Of a stretch of 64,000 nt of DNA, positions 1 through 64,000 are shown piece by piece. Under the pieces are notes generated by a model. That model saw only the letters and a program-made list of their open reading frames with translations. It did not search any database and had not been told where the DNA came from. The position numbers and the translations under genes were made by a program. Each line of letters begins with the position of its first letter. Within the stretch, counting starts at the first letter, position 1. Source of the stretch: Takakia lepidozioides (lineage: Eukaryota; Plantae; Bryophyta); contig CM060734.1 in the NCBI GenBank assembly GCA_030704615.1, positions 40,362,001 to 40,426,000 of the forward strand, given 5' to 3'.

Positions 1-253
1 GGCCAATGACATTCTGCTTTCAGGGAGTAAGATTTCCAAGTCAATGACAGGCCCCTACAGTGAACATAGAAACACAATATTCAATAAAACTACAACCAAA
101 ACACTTTGCAGTTTCTGCAAGTGAAACAGCCAGACAAACCATTGATGGAAAGGTCTACTGATAAAGTTAAGAAGACAGTAAAATAGCTCTCAGCATCCAT
201 CTGAGTTACTACTCAGGTTTTTCACACATGGGAATAAGGAGACTCATGCGCAC

Positions 254-3200
254 AGCGAGGACTGCCATCTGTTGTGGCTGAAGCTGCTTGTCCTGCAACC
301 TGCATCTCCAGATGTTCGCAAAAGATTATGAAACTGCAAGCTCAATCATACACTTCAACAATCAAACACTTGGCTATGTCAAGACAATCAGTTCCAGAGA
401 AAGGCTGAGATCTCTCAGAGAGACGGTCAGGCCTTATGTACTTAAGAAGAGTAGATTTATAAAGAACAGTGTAGTGTCACGATTGGAGGTGAGGTGCTAA
501 GCAAACAAATGACTTCTGCCTATCCTGAGACATTAGGATATGTGGCATACCCATAGAGTTTCAGATATGAAGATTCTGTAAAAATGTCCTTCTGGTACAA
601 CTGTAGGCATATGTCCCGGCTGCGCTGATAGACCTAACACAGTTAGCAATCACAGCATTCCACAAATTAAGGCAATGCCAATGGTATACCATTGATGGGC
701 AGAACTATTGCTCACCTTCTCAGCACTCTCATCTGATAGCCAAACACAGGCCGCGATGTTTTGCTCTGCCATGATGCGACTACGAACTGACCATGATGTG
801 ACTCTAAAACTTAGTTTTCAGGAAGACTCATTCATGGTACCTGGAGGCAGGGGTTGTTCACATCTCCTACAGCAGTCCGTGCTGAGACCAACAGTTCCTT
901 GAGCATATCATGAATATATAATAGGTAGTGAGTGTCTTCCCTTGCATACCTGCCATGCCCACAGCCAAAAGAAGCAGGGAGTAAAGCGAAAGTGCACGGA
1001 GCCAACCACAGGGTGATTTAGGGTACAAATCCATCCACAAAGGGCTAGGAAAGCAGATGGGGAAGAAGAGTAATAAAAAAGGAAGCAACCAAAGTCAAGA
1101 CATAAACAGACATGGAGCACAGAAATACTAGACAATAAAACAGAGCACAATTTGGAAGACAACCAAAAACAGAGGATGAGGGGGCAATGGAAAGCAAAGG
1201 ACAGTAAGCAACATAAGGGATGCAAAATGAGGCAAAGATGTGGATGGCTAGAAATATTGCACTTGAGCATTTCAGATGGCAATGGCCGTATCCGCCAGTC
1301 TGCGAGCTGGTACCTGCCGCCTCACCCACACCACCAAGTTCCTTTGATGAGAACCAACGAAGAAGTCCAAGCTAGAAACTTTATCATTCTTATTCTTGTC
1401 AAAATACACAAAGGAGAAGCAACGAAGTTGGCAAAATAGATCTAAAACCAGGCCGTAAGACCAACCGTTTATCTGGGTGGACATCCAGGAAATGTTGTAA
1501 CAGAAAAGCGAGCCCAAACCCATCCATCTCCAATACCCTTGCTGCCTGTCCTCATCCAAACCACTCATCACAGAAATGCCTCATCACGTTTTAAAAATAC
1601 CTCTGAAATCAAAGCCATGTCATCTTGATGGTGCTTGAACATGAGGGGGAAAAAAAGGTTAATATTACATAACATATGAATGGTAAGTGACTTACCATTA
1701 ACACGATGTGGTAAGGCTAAAATTGTGTATGCGATCTGACTACAGCGCTCATCATCAGAAAAAAACTAAGGAAATATTTGTCCCACTTACCACATAGGGT
1801 GAGCATGTGGAAGACTCATATGCAACCATACAGAAATGGCAGGAAAACTTAGATGTAATGATGCAAGCATGCCATAAATGAATGAACTACTAACCTCCAC
1901 CCTCATACAAGCCAACAATTAAACAGAACCAAGGTCAATAGAAATCAGACACTAACTATTGATGTGTTTCGTTGAACTGTGTACACAAAAAGCTCAAACA
2001 AGAAAGTAATAAGGAGAGCTGAAGGTGACAACGGACCTGACCAGTATCAAATAGATTACAGACATAGATGCCAAAATCACGCTGCAGCCACAGTATGTCA
2101 TGATCTGACCCATGCATCACCTGCTCTTCAACCAGTCATGGTCAGAACTTCAGGTAAACTGATACAATGCAGACGAAGAAACTCCCAGCTCTTTCTCCAT
2201 GGTGCCTGTGGAGCAGCTAGTTACAATCTGTCCTTCTACCTTCTCTGCTCCATCCACAATGGGTGGAGAGTTTCTTGCCATGGCAAGCACCCTAAAATCA
2301 GTATGATGTTGATCCCCCTTTCCGCCATTTTTCTTTGCCAATGTGACCGGCAGTGCAACCATCCACACAGCTACCTTTGTCACATCTATTACAAGTTAGA
2401 GCGCAACAGTAACGGAATCAACCCTGTATATGAATTCCCTGTAACCAGGTTGTCATGGCAAGTCCAGGTTGAATATACCCAGGTGGACTGGAACGCCATA
2501 CCCAGTTCTGCTGCCCTGAAGAGTACGTCATGGCCAAGTTTTGCAGGGAGCATGGAGGAGCACATCTCTCGGATCAAACTGAGCGTGGGGTCAATGGCCA
2601 CAAGGCTACGGCAAACAACGTCTTACGAGTACATTCTCTCGGATCAATTGCATGTTTCAAGTTAAGTCATACTACCGGCATCAGCCCCCAAAAAAGCTAG
2701 TTCTGTCCCTTTTGAGTTCCGCTCCAACTGGGCACGGGGTCAATGGCCACAAGGCTACGGCAAACAACGTCTTATGAGTACATTCTCTCTCTCTCCCACA
2801 ACTGCTCCGCCCAAACTGGGTGCAGGGTCCATGGCCACAACATCTAATCAGTACATTCTCTCCCACAACTCACCCCTCACTCTCCTTTCTATCAGCCATG
2901 TGTGCTTGCTTTCTTGCATCCTGAAAGCCCTAATGCAGGCTTTCATCGATTCTTGCGGGAAACCCATGCAATACAACTAAAGCACAGCAATCCCAATTTG
3001 GGCTACTGAGAAAACAATTATTGAATTCTCGGAAGAGCCACGTGGCAGGTAGAGCCCAACTACAGGTTTCACTTCATCACAATACCTGGAGCATTGACAG
3101 AATGTAGAGAACCACCAAGACAGTGATAGAACAGCACAGGTATGGTTATGTACGATCCCCACAACACGCCGACTACCAGATTCAGGTTCACCTACCTTCT

Positions 3201-6200
3201 TGATGGAAGGATTGGCAAAGACATCTGCAAGGCAAGGACCGATATGACTGCGCAGTGCCAATGCATCTACTATAAAATCTTCTGAGCGTGTCGAGACTTG
3301 TATCAGACAGACAAAGCCTTGAAATGAGCGATAATGGTGATTTTCCAGGTCAACCTGTCCTTCCCAACCCCCAACAAATACAACAGCTTAATGATTGGAC
3401 ATGAGCTTAAGTCTGGGTAAACGTGCCCAGACTTGGCTTATTGATGTCCCACAAGATTTATGATCTAGCCATACATATGCTTTGTTGAATACATAGTTTC
3501 AAAAAAGGAGACACTTCCAGTAGACCTCCGAATCCAGTGATGTAGTGTTCAAGGTCTCGACATGAGCAGACAAAATAGAGAAAGATATAAGCAAATTTGC
3601 AGAAATCAAGCCTGTTTTAGGTGTCTCAGAAGGAGAGGAAGCCCAGCATACATGCAAAGCCACTCCAAGCGAATGCCTATCCTTCTTGAAGGATCTGCTA
3701 CTATAAGTTCCTAGATAGGAGTGACAGGAGCAATGACCAACCGCAATTTCTCCAGCAGTACCCAACTTTGCAGCCAAGTGAATGAGAGCGGGCAGAGTCG
3801 ACACCACAGTGAGAGGCGTATCAGCCAGTGACCGAGGTTTGTGAGGCGTGTTTGCTTCCAGAAGCAACTCCACAAACGCCATTCTCTTCAGCTCTTGCTG
3901 CACATAGAACGTGCAACTAGCTGAGATGAGATACTTTGGAGATGTACAATACAACAAAATCTTGAGTTACAATACATTAACTGGACAAATGATTTTCCAG
4001 CCATCCTGCTAGGACCAAAGCTGAGGTTTGCTGCTGTAGCCTAGTGCCTATGTTAAAGATGCATCCAATCAGGCCTCCACTAGGTAGGTTCAATTTGATA
4101 CCATTGGCCTAGCAAACAGTCCATGATTATCGTGGTGGGAAGGAGTGGTTATAGAACATAAATCAATACCACGTTGAAAGTTACCAAGAACCAAAAGGTT
4201 TTAAAAGTGGGAAGAAGATTGTACTTGAGGATAGACATCCAACCAAGAAAATATATAGTTCCAGGCGTGATCTTTTTCAACCAATACTATAAGCTGAAAT
4301 GCATAAACAAACATACTTCTAAGGGATGGAAGCCATCAGAAGTGCCTCCAACACCCAGCTTCTGGGCATGTATTTCCAAAGTTGAAGCACCTGCAAATCC
4401 AGTAGCTGACTGTTAGAGAGGGCCTTGCAAACACATCCTCTCCATATAAGCCGCTCTGTACATCGTCCTATTCTTAGGGCTTCCCATGCACACTCTCTCG
4501 CTTCCCCTCCCCCTACCTTTGAACAATAAACAGATGCAGAGGGGAAAGGGGAGATTGTCAATGCCCGATGTGAGGGCAGCCCTAAGACGATGTCTGAGGT
4601 ATTCTCATCGAGAGCCACTGTCTTGAGGACCAACATGAACATAGTCCCGGCACCTCTGTTCACCAACTTTCAAAATCTTCAGGCTGAGCCTAAAGCCCTG
4701 GCCCTGTTAGTGTCTAATTGCTGGGCAGCGCAGAAGATTGATGCTTGTGTGAAGGGCTGTCTAGAGGAAATCTGGAAAGCCTGAACTAAGTGTTTATATT
4801 AAGGCAAGGCCCACTACTGGAGTGAGACCCTCACAAAGATACTGTCTGTTCCCTCTGGTTTTGCCCAAACTGGGCACGGGGTCTATGGCCACAAGGCTAC
4901 AGCAAACAACGTCTTATGAGTACATTCTCTCCCTCCTCATGGTTTAACTTTTGGGCGGAGGAAGATATGGTCATGTCAGGTGAAAGCCCTTCTCATAAAT
5001 AGGTTCTGCATATCTGTGTCAGCTTGAGGTTAGAACAGCAGTGCTTGTCAACGTCCTGCATCAGGAGGGCAAGTGCCAAACAATGGAGAAGGTGGGTACT
5101 GTCAGTGAAAAAATGGAAAATAAAAACCAAACATTGTAAAGTAAACAGACTAGTCATAATAGCCACATATGAAAATAGCACACTAAGACAGACAATTACA
5201 TACATTGGCAAATGCTAATCTGCCATAGTCAGCACCAAACAGACATCTGGCACCAGACTTCAAGTTGTTCCCTGGTATTCTCCCTCAATTTGCCTATATA
5301 TCAAATAATCAATTTCCTTATGGTGGTCAGCTATGTGCCCTAGGACTCCTCATAGTTAGAGTTTGATCGCTCTGTCTATTTCTCTTTCAACCTCTCTTTG
5401 TGTCTCTGCCGCTTGTATCCTGATATCCCTTGTAGGGCTGAAACTCCCGGGTAGGCGGTCACACCACTTAAACCCCAAACCTTTGACCATCCGTAAGTAG
5501 GGATCAGTCCAGTTGCAGTAACGGGTCTCTGCAGCCCCCAGACATAGCTTACTCCTGTCGATAAGTCAAATTCACCGTGTCACGAAGAAAAATCAACACA
5601 ACTCGCAGAGGGTAAGGGCAAAAGATGTACGAATCTGGCAAATCGTAAAACCCAGCCTCCAGGTGGACATCTCATACCTTCTTTCTTAAACTCCTCCCGT
5701 AGATCTCGAGATTGTGGATGCTTGAAGGGGGTGTTCGAATTGTCCACAGCAATATCAAATTTATCCTGTGGCCGGGGTATAGACCGTATGTGGAATGCCA
5801 CAGGGCAACGCTCGTTGGCCCCTTTTCCGCCCTTCAAGAGTGCCATTTTCACACCTTCAGTGGGACAATCAGTAGATCCAGATGGCATGCCTCTTTGCAT
5901 GTGCCTAGGAGATTCTTGAGCCCCATTCCCAACCGCACTGCGATCCTCAACCTTTGCTCTCTTCCGTTCCCGATTCTCTTTCGAAAACTGATCGAGTGCA
6001 GTGTCAATTCCTTCCACTAGATCATCCTGGACCCCTACAAGCCAATCATATGCGTCGTCTGCATCGTCAGGCCACCCAGCCGCTTGCGGCCTTAGCTCTT
6101 TAGTCAACCCTATTTCACTCAGAAGAACTTGAACGCGGGTATGCATCTCCTGGACTGGCCCCTTGAACTGCTGAAAACTTGAGTAGAAATGGAAGTCTCG

Positions 6201-6317
6201 GTCCAAAGGAAAATCCTTCCCCACGCTTTCCACCTTGCCGATTGCGTCACGAAGAGGCCCCGACACGCATTGGAGCACTTCATCGGCTTTCAACCGAACT
6301 GGATCTAACTCCTCCAT
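254..6317 (-). CDS. RRP6L2: RRP6-like exosome 3'-5' exonuclease (PMC2NT + DEDDy), multi-exon; 3' end lies beyond the window start
   Basis: GT-AG exons read on the minus strand: 6317-5678 ([41 protein letters not shown]), 3897-3742 (..[15 protein letters not shown]), 3354-3196 ([30 protein letters not shown]), 2120-2037 ([28 protein letters not shown]), 1545-1466, 1313-1263 ([12 protein letters not shown]), 949-841 ([12 protein letters not shown]), 633-551, 299-254. At least one exon between 3898 and 5677 was not resolved. Confidence 0.92.
2565..2870 (+). mobile_element. Three 5'-truncated 3' tails of a non-LTR retroelement inside an RRP6L intron
   Basis: Repeated GGGGTCAATGGCCACAAGGCTACGGCAAACAACGTCTTAYGAGTACATTCTCTC. 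TSDs TCTCTCGGATCAA (2565-2577/2635-2647) and TCTCTCCCACAACT (2790-2803/2857-2870). Confidence 0.75.
4420..4931 (+). mobile_element. Longer 3' fragment of the same LINE family (decayed ORF2 C-terminus)
   Basis: Degenerate Cys/His knuckle region, then [44 protein letters not shown] and the same GAGTACATTCTCTC tail. Homologous to 29247-29580. 5' boundary approximate. Confidence 0.65.
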
Positions 6318-6685
6318 TGAACACAGAAGATTTGATGAATCCGAGTAGCGTCTTCTGATTACCGAACCAACACTGAATCCTGACCTTGCCGCATTTTTGC
6401 TCAGCAATCGCGGAGTACATCCTCGATTTGCTCCGGCAGGAAAACCCAAAACCCTAATTAGCAATTCAACCCGGGCCTTAATTCCACAGCCCTGGTACCC
6501 CCCTGGACTCGGAATATATTTCAAGATTTTTCGATGAATGAATGAATGAAAAAATGAATGAAGACTGCATATCCGACGGAAGCTGTGTACCAATCTTGGG
6601 GTGTGTTGCAGATAGCAAAGGCAGAGCGAGCAAGGAGGGTGAGCAAGCAGAGACGCAAGCAAGTAGATATACGGAGAGAGCAGCA
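6318..6685. promoter_or_regulatory. Bidirectional promoter/5'UTR region between RRP6L2 and PET100, with a telo-box
   Basis: Divergent ATGs at 6317(-) and 6686(+); AAACCCTAA at 6449-6457. Confidence 0.6.
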
Positions 6686-7481
6686 ATGTCAGCGGTGGGG
6701 AAGACGAAGGGGGTGCTGGAGTTGTTCAAGTTTGGATGTTACGTGTCCATACCGATCGTCATGATGGTCGTGTTTGCCAACACGCCTCAGAATCTGGAGA
6801 AGATCATTCGCAATGTGGGTTTCCTTCTCCTCCTTATCTCCCACGTCTTGAGCAGTTTTCCTTCAAGTTGACCGCTAAGAAATTTCCTTCAGGGCCTCAT
6901 TCAAGATTAGATCCGGCCTACCTTAAGAGTGATAGAAGGATAAAGAGGTTTGTTTCGTTGCATGACCAGAGGCGCTGCTTTAGGGTTAGTTGTGTCGTCA
7001 GCAGGTGGCAGGGTTACATGTCAGGTCTTGTGGAAAAGCTAAAATCCTGGTGTTAGCTTTCATAGCGCAGAAGCTGTGCATAATGTTGGTGAGGGTCAGG
7101 GTTAAGCGACCACTGTATTTCAAGTGAAGGAGACAGTGAGTAGTGGGGAGGGGGGGTTTTCTTGGCCTTAGCGTGTGCTTTTCCATACACTCCAATCAGA
7201 TTGGAGAAAGGGGGGAGGGGGCCAGTAGACAGGGTGACGTCACAGTAGTGAGGCACACAGGTATGATAGAAGAGATGGAGAGAGAGGGAGAGGTCGGACC
7301 ATGGTTGCCTTGTTGCATTTATCAGGCTAGATCCCAGTTCACCCACCAACCCTTTGATGGGTGAGATGTTGTGTGTGATGACTGGCAGAGGTCATACGTA
7401 GTGTATCCGCCAGAGGGACCTCGCCCGCCTTCAGGAGACGAAATTCGGGAAATGATAAAAAACAACAAAGCAACACCCTAA
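6686..7481 (+). CDS. PET100: PET100 homolog, mitochondrial cytochrome c oxidase assembly factor (2 exons)
   Basis: Exon 6686-6814 MSAVGKTKGVLELFKFGCYVSIPIVMMVVFANTPQNLEKIIRN, GT..AG intron, exon 7389-7481 RSYVVYPPEGPRPPSGDEIREMIKNNKATP*. Matches the plant PET100 signature. Confidence 0.88.
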
Positions 7482-10303
7482 GTCTCGTGGTATTGGACTT
7501 TGCATGAAGGAACTTTACATCCGAAGATTGCTCAGAAGTTAATGAGACCAGGTTTCCTGCCTCAATTTGAGGCATCCAGTCCAAAGGTTGACACTGATGA
7601 TGCCCAATCAGATGAGGAGATCAAGAATCCCAGTCCAATTTCAGCACTGATGATGGGGGATGCCTGATGAATCAGAAGGGAAGATGACTTGGTTGCTTTC
7701 TTTAGGTTTTGGATAGAAACAATTTCAAACACTTGTATTATATGAAGTCTTGTAGCTTTAGCTTGGCCTTTTTCTTCTACCGCTCAAATTTTATCCAGAA
7801 TGTAATTGATGATACTGTTGTAAGGTGTTAAAAGCCTAGTATGCCGAGAGGCAACAGTTGGCATGTTGTGTACATTTCTCGCATCTATCGCAGAGGAGAA
7901 TGTGCTGTGGGTTTGCAGTTTGCACACCATAATTCCCAACGATTACATGGAGGCAGTTGAGTTGAATTTGAGCCCAAGGAGACTGAATTGATTACACTCA
8001 ATTCAGTAGATAGCCTAACTTCAGTAGTTCAGTGAATGCAACATTATGAATAGGGCTCTGCAGTTTGTGCTTGAGCTGTGGTGAAAAAGTATGAATGCAA
8101 ATGTACCAACTGAAAAGGAAGTGGATGTCGAGATGAGGGGAGTCCACTGATCATCACCAATCAGTTTTCTTGCCAAAGTTAATATTTTAGGAACACATGC
8201 AATGTCACAGTTTTGTCTCATAACAGTTTGAAGAGGCAGCTATTTCTCCCAGCACGCTGTTTGAAAGGAACTCTGCTGCAGTAGTGGTTAAATTCTCCTG
8301 CATGCTCTATCATCAGTTTCATGCTGACTGTGAAAATGACAACTGTGATCAAACTACTTCAGGCTCAGATAGTGTAATGCAGCGCCAAGCTAGCCCTGAA
8401 CTCCCTCCATGCTCCATTCAAAAAAGCTCATCCTGCATGCTTGCAACCCTCTGACTCTGAAAATCATGTCATTTGCAGAAAGAAATTTTTGATGTACTTA
8501 TCTGAGCTATTCACTAAAAATCTTGTGTGACAAGACATTAGAAGCACCATATGGAAATTAACTTACCATTGAGGAATGTGGAGATATATTAGCAGCTTCA
8601 GATAAATCACTGGAAGAATTTTCAGGTGCCATAAGATGCAAACGTGGGTCTTATGATTTGCTTGCTGTCATTGTGATTGACAGGTAAAAATTCCAGAATA
8701 TCGAGCATGACGACATAAATGCCACGCGCGCTTGAAGAGGTAAGACACAGCATGCTCCCAACCTGAGTCAACTTACTGCCCAGCAAGCTGACAGAGGACA
8801 GTAAATGAAAATGGTTTTTCCACCGAGTAGTGGAATTATTGAGGCCTCATCACCCTTTGATAAGAATTAAGATGTCATGACACCTAAAGTGGACTTTGAT
8901 TTGGAGCAGTGAACACATACCCATAATTGAGGACGCTTGCTGGGAGCCAAAACTTCCAACCTGCTTACATCAAACATACAACAATAAATTGCTCATAGCA
9001 CTCCTTGTGCAACTGAAACTACAGATGTAGAGAACTCCAATCTTTGGTGAACTTTGACTTCTAAACTAGCAAACGGGGAATAGCTGGTGCAACTACACTA
9101 AGGCTGAATGCCCCAATTGAGACAAAAGCCAGGTGTAATCTCTAAGTGGCAATGCATTTGGAATTAACACAGTAACCAGGAATGACGACTCCAAGACACT
9201 AGACCAAGTACAAGCAATTTTTGCTTACACAATGACTACAAAGCCAAAAACTTTGCAGTTTCTACACACCATCAAGGAGATTTGAGAGAGCACGGGTGCG
9301 GTAGACTTCTGGCAAGTGCTTGAGGCGGCCTTCCCATGCTATGTTCCAGGCAAACACCAACATAATCACACATGGGCCCAACACCAACTGGTTCGCAGCT
9401 ACCTGCACACATTAATCCACAACTCAACACTGCTGTGTTTTATATGTTCTCCTTGCTACTTCATCCCTGCATCCTAACAGACTAGACCTAAGCCACTGTT
9501 GGACATGGGGAGACAGAGGAGACAGAAAATCTGAGAGTCCTGTAACTGAGTAGAAGTTTTTCTTCCACACAAAAGCTGCAGAGTAGCTTCAGATGCCCAG
9601 AGGTCGGGGTACCCAGAGCCGTTCAACCCATAAAATGACCATAAAATGGAGAAACTGTGTACTCACTACTCACCACCTCCAACTTCTGATACACATTGGC
9701 TAATGCATCCTAGCTGCAACGATTCCCACTAGTGTGCAAGCCACTCATGCTCAGACAAAACATACCTTCACTGAGAGATTTGTCAAGGTCTTTTGTGGAA
9801 GAAAGTGGTCCAACACTTCATACCACAATTGTGACCCAGGTCCATAGATTAGATTAAAAAGCCATAGCTTGCCATTCGTAGAGCCCTTTGCCAATCATGG
9901 TCTAACAAACTTGCCTCCTCCAATGGCTGCACACATATAAGGCCCAACATGTTCAGCACAAGGTCCACCTCAAAACAACATAGGAGGACTCAAAAAATAG
10001 GAACACTTGATTGCTAACCCAGTCACACTCTACTATACCTTTCATCACACCAGAAAGATGCATCCATGTTATTGAGGAAAAAACTCCAGATTTACATTAC
10101 CGACTTAATGGAGCTTGTGTTATTGTCCCTGTTATGGCTAAAGGGAATGTATCAATTGTTTCCTGTTGAAGATATGGGTATAAATGGGAAAAAAAAATTC
10201 CCTATTTAACGTTGGGCAAATTATAAAAACGAAAGAGGGGTTTTTTTATTATAAAGGGAACTTTTCAATTTTCCCTTCATGTGGATGGGAAAAATTGTAC
10301 ATA

Positions 10304-10378
10304 GGCTGGTAGCTTAGCTGGTAAGTGCACAAATGGTGTTGCCTTGGTGGTTCGGGGTTCAAACCCGCTGCCCTGCCA
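10304..10378 (+). repeat. tRNA-derived (SINE-head-like) sequence with Pol III A and B boxes
   Basis: A-box TAGCTTAGCTGG 10310-10321 and B-box GGTTCAAACCC 10356-10366. No convincing cloverleaf or anticodon arm. Confidence 0.45.
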
Positions 10379-10901
10379 TGTGTGTGGATTGTTCGTGGCG
10401 TTCTGTCTGGACGTTATTTGTCCTGTGTCCCATAAGTGAAAGGGGGATATTTTTCCCCGTCCTCAAGGGCCTGAATTGTGGGCTGTCGCTCCCAGGTTTC
10501 CCTTGGAAAATAAAAAATAAAAAATGGTTCTTTCTGGAAAATTAAATGACTCTTCACACATGGCCGGAAAATCATGAAAAATAGCAAAGAGGGCTTTCCT
10601 CGGACAATGATTGGATCTGTTATACTCAATAAATTCATCGGAAAAAAAAAAATTTTGGTTCTTTTTGGAAAATAAAATGACTATACAGTATGTGCTCACC
10701 GACACAATCCAATATCTATATATATATAGACACCCTGAAGGGAACGTAAATTATGGTGTCTCTTCACCACAAGGGCTATTGCCTTTGAGCTGAAAGGTGG
10801 ACACCACCAGACCGTGGTTTGAACCCACAACCACATCCAACGTGATATGTGCCCACTACATGCTGGTTGTCGACATGGTCCACACTATGACTATTCACGT
10901 A

Positions 10902-12047
10902 CTAGGGCTTCGCGTTGCTCCGCACTACTAGCGACGACTTCTGAAAAGGACGCCCGGACGGATGGGCCATACTGGAGGAACTTGAGAGAGAGTTGGAGGG
11001 GTTTTCCATGGTCGTCTTGGTACAACAAGTAGATTTGGACTATGATAAATCAGTATTTTTTTATTATCCGTTGTGAGCATGCGTTGGAAAAATATAGACT
11101 TTTTGAAAAGGAGAAGGAGGATGGTCTTTATAAAATATGGTGGCCCTTACATGGAACGTTTAGAAGTGTCTAATTTAAGCTCTACCAAGCTATGCTTTTG
11201 CTCCAGTTGTCGTCGTTCAATTCTGTCTCTTCTGGTGCTTTGGCCAGCAGTTTGACCCCTTTTAATTGGAATGAAAGCCCGTGTTTCTTGTGACGGAAAT
11301 TCATCCAATATCGGATGTTACACTTGATTGCAACGAGATCCCCTGAACGTACGGATTGTCCATCCATTTTTTGGCCATTTTCGTTAAGGACTTCTATTGT
11401 ATTGTACATTCCGTCATTGTTTGTTTTGTGACGTTTGTTGTTATTGGACGTCGATCCAGAGTTGTTTGTGTTGTTTTTTAGGAGCTTTTTCATGAAGCTC
11501 ATGTTGTTTTCACCCATCCACCTCATGTCCTCGCCTCTCCTCTTCCAATGATCGGACCATTCCGTTATTGTATTTGCGTAGTCGAACTGGAAATGGTTGT
11601 CTTCTATCAATATAGTGAATTTTGCGTCTTTTAGTTCTTTGGCAAAAGTCACGAATCTGTAATTCCCGGTTTTGCCAAGGTAAGGGAATTTTGCAATACC
11701 TACGAAGATTGCTATTTCTTCACGGTCCGAAGGGACGTTCCACAAGGTGTTGTGAAAGTTTGTACTGTTGGGCAGGCGTTTCCACGTGTTCCCCACCTTA
11801 AGGGCATGGTGGTCATTGGACGCGAAACTGTCGTATATCACGTTTGTCATGTCTTGGTGGGTTATGTCTTTGTCTGTTACAGTGTCTATTGTGTTGGCTA
11901 TTTCTGATGTTGACATGGTTGTTTGTATGTATGGTGTAGAGAGAGAGATAGAGAGGCGGGGGTAGCTGAAAGTATATATCGGTGGATTTTTGAGGAGAAT
12001 TAAACCCTAAGAGTGCGACTGTAAAATTAATCACGTTAATCTATAGA
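10902..12047 (-). mobile_element. Non-autonomous Helitron-type element, copy 1 (apparently full length)
   Basis: Minus strand starts TCTATAG (12047) and ends with a GC-rich subterminal segment ..GCGGAGCAACGCGAAGCCCTAG|T (10902). Homology with the copies at 29843 and 35814 stops at the same CTAG|T. Confidence 0.75.
11182..11916 (-). CDS. 244-aa intronless ORF, putative OB-fold ssDNA-binding protein (phage gp2.5-like)
   Basis: C-terminal half IEVLNENGQKMDGQSVRSGDLVAIKCNIRYWMNFRHKKHGLSFQLKGVKLL resembles the gp2.5-type SSB pattern. Acidic tail EETELNDDNWSKSIAW ends in an aromatic residue. Decayed homologous ORFs occur in copies 2 and 3. Confidence 0.5.
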   Translation of the reverse strand: MSTSEIANTIDTVTDKDITHQDMTNVIYDSFASNDHHALKVGNTWKRLPNSTNFHNTLWNVPSDREEIAIFVGIAKFPYLGKTGNYRFVTFAKELKDAKFTILIEDNHFQFDYANTITEWSDHWKRRGEDMRWMGENNMSFMKKLLKNNTNNSGSTSNNNKRHKTNNDGMYNTIEVLNENGQKMDGQSVRSGDLVAIKCNIRYWMNFRHKKHGLSFQLKGVKLLAKAPEETELNDDNWSKSIAW

Positions 12048-13804
12048 ACTGTGGCTGTCTCTCTCAGACCGAGGTTGATGCTACACCGCTTTGTTGGGAA
12101 GTTAGGTGCAAAGTGCGATGCAACAATATGTTATATTTTTTTTCTGCTCCACCTGCACTTGCAACAAGATGTCACTGTTAAACCTTATGGCTATATTTAA
12201 CCTTATGGCTACCCAAAGACTGGATCTCACAACCGGCTTGTTTTGCAACTGCCCTTGGGAAATGACCATCTTAATTGCACATGTCACGTCACTTCAAACA
12301 ATTATATATTCAAGACTTCTAGTGCAGGGTTTGAGACTTACTGTCCAGTGGCATTAGGGCAAGCGACACTGTGAGCGAGAGAACCACGAAAGTAGTTAGA
12401 TCAGCAGGTTGAATTGAACAACTTAGAGAGGAGTAGTGCTTAGGGCCCTGCCCACTTGCACTTTCAGTTAGTGTCTGCAACAGTTAGTTAGTGTTCCAAC
12501 TTACAGTTAAATGCATCCCCCCCACCAAAAAAAGAAGAAGCTTGCTTCAGGTTCGCTGAACTTAAATGTGATGGTACCCGTTATCTTAAACTGTCTTCGA
12601 CACAAAATCCGCCACCTGGCTAATCGGAAGTATCGAGTAGCCTCAAGTCTTGACTAAGTTTTGTAACTCACCAAGTTCCATCAAATCCAGCATTTTGAAG
12701 CAAATTGTTCCACATACATGAGGGGAAATCTGCTATGGGCCTTGTTCAGTTGAAAGCTTCTACTTCCTCTTAATGTGGAAGTTGAGGACCTTTCGTGGAC
12801 TTCATCCCGCAGATCTGGGAGGAGAGAATTTTTTGTCTCCTTTGGCAAACTCTATGTTCTTCCAAAAGCAGGGTCGACCAAACTCCCAAATAAAGCACAC
12901 CAAGTAACTAGAAAACTGACCTGCCAAGGATAGAAACAAATTTGCAGTAATTTTCTTTCTATGAACTGGGAAGCAGGAAGGTAGCTTCAGAAAGCTCCAA
13001 GGTTCTCAGGTTCTCAGGTTCTCTTTGAAGCTTCTGAGAGGACGTAGATAAGAGGGACAAATCGCGTTTAAAGAGACGAGAGGTTTGCAAAGTGGAGTTT
13101 GAGGCCGATTGATAACAAATCAAGCAGTAGCATGCCCTGGCAGAGAACAGGTCTTGTTGGGTTTCACATCTGTCTCTGCATCCATAGTCACCCCACCAAT
13201 GCACCCTAACTTGGTTACAACTTTTGGTGAACAATCAAGATCCTAAACCCACACTCAGACCAGTCTCTTGTTGGATATTGCTGAGACCTGCTGATGCAAA
13301 TGTCCCACTACAATTTTTAAGCTAAGGCTCATACATTTGTAGCCAAGAAGTGCTTTCAAAGTGGAAGTGGAAGCACCAATTTTGGTTCTTATCTCACATG
13401 ACAGTCGTCTTTTTGACAAGCAGCAGCTACCCAGTCACAGCTACAAAGGAGCTAAGTGTTCATCTAGTGCTGTCAGAACCTAAAGTGATATGTGTGGTTT
13501 ATAGCATATCAAGATAGGAATAAAACCCAAAATAATGTGGACTTTAAGCCTATTAACTCCACATCTAGAACAGGAAACCCCGGTCAGTGCTGAGGACTCA
13601 TAATGAAGACTCTGATGGAGTTGTTGTGACTGCCAGCCATAAGATGGAAAAGATGTTGTTTGAGAGAGAGAGAGGGGGAGAGAAAGCCAGAGAGGCCAAA
13701 ATCAGGGTAGCTAAGAGGCACCTTCTACTTGATGATATTTCCCTCTTTTGACAGTGGCCTCATGATGAGTTAACTTGTGTGTGGGGTGTCATCACTTTCG
13801 CCGG

Positions 13805-14876
13805 CTACCCAAAACAGATAGAGACACGGACTGGAGATAGGTGAGTGAGCTCACTAGATATAAGAGCCTTGGGTCTGGTCTTGAAGAGGAGCTTGTGCCG
13901 AATAATGCCCACAACTTGCATTCCCACATTAACAGGAGCTGCCTTGACCGGTGAATCAAAGTCCATGACATGGGAGGGCTTCAGCTTTTTGAGAATCGCT
14001 AGTGGCTTCTTCAGTGGAACTTTTGTGCCCTCCAGCTCATGGTAGCCAATGACAAATTTATATTTTTTCTGTGAGCAACAGTACATAATGCCTCAAATAC
14101 AGAAGTTTGCTCGAGCATTTCCCAGTTTCTTTCAAAGAATAATGTAGGCATGAAATTTCTGCTCCGAGTTTTTCAAGTCATTCATGTTTCCAAATGGCTA
14201 ATAGACAGATCTTTGTTATCAGGTACACAAGCTTCCACAAACTGCTTGGGCTGGTACATTTGGTTGCCAACCCTCATAACTGCTCACTAAGATTCCGCAG
14301 CCCCAGCTTTTGATGGCTGACCAAAGGAGCACTTTTAATGTGATAGAGGAATATGACTCTGAAATTTCTATTTCGAAAGCTCCAAATGTGGCAACTTCAC
14401 ACAAGTTATGCATCTGGAGAATCCACATCAGGGCTAAGTCCTCCCATTATTTTGCGATGAGAAATTTAAGAATGCTTTATGTATGTTATTAACTTTTCCA
14501 CAAGCAAGTTAGGCCAAGGGACTGAACAGTACACCCATCTGCTGTGTCCAGCAAACCTGGATTGGATGCATCGAACCCTGGATATTGCATGAGCCACTAA
14601 TGTAGCCAGGACACAGTCTAAAATTTTGGTGTCTCCTCGAGACAAACCATAGCATGGAGGCTCACTGTCAAAACTGCTGTGAACACGTAGCGAAAATGAA
14701 TAAAGAAAAAATGAAAGCATACCTCAGACGTAAGACACAGAGACCCGATGGTCAGATTGTGCGGGCTGGCAGCATGCTGGATTTCTAGAGACCCCTGGAG
14801 CTCCACCATAGCCCACTCTTCACACTCTCCGCAGCCGCACTTCACCGGTATCTGCCACCTTTCCCATGGACTGCAT
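13805..14876 (-). CDS. CTF8: CTF8 (Ctf18-RFC cohesion-establishment subunit) homolog; start codon region looks disrupted
   Basis: Exon to 14723 (IPVKCGCGECEEWAMVELQGSLE..NLTIGSLC), phase-0 intron 14722-14069, exon from 14068 (KKYKFVIGYHELEGTKVPLKKPLAILKK..VVGIIRHKLLFKTRPKALIS). The 3' end may splice at 13855. Confidence 0.85.
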
Positions 14877-16860
14877 AGGACATCAAGAGTCTTTTGACAT
14901 GGTCAGGGTTGCTGAATACTGGAAGAAAAAACATCTGATTTGTGATGATTTCATTTGGTGAGAGTCACCAACTTGTGGACAGGAGGGATTGAGCAAACAC
15001 AACAGGGAAGCATTTCCTGCAGAAACAAAAACCATTACCCTCCAGACTGAAATGGTCCTTCACTACAGAAGATGGATTATCTGCCAGACTCTTTCTTCGC
15101 TGTGACAAAGTGAACTCTGGAACCATCACCAGGCTTATTCTCATATCAATGTCATGAATAATAGGGAAATGGAATGAATCTAAGATTGAGATCCACAGAC
15201 AGCAGCCTTAGTTACTGAGTAGGAAGAGAATGCATTAACCTTCTCAAACAGCTCATCTACATCCACCTAAAGTTTGGCATGATCAAGAATGCTAGCTGCA
15301 ACTATTTTGCTGCTTATTGAACTCCTGACGTCTTCCTTCAAACAAACGGAGAGGAAACAGACTATCAAATAGACTGAAATGGGGAGGAGTCCATACTATA
15401 TCCTCCTTGTGACCCTCAAGGCCTAGACTAGCCAAACTCGGTTTCCAAGCCAGGTTATTGCAGGCATGCAGCACTTACAAGCACTGCCAAAACACTGCCC
15501 CTTGTTTCACAACAGATGTTCTGACAAATTGTACTCAGTAGCATTTATCGTACAGGGATGCAAACAAACGCATATTGAGAGAGAGAACTCATCAAAACAT
15601 AGTTTATGATAGCCTTGTGACCATAGACCTGCACCTAGTTTGCGTGGAACAAGAGGGAATGGATCACATTGCCTTTGTGAGGCTCAATCCTCTACTGGAC
15701 TTACCTTGGTATAAACAATTATTCAGGCTTTCCAGATGTCTTCTAGAAAACCCTTCACAAGGATCAATCTGTTGTGTGTGACCTACCCAGCAATCTCCAT
15801 GTGCGTTGACTACTCCCCCTCCCCACCTGTTTATTTCTCTCTCTCAAATCAATCTTTCTCTCCCACGCGTTTATTTCTCTCTCTCTCTCTGCGTTGACTA
15901 GTCCTCTTCCCCATCTATTTACTTCTCTCTCTCTTTCCCTGTGTGTTCACTACTCTCTCTCTCTCCTTCTGCACATTCACTACTCCCACGCGAGCGTGCC
16001 TACATAAATCAACTGTTTTTCTCTCTGCGTTCAAGGAATGACATCAAGGAGTGACGGTTTAAAGCAGTTCAAGAAGTTTTTAGACAGTTTAAGGAGTTCA
16101 AGAAGTTTTTATACAATTCAAGGAGTTAGAGAAGTTATAGTTATTGTTCTCATGGCAGATGACTGGTATAGGAACTCTGACCGAGAACTCCGATATTACC
16201 TCTTTTTTGTTTCAACTAAAATTAAATCCCTAGATATGATCACATCCCTCACACAGCCATAAACTACCGTACTTACCTAGCTTATTAGGCACTTCCACCA
16301 ATAATAATTAATAAAAATGGAATATTTTTAGGCAAATCCATTTTTATTATTTAGGCACATCGCCTAGGTTATTTCCAAATATAAGGCCCTTTGGATGTTG
16401 TGTGGACATGTAAAATGGTATGTTTTGTTTTCATTTTTTTGGATTTTAAATAATATAATTAATGCATTGTTTCCACATATTTGGAAATTTTGGTATTTGT
16501 CAAATTTTTGGACTATTAGGCACTATTCAGGAAAATTTTCCAAGTTTTAGGCACATTTTTCAAAAATGCTCCAAATTTAATTGTGTACTTTGTTTAGGGT
16601 CACCTTTAAAATGAGGGCGAGGGAAGATGGGTAATAGTAATTTAATATAAATATATATAATTAAATATAGACGAGAGACAAAAATCTAAATCAATATTAA
16701 TATGAAGTTTTAGTGAATTGAGACGTGTTTATCACTAAATTGAAGTGATATTTGGAAGTGCTATTAACGTTTATATTGAATACCCCCAGCCCAAAAAAAG
16801 AAAATGCACCCAAAAAATCGAGAAATTCACTGAAGTGGAAAGATAAGAACAAATGTCACG

Positions 16861-19800
16861 TCATATCGGGTCTTCGTATTGTGAATGTTGTTTTGGAAAT
16901 GGATCGATTCTTCGATTGTTTATGCAATCTCTCAAGTGGGTTCTCATGGCGGATGTTGCGTATCGTGAATCTGCGGGATCTAATCCGAATGCTATATCCG
17001 TGGCATAAGCTATCGTAAATACGCCACATGATGAACTGTCACTTTGTTGCATGACATCTGCATAGAAATAATTGAATTGTGGGACTTGGATTATTTTTTG
17101 TAGATGTTGTTCTATTTCGCTGGTAGCTTCTTATCCGCGGGCATGCTGGAATCAAACACCGTACATTGATGATTCGTTCCGTTCGGGTTTATCATGGTTA
17201 AAATCCAATGGTTGTTGTTCACGAACACGTGCTGCAGACATTTCTTGGTGTATTTCGTTCTGCCCAATAGAGTCGAATACGCATGTTGCTGGTAGTTTTG
17301 TGTTTCCAGTTCCTGATCAAATAGTATTTGCATCCCAGCCGCCAAATGCTGGTCACACAACCATCCGTTATCATCCAACAGGATTTGTTCGTCGTGCATC
17401 GTCAATATAAGATCCTCGTGCCAATATGTTTCTTGATGTATATGTGCGTGTTCTATGTTGGATTGTTTGTCTTCGGAGTCGATTTCTATGATTTCGACCG
17501 GTGTGGGAGATAATTCTGAGCAAGTTTGGTTTTCATTTGGTTCTATTGGTGTGGGATGTTTGGCTTCAGAATCGTTTGTCACTTGTATTTTTTTGGACAC
17601 ATGTCTCGGTTGGATTGGATGTGGATGTGGATGTGGCGTTTTGATGGCAGGGTTGGTATTCACTGTGTTGATGTGTTCCGTGGTCTTGTATGATTTTTGT
17701 TCTTGGACATTACAATCGGTTTGTGGAGTCATGAACTGCAGTGAGCCTGTCTTGAATTTGGCTGCTTGGATGTCTTCAAACTTGATGTCTCGAAGTATTA
17801 TTAGCCCTTGTAGGGAACGCAAACGAGACAGTGTGACGTAGATGTTGTGCATGTTCAACGGGTGTCCATCTGGTGGTTTTTGTAAGTCGATGACTATTCT
17901 GTCGAAAGTTTTGCCTTGGCATTTGTAGTCGGTTAGGCAATAGGTGGGTATCAAAGGCAATTGGTGTCTGCTGATTTTGAATTTCTTTGGTTTTTTCTGT
18001 TCATCCTCCGTGTGGTGATAATCGAACGTTCTTGAAATGGGTGTAATCGGCACTACGTTTTCTGGGAGATTTTCTAAATTTACGTTGTTCAATGTTTGAT
18101 GTTGACTGATGAATTCGCTGAAGTCGATTAATACGTGATGTGGCGGGTGCATTAAGTTATCTTCCCGTACGATCCAATCGTCATCTGTTGTTGAGATCCC
18201 CACTATTTGTCCAACTGCACCGTTTACAAGCCCCAATCTAGGATACAAATTGTCGGTGAGCATGACTGTCATTCCTTTGTATAATCTCAAAAATGGAAGA
18301 AGATTGTGGCTTCTATTCCCGGGTACGGTCTGTCGGATTGTGAATTGGATCTCGTCGTGGAGTGCGTGTTTCTTGTAGGTGTCTGTCGCCACTATGGTGT
18401 AGGATGCGTGGTTAGATTTACGTGTGTAATATTCTATCATTTGGTGATTGATGGCGTTCTTTAACTGGTTACGAGGTACGATGTACGTTGCTTTATCCCA
18501 GGGTTCGTTGAGCAGGTTGACTTTCAGATTCGACATGAATCTTGTCTGTAATAATTTGAAATCCGTTTGGGTAAAGTTGTCTTCGCGTAGATTCTGTAGC
18601 AATTTTGCATATTGTACATCGTGGACTTGTCTCATTTGCTGGGTCAATATGATTGTGTTAGGGCGTATGTAATTTTCCATAGGCTTTTGCCTATAATCTT
18701 TTTTTGTGTGTATTTTGTGAATGTGAATATGGGCTGTATGTTCGTTGAGTAGAGAGGCGCGTCGGTGACTGGTGGGAACTGCATGAAATCGCCCATGAAC
18801 ATTATGTTGAGTCCTCCGAATGGTAACATGTTTGATTTGAATTTTTGTAATTTCAGATGAATATCAGCGATCATGTTGCATCCGACCATAGATACTTCGT
18901 CTATAATCAAATAGTTAGTTCCCGACCATTCGTTTATGAAACTTTTTGTGTCGGATTCATTGATGCTCTGGCTGATTTTGAGTCCCAATAAAGTGTGGAT
19001 GGTTGATCCCCCTATGAGGGTTGCGGCGTTGGCTGTGTAAGCACCGATTTTCAGGATTTTTGGTCTGTTGGTTTTTATGAAGTACGTTTGCATTGCTTTA
19101 ATTATTTCGGTCTTTCCCATTCCGGCAGCACCTCCAACGTACATTAACGTTTGTTTCCTTACATCGAGATGGTGATTTTGTGGGTCTATGAAACGTTCAA
19201 ATGCTGATTCCTGCGAAGTGTTGAGCTTGTATTTTTTCATGACAAAATATTTAGCTATTTGATGTTGATCTGCATTGTGTACGATATCGGGATCTACATC
19301 GTAATTGTTGTCATCTGGGATGTCCATTGGTTTGTTTTTTGAAATCTCCCTTAATTCTGGATTTTTGTGGTGAAGTTTATCATTTTTAGATGACTGATTT
19401 GGATTTGCGAACTCGTACAGTTCGTTGTCAATGCCAACGGGTGGATTTTTGGATTCGCGTAATGTTTTCAACCATTTATTGATCTGGGTTCTATTTGATT
19501 TTTTGGATGCAGTTTGGACCATTCCTATTTTTGGTGCGGTATGGGGTTGTGGTGATATTTTCCCGTTGGCATCTGTAACGAGCTTGTTGATAATTTCGGC
19601 CACGTAATTGTTTTCGCTTGTATTGCACATAAGATATCGATTTGTAACTTCTGGCCATTTGTGACTATGTCTTCTGTATGTTTCGACGCCGAATTCTCGT
19701 CCACATATATATCATCGTCATCGTCTCCGTGCATTTCGTCTGGCATCTCATTGTATAAGGGGTCGATGTTGATGTCTTCTGGGTTCTCGTCATCGTTTGG

Positions 19801-22800
19801 ATTTTCGTTCTTCAGTAACAGTCTGTCGGAGTCTCGTGATTCTTTGCATTCATGTAGCATGCCGATATTTGCGATGATTTTTCTGTTGAATTCCGAACAT
19901 ATTGGATATAATTCGTCGAGAGCGTCTTCCCAACTTTGTTGCGATCTTGGCTTTAAGTCGTGGATAGATCTCCATGGCATGAACAGAATACAAATAGCGC
20001 GAGCGTGCGTTGCCGCATCATTTTTTTTCGAAGGTATTTTGTAGCCTTGTATTATTGGCACTTTGGTTACTTGAGATTCATATACACTGTGGGTGTCACT
20101 TTGCGGATGTTCATGCATGAATTTGTAGTAGTACGGGCTTCTCACTTTGCACGATTTACTGCAGAACTCGTAAGGTGACATTTCCTTGAACTTGTGTGGC
20201 CTGCTTTGGTAGTCGATGCGAAAATTATACATAATCAACTTGTCGTTCTGTTTGGATCTTTCAACTTTGAATGTTTCGAAGGTGTTTTCGGGGTCGTTAT
20301 CGTCAGGTGTGCTGTTCAGATCGTTGTTTCCATCTTTGTTCGATTGAGATTTTTCTTGTTCGCGAATCCATGCTGATAAACTATACCATGACAAATATGC
20401 AAACTGGTGGTCTGTCAAATGGTCTGGATATTTCATAAGGTAACTGACTGCCCTTGTCGCCGAGATTTCTTGTTGCGATCCGATCGTGTTTAAACATCAA
20501 ATTAGCAATTTGCGGCTTTTCTCAACTGAATATTCGGAATATAGATCGTCATAAGTCGTTTTGATCTTTTTTACGGCTATTTGCAAAAGCGAATACATGT
20601 GTGATGTGTAGACGGAAGATTTTGTGATGTAATCCGTGATGTAGTATATTAGAGCCTTTGCGTCTTTCCCTGAAGCACCGATGAATTTCAAATCGTGGTT
20701 GCATCTTCCTGATACTAACATCTATATATTTGCGTTGTTCAACCATCTGTCGGTTCGTTTTATATGCAGCAACCCGGTTTCGTCGTCGAAATGCGTTTTT
20801 TCAACTAAGACAGCGGGAAATCCGTATCTACAATTCTTTTTGAAAACGTCTTCGTTGGTTTTGTAACACGCAGGATTGCAGACGTGGCGATTGCATACAT
20901 TCAGCAATTTTGAAACGTCGCGCGCAAAGTGAGCATAAAATTTTTAGAGTGAACATCGGGAGATCTAGTAGTGCACGGATGGATTTCGGTGTTTACATTG
21001 TTTTCTTCGTTCTCGGAGTCAGTGGTATTGGTGGGTATATCGTCGTCGATTGGTATTTGGATGTGAATTGGATCAAGTCGCGTACTATGATGTTGTCCAA
21101 ATATGCCAGCATTTTTCGTTTGAATTCTTCGTCGTCTTTTAGTTTTTGTACGAGGTGGATTTGGGGCATTTTCTAGCCACAGCAATGTGTGTATGTGAAG
21201 TGAACCATTTTTCGCGGTTTCATAACAACCGTAATATGCGTTTATGTTTCCAAGTACTCCTGTATTTGTTGTGGTAGTTTTGGCAGTCTCTCTGACACGG
21301 AGTAGGTATTTAAAAATTGCATTCACGATGATGTGTACAAATTTAGCTTGAGATCTCGGATTCGTAGTGGCAATTGCACGTCTTTCATTGTGGTCCGGGA
21401 GGTTGTCGTCGAAAAAAATGTCGAGATTGATGTCGTTCCCACTTAGTAGGGACACTAGAGGATGATGTACGAATGCTGGATTCAAAGTGAAGAATAAACT
21501 TGGTGTTCCCAACTGCTGCATCATGCTGAATATTTCGTTTCTCTGTGTTGCGCGACTGCTTCCAGATGCCATCACGTGTTTACTTGATACTTTCAAGTGT
21601 CGCAATAACTTTTGTATTTCCGGTTTGTTGTTTATTGATTTCACGTCGTCTATTATGTCGTTGAAGTCTTCTGAACGGATATTGTTAAGGAGTTGTGCTT
21701 CACTTTGAAATGCCGATCTCGACACTGTCAATTTTGCGCCCATGCATATTTGTCTACGTTGCATCAAATTGAACATGAAGAATGGAAACAAGTGGTGTTT
21801 CGAAAAGTCGTGATGGATATCGGTCAAACTCATCAAATACTCAACGTGGGCCTCCAAAGTTACTTTAATTGGACGGTTTTTCATTTCGGTTACGCCGATT
21901 CCAAACGGAAATAACGTTGGAAACATACACGCGATCAATTTTGGGTTTGCGTATTCGTTCACCATTTGGTTTCATGCGTGTATGACAGATACATATTTTG
22001 TTGTAGTTGCAATCCATTTAAAGCGTTGGAGATTAGGTCGTTGTGCTTTATGTCAATTCCGTCAAAATCGATGAGTCCGGACGTGTCTATGACGGGCTGG
22101 ATCGTAGCGTCATCTTTGTTTATTGGTGTTTTTTTGTTGTGCAAATCCGTTATGTTGGTACGATGTTCAGCGTTGGCGAAGTCAATGTCCGTGGATTCAA
22201 ACACCGATCTCAAGATTGATGGTGGAATATCGTTCTCTGGTAGTCCATCCAATATGTCGTTATCAATTTGAATGTCTTTGTAAACCGTGTGATTATTTTT
22301 CAGCCATGTTAACCATGTCGTCACTGCAAGTCTACGTACGTATAGTAAATTACATGTTTTCACGACGTTAATGGGTGGATGTGAAGTGCCGACGAAGTGG
22401 ACGGCAACAATATCGGATAATGAATCTAAGGGTGGTGGCAATTTGTTTAGCAATTCGACGCACGACCTGGATTTTGAGTAAAACTCACCAAATTTCCTCT
22501 CAATGCGCGTTGCCCCTTTCCGCCCTTATTTACATAACGTAATTTGAACAACATCACACGACAACGGTATCTTGCTATTAACGCTTCTTCAACCATGGTT
22601 AATTTTGGCAAAATGTCGTGAACTTTTCCGAACCACAAACCGTTAGCGAGTGCAAATTTTGGCATCTTGTTCTTTTTCAAGGTGGAACTGCAGTTTTTAC
22701 AAATGAAGATGGTACGTGCATTATTTGATACTCCTCGTTTGTCCAATAACAACCCATTTAATTCGTCCAGCTGATGTTTTGTGTCATTGATCAATTCTTG

Positions 22801-23705
22801 GGGAACCTCTTGTAGGAGAATATGTTCTTCAAAGTGGTTTCTACTTGTAAGCTGAGCCATTTTTTCATGTGTTTTAAGATCTCACTGTGTAATTCATCGA
22901 TTCTCCATTTCAACATGTTAGAGGTTACTATGTCTCTGCTGCAAACACAACAATATAGATTTGTGAAAGTCGCATTACTAATGTATTCGTTGAAGTTGGA
23001 TAAACAAAACAAGTTATTCTCCAGGCATATTTCTGGTGGGAACTCATGATCGTTCTTTGGTTTTTTTGCAAGAGTGCAATACATTTGTTCTCTTTTTCTT
23101 TTGAGTTTTTCCTTTTCTTCATTTTCGTGTGTAATATATTTCTAAATTTGTGCTGCACATATTTTATTTTTGATCAATGGATCTTGGTTTCTTTGGAATG
23201 CATATTTTGCCCTTCGTTTCGCATTTGTTTCGTCTGGATCTATTTCCGTGGTTTGTGGTGGATTTTCGATTCTGAATTTTTGCCTGCGTTTAGCATTTGT
23301 CTCGTCTGGATCTATTTCGGTGGTTTGTGGTGGATTTTCGATTCTGAATTTTTCCCTGCGTTTAGCAATTGTCTCGTCTGGATCTATTTCGGTGGTTTGT
23401 TGTGGATTTTCGATTCTGAATTTTTCCCTGCGTTTAGCATTTGTCTCGTCTGGATCTATTTCGGAGGTTTGTGGTGGATTTTCGATTCTGAATTTTTCCC
23501 TGCGTTTAGCATTTGTCTCGTCTTGATCTGTTTTTGTGGTTTGTGGTGGATGTTCCAGTTTGTATTTTTCCCTTCGTTTAGCATTTTTTATGTCTAAATC
23601 GAGAGTGGGTTGAGATTTACATTTTTTCCGTCGCTCATCATTTAATTTCTCTTTATTTAAAGCATACTTTGCCCATCTCTTGGCATTAGCAATTTCTTTT
23701 TCCAT
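16861..23705 (-). mobile_element. Decayed autonomous Helitron/Helentron-type element: Rep (HUH) - Pif1 helicase - Ulp1-like protease
   Basis: Frameshifted segments: MPKFALANGLWFG..LTMVEEALIAR (DUF6570-like), FPTLFPFGIG, LGTPSLFFTLNP, ETAKNGSLHIHTLLW (HUH), YYITDYITK (Y2), GGAAGMGKT (Walker A), LIIDEVSMV, GDFMQFPPV, TDYKCQGKT, YVTLSR, then NNNHWILT and QQSDSSSCGVF. Termini not resolved. Confidence 0.92.
23211..23588 (-). repeat. 72-bp coding tandem repeat (5+ units) at the Helitron N-terminus
   Basis: Unit starts at 23211, 23283, 23355, 23427, 23499 and 23571; encodes NAKRREKFRIENPPQTTEIDPDET. Confidence 0.92.
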
Positions 23706-24908
23706 TTTAATTTAGAACTATACACATCTGAAAATATGAATTATAAATAAATAATTATATTGACGGTGGACATATTATTATTATTATTATATTTTGATTT
23801 TCAGGATGAGGGGGATTGTAGCCCTGTAAATGTATTAAAAAGGGAATAACATTCACGTTTTTATAAAATAAATAATAACTGTTCAGATTTATATAAAATT
23901 TTAATGAAAATAGTTGTTTTTGATAAAACTCATGTCTTGATAAAAACAATTATCATTGTTAAAAATCCAGCTTGATAAAAACAAACGTTTTTGATAAAAA
24001 TCATTTGTCTTGATAATGATGTTGATAATGATGTTGATATTGGTATTGATAATGATAAAATTGATGATAAAATAGATATGATATTGATATTCATAATCAG
24101 TCTTCACACCTTCTTGCTGCCTGAATCATCACCCCACCCTAGAACCATAAGTTTGCACTCATGATACACAATCTCAGAAAATTCTAAAAAGTGTACTATT
24201 GCCACCGCTCAATTGTCTGAAAAGCTTGCAGACATTTATGCGAGATCAGGAATGAGCTTTTAGGATAGTTTCGAGATCCTCTCATACGAAGATATGAGTT
24301 TGGTGCACTGTGAGAAATTTGGGCTGGCTGTGGACCCACCAGTATCTCCCAATGAGTTTTCTTTTGGTGGTCCAACCGTCTATCTAGCAGACATGTCGGT
24401 AGAAGTAGAGCATGATGCAGCCAGAAGAATTTTCAAGAGGCAGTGGACAACCATGGCTATGGTAGGAGGCAAATGCTATGCTTTTGAGTTTTAGCTACTA
24501 CTTGTTGGCCAGTAATCTAGGGACTTGCTATGCAAGGATTAGGTGTTGACCTAAGGGACCATAATCAATGAAATCTGACTGTACAACAAAGATATTTTCT
24601 CTTGCCGTAAATGCATAATAGAAAATGTACCTGGAAGCATCATTCGATTAGGGACCCTCTCACAATCGGTTAATTTTTTGGCAGCAACACCTAGTGAAGA
24701 CGAAAGGCATAGTCCATTGATGTTTGATTCAAACCCAGCTATGCTGATTGAGGAATTCCAATAGGAGATGGCCCTTCATAAAACCAGGAAAATCCCACAT
24801 CAGAACGTATAGGCTTACAAATACATACAGATCCATTTCCACTTTTTCAGTGCTCAAAGACTGGCACAGGCATCAGAATACACATGAGGTTCACCTACCA
24901 GGCATAAT

Positions 24909-27900
24909 TCATTCACTCAACCAGTAACTTGCAGATTTCAATAAGAGGGGAAAACAGGGTGAAATGTTTTGAAGGCACTTCATCTGCCCAGACAATCTTC
25001 TCAGCTCAGCATGGATTTCCTTAATTCTGGGATGCCATCTACAGCGAAGGTGTGCACCCTTGTTGCAAATCTCAATGCAGCAGTGACCTGCCTCCTTTCT
25101 AACCCTTCTGACCTTCATCATTATTCTCACCAACTCCTGCTTTTGCGATGCAACCATGCACCCCTTCACTCATTTCCAGGGCTGCCAGGATTTGCACAAG
25201 CATTGCAAATGCACACAACAATGATGTGGCGAGGCTTCACCCCTTCCCCCATAATTTGCTCATAGGTCTCCGAAACCTCCATCCCACGCCCTACCCTGCA
25301 AGCAACGCGTTCCACGACATCACATTTCATTCAGCGTTATAGTTGAACACTGCCTTCGCATCCTTGATGCTCCCACATTTGGCATACATGTCCACGAGGG
25401 CATTGTTAAGAATAACATTGGGTACAATTCCAGCTTTGACGATGTCACCATGGACCTCTTTCCCCTTTTCCAGGGCTCCCAAGCTTGCACATACAAACTA
25501 CGGTGATGTGGTTGGGCTTCACCCCTTCGCAGAGTACACATAAGTTCCTTTGGTTTGCATCCTCAATGCACCCAAATTTGGCATACATGCCCACGAGGAT
25601 ATCGTACAGAATCACATCTGGTACAATTCCAGCTTTTGCGATACAACCATGCACCTCTTGCCCTTTTCCAGGGCTGCCAGGCTTGCACAAGCATTGGAAT
25701 CACAAACAAACGTGATGTGGTTGGCCTCACCCCTTTGCACATCATTTGCTCATAGGTCTCCAAAGCCTCCATCCCGCGCCTCTGCTGTGCATACCCTGCA
25801 AGCATCACGTTGGGCAGTGTTCAGAATGACATCTGGTACAATTCCAGATTTGACGATGTCACCATGGGCCTCTTTCCCCTTTTCCAGGGCTGCCAGGCTA
25901 GCACACGCACTGCAAATGCAAACATACGTGCCTTTAGTTGACCATCTACCCATGCAGGTTACTTGTAGCTATTGATCCACAGGGAATCATAGGTAATCTG
26001 GAATTTGAAGTCCGGTCCCCTTGGATGAATCTGGACCCACACTCTATCCCTGCTCCTTCAACTATCCATGCCTCTGCACAAATCATGCATACATCCTTGC
26101 CTTGCTGCTAGCAGCTGACAATGACAGCCTGTGACAGGCTCAATAAACTCTGGAATAGAGCTCCAAAGCCTCCATCCCGCGCCCCTGCTATGCATACCCC
26201 TGCAAGCATCGCGTTCCACGACACCACATCTCGTTCAGCCATAATGCTGAAATTAACTCCATTCGCATCCTTAATGCACCCACATTTGGCATACATGTCC
26301 ACCAGGGCAGTGTTCAGGATGACATCTGGTACAATTCAAGCTTTGACGATGTCACCATGGACCTCTTTCCCCTTTTCCAGAGCTCCCAAGCTTTCACACG
26401 CATTGCAAACACAAACAAACGTGATGTTGTTGGTTTTCACCCCTTCGCACATCATTTGCTCATAGGTCTCCAAAGCCTCCATCCCGCACCCTTGCTGTGC
26501 ATATCTTGCAATCATCACACTCCACGACACCACATTACGTTCAGCCATACTCCATTTGCATCCTCGATGCACCCACATCGCATACATGTCCACCAGGGCA
26601 GTGTTTAGGATGACATCTGGTACAATTCCAGTTTTTGACGATGCAACCATGGACCTCTTTACCCTTTTCTAGGCTTCACTCTTTCGCACATCATTTGCTC
26701 ATACGTCTCCAAAGCCACCATCCTGCGCCCCTGCTGTGCATATTCTGCAACATCATGTTCCATGACACCACATTTCGTTCAGCCATATGGTCGAACACTC
26801 CCCTTTGCATGCTCAATGCTCCCACATTTGGCATACATGTCCACCAAGGTATTGTTCAGGATCACATCTGGTACGATTCCAGCTCTGAAGATGTCATTCA
26901 GCCTGCATATTGTTGAAAACTGCCTTTGCATCTTTAATGCACCCACATTTGGCATACATATTGTCCACCAGGGCAATGTTCAGAATGACATCTGCTACAA
27001 TTCCAGCTTTGGCGAGGTCATCATGGACCTCTTTCCCCTTTTCCAGGGCTCCCAGGCTTGCATACACATTGCAAATGCAACCGAACGTGATGTGGTTGGG
27101 CTTCACCCCTTCACGCATCATTTGCTCATACGCCTGTACCTCTGTTTACTAACTTTGAAAGTTTCGAGGTTGAACCTCACCCTGAGTTAAAATTACAGTA
27201 GTGTCAAGGCTGCCCTTCACTCATCCATGTTACAAACCGGAAATGAGTTCAGGGTTTTATGCCTAACTGTTGTTTGGACATTCTGCATTCTTCCAACATG
27301 GCCTTGGACACATCAGCTTTCCAAGTTAACTTTCAAGTCAACTTCATTTTAGTAGGGTCAGTTCCTCTTGCCTAATATTCAGGCACTTGAAATCTCCTCT
27401 TCCCGTTCTGCCAGGACTTCACCTGTTGGACTGGATGTTGGCAGATCCACTACTTTCGTCTCCAGACACAAAACTAATGGCCAGCTTCTCACTGTGGTGG
27501 CAAACAAAAAATTCCTTTTCTGTTTTTCTACAGCGACCTGGCTCCTTTCTAACTCCTCTAACCTTCATTATTCTTCTCACCTTTGCAGTATTATCCCAAT
27601 TACCAGCTGCAGCATAGATGGTTGATAGCAACAGCATCCAAAATCCAAGAGTATCACATTCCTGTTGGCTGAGGTAGAGGCATACACCTGAATGCCAAGC
27701 ACCTGTTGCTTGCGCCCTAAGTCCAGCAGCAGATCTCGCAACTTTTGCTCTGACATACGTTTCTGAATCTGCTGAAATGCCTCCTTGGTTTAAAGTCTGT
27801 GGAAGAAGAGGAGGGTACATGAAAGGGTGCATGACTTGCCTGCGGATGCTGTCAACCTTCACTCCTGTTCCAGGAGGAGCTTCTTTTTCCCCACACATAT

Positions 27901-29068
27901 GCAGCCATCACAGCCTCCAAACTGTCGGTGGTACCCTTGCCTGCTGTATCCATGAACCTTCTGATTGATTTTTGGACAGTAGAGAAAGTAAACTTAGAAG
28001 AATGGAGGCTATAAATTCCACAGTTCCTATGCTCAATTGCGCTTGCTACTCTCTGTAATCTAACAGACATTCATCTTCTTGCCTCGATTGTCCCACCATT
28101 GACTAGGGTCAGAAAAGTATTCATTCCACAGCTTCTCCTCGTCTATGTTATCTGTTTCGGGATACTTTCTTGTTGTCACATTGGCAGTATCAATCCCACA
28201 CGCATGTTGTGCATATCCTGCAATCATAGCACTCCATGATACCACATTTTGTTCAGCCATCCTGACGAACACTCCCTTTGCATCTTCAGTATTTCCGCCT
28301 TTGGCATACATGTCAATGAGGGCATTGTTTAGAATGACATCTGGTACAATTCCAGCTTTGATGATATCACCATGGACCTCTTTGCCCTTTTCCAGGCTTG
28401 CACACACATTGAAAATGGAAACGAGTGTGACCTGGTCTGGGTTCAACCCTTCCTGAATCATTTGCTCATAGGTCTCCAAAGCCTTCATCCCGCACCCACG
28501 CTGAGCATATCCAGTGATCATTGCGTTCCATGAGATCACATCTCGTTCAGCCATCATTATATTCCACATGATCACACCTTGTTCAGGCATTTTGTTGAAC
28601 ACTCAGTGTGCATCCACAATGCTCCCACACTTCACATACATGTTAACAAGGGTGTTGCATAGAAAAACGTTGGGCTTGAATCCACTTTGGATAATGTGAG
28701 CATCCACCTGTTTTCCGGCTTCTAGGCCTTTCATCTTGATGCACTTATGCAAGAGACAGACATAAGTATCTGAATCTGCTGAATCTGCTGAAACCCTTCA
28801 AAATCTGTAGAGCCTCTTTCAGTTGCCCTGCCTCACATAGCATCCCTCACGTGCCCAGAAGTGCCAGAAGCGGTATTGTGGACTCCCTCTCTTGATCCTC
28901 CCTTGGAAGCTGTGGCCATGGTGGAGCACATGATTTCAAATATGCCGCTGCCGCTGTTTCCAGTTGACCATCTACCCATGCAGGTTTCCTGTAGCTATCA
29001 ATCCACAGGGAATCACGGGCATTATTGTGCCTGATATCCATCCCTCTTGGATGAATCTGGACCCACAC
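24909..29068 (-). pseudogene. Cluster of decayed PLS-class PPR genes with E/DYW remnants and OSB-type PDF motifs
   Basis: Many copies of GIVPDVILNTALVDMYAKCG, RDVVSWNAMLAGYAQ, EGVKPNHITFVCICNAC and ALEKGKEVHGDIVK. E-domain KVRGVRKEPG, DYW-region HSEKLAISF. Frequent frameshifts and stops. Confidence 0.88.
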
Positions 29069-29246
29069 TCTATCCGTGCTCTCCTTCAGCTATCCCTTAC
29101 TCAGCACCATTAATGCATAGACCTTGCCCTTGCTGCTAGAAGCTGACAATGACAGCTGAAATTTTTTCTAGCAAACACCCAAACCCTACTGATCACACAC
29201 TAGCTCCTACTCTGAATTGGTCCCAAGACTTTAAAAATGTGCTGGG

Positions 29247-29580
29247 GAGAGATTGTACTCATAAGACGTTGTTTGCCGTAGCCTTGTGGCCATTGACCCC
29301 GCGCCCAATTTGAGCGGGAACAAAAGGGACAGAACCTACCTCTATCAGGGGCTGACGTTGGTAGTAAGACTTACCTCCATATAAAGAATTAATCCGGGTT
29401 TTCCAGATATCCTCTAGAAATCCCTTCACACAAGCATCAATCTGCTGTGTGTGATTTGCCCAAAAACTAGACCTCAGGAGGGCCTGGGCTTTTGGCTCAG
29501 CCTCGAGACTTTCAAAGTTGGTAAACAGGGGTACAGGCACAATTCCCTTAATAGATTTGAAGAGAGCGTCTCTTTGGTGA
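29247..29580 (-). mobile_element. LINE 3' fragment (same family as 4420-4931) inserted into a PPR remnant
   Basis: [48 protein letters not shown] plus GAGTACAATCTCTC tail. Preceded by the PPR motif RNVVS*NAMTAAFTQHGLGEDALELF (29585-29670). Confidence 0.7.
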
Positions 29581-29842
29581 GAAAAGAGTTCCAAAGCATC
29601 TTCTCCAAGCCCATGTTGGGTAAATGCAGCGGTCATTGCATTCTATGAGACCACATTTCGTTGTGGCATTTACTCCGCACTCGAGCACGCGATGCCCCTG
29701 CGCTGCAAGACAATTTGGGCAGTCCGGGCAGATATAATTTTTTTGACAACGACGATGACGTGTCTACGAGTGGCGACGAAACGTGGCGATGATGACGTGG
29801 CACTATGGCACCCTATTCCTGCTCTAAACTATCTTGCTAGAA

Positions 29843-30900
29843 CTAGGGCTTCGCGTTGCTCCACACTACTAGCGACGACTTCTGAGAAGGACGTCCGGAC
29901 GGATGGGCCATATTCGAGGTTTATGATAGAGACCAGTTTTGATTGGGGGGTGGGTGGGTGGGTGTGGAGGAGTTGGAGGGGTTCTCCATGGGTCGTCCTG
30001 GTATAACAAGTAGATTTGGACTATGATGTATCTGTATTTATTGATTATCCGTTGTGAGGATGTATTGGGACAAAATAGAGATAATTGAAAACTTTTTGAA
30101 GGAGAAGAAGGATGGTCTTTATAAAATATGGGGGCCCTTACATGGATATTTGGTTTGAAATGTTTACAGGTGTCTGATTTAAGCGCTACCAAGCTAACTT
30201 ATGCTTTTGCTCCAGTTGTCGTCGTTCGACTCTGTGTCCTCCGGTGCTTTGGCCAACAATTTGACCCCTTTTAGTTGGAATGAAAGTCCGTGTTTTTTGT
30301 GACAAAAATTCATCCAATATTGGATGTTGCACTTCACGGCATCTCCCTTGAACGTATGGATTCTCCATTCATTTTTTGGCCATTTTCACTAAGGACTTCG
30401 ATTGTATTATATACTTCGTTGTCATTTGTTTTTAGCCGTTTATTTGTACTAGCCGTCGAGCTAGAGTTGTTCGTGTTAGTTTTTTGGAGGTTTCTCGTAA
30501 AGCTCATATTGTTTCCCCAATCCACGTCATATTTCCCCCGATCCACGTCATATCCTCGCCTCTCCTCCTCCAGTAATCGGACCATTCCGTAATTCTATTT
30601 GCATAGTCGAACAAGAAATGGCTATCTTCTATCAATATTGAGAATTGTGCGTCCTTGGATTCTTCGACAAAGGTCACAAATCTGTAGTTCCCGGTTTTGC
30701 CAAGGTTGGGAAATTTTGCAATACCTACGAAAATGACTATTTCTTCAAGTTCCGAAGGGTCATTCCACAAGGCGCTATGGAAGTTTGAATTGTAAGGTAG
30801 TCACTCCCATGTGTTTCCCACCTTTAGGGCATGATGGTCATTGGACGTGAAATTGTCGTATATGGTGTCCGTTATGTCTTGGTGGGTAGAGAGAGAGAAG
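29843..30900 (-). mobile_element. Helitron-type SSB element, copy 2 (decayed, internally deleted)
   Basis: Same 3' end (..CAACGCGAAGCCCTAG|T at 29843). ORF fragments 30504-30770 and 30334-30585 are homologous to the 244-aa ORF. Confidence 0.8.
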
Positions 30901-33900
30901 ATATACATGTCATGTCAAGACATGGACAAGACCACTAAGGTCATTGTCATTGAAAGACAATGCAGCCCTTTACAGGGCACCATCTAACAACCTTTTTTTT
31001 TAAAACCATCTCATTTGAATACCTCGTTACATTTCAGGGTATCTGAAAAAACAGGGTGGGAGGGCGGGATTCCTGGTCATTCATATCAAGAAAGCACCAT
31101 GGGTTGACATCAGACATTCATCGCCATACTTGTAGATTGTAATCTCATTTCAAAAACCCAGATTGCAGGTCTGGAGATAAATCTCCAGAACCAAGCATAT
31201 AGTACTTAAAATTGAAATTGAAACAGTAAGACATATATGTCTTAAGCATATTCCAGCCAACCCATACTGGTACATCTGGATCTGGTATTTCTATTGCAGG
31301 CCAGCGGAGATGCAAAGCAAGCACAATATAGGGAGTATATTAAGAGACCATATAGAGCTTACCAATTTTTTGTCCCAAGAGATCACTTGGGGTACTTTAG
31401 AAAACAGTTTGTAGTCTAAAAAGAGCCCAACAATGTGATGCTTGGTAGTCTATAAATAACCACAATGTCTGTTTTACAAGACATAAGACACAAGCATGAT
31501 TCATAAAATAGAAATAGGGCCGAGTTTTTTTAAGCAGATACAAGTCTGGAGTGGTATTCCAGGGCCTTAAAAATAGCTCTGCCAGGGTAGAAAGTAACCG
31601 CACCTCCCAATGAATTTGACAACGCGGAATCAAGCCGCTAAGTCGTCAAGCCGCCATCACGCAGCTCCAGGGAAAAACCAAAGCCCAAGTGTCGGGTTGT
31701 TAGGTTTAGAGAGGTGATCAAACACGCACCCTGCAATTTCATTCGGTCTGCATGAGAAATTGCATGTAGCTGATAGGTCATTTTCGTGGGATTTTATCCA
31801 CTAGAGATGAAATCAGTACGTTTCCAGGATGTCATCCATTCTGGGTGACATCCGACAAGGATGAAAAACCAACCATTCATTAGGTTTAAACCATAAGCTC
31901 ATATTTAGGATAGATGAAATTTCGAACCCCTCAAGACCATAATTCACACCCTAAATGAATTAAATGGTGAGAATAAGAAATCCTTGGAAAATAAAAAATC
32001 AGATCATCCGTTAGGTTTTCATCCATCAAGGTCCACCTACTCGTAACCAGCATGATCGCATCCGCTTCTAACAACCAAGAGCTTCGCGGTGCTCCTCGCA
32101 TCCCAACCTTGTTTCTCTTATTTTTAAGCAAAAACCATAAGTGCTAGTTTGTGTTTCCAAGAGCCACCAAAGGACAATCACAAACACTATGAAAGGAGTA
32201 CTGTGCTAAGACTACAAGAGGGAGTTTTTGGGCTTGATGGTAGCAGGAAGTAGGAGATAGAGCTATGGTGGAAGAAGGTGAAAAAAATAAGAAGAATGAA
32301 ACCTTTGCAATCAGACACTGGAGATCCAGAGCCATTGCTCTTACTAGAGACACACATCGGGCATTCACACTCTCTTTAACCACTCTACATTTGTTTATTG
32401 TTCAAAGGTGAACTCCATGCCCTGAGTTTAAATTTCAGTTTGCTTCCGAAGGTTTGTAGGCCCTTCAGATCATTCTTAAGGTCCTCACCAATTTCACAAA
32501 CTGGAAGTAAGTACGTATATTAAAAGAGAGAGAGAGAGACCTACCATAAAACAAGAAAAAGAAACACTACGTGGTCTACGTGGTTAGACATGACACTCAA
32601 GAATCGGTCTTAAGATGGTGCAGCTACTGTCCATTTCACATTGCAGGTCTTAAGGTGCAACTACTGGTATATTGACTCTAGTCTATATTCAAGATCAAGT
32701 GATCAAGAGACCAAGAAGGAAATCAATGTTCTCTTTACGACTCAATTGTGGTGGGCATATTTTACAAGTTTCACTGCGATTAGCCTCTGGCAGAACCTAC
32801 CTTGAAATGGTGTGGTCAAAAGAGTCCTCGATGATCTTCAAGGCTGATTCCTTGGAATCTGGACAAAGAAGAAGAAGAATCTCTGCTGCTGCAGCTCTAT
32901 GCCGCAATGTATTTGTTCAGTGCAACCGAAATTATCAACGCACAACACTCATAAACTTCACCTTCAACAATTCATGCACATCCTTTTCATGTTGTGCAAC
33001 TAAGAGATCAACTCGACAAATTCTGTAAAACCAAACATTCTAGAATCTATTGCCAGACATTTGTGTACTCTAATTTAATCCACTGTGGTCTAAGATTGTC
33101 ATATTTCCCATTAGTGGAGCCAGCAAGAGGAGAATGGAAAGGAAAAGGCAGAGGGGGAAGGGCTGGAGGAAGCAGATTTGGGGGAGGTATTACCTTAGAG
33201 AGAAGCTCTTCACAATTGTTTTGTTCCTGTCATGAAACCACAGAAGCTCACATTAGGTCGTATTGGCTGAATTGCACACTTGTGTTATTAATCCCACACA
33301 TGTAATTGTTTCAAGCTGTTTGGATGTAGGCCATCTAATAGTTGTCACATAGATACCATGAACCAGTAAATCACAAGCTGAAGGCGAGCATCGTCATCTA
33401 AGTAGAGAGAGTCAAATGATGGCTCTTTGCTTTAGTTTAGTATTCCGCAAGCACGCACACAAGAGGTAGAATGTCCGAGGATAATGAGGTTAGGTGTAAA
33501 ACTTCCCTGCACTTGTTTCCAGTTTGCGACACGGGTGAGGGCTTTAAGGATGATCATAAAAGCATTAGACAACACCTTGAATGGCAGGCGGTGTGTTAAT
33601 TGAGAAGAAAAGTTCAATAGCCCTTACATTGTTTCATAATGGACCCTGGATGGAGATTTGAAGGAAGGCTGTCGGTTTGAAATGTCTTAATAGCTTCAAA
33701 TGCATCTCCCATACCATGAACATTGGCTCCCCTCACCTCCTTGCCTTCATTCCCCTCAGTATTCAGTAACCCCTGGCCCAATTACATGACACTATTTTAG
33801 TTCATCCCAATTTGGGTACTTGGGGCTTCCAAGTCTTTGTGCGAATACCGAATAACACATTGCATAATAGGCAAAAACATTCCCAGCACAGGTCTTGCAT

Positions 33901-34589
33901 TCTGTTGCCTGTAGATGACACTACAACATATATTTTCAATTTCAACAAGTGCCCCTCAACTACTACACAGGAAATGTTGGCTGAATGAAAGCTCCATTAA
34001 CTGATATAAGAAGTGTCTTCTAAATAAGTGATTTCTTTCTAGCTTGGACTAAATTTGACAGTTGCTAAGACGGAGTTCAGCTATAGAATTTTTAGCCCTT
34101 GTGTTTATACTGGTGGTGGTTGGGGTCATCCCGTAAGTCAGTTGCAGGTATGAACTTATTTTCCCATAGCTTGCCATAAGTGGACAGAGTCCCCACACTG
34201 ACCAAGCTGACGCTGGTAAGAAAAGCTCGAGCTTCTTCTCAACCTTGAATAAAATAGGCTAACAAAAGAATTACTACGCGGGACAACCATCAGCATGAGT
34301 TCGACAGTAAATTGTATAATGACTGAGCAGTAACCCACTTTAGAGGAGGGATTATCATATGCTCAGGAGTTCACCAAGTTGGGCAACAAAGAGGGCCTAT
34401 GTGGCCATGTTTGTCAGGAAAGGTTCTCATGTGTCTGTAATTATGTTGTTCCTGCAACCCCTACCTAGTTATTTAATAGCGAGTATTTGTATATGAGACT
34501 GCTAGTATATTCTGAGCCAATGACCAGCTCACTTGCACACTGACCACCTGCAAGACACTCATGATGTTCCAAAGTTGTTTGGATTGCAG

Positions 34590-35814
34590 CATATATACAA
34601 ACAACCATGTCAACGTCGGAAATAATCGACACCAAAGACAATGTAACAAATCAAGAAATTCAAGAAATAACCCACCAAGACATAACAGATGCGATATAGG
34701 ACAGTTTCACATCCAATGATCATCGTGCCCTAAAGGTCAGGAACACATGGAAGCGCTTGCCGTACAATTCAAACTTCCATAGCGCCTTATTGAACGTCCT
34801 TCGGACCGTGAGGAAATAGTAATTTTTGTAGGTATTTTGAAATTCCCCTACCTTGGCAAAACCGGGAATTACAAATGCGTGACCTTCGCCAAAGAATTCA
34901 AGGAGGCAAAATTTTCAATATTGATTGAAGACAACCATTTCTTATTTGATTGCGCAAATAAGATTACAGAATGGTCGGATTACTCGAGAAGGAGAGGCGA
35001 AGATATGTCATGGATGGGAGGAAATAACATGAGCTTTACGAAAAAGATCCAAAAATCTATCGCGATCAACTTTGGCTCAACATCTAGTAACCATAAATGG
35101 CAAAAAATAAATGACAACGAAATATATAGTACATTAGAAGTGCCGAATGAAAATGGACAACAAATGGATGAAGATTCCGTACATTCAAGGGATCTCGTTG
35201 CAGTGAAGTGCAACATCAAATATTGGATGAATTTCTGTCACAAAAAACACGGACTTTCGTTCCAACTCAAAGGGTCAAATTGTTGACCAAGGGACACATA
35301 ATCAAAAGATGACAAATGGAGCAAAAGCATAGTTTGGTAGCGCAGAGATCAGACACATGTAAACCTTTGAAACCAAATATCAATGTAAATACCACCATCT
35401 TTATCAAGACCATTCTTTTCTCGTCTCCAAAAGGTCTACAATTCCCTCTATTTTGTCCTAATACATGCTCACAACGGATGGTCAATAAATATTGTTTTAT
35501 CATAATCCAAATCTACTTGTTGTATCAAGACGACCCACATTTTATGTCTTTCGATGGATATTTATGATAAATCTTTTCCAATGAGGTCTCCTGTTGCATC
35601 TGCTTTCTGTTTTACAACATAGAGAGCATAAGGTCCATGGAAAACCCCTCCAACTAAAGACTATATGCAGCTCCTCTCCTCTGTTCCTCCTCCCCCGCCC
35701 CCCACGCAAATCAGAACTGCATGAGCGAGATTTTGGTAGGCTACATGATGCGTAGTCTCTCTCATAAACCTTGAGTATAGCCCATCTGTCCGGCGGAGCA
35801 ACGCAAAGCCCTAG
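34590..35814 (+). mobile_element. Helitron-type SSB element, copy 3 (opposite orientation, decayed)
   Basis: ATG context ACAAACAACCATGTCAAC at 34607; ORF fragment 34837-35286 homologous; ends GGAGCAACGCAAAGCCCTAG|T at 35814. Confidence 0.8.
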
Positions 35815-38441
35815 TATTTTATGTACCCATTACTACTAAGTTACAGGTTGTCATGGTAAGACATCATGGCATCATGTGGATTAGCCTTTAGGTTTGAGGT
35901 TCAAACCCCTATGTACTATCTCTATTTGCCTTGAACATATTGCGGTTCTACAACCTATGTGCTTTAATAAGAATGATCTCAACTTCAATTTTTGACAACC
36001 CTCAAATAATATATTTAAGATAATATATAATGATAATTTAATTTAAAAAAATTATGTATTAACTAAAATTTAAAAATCTCAATAATTATTTTTGACATTT
36101 CTCAAAAACTATAGTTGAAGTAATATATTTTATTAAATGAATAAAAACTAGATATAATTTTGAAGTATAAATGGTACAACTGACCTATAGACCAATGCTA
36201 CGACATCATTTGTATTGGTATCTGTGTTTGAGTTCAAATCCTATGTGTTGTCTTGTGGCTCCGGCTATGCTTGTTTACCTTTTTGGCTTTGAAAATAGAT
36301 TTATTTTCTCCTCAAAGCCTAGTTGCTTACATCATGTGCATTGGCCTAGTGTGGTCTTAGGCTCAAATCAATCCCCTATTAAGCTCCAAGCTTCAGGCTG
36401 TAAAACTGCCTTGTTTGCCTTCGTAATCCTTTATTTCCACACAACCCAATTGGTGACATCATACATACTTTCAAGTTTCTAATATAGGCCTACCTATGCG
36501 TCTGGGGTTCAAACCCTAAGTACTATCCCTATTTGCCTTCAAGGCTCTAAAGGGGGTTATCTCATGCAATATTAGCCAATAGGTTTGGAGTCCAAAGCAT
36601 CAATTTTTAAGCTATGGCTCTACTATTTATTTTTCATGGCCCGAAATGAGGTTTATTCCCTCATGGCATGTTTAATCTAGACATCATATTGTGTACTAGG
36701 AAACTCCTTCTACATCATTAATTTGATTAAGTATCTTTCTTTAATCTATTTCTTGTTAGCCAATGTCATTCCAATTTTACAACTAGTAGAGTCTATGTTA
36801 TTTCTATCACATTCTAATGTTTCATGTGTTAATGTTTCAGAACGAATAAATATACTAAAAAAAATATTTGTACAAAATTTATATATGAGTTAATATACAA
36901 AAAATTCGTCTCCTCAACTTTCCACATTTCTCCTAGAAAATTAATGAACAGTCGATGTTGGTTTTATCAACATGTACTTTTAAGGCACTTGATTTAGTCA
37001 TGTACTTTGTGAGGTACCTTGTGATTAGGGATTCTAATTTGGATGCATTGCATAGAATGAATTTGACGTACAAAAACTTTCACAACTTCTTGTCCAAAAT
37101 TTGCTTTTTACTCCTTTCCAAATAGTTGAAGCAATTATATCAATACCAATTTCTCGAAAAGCAAACTGTGCTTCATCTGACACTGCTTTACTTGTATATT
37201 TTTTCACAAGTTGCCTCTGTTGGGTAATGCAGCACATGATGTATAACCATGACTTACATATATATTTACTTCACGCCTATCTCATTTAGAGGATCAAGAT
37301 CTGTGGCATATATACTAAATGGACATCTTTCAAATATATGTTATAAGTAATTTTTTTCCATCATATGCACCACAAGACTTGAATTTGTTGTTGAAATAGA
37401 TATTTAAACAACAGATGTCCAACTGTTTTCAGTTGATGCTTCCTCCAACCAATATGGTAACTTTTTGGATTGCTCTAGTCCATTGGGTATATCACTGTAA
37501 ATGATATGTAATTGTATTGATGTTGGTAATCCAAGTTTTCCAATAAATGTATTGTAATTGAAGAAAAAAAATTGATAGTAAATTGTATGACCAATGTCTC
37601 AACATGATAATATGTGGACATTAATTTTTGATATACATCTACAAAATGACAGAATTCCTGAATAGATGTTATGATGTGTTTCTCTACAAAAAGTACATGA
37701 GTAAACTTCTATAATAATATTGAGGATCCACCTCTACACCAGGAGAGCATATAGGGCTGTAGAATAATAGGAATTTCTGACTTAATGACAATTTTCAGAA
37801 CTTTTTAATATCTTTCTCATTGATATAGCCTGCGATACCTTCGATATTGCTGCGATAGGGCAATGTTCTTCGATATCTTGTATACAGTCGATAGTCTATC
37901 TTGGACTGAATGATAGAAGAGATGGATGAATAATTGTAAAGGATAGATGATGAGTTTGAGCGGTTATTACAGTTATTGAAGCGCCCTGCTATATAAATGA
38001 TAAGCAGAAAGTGTCAATTGAGTCAGAGAGCCGTGACCGGGAGTAGGGAGAGTAGAGTGAGTAGGAGATAGACTATAGAGTTATTCTGCAATGGTAGATT
38101 TAGTACTGCGTTCTTGCAGTGTTGTGATTTATGACTGAGAAGAAGAAGAAGAAAAATGAAGTGCAATTCACTTTGTGTATGTGTGAAGAATGGAGTGATG
38201 GAATGAGAATGTGTTTCCGTGTGTAAGATTTGAAGAACCATAACTATATGAGATGATGAGAATGCGCATAAATGAAACAGATAAGAATTCGATGTGAGAA
38301 TTAGTTTATAGTCTATCAAGAGAAATATCGATATAGAGATATTCAAAACTCAAGAAGGAGCACATTAAGGAAACGAAGACAAAGAGAGAGTTTCCAATTG
38401 GGTTAATGATAGGAGTGAAACAGTGAATTAAAATCATTTGC

Positions 38442-38940
38442 ATGGCAGAAAGCAATGATGAGGGAATAAAGGAAGTGTCAGAATTGATCTCTGGATTACC
38501 AGATCATTTATCGATAACAATCTTTCATAAGCTTTGTTGTAGTGATAAAGAAGTATTCTTATTGCAATTGGTCAATAAAGAATGGTATAGGGAGATATCC
38601 ATTCTATACAGGAGTTGTTATTGGAAACATAGTTGGTTGCAGAAGTGGTATAGACCATTTAAAGGCTATCCTGAACTTATGAGAGAATGGAATCATAATT
38701 TTGGTGAGGGAAAATCCCTGGAGCGACTTGAGCAACAGAATTGGTGGTGAAGAATGAGCACTGGCGATGTGTGAAGGAGAATAGCTAGCATATCCTGTAG
38801 AATTGATTACTAGACTGCCTAATAGTTTGTCGATATCTTTAAAATATTACAATGTAGCGACAAAGAGATAATCAATCTATGGATAGTCAGTAAAGAGTGG
38901 TATTGAGAGCTGTTGACTTTGTATCAGAGATATTATTGGA
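38442..38940 (+). pseudogene. Two tandem F-box-like segments upstream of the PBS
   Basis: ORF 38442-38750 ELISGLPDHLSITIFHKL..LLQLVNKEWYREI. Diverged, frameshifted duplicate at ~38798-38940 (ELITRLPNSLSI..NLWIVSKEWY*ELL). Confidence 0.55.
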
Positions 38941-39210
38941 GGAAGAATATAATGGAGCAATGGTATTTGATTTCAGCCGATGGAGCAGAGTTAATAAAAG
39001 ATGGAGAGAATATTTATGAATCTGGGAGAATGATGATCGTGTTAGATGAAGATGACTGTTGGTAGAAGTTGTTTCGAAGAAAGGATAGAGAGAGATAGAA
39101 TAGTCTAGCATCATTATGTATTAGTCGTATAGTCCTTTCCCCAGCAAACGAACTCTAGACTAATTGATCTTTTCTTTTAGGATTGATCTTAGTTTTATTC
39201 TACATCTTTT

Positions 39211-39228
39211 TGGTGCCGCTGCCGGGGA
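39211..39228 (+). promoter_or_regulatory. Primer-binding site of element A (Athila-type, tRNA-Asp-like)
   Basis: TGGTGCCGCTGCCGGGGA versus Athila-type consensus TGGCGCCGTTGCCGGGGA. Confidence 0.75.
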
Positions 39229-39471
39229 AACACGATGCGGTTTGCTATAGTGATGCTTTACTAAAATTTCAAGATAATTACTTTCTGTAGAGGAATTACG
39301 AGATTACGGGGGGAATCATTCGTAATAGTAAGGTTTCCCCACCTGGTTTCAAACTATGTCCTTATTGTAGTTTATGTAAGCAGCATAAGAAGGCAGAGAT
39401 CCCGGAATGTTTTTGGACTCAGAAGAAGGCGCGGGAGATGGATGAGCCTCCCTATTCTCAGTTAACAAAAA

Positions 39472-42400
39472 GTGGAGATGCTAGCTCTGGCGATAGCGCA
39501 GGAGGAGCAGATTCAACTATTGTCTGAACAAGAAGAAACGTCAAGAACACTTGAATTGACTGTTGCAAGAAATCAAGGAGATCATCTTATATTGTCAATT
39601 AAGAAAAAGGGGTTAAAGAGTATGAGGGAATCTCCCGTAACCGCCGAACATAAGGCTAAAGCCAGATCTGATCGATTGGCAGTCAGGATAGCACGACGAG
39701 CATTATTAGCCGCACAGGCAACTGCAGCGGCACCACCTATCGTATCCCCTATTGCAGTCCTTGCACCACCTATTGTACCACCTATTGTACTAATACCAAT
39801 GGCAGCAGTACCAATTGCGGCTGCTCTCCAATCAATTCCAGTAGTGGTGAATGTGGGAACGCCTAACGATAGAACTGTCAATGTATCGCCCCTGCCACAG
39901 TTTACGGGGTTGCAAGGGTCAGATCCTGACCGCCATTTGGCTCAATTTATGACAGCTTGTATTGCTAATAATGCCAAGACGGAATTCTGTTGGTTGACAA
40001 TGTTCCCTGCCACTTTGCGGGACTTAGCATTTCAGTGGTATGATCGACAACAGCATGGAGCATTTCCTGATTGGAACACTTTCCTAACACAGTTTCGACC
40101 CTTGGGATTTACCGATCGTCTACGGGAGCAACTGACAAAACTCCATATGGTGAAAGGCGAGTCGGTCGACTCATTTGCAGGCCGCCTAGAGGATATTCTT
40201 CGGCGATGGAATAATCATAATATTCCTAACCATATGCAGATGGGCCTATTTGTAGAAGGGTTGGCTCCAGCAGAACTGAAACGTTTTGTTAAAGAAGGTA
40301 TTCCTGCTGATTTACAGGCAGCAATTAATCAGGCTAAGTTATGGGAGACTATTAATATCACTACTTATTCAGTTGGGCCCACGACAATGTTTGATACTGA
40401 TTCCTGGGCCCCACAAGCATCGTCAGCTCCAGTGACTATGTCTCCTTCTTCAAATCAGTCTACTGTAGGAATGTATGCCCCTGTATCAGCTGGTGTAGTA
40501 GTTGACCCACAAGAAGGACAGATTGCTGCATTGACTAAGAAAATGGAGGAACTCTCCGTGCAATTAGCTTCTAAACGCGAAGGGAGACCAAAGCCAAATA
40601 ATCAACGACCCAATATGTGGTGTTCTAATTGTCAGGTTCATGGACATCTTGTTAATGAGTGCCCAGTGGGCCCAGTGACCAATCCCATTAATGGAGCTAC
40701 TGTTAAATGTGGTTATTGTGGTAAAACAGGGCATGTGATATTACAATGTTGGCATTTTTAATCGGCTATGGGTCTAACTCCAATAAAGAATAAATCAAGG
40801 ACGGGTTGGGATGTCAATCAAATCGGGTCGACTCCACCATCTGCCAACCAGCATGTGGCTGCTCAATGGTCTGACCAACCTCCCCAGACTCAGCAACCCT
40901 GGAGACCAACTTGAGGACCCCAGAGCCCAGTCGGCTAATCAGCCTACTCGACAGCAAGTGTGGAGGATACCACCTCAGGGAGCTTATGGTCAAACCTATG
41001 GGGGCGGAGAAGGCCAACAGCAGCAGATGTATCCACAACAGACCAATGCTCCTTATCGGCCACCGGCTCGACGATTGAGGAATGGTCAATATCCGATTTG
41101 CTATCGTTGTCATGAGATGGGACATATTGCCAGCGAATGCCCTAATCCGAAAGCCCCGGTTGATTATATCCCACTGTCTGGGCATTGTGGAGGTCAGGGA
41201 CATACTGCTGAACAATGTGAGAGTCCATACCCCCAAAATCCCATCCATCAGCAAACTTCATCAATCCCTACACTTCCTGGTTCAAGACCAGTACCACCAA
41301 CTGCAAGGCCATCACATTATTTTGGAAATACTAATGCCAATCGAGTTGTGAACCGAGTAACAATGCAAGAATGTGTGAGTGATATGAATTTGGCTGATAA
41401 GATAGCCACCTTGAAAGGCAAAGACAAATGGAAACAGCCGATACCCCTTTGCAATCTTATTATTTTGATTGCCAATGGACCCTATCGTGGAAAACTTTGC
41501 CTTAAAAACCCCCGATAGCATGAATTCCAAGCCAATTGAGGAGGTACAACGATCTTTGCCCATTATGCCCGGTATTCATCCGATACCAACGATGATATCG
41601 CCTAGTTTGGTTGTCCATCCACCTTCCACTATCGTGCACTCTATCGACCCGGATCCTGTCATCGCAGTTACGATACCCCAATCCAGAACAGAGCCAGTCC
41701 AGCGGAGAAATAGAGGGAGGTATACTGGTCCGAAATGGGCAATGGCAAGATAGGACACCCCAAGGGGTCTCGACGGAGAAGGGTCATGGCACTGACTAAG
41801 GGCTTGGTTCATTATGATATACTTAAAGACCTGGACACATTGCAACCTGCTATTTCTTTGCGGCAGCTGTCGGCTATCGCACCTCAATGCCAAGCTTCTT
41901 TGCAGTCATCTCTAGTGCGGAAACAAGCAACGAATAACGACATCCATGAAGTGAGTATATCCACACTCAATCCGGATCCAGGTGCCCCCGTCCTTGATGT
42001 GACAATAGATGGCGTTGTTATTACTGGAGTTCAAATTGACGGTGGTTCTAGTGTCAATCTAATGAGTTCCGACACAATGGAGGAGTTTGGACTTGGTGGT
42101 TTACAGAACACTCGATTGGTGTTACGGATGGCCGATCAAAGCCGTGTCAAACCAATGGGCGTCCTGACTGCCGTCCCAACTATAATTGTTACTATTGAGT
42201 ATTCCATTGATTATGTTGTCTTCCGACTAAATGTCTCGGCCTATTCTTACCCCATCTTATTATGACGACCATGGTTGTTCCAATCTAAAGCTAAAAATGA
42301 TTGGGGGAAAGGCACTTTGACTCTGGGAAAAGGAGAACAAAAGGTGGTGTTGCAAATGTACCCAGTAGCATATCATCGGGAGACACAGGAGATAGAATCT

Positions 42401-42492
42401 GAGTTTACCTCTGAAGCTGACGAGAGGACCAGTGACACCGATAGTGATCTTCAAGTCCTACCATTGTCACCTAAACATACACAGAGCCGGCG
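39472..42492 (+). pseudogene. Gypsy gag and aspartic protease (frameshifted)
   Basis: Retrotrans_gag-like LPQFTGLQGSDPDRHL..FPATLRDLAFQWY. CCHC knuckles CSNCQVHGHLVNEC, CGYCGKTGHVILQC, CYRCHEMGHIASEC and a degenerate fourth. Protease VQIDGGSSVNLM. Confidence 0.88.
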
Positions 42493-42615
42493 CAGGGATG
42501 CCTCGGCGTGAGCCTGGTCACGTGAGCGCGTGAGCGCGTGAGCGCGACTGCGCTCACGCCACGTCACCTTGCGCAAATGCCACGTCACGGGGCTCAGTCC
42601 ACGTCATCACACGTG
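42493..42615 (+). repeat. Left TIR and subterminal GCGTGAGC / GCCACGTCA repeats
   Basis: Several GCGTGAGC, GCTCACGC and (G)CCACGTCA motifs, mirrored at the right end. Confidence 0.85.
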
Positions 42616-43527
42616 GAGGCCGAGTCACCACGCACCCAGAAAGAAGTGGAGTGTATTCCCGCGGATTGGCACCCTTTACCGCGGAAACAAGCTGGACGAC
42701 ATAATAAAAGGCATTGAATAAATGATGGATGAATGTACAGTTGGATGATAAACAGATGGATGAGTTTGAAAAATCTATGTAGATGGATGAATGACGGATG
42801 GATAAGAGTAAAATGGATGAATGTATAATGGATGTTGAGCAATGACAAAAATTCATGACAGGAAGATGCATGACCAAATCTTTTGACGAATGCACAAAGT
42901 ATATGAAATGAGTGTGGAAGGTTTGTGGGGTGGATTAAAGAGTACAGAGGATGAATGTACAATGGATGTTGTACAAAGGAAGCTTTCATGAATGGAGCAC
43001 GCATGAATACAGTGTAGATGAATGCACAATGGATATGAGAAGAGTCAGGAAGGTTTGTGAGATGGATTCATACATATAGCAATTTAAACGAAAGTTGATT
43101 CTGTGATTATTATTTGTTCTAAAGGAACAACTACGGTAGAGTAAGGGGATTCAACGTTTTCCAGATAATATGAAAATGAATATTAAAAGAATACAGTTCA
43201 GTCTGACTCAGAGTCAGTACAATGTATCCCCTCTTCCTCTGCATCTAAGTCTAAGTATTTTAGAACACCGGATCCACGCTGGATACACCTACGGCTGGCC
43301 ACTAAAAAGTCAGGGGATAGGGACTCGGACGCGTGAAGTGCCATTGCTTCGGCATAAACAGGGAGCAGAAAATTGGAAAGGGGGCTGTCGAAAACAGACT
43401 CGCCAGAAATGACTGTATCTCCTGAAGATCCACCGCTGGCTTTCCTGAAAGACAGCCTGAAAAAGTTATTACTGTAACTTTGATGTTATCGAGAAATTGA
43501 GTATGACTCCCAAAGAGGGTTTAGCAC

Positions 43528-46500
43528 TTACTCACATGAAAAGTCGTTGTCGACCTGCTTATCTTCGGGATCGTCATCATTTCGAATATGAATCCGATCA
43601 GTCTGTGTGCCTGAAGTGGAGCCAGACAAAAGGGGGAGGAGCACTGTGTTGTAGAGGTCAGAATCACCCTCCATACCAAAAAGGCTTCTTCCGCCTGCCT
43701 TGCATGCGTGGTAAGTTGCTCCTGCACCAGACAGGAGAACATAAACAGTTTGGAGGAGGGGATTTAAGCAGATGAAACTGTTGAAAGGAAACCAATTCGG
43801 AAGGGAGAAAACGAACCTGTGGACACAGAAAGATCGACCACCCGTGCAGAGCGGTGGCTGCATGACTCCAGCAGTATTTGCATGAATGCTGGTGACTTTT
43901 CCTTTGCACCTCTCCAGGGAGTGCCATCTGGTCTCTTCAGAGTCTGACTGGACTGCATGAAGTTGTACAAAATGTCATCGACATGGGGCTCATAGGGGGG
44001 GTTGACGAAACAACCCTGGTCAGAAATCTCAAAGCTGCGGATGGAGGATGGTGTCTTTGATGTGCGAATCCTCCGCAGGCAGATCGCCTCGAACATCCTC
44101 GTCTGCCAAAGATAGCAGGTTAGTGTGGTAAACACAATCTAAAGTGGAAGTGTGTACATCGGCTATTCAGAACTCTGACACCAAAAAACCATGAATCGTT
44201 GATGATCGGTGTCGATCATAAAACATTCTACTAGAGTGGAGCTGCAGAGAAAATTGAAACTCATGATCAAAGCATAAGCAGAAGGCAGACGGCATACCAG
44301 CTGACCAGGGAAACCCCCTTTCACAAGGTAGAGGCTGTTCACACAATTCCATGTGCGCAAAACTTCAAACCCTGAAGACTTGAGGTATGATGCCAATGCC
44401 CGACGACTATCATTGTCACATGACTGAAAAAGCAGAAGTGTCCCTGCATCAGAGAGGAAATTGTTACAGAACCCGAATACCCAACTCCAGTAGTTGTCCT
44501 CGAATTTGTTCCACCCTGGCGTCTTGCCCTTTGGAAGAACTTCTGGCACAGCCTGGCCATCCGGGATGTCGAGAATGACAATGTCGGCCGCATAAGTTTT
44601 CTGCACACCGCACACGAAGGTGGGACCTGTGCTCACCTGCAACAGACATGTTTTTTATAAGAACGATGGCAAGAATGTTTTCAAAGAACGAGACTGAAAT
44701 ACTGCCAACGAAACATTCAGAGAAAAAGGAAAGAAACTGGAATTCTCACCAGATTGAGGAATGAGATTATATTGTCCCAGGTAGGGGATGGCACCCCAGT
44801 GTATCCTCTCTTTCGACTCTGCATCATCGAAAGCCAACCCTCATTAACAATTTTCATCTCTCCTGCTGAATCAGAACGGGAAGGGTGTGGCTTGGCATCG
44901 AACACGCACTGAAGAGTGCGGGTATATCTTCCAGCACTAAAGTCCTGCCCACTCTCCATCTCCTTTTCATTCTCCTTCCCCTTGTCCTTTTCCTTCTCTT
45001 TGGACTTGTCTTTGTCCTTTGGCTTTGCTGGTGAGATGGCTATGACATCAACAGCCTTGTCTTTTGGTTTGCGGCCCGCCTTCTTTCCCTTCTGCGGCGT
45101 TCCCTGAGCATCAGGCTCCTTGGCAGCCAAGGTTGCTATGTTTCGTTGATACTCTTCGTCAGTCAAAGGCGCCAGCATCTCAGCGTTATTGTTCAAGTAT
45201 TTCATATGCTGTTCTTGAAAGGTCGTGTGCTCAGGTGGGCAGTCAAGGTACCACCCACAGTCTCTGAAGTGAGAAGGACTCCAGTCCTTCAATATCCCTG
45301 CAGTATACATGGTTGGATCGTTTGCAGGGTCCGACCACATGTCAAGATAGTCGGGAATTCCGCTCAGGTGATTTCCTTCCATAAGCACATATTTCGTGTA
45401 CCTGAAAAAAGGAGATGAATCCCAACCCACAAAAGCGCTCAGTGAGTAAGATGCAAGTAGAACAGAAAGAATAAAACATGGATTGAAATGGCTCTGACAA
45501 CTGCTCCAAGGACCTTTCAGGACCACACTACTGCTCCAGATATGAATGTCGTCAACGCCATTCAGAACATTCCATTCCATGACACTGTAAATACATCCTA
45601 ATCCAGGTGAATGCAAATAAGCGATTAGAAATGACACAGACATAGAAGTGAATGTCGTCAACGACATTCAAGAATGAAGCCAAATTATTACTGAAATGAA
45701 GCAAAATCACAGGATGGAAATAAAAAAATTGAGTAAGGAACCATCCAGGAAAACTCAATGCACATTCATAACGAACCTATCACTGAGGACCTCACAACAT
45801 CACTGTATGTGAATGGCGTCAACGCCATTCACAAAAATACAAAAAAGAAACCAATTACTTAGCTCCCCAATCCATGAAAATTGAATTTGTCGTTTTTGAA
45901 TAATACAGACACAGCTGTGAATGTCGTCAACGACATTCACTTTGGATTTCTTAAAACAGAGCTTATCAAGCCTCCATATTCATCGCAAGAGGAAAAAACA
46001 ATGCAGAACAACTGAATGTCTGCATTGACATTCAGCAAAATGAAGTGATCAACCCTCATTGTAACCTCTATGGACATTACAAAAATTTAAATAACCTTGA
46101 GGACCACACAACAACTCCGTATGTGAATGTCGTCAACGCCATTCAAGGACATTATCAATTCTAATCAGGGACAATATAATTGCACCCTTAGATCCTAACC
46201 AGGTGAATTCATATACTCGCTTAAGAATGACTCAGACAAAGAAGTGAATGTCGTCAACGACATTCAATCTGGATCTAAGATTGCAATCCATATGAAGCCA
46301 CAATTTTTCCCAAAAAAACAGTAGAGTTTCAAGTATGACATTTCACCTGTACACAACTCGCATCATGGCCCACTCTCCTCCAACCTGACTGTCAAAGTCG
46401 TTGGACCGTAAAATGTTACCATCTTTGGAGAACTCCCGGAAAAAACAGTATCTCCAGGTGAGACCTCTCCACTTCCTTATGTATGCCTCCAATGACATTT

Positions 46501-48835
46501 GGGGAGGGGAAACAATCGCAATGTTCAGGTCCTTCAAAGTCTGATCCAGCACAATGACGGCGCGCTTTTCGAGCTGCAAATAGTATATTTGTCAGAATTG
46601 CAAAAAAGAAACACATCACATACTTGAAGAGAAGAAACAGCATGTTCGAATACACACCTGACTCCAAAATGTAGCCTTGTGGAGCCAGTTATCAAACACC
46701 AAATCACTGATTCCTTCCACCTTTGTGCCAGGCTGTATGGTGCTCTTTGGGAACTGATTCAAGTCCTTTACTGTTTGATCTGAGTTCCATATCTCCAGCC
46801 ACCTTATTTTTGTTTGTGGGTCGACCATCGATATGGCCAGCCGGTGCAATTTCTCCTGCTGCATCTCCGGATGCACATGCTTGTCATAGTGTGTTTTGAT
46901 CTGCTGAAGGAACTCAGGACCAAGTCCAGGATCTACTATTCTAAGCTGCTTTCCGAAGGCTGACATCAATTTGGTTCTTCGCATCTCAAACTCCTTCTTT
47001 ATTGCAGCTTCCACACCCTTTGATGTCCTTAGTTCCTCTGGTGTAGTGCGGTAATATTCGGATTTTCCCTTCTCAGCTGCCTCTGCCAGTTCTTGCTGCA
47101 TTCATTCAAGTAGTGATTAGCTCCGAAGGGACTCTAAACATGTATTCGAAAAGTAAACAGATTACAGACTCGGGCTTACCGCATACATGTACTCCAGAAA
47201 CGCCTCTCGTGTCAAAGAATACCAAGTGCCTGCAGCTCTTCCTGTTTCGCACTTCTTGATGATATTGGGTGGTAGTACTGTCCGAAAATCATCCAGCTTC
47301 ATCAGACCAATCCTCTGAATTCGGAATAGTGTGTGAACCAAGCTTGTTGTCACATGCGATTTCTCTGTCGATCTGCAAAAACATTGAAAACATTGCATTC
47401 CTTAACACTGTTTTTTGAGGATCAACAAGACACTACAGAGGGAATCAAATCTCCTGGATGACTTACTTGTTCACGTCGTGCATAGCTGTAAGAAGCCTAG
47501 CGATGTCGTTTCCTGGATCCAAAACCATTGCCTCCACAGCAACATGCTTGTCTTTGTCTTTCGAATGGTGTTTCTGAATGTATCCCATCCATGCCAGCAA
47601 TCGGTGGTTGCCGTCCCAGACGTAGAACATGTGGTTGCAAAATTGCTGGGTGTTCTTTCCCATCATGAGGCCCAGCTCGAACTCCTCATTGGCATCTTTC
47701 CAGCACTCATCCCAGTTATCACTGATCTCTGGAGAAACTAATGTGCTTTTCCCATTTATATCCGTCAGTGACACATAAAAAACTTGTGCACCAAGTCTAT
47801 ATCCATGCACAAAATCACTCTCCAATTTTGTTATGTCATGGGAAAGAGGTGGACGCACAACAGGCATTGATATCATCCGGCACAGAGGTATGTCCAGACG
47901 CCCTCCAGATACGAGCATGTCCCTTATAACCTCCTGAGAGTTTACCTTCTGGAATGACATGAGTTCTTTCACCTTGTCAAGGTAGTGCACTTCGGATTCA
48001 TCTGCTTCATCTGTATTCTCTGAGCTTTTTGCGGACTCGTCCCCATCTCCAGATCCTTTCCCCTCTGATCCTGTAGGCTTCGACCTCACAGTTTTCTGCA
48101 CGATGCCATTCAGTTCTGACTAAGTGATTTGCAAATAGTGAATGGCGGTAACGACAATCACTCTGTATCAAGGAAACTCACCATGAATGGTGTGAAAGAA
48201 TTCAGCACAATCTACACATGCAAAGCCGAGACTGCCGTATTCAAAACAAAAGTGAGAGCGATAGCGAACGGCGTTAACGACAATCACAAAAGATAACAAC
48301 CTGCCGGATCGGTGTTGTGTAATGACATATATGTGCAACTGATTGGCGGCAACGACATTCAGTGTAGTTTAGGGAGAATAGTAAGTGCAGACTCTCTCTT
48401 CAAACACATAGGTACATAAATCTCATGAGCAGAATCGAATGGCGTTAACGACGCTCGCGATTCAGTAGTTCCTGCTAAAGAATGGAAGAGGAAGGACTCC
48501 TTGAAAGGCAATCACACAGACTATATGATAAAACTTACTGGCACCTTCTTAGGTTTTGAAATTTGATCCCCTTCTGCAGCTTTCCTCTTCCCTCTCACAT
48601 CTGCTGGAGTTTCTGTCTGCGCAAGGGTTTCTTGACCTTCTTCAGGTTCGGCGTTCCGCGTGCTTCCACCTTCTTCAGTGTCCCTGCGATTCATCTCTGC
48701 CTCCACAGGCTGGCGCACTCTTATCGCCGACTGTGTCGCAGCCGCTGCCTCAGTCTCCGTCTGCTCTTGTGAATCAGTCTCCGCGTTCACCTGCTGCCTT
48801 GGCCCTGTGTTCTCCAACAAACGACGCCTCGTCAT
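43528..48835 (-). CDS. ParB/Srx-domain plus beta-class amino-DNA-methyltransferase fusion protein, 9 exons, ~1084 aa
   Basis: Exons 48835-48539, 48095-47467, 47372-47180, 47095-46658, 46573-46347, 45401-44750, 44636-44298, 44102-43817 and 43721-43528. All are GT-AG with compatible phases, total 3255 nt. ParB motif FYVWDGNHRLLAW. MTase motif IV position ADIVILDIPDG, then KEKSPAFMQILLE and motif I VVDLSVSTGATYHACKAGGRSLFGMEGD. Confidence 0.8.
45543..46266. repeat. Array of seven 22-bp palindromes in intron 5 of the ParB-MTase gene
   Basis: TGAATG(T/G)CGTCAACG(A/C)CATTCA at 45543, 45649, 45810, 45918, 46124 and 46245, plus variant TGAATGTCTGCATTGACATTCA at 46013. Confidence 0.92.
48139..48457. 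repeat. Four degenerate copies of the same palindrome in intron 1
   Basis: TGAATGGCGGTAACGACAATCA (48139), CGAACGGCGTTAACGACAATCA (48265), TGATTGGCGGCAACGACATTCA (48340), CGAATGGCGTTAACGACGCTCG (48436). Confidence 0.8.
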
Positions 48836-49690
48836 TTTCTCTCTTGCTCTGCGTCTCTCTCTAAGGGAAGTAAAATAAAGAGACTTTCTTCTCTTTCGTA
48901 TTCTAGAAGGAACCCTCTCCAGCTTGACTACCACTCTCCCTCTAAGCGCGAAAAGTAGAAAAACGCAGTGACTCCCGATTTCTTGCGGGATTGCCTGTGT
49001 TCTTGCGTGTCTCTAGAAGCATCGGATTCCCTCCCGCGTGACCGTTACACATAGTCGTTTCGTTATTAGTGCACATGCCAGCAATTGGTGTACAGCTGTT
49101 CGTATTCAGTTATGGATGTCTGACGTGTGCCGCCCAAAACAAAACGGCGTGTTCTAAATTATAACTGGTTCAATATTTAAAAAGAACAGCGAATCCCAGA
49201 AATTGATGCGCAGTCTTAAACAAATAAATATAAATGAACGAGAGTTTGATGACAAATTTTGGAATATCATACACGGTCATCCTTGTTATCCAAACCCCAC
49301 ATTCGTTGCACATTTGGAACTTTCCAGGTGCGCATGATCATTGGTAGTAGTATATAGATACATTTACTTAATCTGCAATCCCATTCTCGGATCCTGTGGC
49401 ATGCTTCCAGGAAGTCGGCTTTGTTATTGGGTTTATTGATGAGGTTCTGATTAACGGTTTAACAGTTGCCGACACTGCCCCTATGGATTCTCTGACCACT
49501 GGGCCCACAAGAAAAGTAATTAAAATGGACGGCTGCATATCTGGAATGAATAACAGAATATGCACAGTCGTTATCTGAGCTTCCTCCGCCATATGCTCTG
49601 CTCATTCTTCAACTGTGTTCTGGAGACAGCAGTAAACCGATTTACACTAGATCTGCGATAGCAAGGTACAAACATACTCGAGGAAGGAAG

Positions 49691-52600
49691 ATGGCTTCCT
49701 CTGAAGCGGAGTTCTTCTCAGACGACAAACCAGTGCCGTTCTCCCAGGAAGTCCTTGACAATGGATTTGCAATTGTTCTGGAACATGTCTTGGCTACCCG
49801 TTTTCAGCTGCAGAATGGCTCCATCTTTTTGGAGAAAGAGGTTTACGATCTGAAAGGGAAGTTGGTGAAATATTCTTTCCAAAACCGTGATGAGACGGCT
49901 CATATCAGCCAGTGGAGAGTGCGTCCTGGTCGATACAGAGTACTTGGAGAGCCTCGGCGAAAGTCCCTTGGGTCATATGTGACGCCCGGGACTGCTGCTT
50001 CGGTCGTTGAAGACAAGAGGGAGGTGGTGGTGAAAAAAGAACAGACTTCCTCCACTCCAATCGTTGAGCTTTCGGATTCTTCCGATGATGACATAAGTGA
50101 AATTCCAAATCCAGTCCTTCCTACTGTGGTTGCAGAAGCTGATGAAGAAGAGATTTGTAGTGTCATTCCAAAATTGCGGGCGATGGGAGGAATGGCTGGA
50201 TTCAAAAGTGAGTTGCGGGGAATTGATTGGGAATCTTTGAAGCAGGTGCCTGTGAAGTTCTTGCCGGAGACTTTTGATGGCGATATCCTATTCGAGCTGC
50301 CTCCTCCTCCGCGAGTTGGAGGTGTAACAATCATGATGCATGGAATGGACAAGAAACACGACGGGCACCCGTGGTGCAGAACAAAAACATCCAATATTCA
50401 GAATGATGACAAGCTTGTTTTCAGGAGGACAGTTTGCAATGGACACCTTAGGTGTGATAATTTGAATTGCAGACACTTTCTTCAGTCTGGAGTTCATAAT
50501 CAAAGCGAATGGGAGGGTCTGGCGGAGAATCCATTTCAGCCTGGGACTGCCCCTCCACCGGCAAACACTTTCGTCTGCAAATTCTGCAAACTTGTGCCAT
50601 CCTGCTTGGCGCTCTGCGGAGCAAGAATGTACTATGTTGTCCACCGTTTGAATACAATGACGAGAGCTTGTGTGCATTTTGGATTCCATAACCATCCTGT
50701 CTCGAAGGGGGATTACAGGGAGAGTGTTGAGACAGTATCGAGGTTGATCAAACAGGAGTTCGGGAGAAACCCATCCGCAACAACATCTGCAATTGCTCTT
50801 GGCGCAAGCAAGTCCTTCTTGGAAAGCCATATTTTGAGTGAAGGAGATTCTGTGGGGACTAAACTTGACGGTGCAGCATTGGACCTGGTCATGGATCATT
50901 TCTCCACTTTAAGTTCACCTAACATTCGGCATCAGATCAATGCATTGAGAATGGGCTCTGGGATCAGAGGCTACATAGACAATATTTTGGAATTGAAACG
51001 ACTGAGCAAGTACGATTACATCCAGGACAATGTATTCCCAGGTCAAGGTGCCATCAAAGTTTTTCTTTTCAAAATGTCGACTGTTGGGGAGGGCAGTGGG
51101 GTTAGCCTCGTGAAGCGGATGCAGAAGACTGGGGACTTGCAGAACTGTTTTCTTATGTTTGATCATGTGAAACGAGTGAAGGATTGGACGACAATGGCTT
51201 GTCATGTCTACGATCCAGTGTACCAACGAGTTATGACAATTGCAGTTTGTGACATGCAATCCGAGGATACGGAATCCCAGAAGCTCATGTGGAATTCCCT
51301 GATACGTGTCATGGGCTGCCATGGGCTGCCATCTCCAAATTTCGCAGGTTTCATGGCGGATAGTGCTCAAGCAAATTTCAATGCTATTCGTATTGTCTTC
51401 GGATCGGGCGACCCAAAAGTGCCTATGCCAGGAAGAGAGCGTACATGTCTATTCCATTGGACACAATCTCTGGAAAAACATACAAAGTCGGACATCAAAC
51501 CAGAGATGCAGACTCAGCACCGTAAATTGTGCAAAGAGTACAAAGATGCTAGAACAATGAAGGAGGCGGACACTTTGTTCCAGACAATTCGTGCCTGGTG
51601 GTTCTCTTCTGGAGCTGCATCACTTGAGAGTATGAGAGCATTGGAAGATTGGCTGGCGTTTTGGCACTTCCGGTATAGACAGTGGGGAGCAGCCATGACA
51701 ATGGTACGAGGCTTCTATTTCATGCTTTATTCATACATTTGCTTTCCATATTTTTGACTCATTGCTTTCTTTATGTTGTTTCTGTGCACTATTCTGAAGT
51801 GTGGTTATCCTCTTTGCAGAACATGTCCATTGAGGAAATGGCAGACATGCCATCTTGCAATTTGGCAGAAACTGTGCACAATGCATGGTTGCAGCAGTCT
51901 GGGAAACGAGGTCGGGATTTGTATGTGGCAACAACAGATGATTTGATACGTGCCTTGCAACAACAAACCCGATACCGTGATTTCTTACGAGGTGGGGTTG
52001 GTGGCAAGGGTCCGGACAAATCGGAGTTGATGTTGCGTGCTGCAAACAGATCTGGGGATCCAATCAAGATAGCACGGGCGGTGAGCATGTATGCCCAGGG
52101 AACGCCACTTGTTTCTAGAGTTCCACATCTTGAAGGGGAGGAGAGATTCGGCTCCTGTAAGAGGAAATTGAACACTCCACCTGGTTCGGATTCAGATTCC
52201 CACAGGGCAGACCGTGATAACTTCTCGAAGCCTCGTGTTCCCCTGCATGACAGCTCCGTGTCCGGAACCTCCATTGTGGAGGAACCTCCAACACGACGGC
52301 AAGCTCCAGCATCAAACCGTGCCACTGAAATGGTGCAGGAGAGAAACAACCCCCTTGATGTGCTTGAGTCCGCATGCCCCGACCACGTTTGGCACATAGA
52401 ACGCACAAGTGTCGGGTCTCGTGTGAAATGTACAGCGATCAGGGCAACTAATTTCGAGAAGTGCACTTCATCTATATCCAGAGGTGGTGCCCGAACTCCT
52501 GCTCCGACTTTCACGGGCTTGATGCGTCCATACGGTCAACCAGAAGCCAAGAACCACAAGTTCTGGTTCTGCGCAGATGATTGTGCCAGATGTGTGCATG

Positions 52601-53204
52601 GAACTGTGCGTCCTTCCGTAGTGATGAAGCCATCTCCTCCAACCGTTTGGCCCGTGAAGGTGGGAACACATCTCAGCTTTCAGGAGATTGAAATGCTGGA
52701 GGAGGCAGGTTTTTCCCTTGCGAGACAACCCCAACTCCATGCATGTGCTACTACTCCTGCGTCCTCCCGGGTCCCCCGGCAAATCCTGACTTGTGGCCAA
52801 CCAAACGAGATGGAAAGCTCGTTCGGCGTTTCCCTCCAACCGCTGAACACTTTGGCAAAGTGGAGTCCGCAAGAATGCTCCAAGCTCGTGTCGGAAGCAC
52901 CACGGAAGTACCCGATCCAGGATATGGTCGGGTATTCACAATCATCACTTCCACATCTGCTGTTCATGACAGGACCTACGACATCACGGTTTCCAATTTC
53001 CCCAATTGCACATGTCCTGATTTTGTGAATATGCTATCAACCAGTTTGGGCAAGAGAGGTAAATTCATACCCTGCAAACATTTGTATTTCATATTTTTGA
53101 GGAGGATGGTTTGCGATCCCAAACGTGACAACTTCATTCACCAGGCCACTATGAGTTTCAACGAGGTCGATACTCTTTTGCAGCGGGATACAACACATGG
53201 GTAG
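49691..53204 (+). CDS. MULE-type DDE transposase with N-terminal GCM-like Zn domain and C-terminal SWIM finger; one intron and one apparent frameshift
   Basis: DGHPW..CNGHLRC..CKFC..CVHFGFHNHP (GCM/WRKY-like). FLMFDHVK (D1), FMADSAQA (D2), CLFH, CNLAETVH (E). SWIM CTCPDF..PCKH. In-frame intron 51704-51819; frameshift near 52760-52780. Confidence 0.85.
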
Positions 53205-53654
53205 CATGAACTATGTAATGTGGTATGTGGATGACCATGATTTGAAATGTGTAATTCACATCAATTCGTCGGCTGTGCAATGATATGGCCTCCAACTATA
53301 CGGAGTGAGGTCTGAGTGACAACTTTTAGGTAGTGCACATTTGTCATTGCACCGTTCGAAGTCTACATGTCTTGCTGTCGCTATGCACTACAATCATCTT
53401 TTGAAGATGATCATAACTCTCATTGTTATTTGAGGAGGGAGGAAGTCTTCTCGTGGCAGCCTTTATGGCGCACACTTTGTGAGGATATTTTGTCGTCTTC
53501 GTAATTGTAAAAGTGAAACAAACATTTGTAATTGCACAATGTTGGATGCTGCAATTGTAGGCCTCAACACTCGTCTTGATTCTATTTAGGCAAGATTCCC
53601 TGCATTAATTCCACGGTCATAGGACCATCCACGGTTATAGGCGGCGCATGTTAA

Positions 53655-53854
53655 TGCTGACGTGGCAGTTGACGGACAGTGCCACGTCATCATTTACCGC
53701 CACATCAGCATGCTGACATGACGCTCACGCCACGTCAGCATGTGTGCAGGCTCACGCCACGTCAGCTGGCGTGAGCGTACGCTCACGCCACGTCACTCCT
53801 GCGTGAGCGTACGCTCGCGCGCTCACGTGCAACGCTCACGCCATTGCGTCGTTG
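53655..53854 (-). repeat. Right TIR and subterminal GCCACGTCA / GCTCACGC repeats
   Basis: Repeated GCTCACGCCACGTCA and GCGTGAGCGTACGCTC motifs ending at CGTTG|TSD. Confidence 0.85.
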
Positions 53855-53863
53855 GAGCCGGCG

Positions 53864-56742
53864 GATCTACCACTGTGCTAATCTAGGAGAGTACCCCTGG
53901 CATGGTGATTTTGATAGTGACTCTGATGATGCTATCTTACGATGGGAGGGAGCCCGATCTTCTTATATGGTGCAGCATGAAGCTGAGTGGGAAGAGGCCA
54001 CCACGTCGGAAGATATCGCGTGGTATGATTCGGCTGATGATAACCGTGCTCCATTGATAAAGAAGGACCCTTATCAAACCTTGAATTTGAATACAGTTGC
54101 TGAGCCCAATGACATTATAATTTCTGCGGCAATCCCATCAAATGAATTGTCTATGTGGAAGGAGTTTTTCCAGAAACATCGTACGGCTTTTGCATGGACC
54201 TATACTGATCTTCGGGGTGTGCCCCCAGAAATTTTCCAGCATCGCATTATATTGGAGGAAGGAGCAATGCCAGTACGGCAACGCCAACATCGATTGAATC
54301 CTAAATATTCTCTGTTGGTTAAAGAAGAATTGGACAAAATTGTTAGCTGTTGGATTCATTTATCCTGTACCTTATAGCAATTGGGTATCGCCTATAGTGG
54401 TCGTGCCCATGAAACAATCGGGCAAAGTACGAATCTGTCAAGATTTCCGGAAACTTAATGCTGTGACTCGAAATGATTATTTTCCATTACCTTTCACTGA
54501 TGATACTATTCTGGATGCAGTAGCGGGCCATGAGTGTTATTCTTTCCTCGATGGTTTTTCTTGTTATAATCAGATCACGATCGCAGAAGAGGATCGGCCT
54601 AAGACTACTTTTACCACCGCTTGGGTCACTTATGCCTATAAAGTCATGCCCTTCAGACTTTGCAATGCTTCTGCTACGTTTCAACGAGTAATGACTGCCG
54701 CTTTTCAGGATTACTTGCGCCTATTTATGGAGATCTTCTTGGATGATTTTTGTGTCTATAGCAGCAAAGCAACACATGCTGAGATGTTGAAGTTGTGCTT
54801 TCAAAAATGTAAGGAGTATGGAATCTCTCTGAATGCCAGAAAATGTCAATTTCTGGTTACCAAGGGGAAGCTTTTAGGCCATATTGTATCAATTCGAGGG
54901 ATATCAACTGACCCCACCAAGATTGAGATTATTGTCCAATTACCTACCCCCACAACGGTGACAGAGGTGCGTGTCTTTCTGGGCCATGTGGGGTACTATC
55001 GCCGTTTTATCCGTCGATATGCTGAGATTACCCTACCATTGACGCAATTATTGAAACACGATGCCGAGCAACAGTGGATAAGGGAATGTCAGCATTCTTT
55101 TCAAGAATTAAAAGGGCGATTAATAAAGGTGCCTATCTTGATTTCCCCCGATTGGACTAAGGAGTTTCAGGTCTATGTGGATGCTTCAAACTATGCTATT
55201 GGTAGCGTTTTGAGTCAGAAGGATGAAAAGTCGTTTGATCATCCGATATATTTTGCGAATCGTCAATTGGCTGCGGCGGAGAAAAAATATACTACCACTG
55301 AACGAGAAGGTTTGGGCATGATTTATTCGGTTCAGAAGTATTGCCATTATTTATTGGGTTATCCATTTGTTTTTCATGTTGATCATGATGCACTAAAATA
55401 TCTCATTAATAAACCTCAGCTGAGTGGCAGAGTGGCCCGGTGGGTTATTTTATTGCAAGAATTTACTTTTAAAATTGTGGTTCGCCCCGGGCGCAAGCAT
55501 GCCAATGCTGATCATTTAAGTCGTCTATCGAAGGAAGTCGGCGAAGAGCTGATAGATGATTCTCTCCCAGATGCTGCCCTTTTTGTGGTTGATGTGATGA
55601 CAGGAGAGTATGCTCTCATCTTTAATTACCTATCGTTACAACAATTTCCAGAGGATTATACTGAGAAGCAAAAGCGTCGGCTGGTAGAGAAGACTGTGCC
55701 TTATACGATTATTGGCGACACATTATACAAGCTAGGGAATGATGGTGTATTGCGCCGTTGCATCTTGGAAGCTGAGGATCCAACAATACTTGAGGGGTGC
55801 CATGCCGATTCTTGTGGGGGTCATTTTGCAGGGGATGCCACCGGACGGAAGGTATTATTGGCAGGTTATTGGTGGCCTACCCTATGTAAAGATGTTTTTG
55901 CTTATGTGCGTCGTTGTGATGCATGCCAACGTATTGGCAGACCTGCGCGATCGAGTTCTATGCCCCTGGTTCCCATCCTTGCACAAGCACCTTTTGAGAA
56001 GTGGGGTATCGATTTTGTTGGACCTATCGCCCCTGCCTCTCGCAATGGTCAGAAACGATATATTCTTGTTGCAACTGAATATGTCACTAAGTGGGCTGAA
56101 GCTATGGCCTCTCGCACCGATACGGCCAAGGTTGTGGCGCAGTTTTTGTATGAGAATATCATTACTCGATTTGGTTGTCCTCGAGAGCTTGTGAGCGACC
56201 GTGGTACACATTTTTTAAATTCTATTATTGAGCAGATGACTGCCAAATATGTCATTAAACATCGGAAGACTACTCCTTATCACCCACGGGCTACTGGTCA
56301 GACGGAGAAGACCAATGGGTTGCTCTGTGGTATCCTAACAAAGACAATTTCTGGTACTGGCAGCGATTGGGATACTAAATTATTTTCTACATTATGGGCC
56401 TATCGGACTGCATTTAAAGTTACTACCGGATTTACTCCCTTCCAGTTGATTTATGGACAAGAGGCAATATTGCCTATCGAGCTTGAAATTCCTTCCCTAC
56501 GCATAGCTATCGAGGAACGTTTAGGCGATGTTCCATCCCTATCGGCTTGCCTGTTGCAATTGGTTAAGATGGATGAACTTCGTCGGCAGGCGTTACAAAA
56601 CATTGAAGTCACCCAATTGCGGCGGAAGGATTATTATGATAGCTGCCTTAAACCCAAGATCTTTAAAGCTCAAGTTTTGGTCCTCCTTTATGATAGCCGT
56701 TTTCAAAAATTTCCTGGTAAATTGAAGATGAGGTGGCTCGGA
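53864..56742 (+). pseudogene. Gypsy pol: RT - RNase H - integrase
   Basis: WVSPIVVV, RICQDFRKLN, FLDGFSCYNQI, FLDDF, VDASNYAIGSVLSQ, HADSCGGH..CDAC, WGIDFVGP, VSDRGTHF, GQTEKTN. Frameshift near 54340; ends abruptly at KLKMRWLG. Confidence 0.93.
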
Positions 56743-57295
56743 GAGCAAAAACAAGAAGGGGATCACTTCTTGAGGAGGGCGACTTGTTCAGGAGAGGAGG
56801 AGACGTAACGGAAAGTGGAAAACAATGAAGTGGAGATGATGACTTGAATGTGGCTTAGTTCATGCAAGTTGTAAGATTATACAGTATGATAGAATAGAGA
56901 CACCATGGCATAGGCATGATACATGATTAATCTTAATCCGATACTGAATCGGTACAAACATACTATGTAGAGAAACACGAGAGAAGCTGTGGAATGAATG
57001 CATGATTAGATACTGAAGCAATCTGATGCTTCAGTATACACGGTAAGGTAAATTGATAACATGAAGGCAGGAAGGAATACAAATAGGAAGCACAACCATG
57101 ATTCACTAGCTGCAGGTCATGACTGATTGTTCTGAGCGGGCTGAGTGCTTAGAGATATCCAACTCTTCTATCTTGGAGTTTCCACCTCAGATAGCGAAGG
57201 GATGGGTGAGTAAAAGCCGCTCGACAGCAAGGGATCGCCATTTTTGGTAGCCAATTGTATAGAGCCATTTGGAAAAGCTTCCACCACCCGATAGC

Positions 57296-60200
57296 TGTTC
57301 TAATCACCTAACTAACTAACCGTCACCCCTGAAGTAACACGTTCCCTCTGCAGATGTTGTTCCCACATAGTCGTTCCCTATCAATGATAACTGTTCCCCA
57401 TGTACTGTGACAGCTGTGAAGCTGTGCCGAGCTGTGACTGGCTGTGCGAAGCTGTGTCGGGCTATGTGAAGCTGTGTCGGGCTGTGATAGACTGTGACAG
57501 GCTGTGTAACCCCCCTAAAGCCTGCTCCTGCCAGGCTCCTGTTGGTCTCAGTCTGCGCAAAAATTAAGGGTACCCCACAGAACCCATAAAAGCGTCCAAG
57601 TCCCAAGCAACCCTCTAACATTACCCCTCCCCCTCTCAAAAAGTCGTGTCCTCACAGTTTACTGTTTGGGATCAGCAAACCTTTGTGAGCGAGCACCCTT
57701 CTGACGGTGAGAGTCTCGTGAAGGACTCCGTGTGCGAGCCCGAGTCCTGTCACTGGCTGATGGAGATGATTGAGCACTACCTGGAAATGTCTGACCCTCC
57801 TTTGGCTGATAACGAGGTAACATCTCAGGCATATGAGATCCCCGTCGTTTCTTCTCTGCCATCTGAAGTGCATAGTCCTCTGCCATCTCAAAAGAGTCCT
57901 CTGAAGAAACAGTAGTATCAGAATCCTCGTCCCCCCTTAGGTGTTTTAACGGCCGAACTTTAAGTGGAATCCTACGTGGCATACAATGTGGGCCCACCAT
58001 GTCTGGAAGTTTAAACTGTACAACTTGTTGTAAGCGCTTGCAAGCAAAATTAGTGAACGCCCTAAACTCCTTATCCGTATAGGTGAGAGGTGTGTCAATG
58101 ACTTTGGAACAGTGTAAATATTTCCAGGCTTCATGTCCCTTAAAGAAAATATCCTCAGGGCCAAATTTTGTGTTGTCAAATTGTTCCAAGCCGAATTAAA
58201 CCATGAACGAAGTTGGGAATCCTTCTGCATCATAACTTTTGCATCATATAGGTACATATGAGGTGGCACTGAAGGTAAGACCCAATGATCCCCACTGGAA
58301 TAACTCAGAAATTGTGATTGCATCTTCTGCTGCTCAATGTGATAACGTGCCATAAAACAAGCAACATAGTATAATCCACAGCCCATGACAATACTAGATA
58401 CCTCCTTGGTCTTGGTATAGATGTACCCATGTACAACCTGGAAGGCAATTAATTCCTTCAGCATGGTACCTGCCTCAGACCAGTACCTTGCAAAGTGATG
58501 ATCCTCAATGGGTCGATTGTTCGGAAGAACCTTAGTCCGAGTTGCCATTGGCAACCAAATGCGCATGATCTGGTAGTAATGTGCCAATGACTGCGGAGGA
58601 CTAAATTCCTTCCAAGCCAAATCCAGCACAATGGGAATTTGGTTGAATGGCATAATCATAGCCCAACTGTACTCCCGTGCAGCAGGAGTCCTAGGTGGGT
58701 TAAAAGCAGCATCCCCCCATACCTCAGGCTGTGGTTTGGCGGTAGTAGCAACAGGGTCAGCTACCTGCACATGCACCTGCTGTGGTATTGGTACCACTGG
58801 CCCTTCTACCACTGACATCTCCTACACCCCCTGCAAAGAAGACTGAAAAATTAGAGTCCTAGCATGTAAATAAGTAGCCATCAACTGCTCTTCAGGAACA
58901 AAGACTCTCTTGTCAATATTTGAACTCAGGTCTTGGTATAATTGTTGCTTATGTGCTTCATGCAACTGGTCCTGCTCGAGACCTGCTTCAATCAAATGTC
59001 CCTTAGCCAACTGCAAGGCAGCCTTTAAGGCCTCCAACTCTTGCTGTAACTCGAGATTGATCTCCGCATCTACCTTGTTAGCACACTCAGTGGCAATTCG
59101 AGTCTCAAACTCCTTTCAAAGCTGCCAATTGGATAGATGGAACATGGGATTTCACATAAGTGCCCAACAAAATTGAGTGGCCTGCTTATGGAACTCATAA
59201 GCATGGCCTGCTGGGGGTCATCATGGTGAACTTGCTGCTGTTCCCCCTGATCTTCCACAATGTGATGCTTCATCAACCATTCAGGCCATTGCCCCACCAG
59301 ATCCTCTTCCTGAACCACCTCATCCTCCACAGGTGCTACAGTGTCCTTATATTCTACCCCTGGTACCTCCGTCACAGGTGTGGGTATTACATGCACAGCA
59401 GGGATTTCCCTGGACAAACTCTGCACCTCTAGAACCACTGATTCCCTTACCAAGCCAAAGTTTTCATAGAGAAGGTCACCCTTCTCAATTTCTGCCACGA
59501 CTTGCTCTGTAGTGGGAATGTCCAACCTTTCTCCGTCCAGAGCAATTGGGGGTGGTGTCACAGCATGTTCTAGCTGTGGAACCTCTGAGATAACTGAGTC
59601 AACTGGTTGTGATGGTTGTGATACCGAAGTGACTTTTTCTTCCCTCTCCGAAGGCCGTGCTTCCAATAATAACAGCCATCTGTGCTGCTGTGCCCCATCC
59701 TGCACAAGAGCTTGGGAAACATCATCTTGCGGTTTCCGTGAAGCTAGTGGATCCGCCACTACAGTCATACCCCGCTTCTGTCTCTTAGACTGGTGTTGCC
59801 CTGCCAGTCCACCCTCACTATGTGAAGAGTCATGCTCTTCAATTGCAGTGGTTACTGCCTCAAATACTCCCATCTCCTTACGTCCCCAAGTATCAAGTAT
59901 GCAAGAGTCAAGAATGATTTGGGCAATGACTGGACCAGACACAATGATCGGAAACTTAGCAGCAGTGCCCTGTAACCTCTTCATCTCTTCCACCATACCA
60001 TTGTACATTAATTCTGCCCATGCTACATCCTCTCCCCTCAAAGCTTTCAGGATCTCCTCTGTGAATGACCTGCTCAAATATTGTTGGTTCTGTTTCATGG
60101 CAAATAGAACGTTCAATATTTGGCCAACTTCTCTGAGCCCTGAGTACTCGGCTTTGGTACAAGCGTAGCCTTGAGTCTTAAAGAAACTCCCTTCTTGGAA

Positions 60201-60719
60201 CAAATTCCCTATCTGCAATCCTGCCCTGTGCTCATCCACATCCACATGACCTGATGGCAAATCAAACAATTGCTGCAAGTACTGGGGAGTAATTTCTATA
60301 TCTACTCCCCTCACTTGGGTAACTCCCGTCCGAGGCTCAAAGTTCTGAAGAAATTGAATCATATACTGCCGATGATGCAAGGACCAGTCCTTGCGTAGCA
60401 GCCCCTCCAATCGCAACTCCCTCAGCAGCTGCATTACCTGCGGTGTAGCAATTGTTTGCTTCTGCATAATCGTGGTGCTCTTCACCCTGATATCCTCCAT
60501 TCCCCTCACTCTCTTCATTCTAGACAAACAAAAAGACCTTGTTTGAAACAGCTGAAAGAAAGCTTGCAGGGCACAGAGCATAAAGGTATGGTTGGCACAG
60601 AATGTAACAGGTAAGTGCGTGTAAGCCTGTGGGGCTTGCAAGTATCGAGTGAGAGAAAATGTACTCTTAAAATATGTACATTGAGGTATATCAGGCCACC
60701 ACAGGTAATGCAAACCCAA
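57296..60719 (-). mobile_element. 3' part of a second LTR retroelement (element B): accessory ORF, PPT and 325-bp 3' LTR
   Basis: Minus strand: ORF fragments 60719-59070, 59037-58822, 58818-57946 and 58189-57659; PPT GAGAGGGGGAGGGGTAA (57637-57621); LTR TGTTAG(57620)..GAACA(57296) containing GCTGTG tandem repeats. Confidence 0.7.
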
Positions 60720-61712
60720 CCTTATGCATTACTAAAGGTATCCGGTAGCATTTCATTTAGGTGCACTAGGCCACCACCCAAACCTATAATTTAAGGGCTC
60801 TATCAAAGCACAACTACCCTAGGGGTGACCAGCTGGCCACTTTTCATCTTGCGTTTGTTGAAGATGAGCTATACGCATTCCGATAACCGTAAAATGTAGG
60901 GTTGCTCGGGTTTTGTTTTAGCATGTTAAGATCTGGCTATGAGCGTCACCTCTCACATATAGAGTAATAATAGCCAGTAGTATTCTATCCATGTTGTTGG
61001 AAGGCTAGTAGACCCATCTATTCATATTTTCACGTTTATTATCTAGGTAGTGCTCACATCATAATGTAAATTCAACTATATGGATGGTGAGGGAGGGACA
61101 TGGACTTGTTGGTGTTGAAAAAGAGATTGGAAGTCCTTGGACAAGTCGTAGGTCCGAGCAAAATTGTGCTAGGTAATGGCAAGGTTTTGTGCTCTTTGAG
61201 CAATTTGGACGTAGGGTGGGATAGGGGTGTTTTTGAAGATGCAAGACCCCTTGATTCTGCAACATTATTTGGAGACGATGTGCTAGGATGGGGTGCTTGC
61301 AATGTAGGAGAAGGTGCGGACATGTCTCTCGGGTATGGGGGGTGGAGGGCTGGGTCGGTGCAATGTTTGTTGGGATTATAGTGACATAGGCTAGAATAGG
61401 TTTGGCAACGACATTTTAAAGTGCCACTGCATTAAAAGTCTTTTATATCATCATCTATCATTAATATAGACAAAGTGACTAATATAACGGTCACCCATCA
61501 TCTACGCTCGCGAATTTTCAGTGACTGCGCCCCCTGTCCCCGCTCCCAAGGCTCTACACACGGCCTGCCCCACTCCTTGCCTGGTCTAGGTCGCCGAAAC
61601 TGGTTCGCCATTGCCTTAAACATTTGTGACTCGCGTATCCAACCCCTTACTTCCTCACACATACCCTAAATACTTATATTCATGAACTTAACGTTATTAA
61701 CAAATAACTCAT

Positions 61713-62760
61713 TGTTTGTAGTGATTTTGGATATCACAGGAATAGACACTGAGCATACTATAACCATGAATCCTTAAAGACAAGATATCTTTGTATTTCA
61801 ATTCTGTATAACAATTACATATGTTCAATACAAGATTGTCTCTAGCTCTATCTTTTCTTTCTTTCTCTCCTAGACTAAATCTTTCTTCTTGATCTTTTGT
61901 CGTCTCTTCCTCTAGTAGCCTTCTCCCTTTGTACTTATGTCCCGCCAAGGCTAACCATTGTGGCCTCTATGTCTTTCCGTGGCCAATGAGATCTTCTAGA
62001 TCTCTTCCCATCGGCCTTCTTCATATCTATAGCCAACGTTAGTCCCACCTTACATCTTTTAGAGTGGTGACTATCTACACATTCATGTGATATTCTCCCC
62101 CTCCCATGGAACCTCATCGTCCTCGATGAGCAACTTGGTAAGTTGCCATCTCACCTACATATTCTTCTAGATGAGTCTTGAGAGACAGGTTCTCAGGTAG
62201 CTTCACTCGTATGATAGCCTTTCCAGGCTACCAGGTACTCTTCTTGTCATCCCCGTCCATACTTTCTAATATGGTAATCAATGAAAGCTTCCAAGCGGCA
62301 TCCCATTCTCTTGTTTACGGTGTAAGTAAATTCTTGCCATAGACCACTTCAAATGGTGTTTGACCATTAGAAGAATGTAGAGAGTTATTATAAGCAAATT
62401 CAGCGGCAGGAAGAAAATCTACCCAATCTAGCTGATTCATGCTTACAAATGCTCGAAACATTTCTTCTAATCTATATGATTAACACGTTCCGTTTGTCCA
62501 TTTGTTTGCGGATGGAAAGCGGTACTTATCTTAAGCTCAACTCCCATGAGTAGAAAAAACGTTTTCCAAAACTGTCATGTGAATTGAACACCACGGTCAG
62601 AGATGATATCTTTCGGCATACCATGGTGCCGAAATACCTCTTTGAAAAATAGCTTTGCCATCTCCGGAGCGCTAACACGCACATTAGTGGGTATAAAATG
62701 TGCTCGCTTACTTAAGCGACATACTATCACCAAAACAGCGTGAAGCCCTTGTGCCGTCAA
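61713..62760 (-). mobile_element. Truncated chromoviral Gypsy: integrase, chromodomain, PPT and 3' LTR
   Basis: VIVCRLSKRAHFIP..HGMPKDIISDRG, AFHPQTNGQTERVN, AEFAYNN, chromodomain EYLVAWKGYHTSEAT*EP (~62185-62240), PPT 62105-62093, LTR ~62092-61713. Confidence 0.85.
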
Positions 62761-62845
62761 TGACAAGTGCAAATGGTTCTTTATAGTTAAAGGATAGTGA
62801 TGGTATTTTATTTCCAACTAAGACAGTTGGAGAACAAGTTAAAAA

Positions 62846-63256
62846 ATGATTTCAATTGCTTCTGAAACAGAGATTGAGAGGATACACAAGGTCATTATTA
62901 ATTTTGATTTCCGCATAAAGGCTGAAGCCAATGATCCCCTGGCTTTACCAATAGTATGGACTTTACATTATGGACTTTCACGTAGTGGTTGGAATTGGGT
63001 AAGAAAAGATGTCAACAACCATGGAGATGAAGAACAGGTTGATATTTGGACAATAGTTAGTGGTGGCCATCTAACCTATTTCTTTCCACCTTTAAAATTT
63101 CCTAGATATCATAAGGTAGAAATTGGAAAGAATGTATTGATGCAATACATCATTGACCCAATGGAATTTTTGGAAGACAGGGAGGTACAGTCAACATACA
63201 CTCTATGGTCAGTGAAACCTACTATGAGGAACAAGGCGAAGAATAACAAATTATAA
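62846..63256 (+). other. 136-aa ORF of unknown function
   Basis: ATG-started ORF with protein-like composition; no family recognised. Confidence 0.25.
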
Positions 63257-64000
63257 TACTTGAATCATGGGGGTCCCTTATTTTTCTGTCACACTCAATC
63301 AGCCCAACATTCACTAAAGATTAATGGGATCACTTGGGGAGAAGGGGTCTGATGGGATAAAATTTGAGCAAATGGCTCATACCTTATTGCGTTTATTTCA
63401 AGCAATCCAAGCATTGCATTTACATTTAACGCACCACTTGGATAATTTCCACGGACTTAAAAGAATGGGTTCTGACACAATATCCTTATATTAGGGTATA
63501 TATAATTATAAACTACTACACATAGATGATGTAACATACACAAGAGTCCACAATGGACCGCAGTTATCAAGATTCGGGTGCAGTTGTTTTGAGTATGAGA
63601 GTTTCGGCCTTGCTCTCATCTGTTTTGGAAGAACAAACCCAAGCATGCATCTTGGCGTAAGTCAGTGGACAAGGAACCGGTGGGGATAACATTTTCCGGA
63701 TTATATCACCTCACTGCACTAAGCCACTTTTAAAAGTTAAAATGGGAAGATCTCTCGTATGAGGGACGATCACACACTTTGTTGTCATCATTTACAAAAC
63801 ATAAACGTGTAAAAATATATTTTCTGCACAATTGCACAACACAAAATAATGCACAAAAGATAAAGAGCAGAATAATTAAAAGACAGAAAGTTCTTGTAAG
63901 TTAATACAAATCACTATCAAGGTTGGACAATAAATCTTGGGTTCCAACAAAGCTCTTCTTACAGCGAGAATGATCTCCTTGAGTTTATAACGAGTGAATC

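Follow-up and report, generated by a model that had tools for sequence, protein, structure and literature searches.

The seven 22-bp palindromes found in an intron of a MULE-like element of Takakia lepidozioides are probably conserved, subfamily-specific docking sites for a dimer of the predicted ParB-fold protein that the same accessory gene encodes, acting in cis. We favour a dimeric binder encoded by this gene because long dyads under selection, non-coding placement, change from subfamily to subfamily and growth by duplication all fit one. The element lies in the window, by which we mean the whole 64,000-nucleotide stretch analysed (contig CM060734.1, positions 40,362,001 to 40,426,000 of the forward strand); positions below are those of the window.

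The element and its surroundings

The element carries a transposase gene and an accessory gene arranged head-to-head on opposite strands, and it splits a retrotransposon:

42493..53854 (no strand): whole element, 11,362 bp, with degenerate terminal inverted repeats
42484..42492 (+): left target-site duplication, 9 bp
53855..53863 (+): right target-site duplication, 9 bp, identical to the left one
49692..53204 (+): MULE-like transposase with a C-terminal SWIM finger (SWIM E 0.0017; D..D..CxxH..E read by eye)
43198..48835 (-): accessory gene, about ten exons predicted from splice signals and homology; read support for intron 5 only, last exon junction provisional
39466-42483 and 53864-56808: Ty3-type retrotransposon (gag, zinc knuckles, RT, RNase H, integrase), split by the element

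The MULE setting assumed in the preliminary description is retained under the label MULE-like, a class suggested by the 9-bp target duplication, the SWIM-bearing transposase and a catalytic pattern judged by eye against the consensus; Pfam gave no MULE match on the element's ORFs. Two contigs of run X3 contain an empty-site-like joint (42482>53854), and we take the element to be multi-copy because short contigs of the DNA runs fall on it in tens of thousands and contain many variant letters. Subterminal GCGTGAGC repeats (four at the left end, six at the right) are unlike the intron motif, which is itself absent from the element's termini. Inside the left end, at 42700-43070, there are also degenerate GGATGAAT repeats and a 132-bp duplication.

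Elsewhere in the window a Helitron with Rep and PIF1 helicase pieces occupies about 17100-23700 (- strand); its CpG observed/expected ratio is 1.2, compared with 0.4-0.8 in the rest of the window, and a 72-bp tandem repeat lies in the same region near 23204-23586. A 1-kb repeat is present in three copies that are 77-79% alike (10901-11936, 29842-30887 and 34587-35537), one of which has a 274-aa frame with no Pfam match below E 0.05. The Pfam scan also recognised a PPR gene with an E motif. Long open frames of 552, 291 and 178 aa occupy 57659-60728 on the - strand, opposite to and downstream of the retrotransposon integrase, and the two of them that were scanned have no Pfam match.

The accessory gene and its protein

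As predicted, the accessory protein would begin with an acidic exon 1 and continue through a ParB/Srx domain, a helical region and a K/E-rich linker to a beta-class methyltransferase-like domain:

47467..48095 (-): exon 2, predicted ParB/Srx-fold nucleotide-binding domain with WDGNHR (GxxR-type)
46347..47372 (-): exons 3-5, helical region
45402..46346 (-): intron 5, 945 nt, GT..AG, holding the palindrome array; joint present in one run-X8 contig
43817..44636 (-): exons 7-8, methyltransferase-like domain; motif IV DIPD (non-canonical), motif I VVDLSVSTG

The gene had been called ParB-like in the preliminary description, and structural modelling supports the name. Pfam found no ParB and no methylase match on the window's single exons, and a single-sequence model of the window's own protein had a mean pLDDT of 34.8 and no usable fold, so the fold evidence is that of a Riccia homologue, P0203 (E 2e-22 to the exon-2 profile), whose model has a mean pLDDT of 67, higher over the domains. 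In a wide structural search with this model the first seven rows are all ParB/Srx-fold chains (Z 5.0-7.8), with KorB, PadC, ParB-N, SerK and Srx at the top, and in a second structural comparison the first 17 rows all belong to the ParB/Srx family. The match to 6sdk_B (Z 8.6, rmsd 2.6, 98 aligned) covers the ParB/Srx nucleotide-binding fold, and that to 7bm8 (Z 9.2, rmsd 7.7, 179/180 residues) reaches through the DNA-binding domain. The helical region, to about residue 535 of the homologue model, aligns with the DNA-binding domain of ParB, Noc and KorB, over 179-203 residues but at an rmsd of 7-9 A. No canonical helix-turn-helix was identified in the homologue and Pfam gave no HTH match there; Foldseek returned no match for the P0203 model at E<=0.001, and sequence searches of the PDB gave no meaningful match. 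GNHR is invariant in all 15 alignment rows, and of the 261 proteins collected, many of them fragments, 157 have [DE]GNHR. The helix before a conserved DP.LG.EFL stretch varies by subfamily, as judged from a few decayed rows.

By sequence comparison the accessory-protein family is large and reaches liverworts and ferns. The exon-2 profile matches 975 proteins at E<=0.001 in a library clustered at 50% identity, and among the ten clusters looked up the named members come from Riccia sorocarpa and two Adiantum species. A word search for longer exon-2 homologues found none among 618 candidates; the profile found them later, and the last search gave 23 long homologues, every one from R. sorocarpa. 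That species has over 20 annotated gene copies (P0223, P0240-P0261), some of them automatically named "trimethylguanosine synthase". Pattern and tblastn searches of virus and prokaryote collections returned no relative, which at such divergence is weak evidence.

The methyltransferase part of the earlier description also stands, in that the C-terminus appears to be of the N6/N4 type: Pfam N6_N4_Mtase matches Riccia homologues at E 9.4e-6 (P0221) and 5.2e-5, just under the curated cut-off, and nothing besides this methylase was found by Pfam on the full-length homologues. Motif IV precedes motif I in the domain. Beta-class DNA methyltransferases usually read 4-8 bp sites, and the canonical catalytic motif of the N4C/N6A enzymes of this class is (D/N/S)PP(Y/F/W). 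The corresponding residues are DIPD in the window, DIPE in the related insertion L001, DVP[S/R/G]-like in decayed relatives and a non-aromatic D[L/M]P[T/S] in 15 of the 16 long homologues that have the motif (20 scanned); one Adiantum homologue has an aromatic DVPF, and the catalytic motif of Marchantia DN4MT1 is given as TSPPY (Marchantia 4mC preprint). The domain is thus probably inactive, to judge from these motifs.

These observations bear on what the palindromes are for. The preliminary description had left open that they are methylation sites, and we consider it unlikely that an active N4-cytosine or N6-adenine methyltransferase domain uses them as its substrate and marks the element's own DNA there. 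The lack of an aromatic residue in the catalytic motif, both in the window and in nearly all the long homologues, as well as in L001 and the decayed relatives, weakens this branch, and 22-bp sites are long for such an enzyme; the Pfam matches, the aromatic Adiantum variant, a CG-N4-CG core conserved in the sites and the proposal of methylation for an Ectocarpus protein (PMC12477816) speak for it. On sequence grounds, "binding sites" is the better supported term.

Palindromes in introns 5 and 1

The palindromes of the window form two clusters, both within the accessory gene:

45543..46266 (no strand): secondary cluster in intron 5, seven 22-bp palindromes in a triplicated 270-310 bp unit
48139..48457 (no strand): intron-1 cluster, four more diverged copies (48139, 48265, 48340 and 48436), both CpGs in all four

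The seven copies of the array start at 45543, 45649, 45810, 45918, 46013, 46124 and 46245, at the positions and with the spacing (106/161/108/95/111/121 bp) originally reported. Each is built of 10+2+10 bp with the half-site TGAATG[T/G]CGT. A degenerate pattern matches nine times in the window where 100 shuffles give an expectation of 0.01, and the intron palindromes are confirmed as a real, non-random feature. The reported placement inside an intron of the ParB-methyltransferase gene is likewise correct: exactly 945 nt are skipped in one contig of run X8, whose joint has CT..AC ends. X8 is probably an RNA run, a tool's guess, and the same joint (45402-46346) was looked for in the DNA runs X1 and X3 and is absent there.

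Two details of the preliminary description need amendment. The reported GTCAAC core flanked by CpGs is present in six of the seven copies, and the copy at 46013 has lost both the core and the two CpGs. Within the window the motif is indeed found in the element only, but four diverged copies in intron 1 had been overlooked; with these included, both CpGs are present in 10 of the 11 palindromes. A third point falls away: the copy at 45810 had been read as a symmetrical, compensatory change of both arms, and we reject this, since it differs by a single base from its paralogous copies at 45543 and 46124, which already have the right-arm variant.

The array is a triplication of a two-palindrome unit of 270-310 bp, with the arrangement A-B, A-B-C, A-B. 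Across the three duplicated units the palindromes are 95-100% identical and the 30 nt upstream of them 57-77%, in agreement with the earlier remark that palindromes are better kept than spacers. The same picture is seen among copies of the element: 25 places vary in the 724-bp array and none of them falls in the 154 bp of palindrome (P=0.0025), a count based on runs X1 and X3, which are one sample and possibly the window's own source. The palindromes are under selective constraint. None of the contrary patterns named in the preliminary description that could be looked for, such as palindromes no better conserved than spacers, was found.

Selection on the palindromes could in principle act on RNA. 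Hairpins in the pre-mRNA, serving splicing control, autoregulation or as a source of small RNAs, would suit the intronic position of every copy in the window and the copy at 46013, whose stem is kept while its centre has changed, and all 20 shuffles of the intron do fold less well than the intron itself (z -9), a score that is due to the palindromes themselves. We nevertheless regard this explanation as very improbable. Conservation is in the primary sequence, beyond pairing; the two arms vary independently of each other among the copies of the window, and arm mismatches are left unrepaired (one in two of the array copies, three to four in the intron-1 copies); several relatives are palindromic through the centre and hence have no loop; and Rfam has no match over the array, its one match, at chance level, being outside it.

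Palindromes in related insertions

A scan of metagenome contigs gave 181 confirmed loci, of which 80 were kept, representing 45 insertions (numbered L001 and so on). All have the same exon order, and in nine of the 80 loci a divergent transposase is within reach. The window's own motif has only five scattered matches in these loci, at 4-5 mismatches and in no cluster. A motif-blind search, on the other hand, finds dispersed clusters within the 2.5 kb that precede the ParB exon in 15 of the 28 insertions covered, compared with one of 132 other bins; the count drops to 14 of 28 when the upstream array of L065 is removed as a passenger, being common to an unrelated position in L043. With motif types that were defined by hand and scored with tolerance for decay, at least three typed sites are present in 24 of the 36 insertions that have at least 800 bp of upstream DNA and no typed cluster in the other 12, and far flanks (139,779 bp) contain 0-0.25 typed sites per 2.45 kb. 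In L012, the least decayed relative, the cluster lies between the acidic exon and the ParB exon, as judged by eye, like that of the window. Intron 1 is therefore the cluster position conserved throughout the family, and the seven-copy array of intron 5 is secondary.

The palindromes of the relatives are mostly 22 bp long with a 2-bp centre, and they differ in sequence; one group of types has the window's CG-N4-CG core with other outer arms. In old relatives the CpGs of the sites have decayed to TG/CA, which the decay-tolerant score allows for. Covariation of motif and protein, put forward in the preliminary description as a check, is seen: when nine motif groups are placed on the protein tree they require eight changes, the minimum possible, where shuffled labels require 16.7 on average and none of 200 shuffles is as low. 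This tree holds 24 labelled insertions and the window (the other 21 of the 45 have no typed cluster or no upstream DNA), and its labels were assigned manually on the basis of these very loci, with three groups as starred branches and one split. Because the array and the gene are linked in cis, descent accounts for the match between motif and tree. What this match shows is turnover by subfamily and not the identity of the binding protein, and it favours the accessory protein no more than the transposase.

For that reason we also considered that the transposase, rather than the accessory protein, binds the sites and regulates transcription of the element. Transposases acting as sequence-specific activators of their own copies have a precedent (10.64898/2026.08.24.746577), the transposase gene is linked to the array so that the tree pattern fits it equally, and the two interleaved motif types of some relatives, described below, could mean two binders. 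We judge it improbable all the same: the termini lack these sites and have a repeated motif of their own, every cluster found lies inside the accessory gene or a short way upstream of it, and the arrays reported from red algae stand beside a ParB-like gene (10.1101/2025.02.11.637652).

Extra clusters of each subfamily's own motif occur in three different introns. Five insertions of one clade have such a cluster in the intron that precedes the methylase exon, L048 has one in intron 4 and the window has one in intron 5. The cluster preceding the methylase exon (L004, at about 12583-12910, and the same place in L007, L034, L065 and L077) has a strict 51-bp period, about five helical turns. Two palindrome types are interleaved in steps of about 60-70 bp in L004, L007, L034, L060, L071 and L077, the clusters of this L004-L077 group lying 0.4-1.9 kb upstream of the ParB exon, and interleaved types are also seen in L025, L028, L057, L062 and L020. 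Such two-type clusters may reflect two binding domains or two proteins, and one binding domain does not easily account for them; no second accessory gene was recognised upstream in the relatives. An unrelated repeat of about 820 bp is found at varying places near the gene in L015, L019, L007, L038, L053, L057 and L062.

The relatives also bear on the idea that the palindromes are sites for host transcription factors, or that they arose neutrally, through tandem duplication or from a small repeat that had inserted, which seems to us quite improbable. Unit duplication did form the array, and passengers such as that of L065 do exist, but duplication leaves unexplained why the palindromes alone are fixed. 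Their position is kept while their sequence turns over by subfamily, unlike sites of host factors, and typed motifs are almost absent from the far flanks.

Comparison with known systems

The idea that a ParB-like protein docks on its own element is already in print for algal transposons, namely for red algal PAG3 and for an Ectocarpus gene. In Bostrychia, Plavaka elements have PAG3, a ParB-like accessory gene with adjoining inverted-repeat arrays, for which the analogy to parS was drawn (10.1101/2025.02.11.637652). Like the Takakia element these are eukaryotic DNA transposons that combine such a gene with such arrays, with self-binding put forward, there as here, as a hypothesis. They differ in being EnSpm/Plavaka elements of red algae, in that PAG3 joins its ParB domain to a 2OG-oxygenase and the methylase has a gene of its own, PAG2, where Takakia has one ParB-methyltransferase-like gene, and in that the arrays adjoin the gene instead of lying in its introns; the sections on PAG3 in that account contain no selection test and no motif turnover. 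In Ectocarpus, Sola1-1_Ec32 has a gene for a 1104-aa protein, ParB-like and with an N4/N6-methylase, on the strand opposite the Sola transposase, and the authors proposed that it binds and modifies its own element and may represent a new class of accessory proteins (PMC12477816). The domain combination and the opposite orientation to the transposase are those of the Takakia element; the host is a brown alga, the transposase is of the Sola type and the relevant passages mention no target array and do not take up whether the methylase is catalytically competent. Likened by description, the features in common with the algal ParB accessory genes are a ParB-like gene, a domain of DNA-modifying type and an inverted-repeat array. 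ParB-HTH methylase fusions have also been noted in chlorophytes and chytrids (Iyer 2016).

VANC of the Arabidopsis VANDAL MULEs, for which motif binding and demethylation have been demonstrated (PMC5735166; PMC10398659), is similar in other ways. It is a MULE accessory protein with family-specific motifs in introns and other non-coding parts, its motifs are gained by tandem duplication, and motif and protein diverge together. On the other hand its motifs, YAGTATTAY and AGTTGTCC, are of 8-9 bp and the Takakia sites are 22-bp palindromes, and the Takakia protein has a ParB fold by prediction.

The bacterial ParB-parS, Noc-NBS and KorB-OB systems (10.1101/2025.10.10.680097) resemble the element in the ParB/Srx GxxR domain, which in the Takakia protein is predicted to precede a helical region that may bind DNA, in the palindromic sites clustered close to the gene and, for KorB, in a use for gene control. 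Their sites are of 16 bp compared with 22 bp here, and the Takakia gene is eukaryotic and contains introns; its predicted protein has large helical insertions and the C-terminal methyltransferase-like domain in addition. The element carries no ParA partner, only the transposase and the accessory gene, and its ORFs have no Pfam ATPase match; canonical partition consists of ParA and segregation of a replicon, and the element here is a transposon in the nucleus, bounded by a target duplication. According to a 2025 survey, sulfiredoxin is the ParB-fold protein common in eukaryotes, and the nucleotide preference of ParB folds is unpredictable from sequence or models; the survey also notes that the fold can act simply as an ATP-binding module of enzymes, which counts against the docking reading.

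No account of such a system in land plants was found in the literature covered, which does not include Repbase, Iyer et al. 2011 or the majority of journals behind subscription. What is new here is the occurrence in land-plant MULEs, the intronic placement, the evidence of selection and the subfamily-specific turnover, and the comparative evidence is stronger than in the algal cases.

Proposed mechanism and significance

If the palindromes are docking sites for the accessory protein, its dimer would read two 10-bp half-sites around the CG-N4-CG core. By analogy with ParB and KorB, nucleotide bound at the DGNHR motif may lead to loading and spreading, and the methyltransferase domain, probably inactive, would contribute DNA contact and not a methyl mark. 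The net effect would be self-regulation, most likely, to go by VANC, an escape from host silencing by cytosine methylation, and new sites would arise by local tandem duplication. The fullest version of this scheme, a nucleotide-gated sliding clamp of the ParB type that uses private parS-like intron sites and subfamily codes and carries a dead methyltransferase against host methylation, is possible, though on the whole we doubt it.

The roughly nine motif classes matched to protein subfamilies mean that a test of cognate against non-cognate binding can be designed at once, and the protein-site pairs, if real, would be usable as orthogonal sequence-specific DNA-binding tools. Were the ParB domain still nucleotide-gated, a bacterial sliding-clamp mechanism would be at work on plant chromatin. 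The clamp reading, if true, would make this the first case of ParB-parS loading in the nucleus of a eukaryote, and also a second anti-silencing system of the VANC kind, evolved independently of the first.
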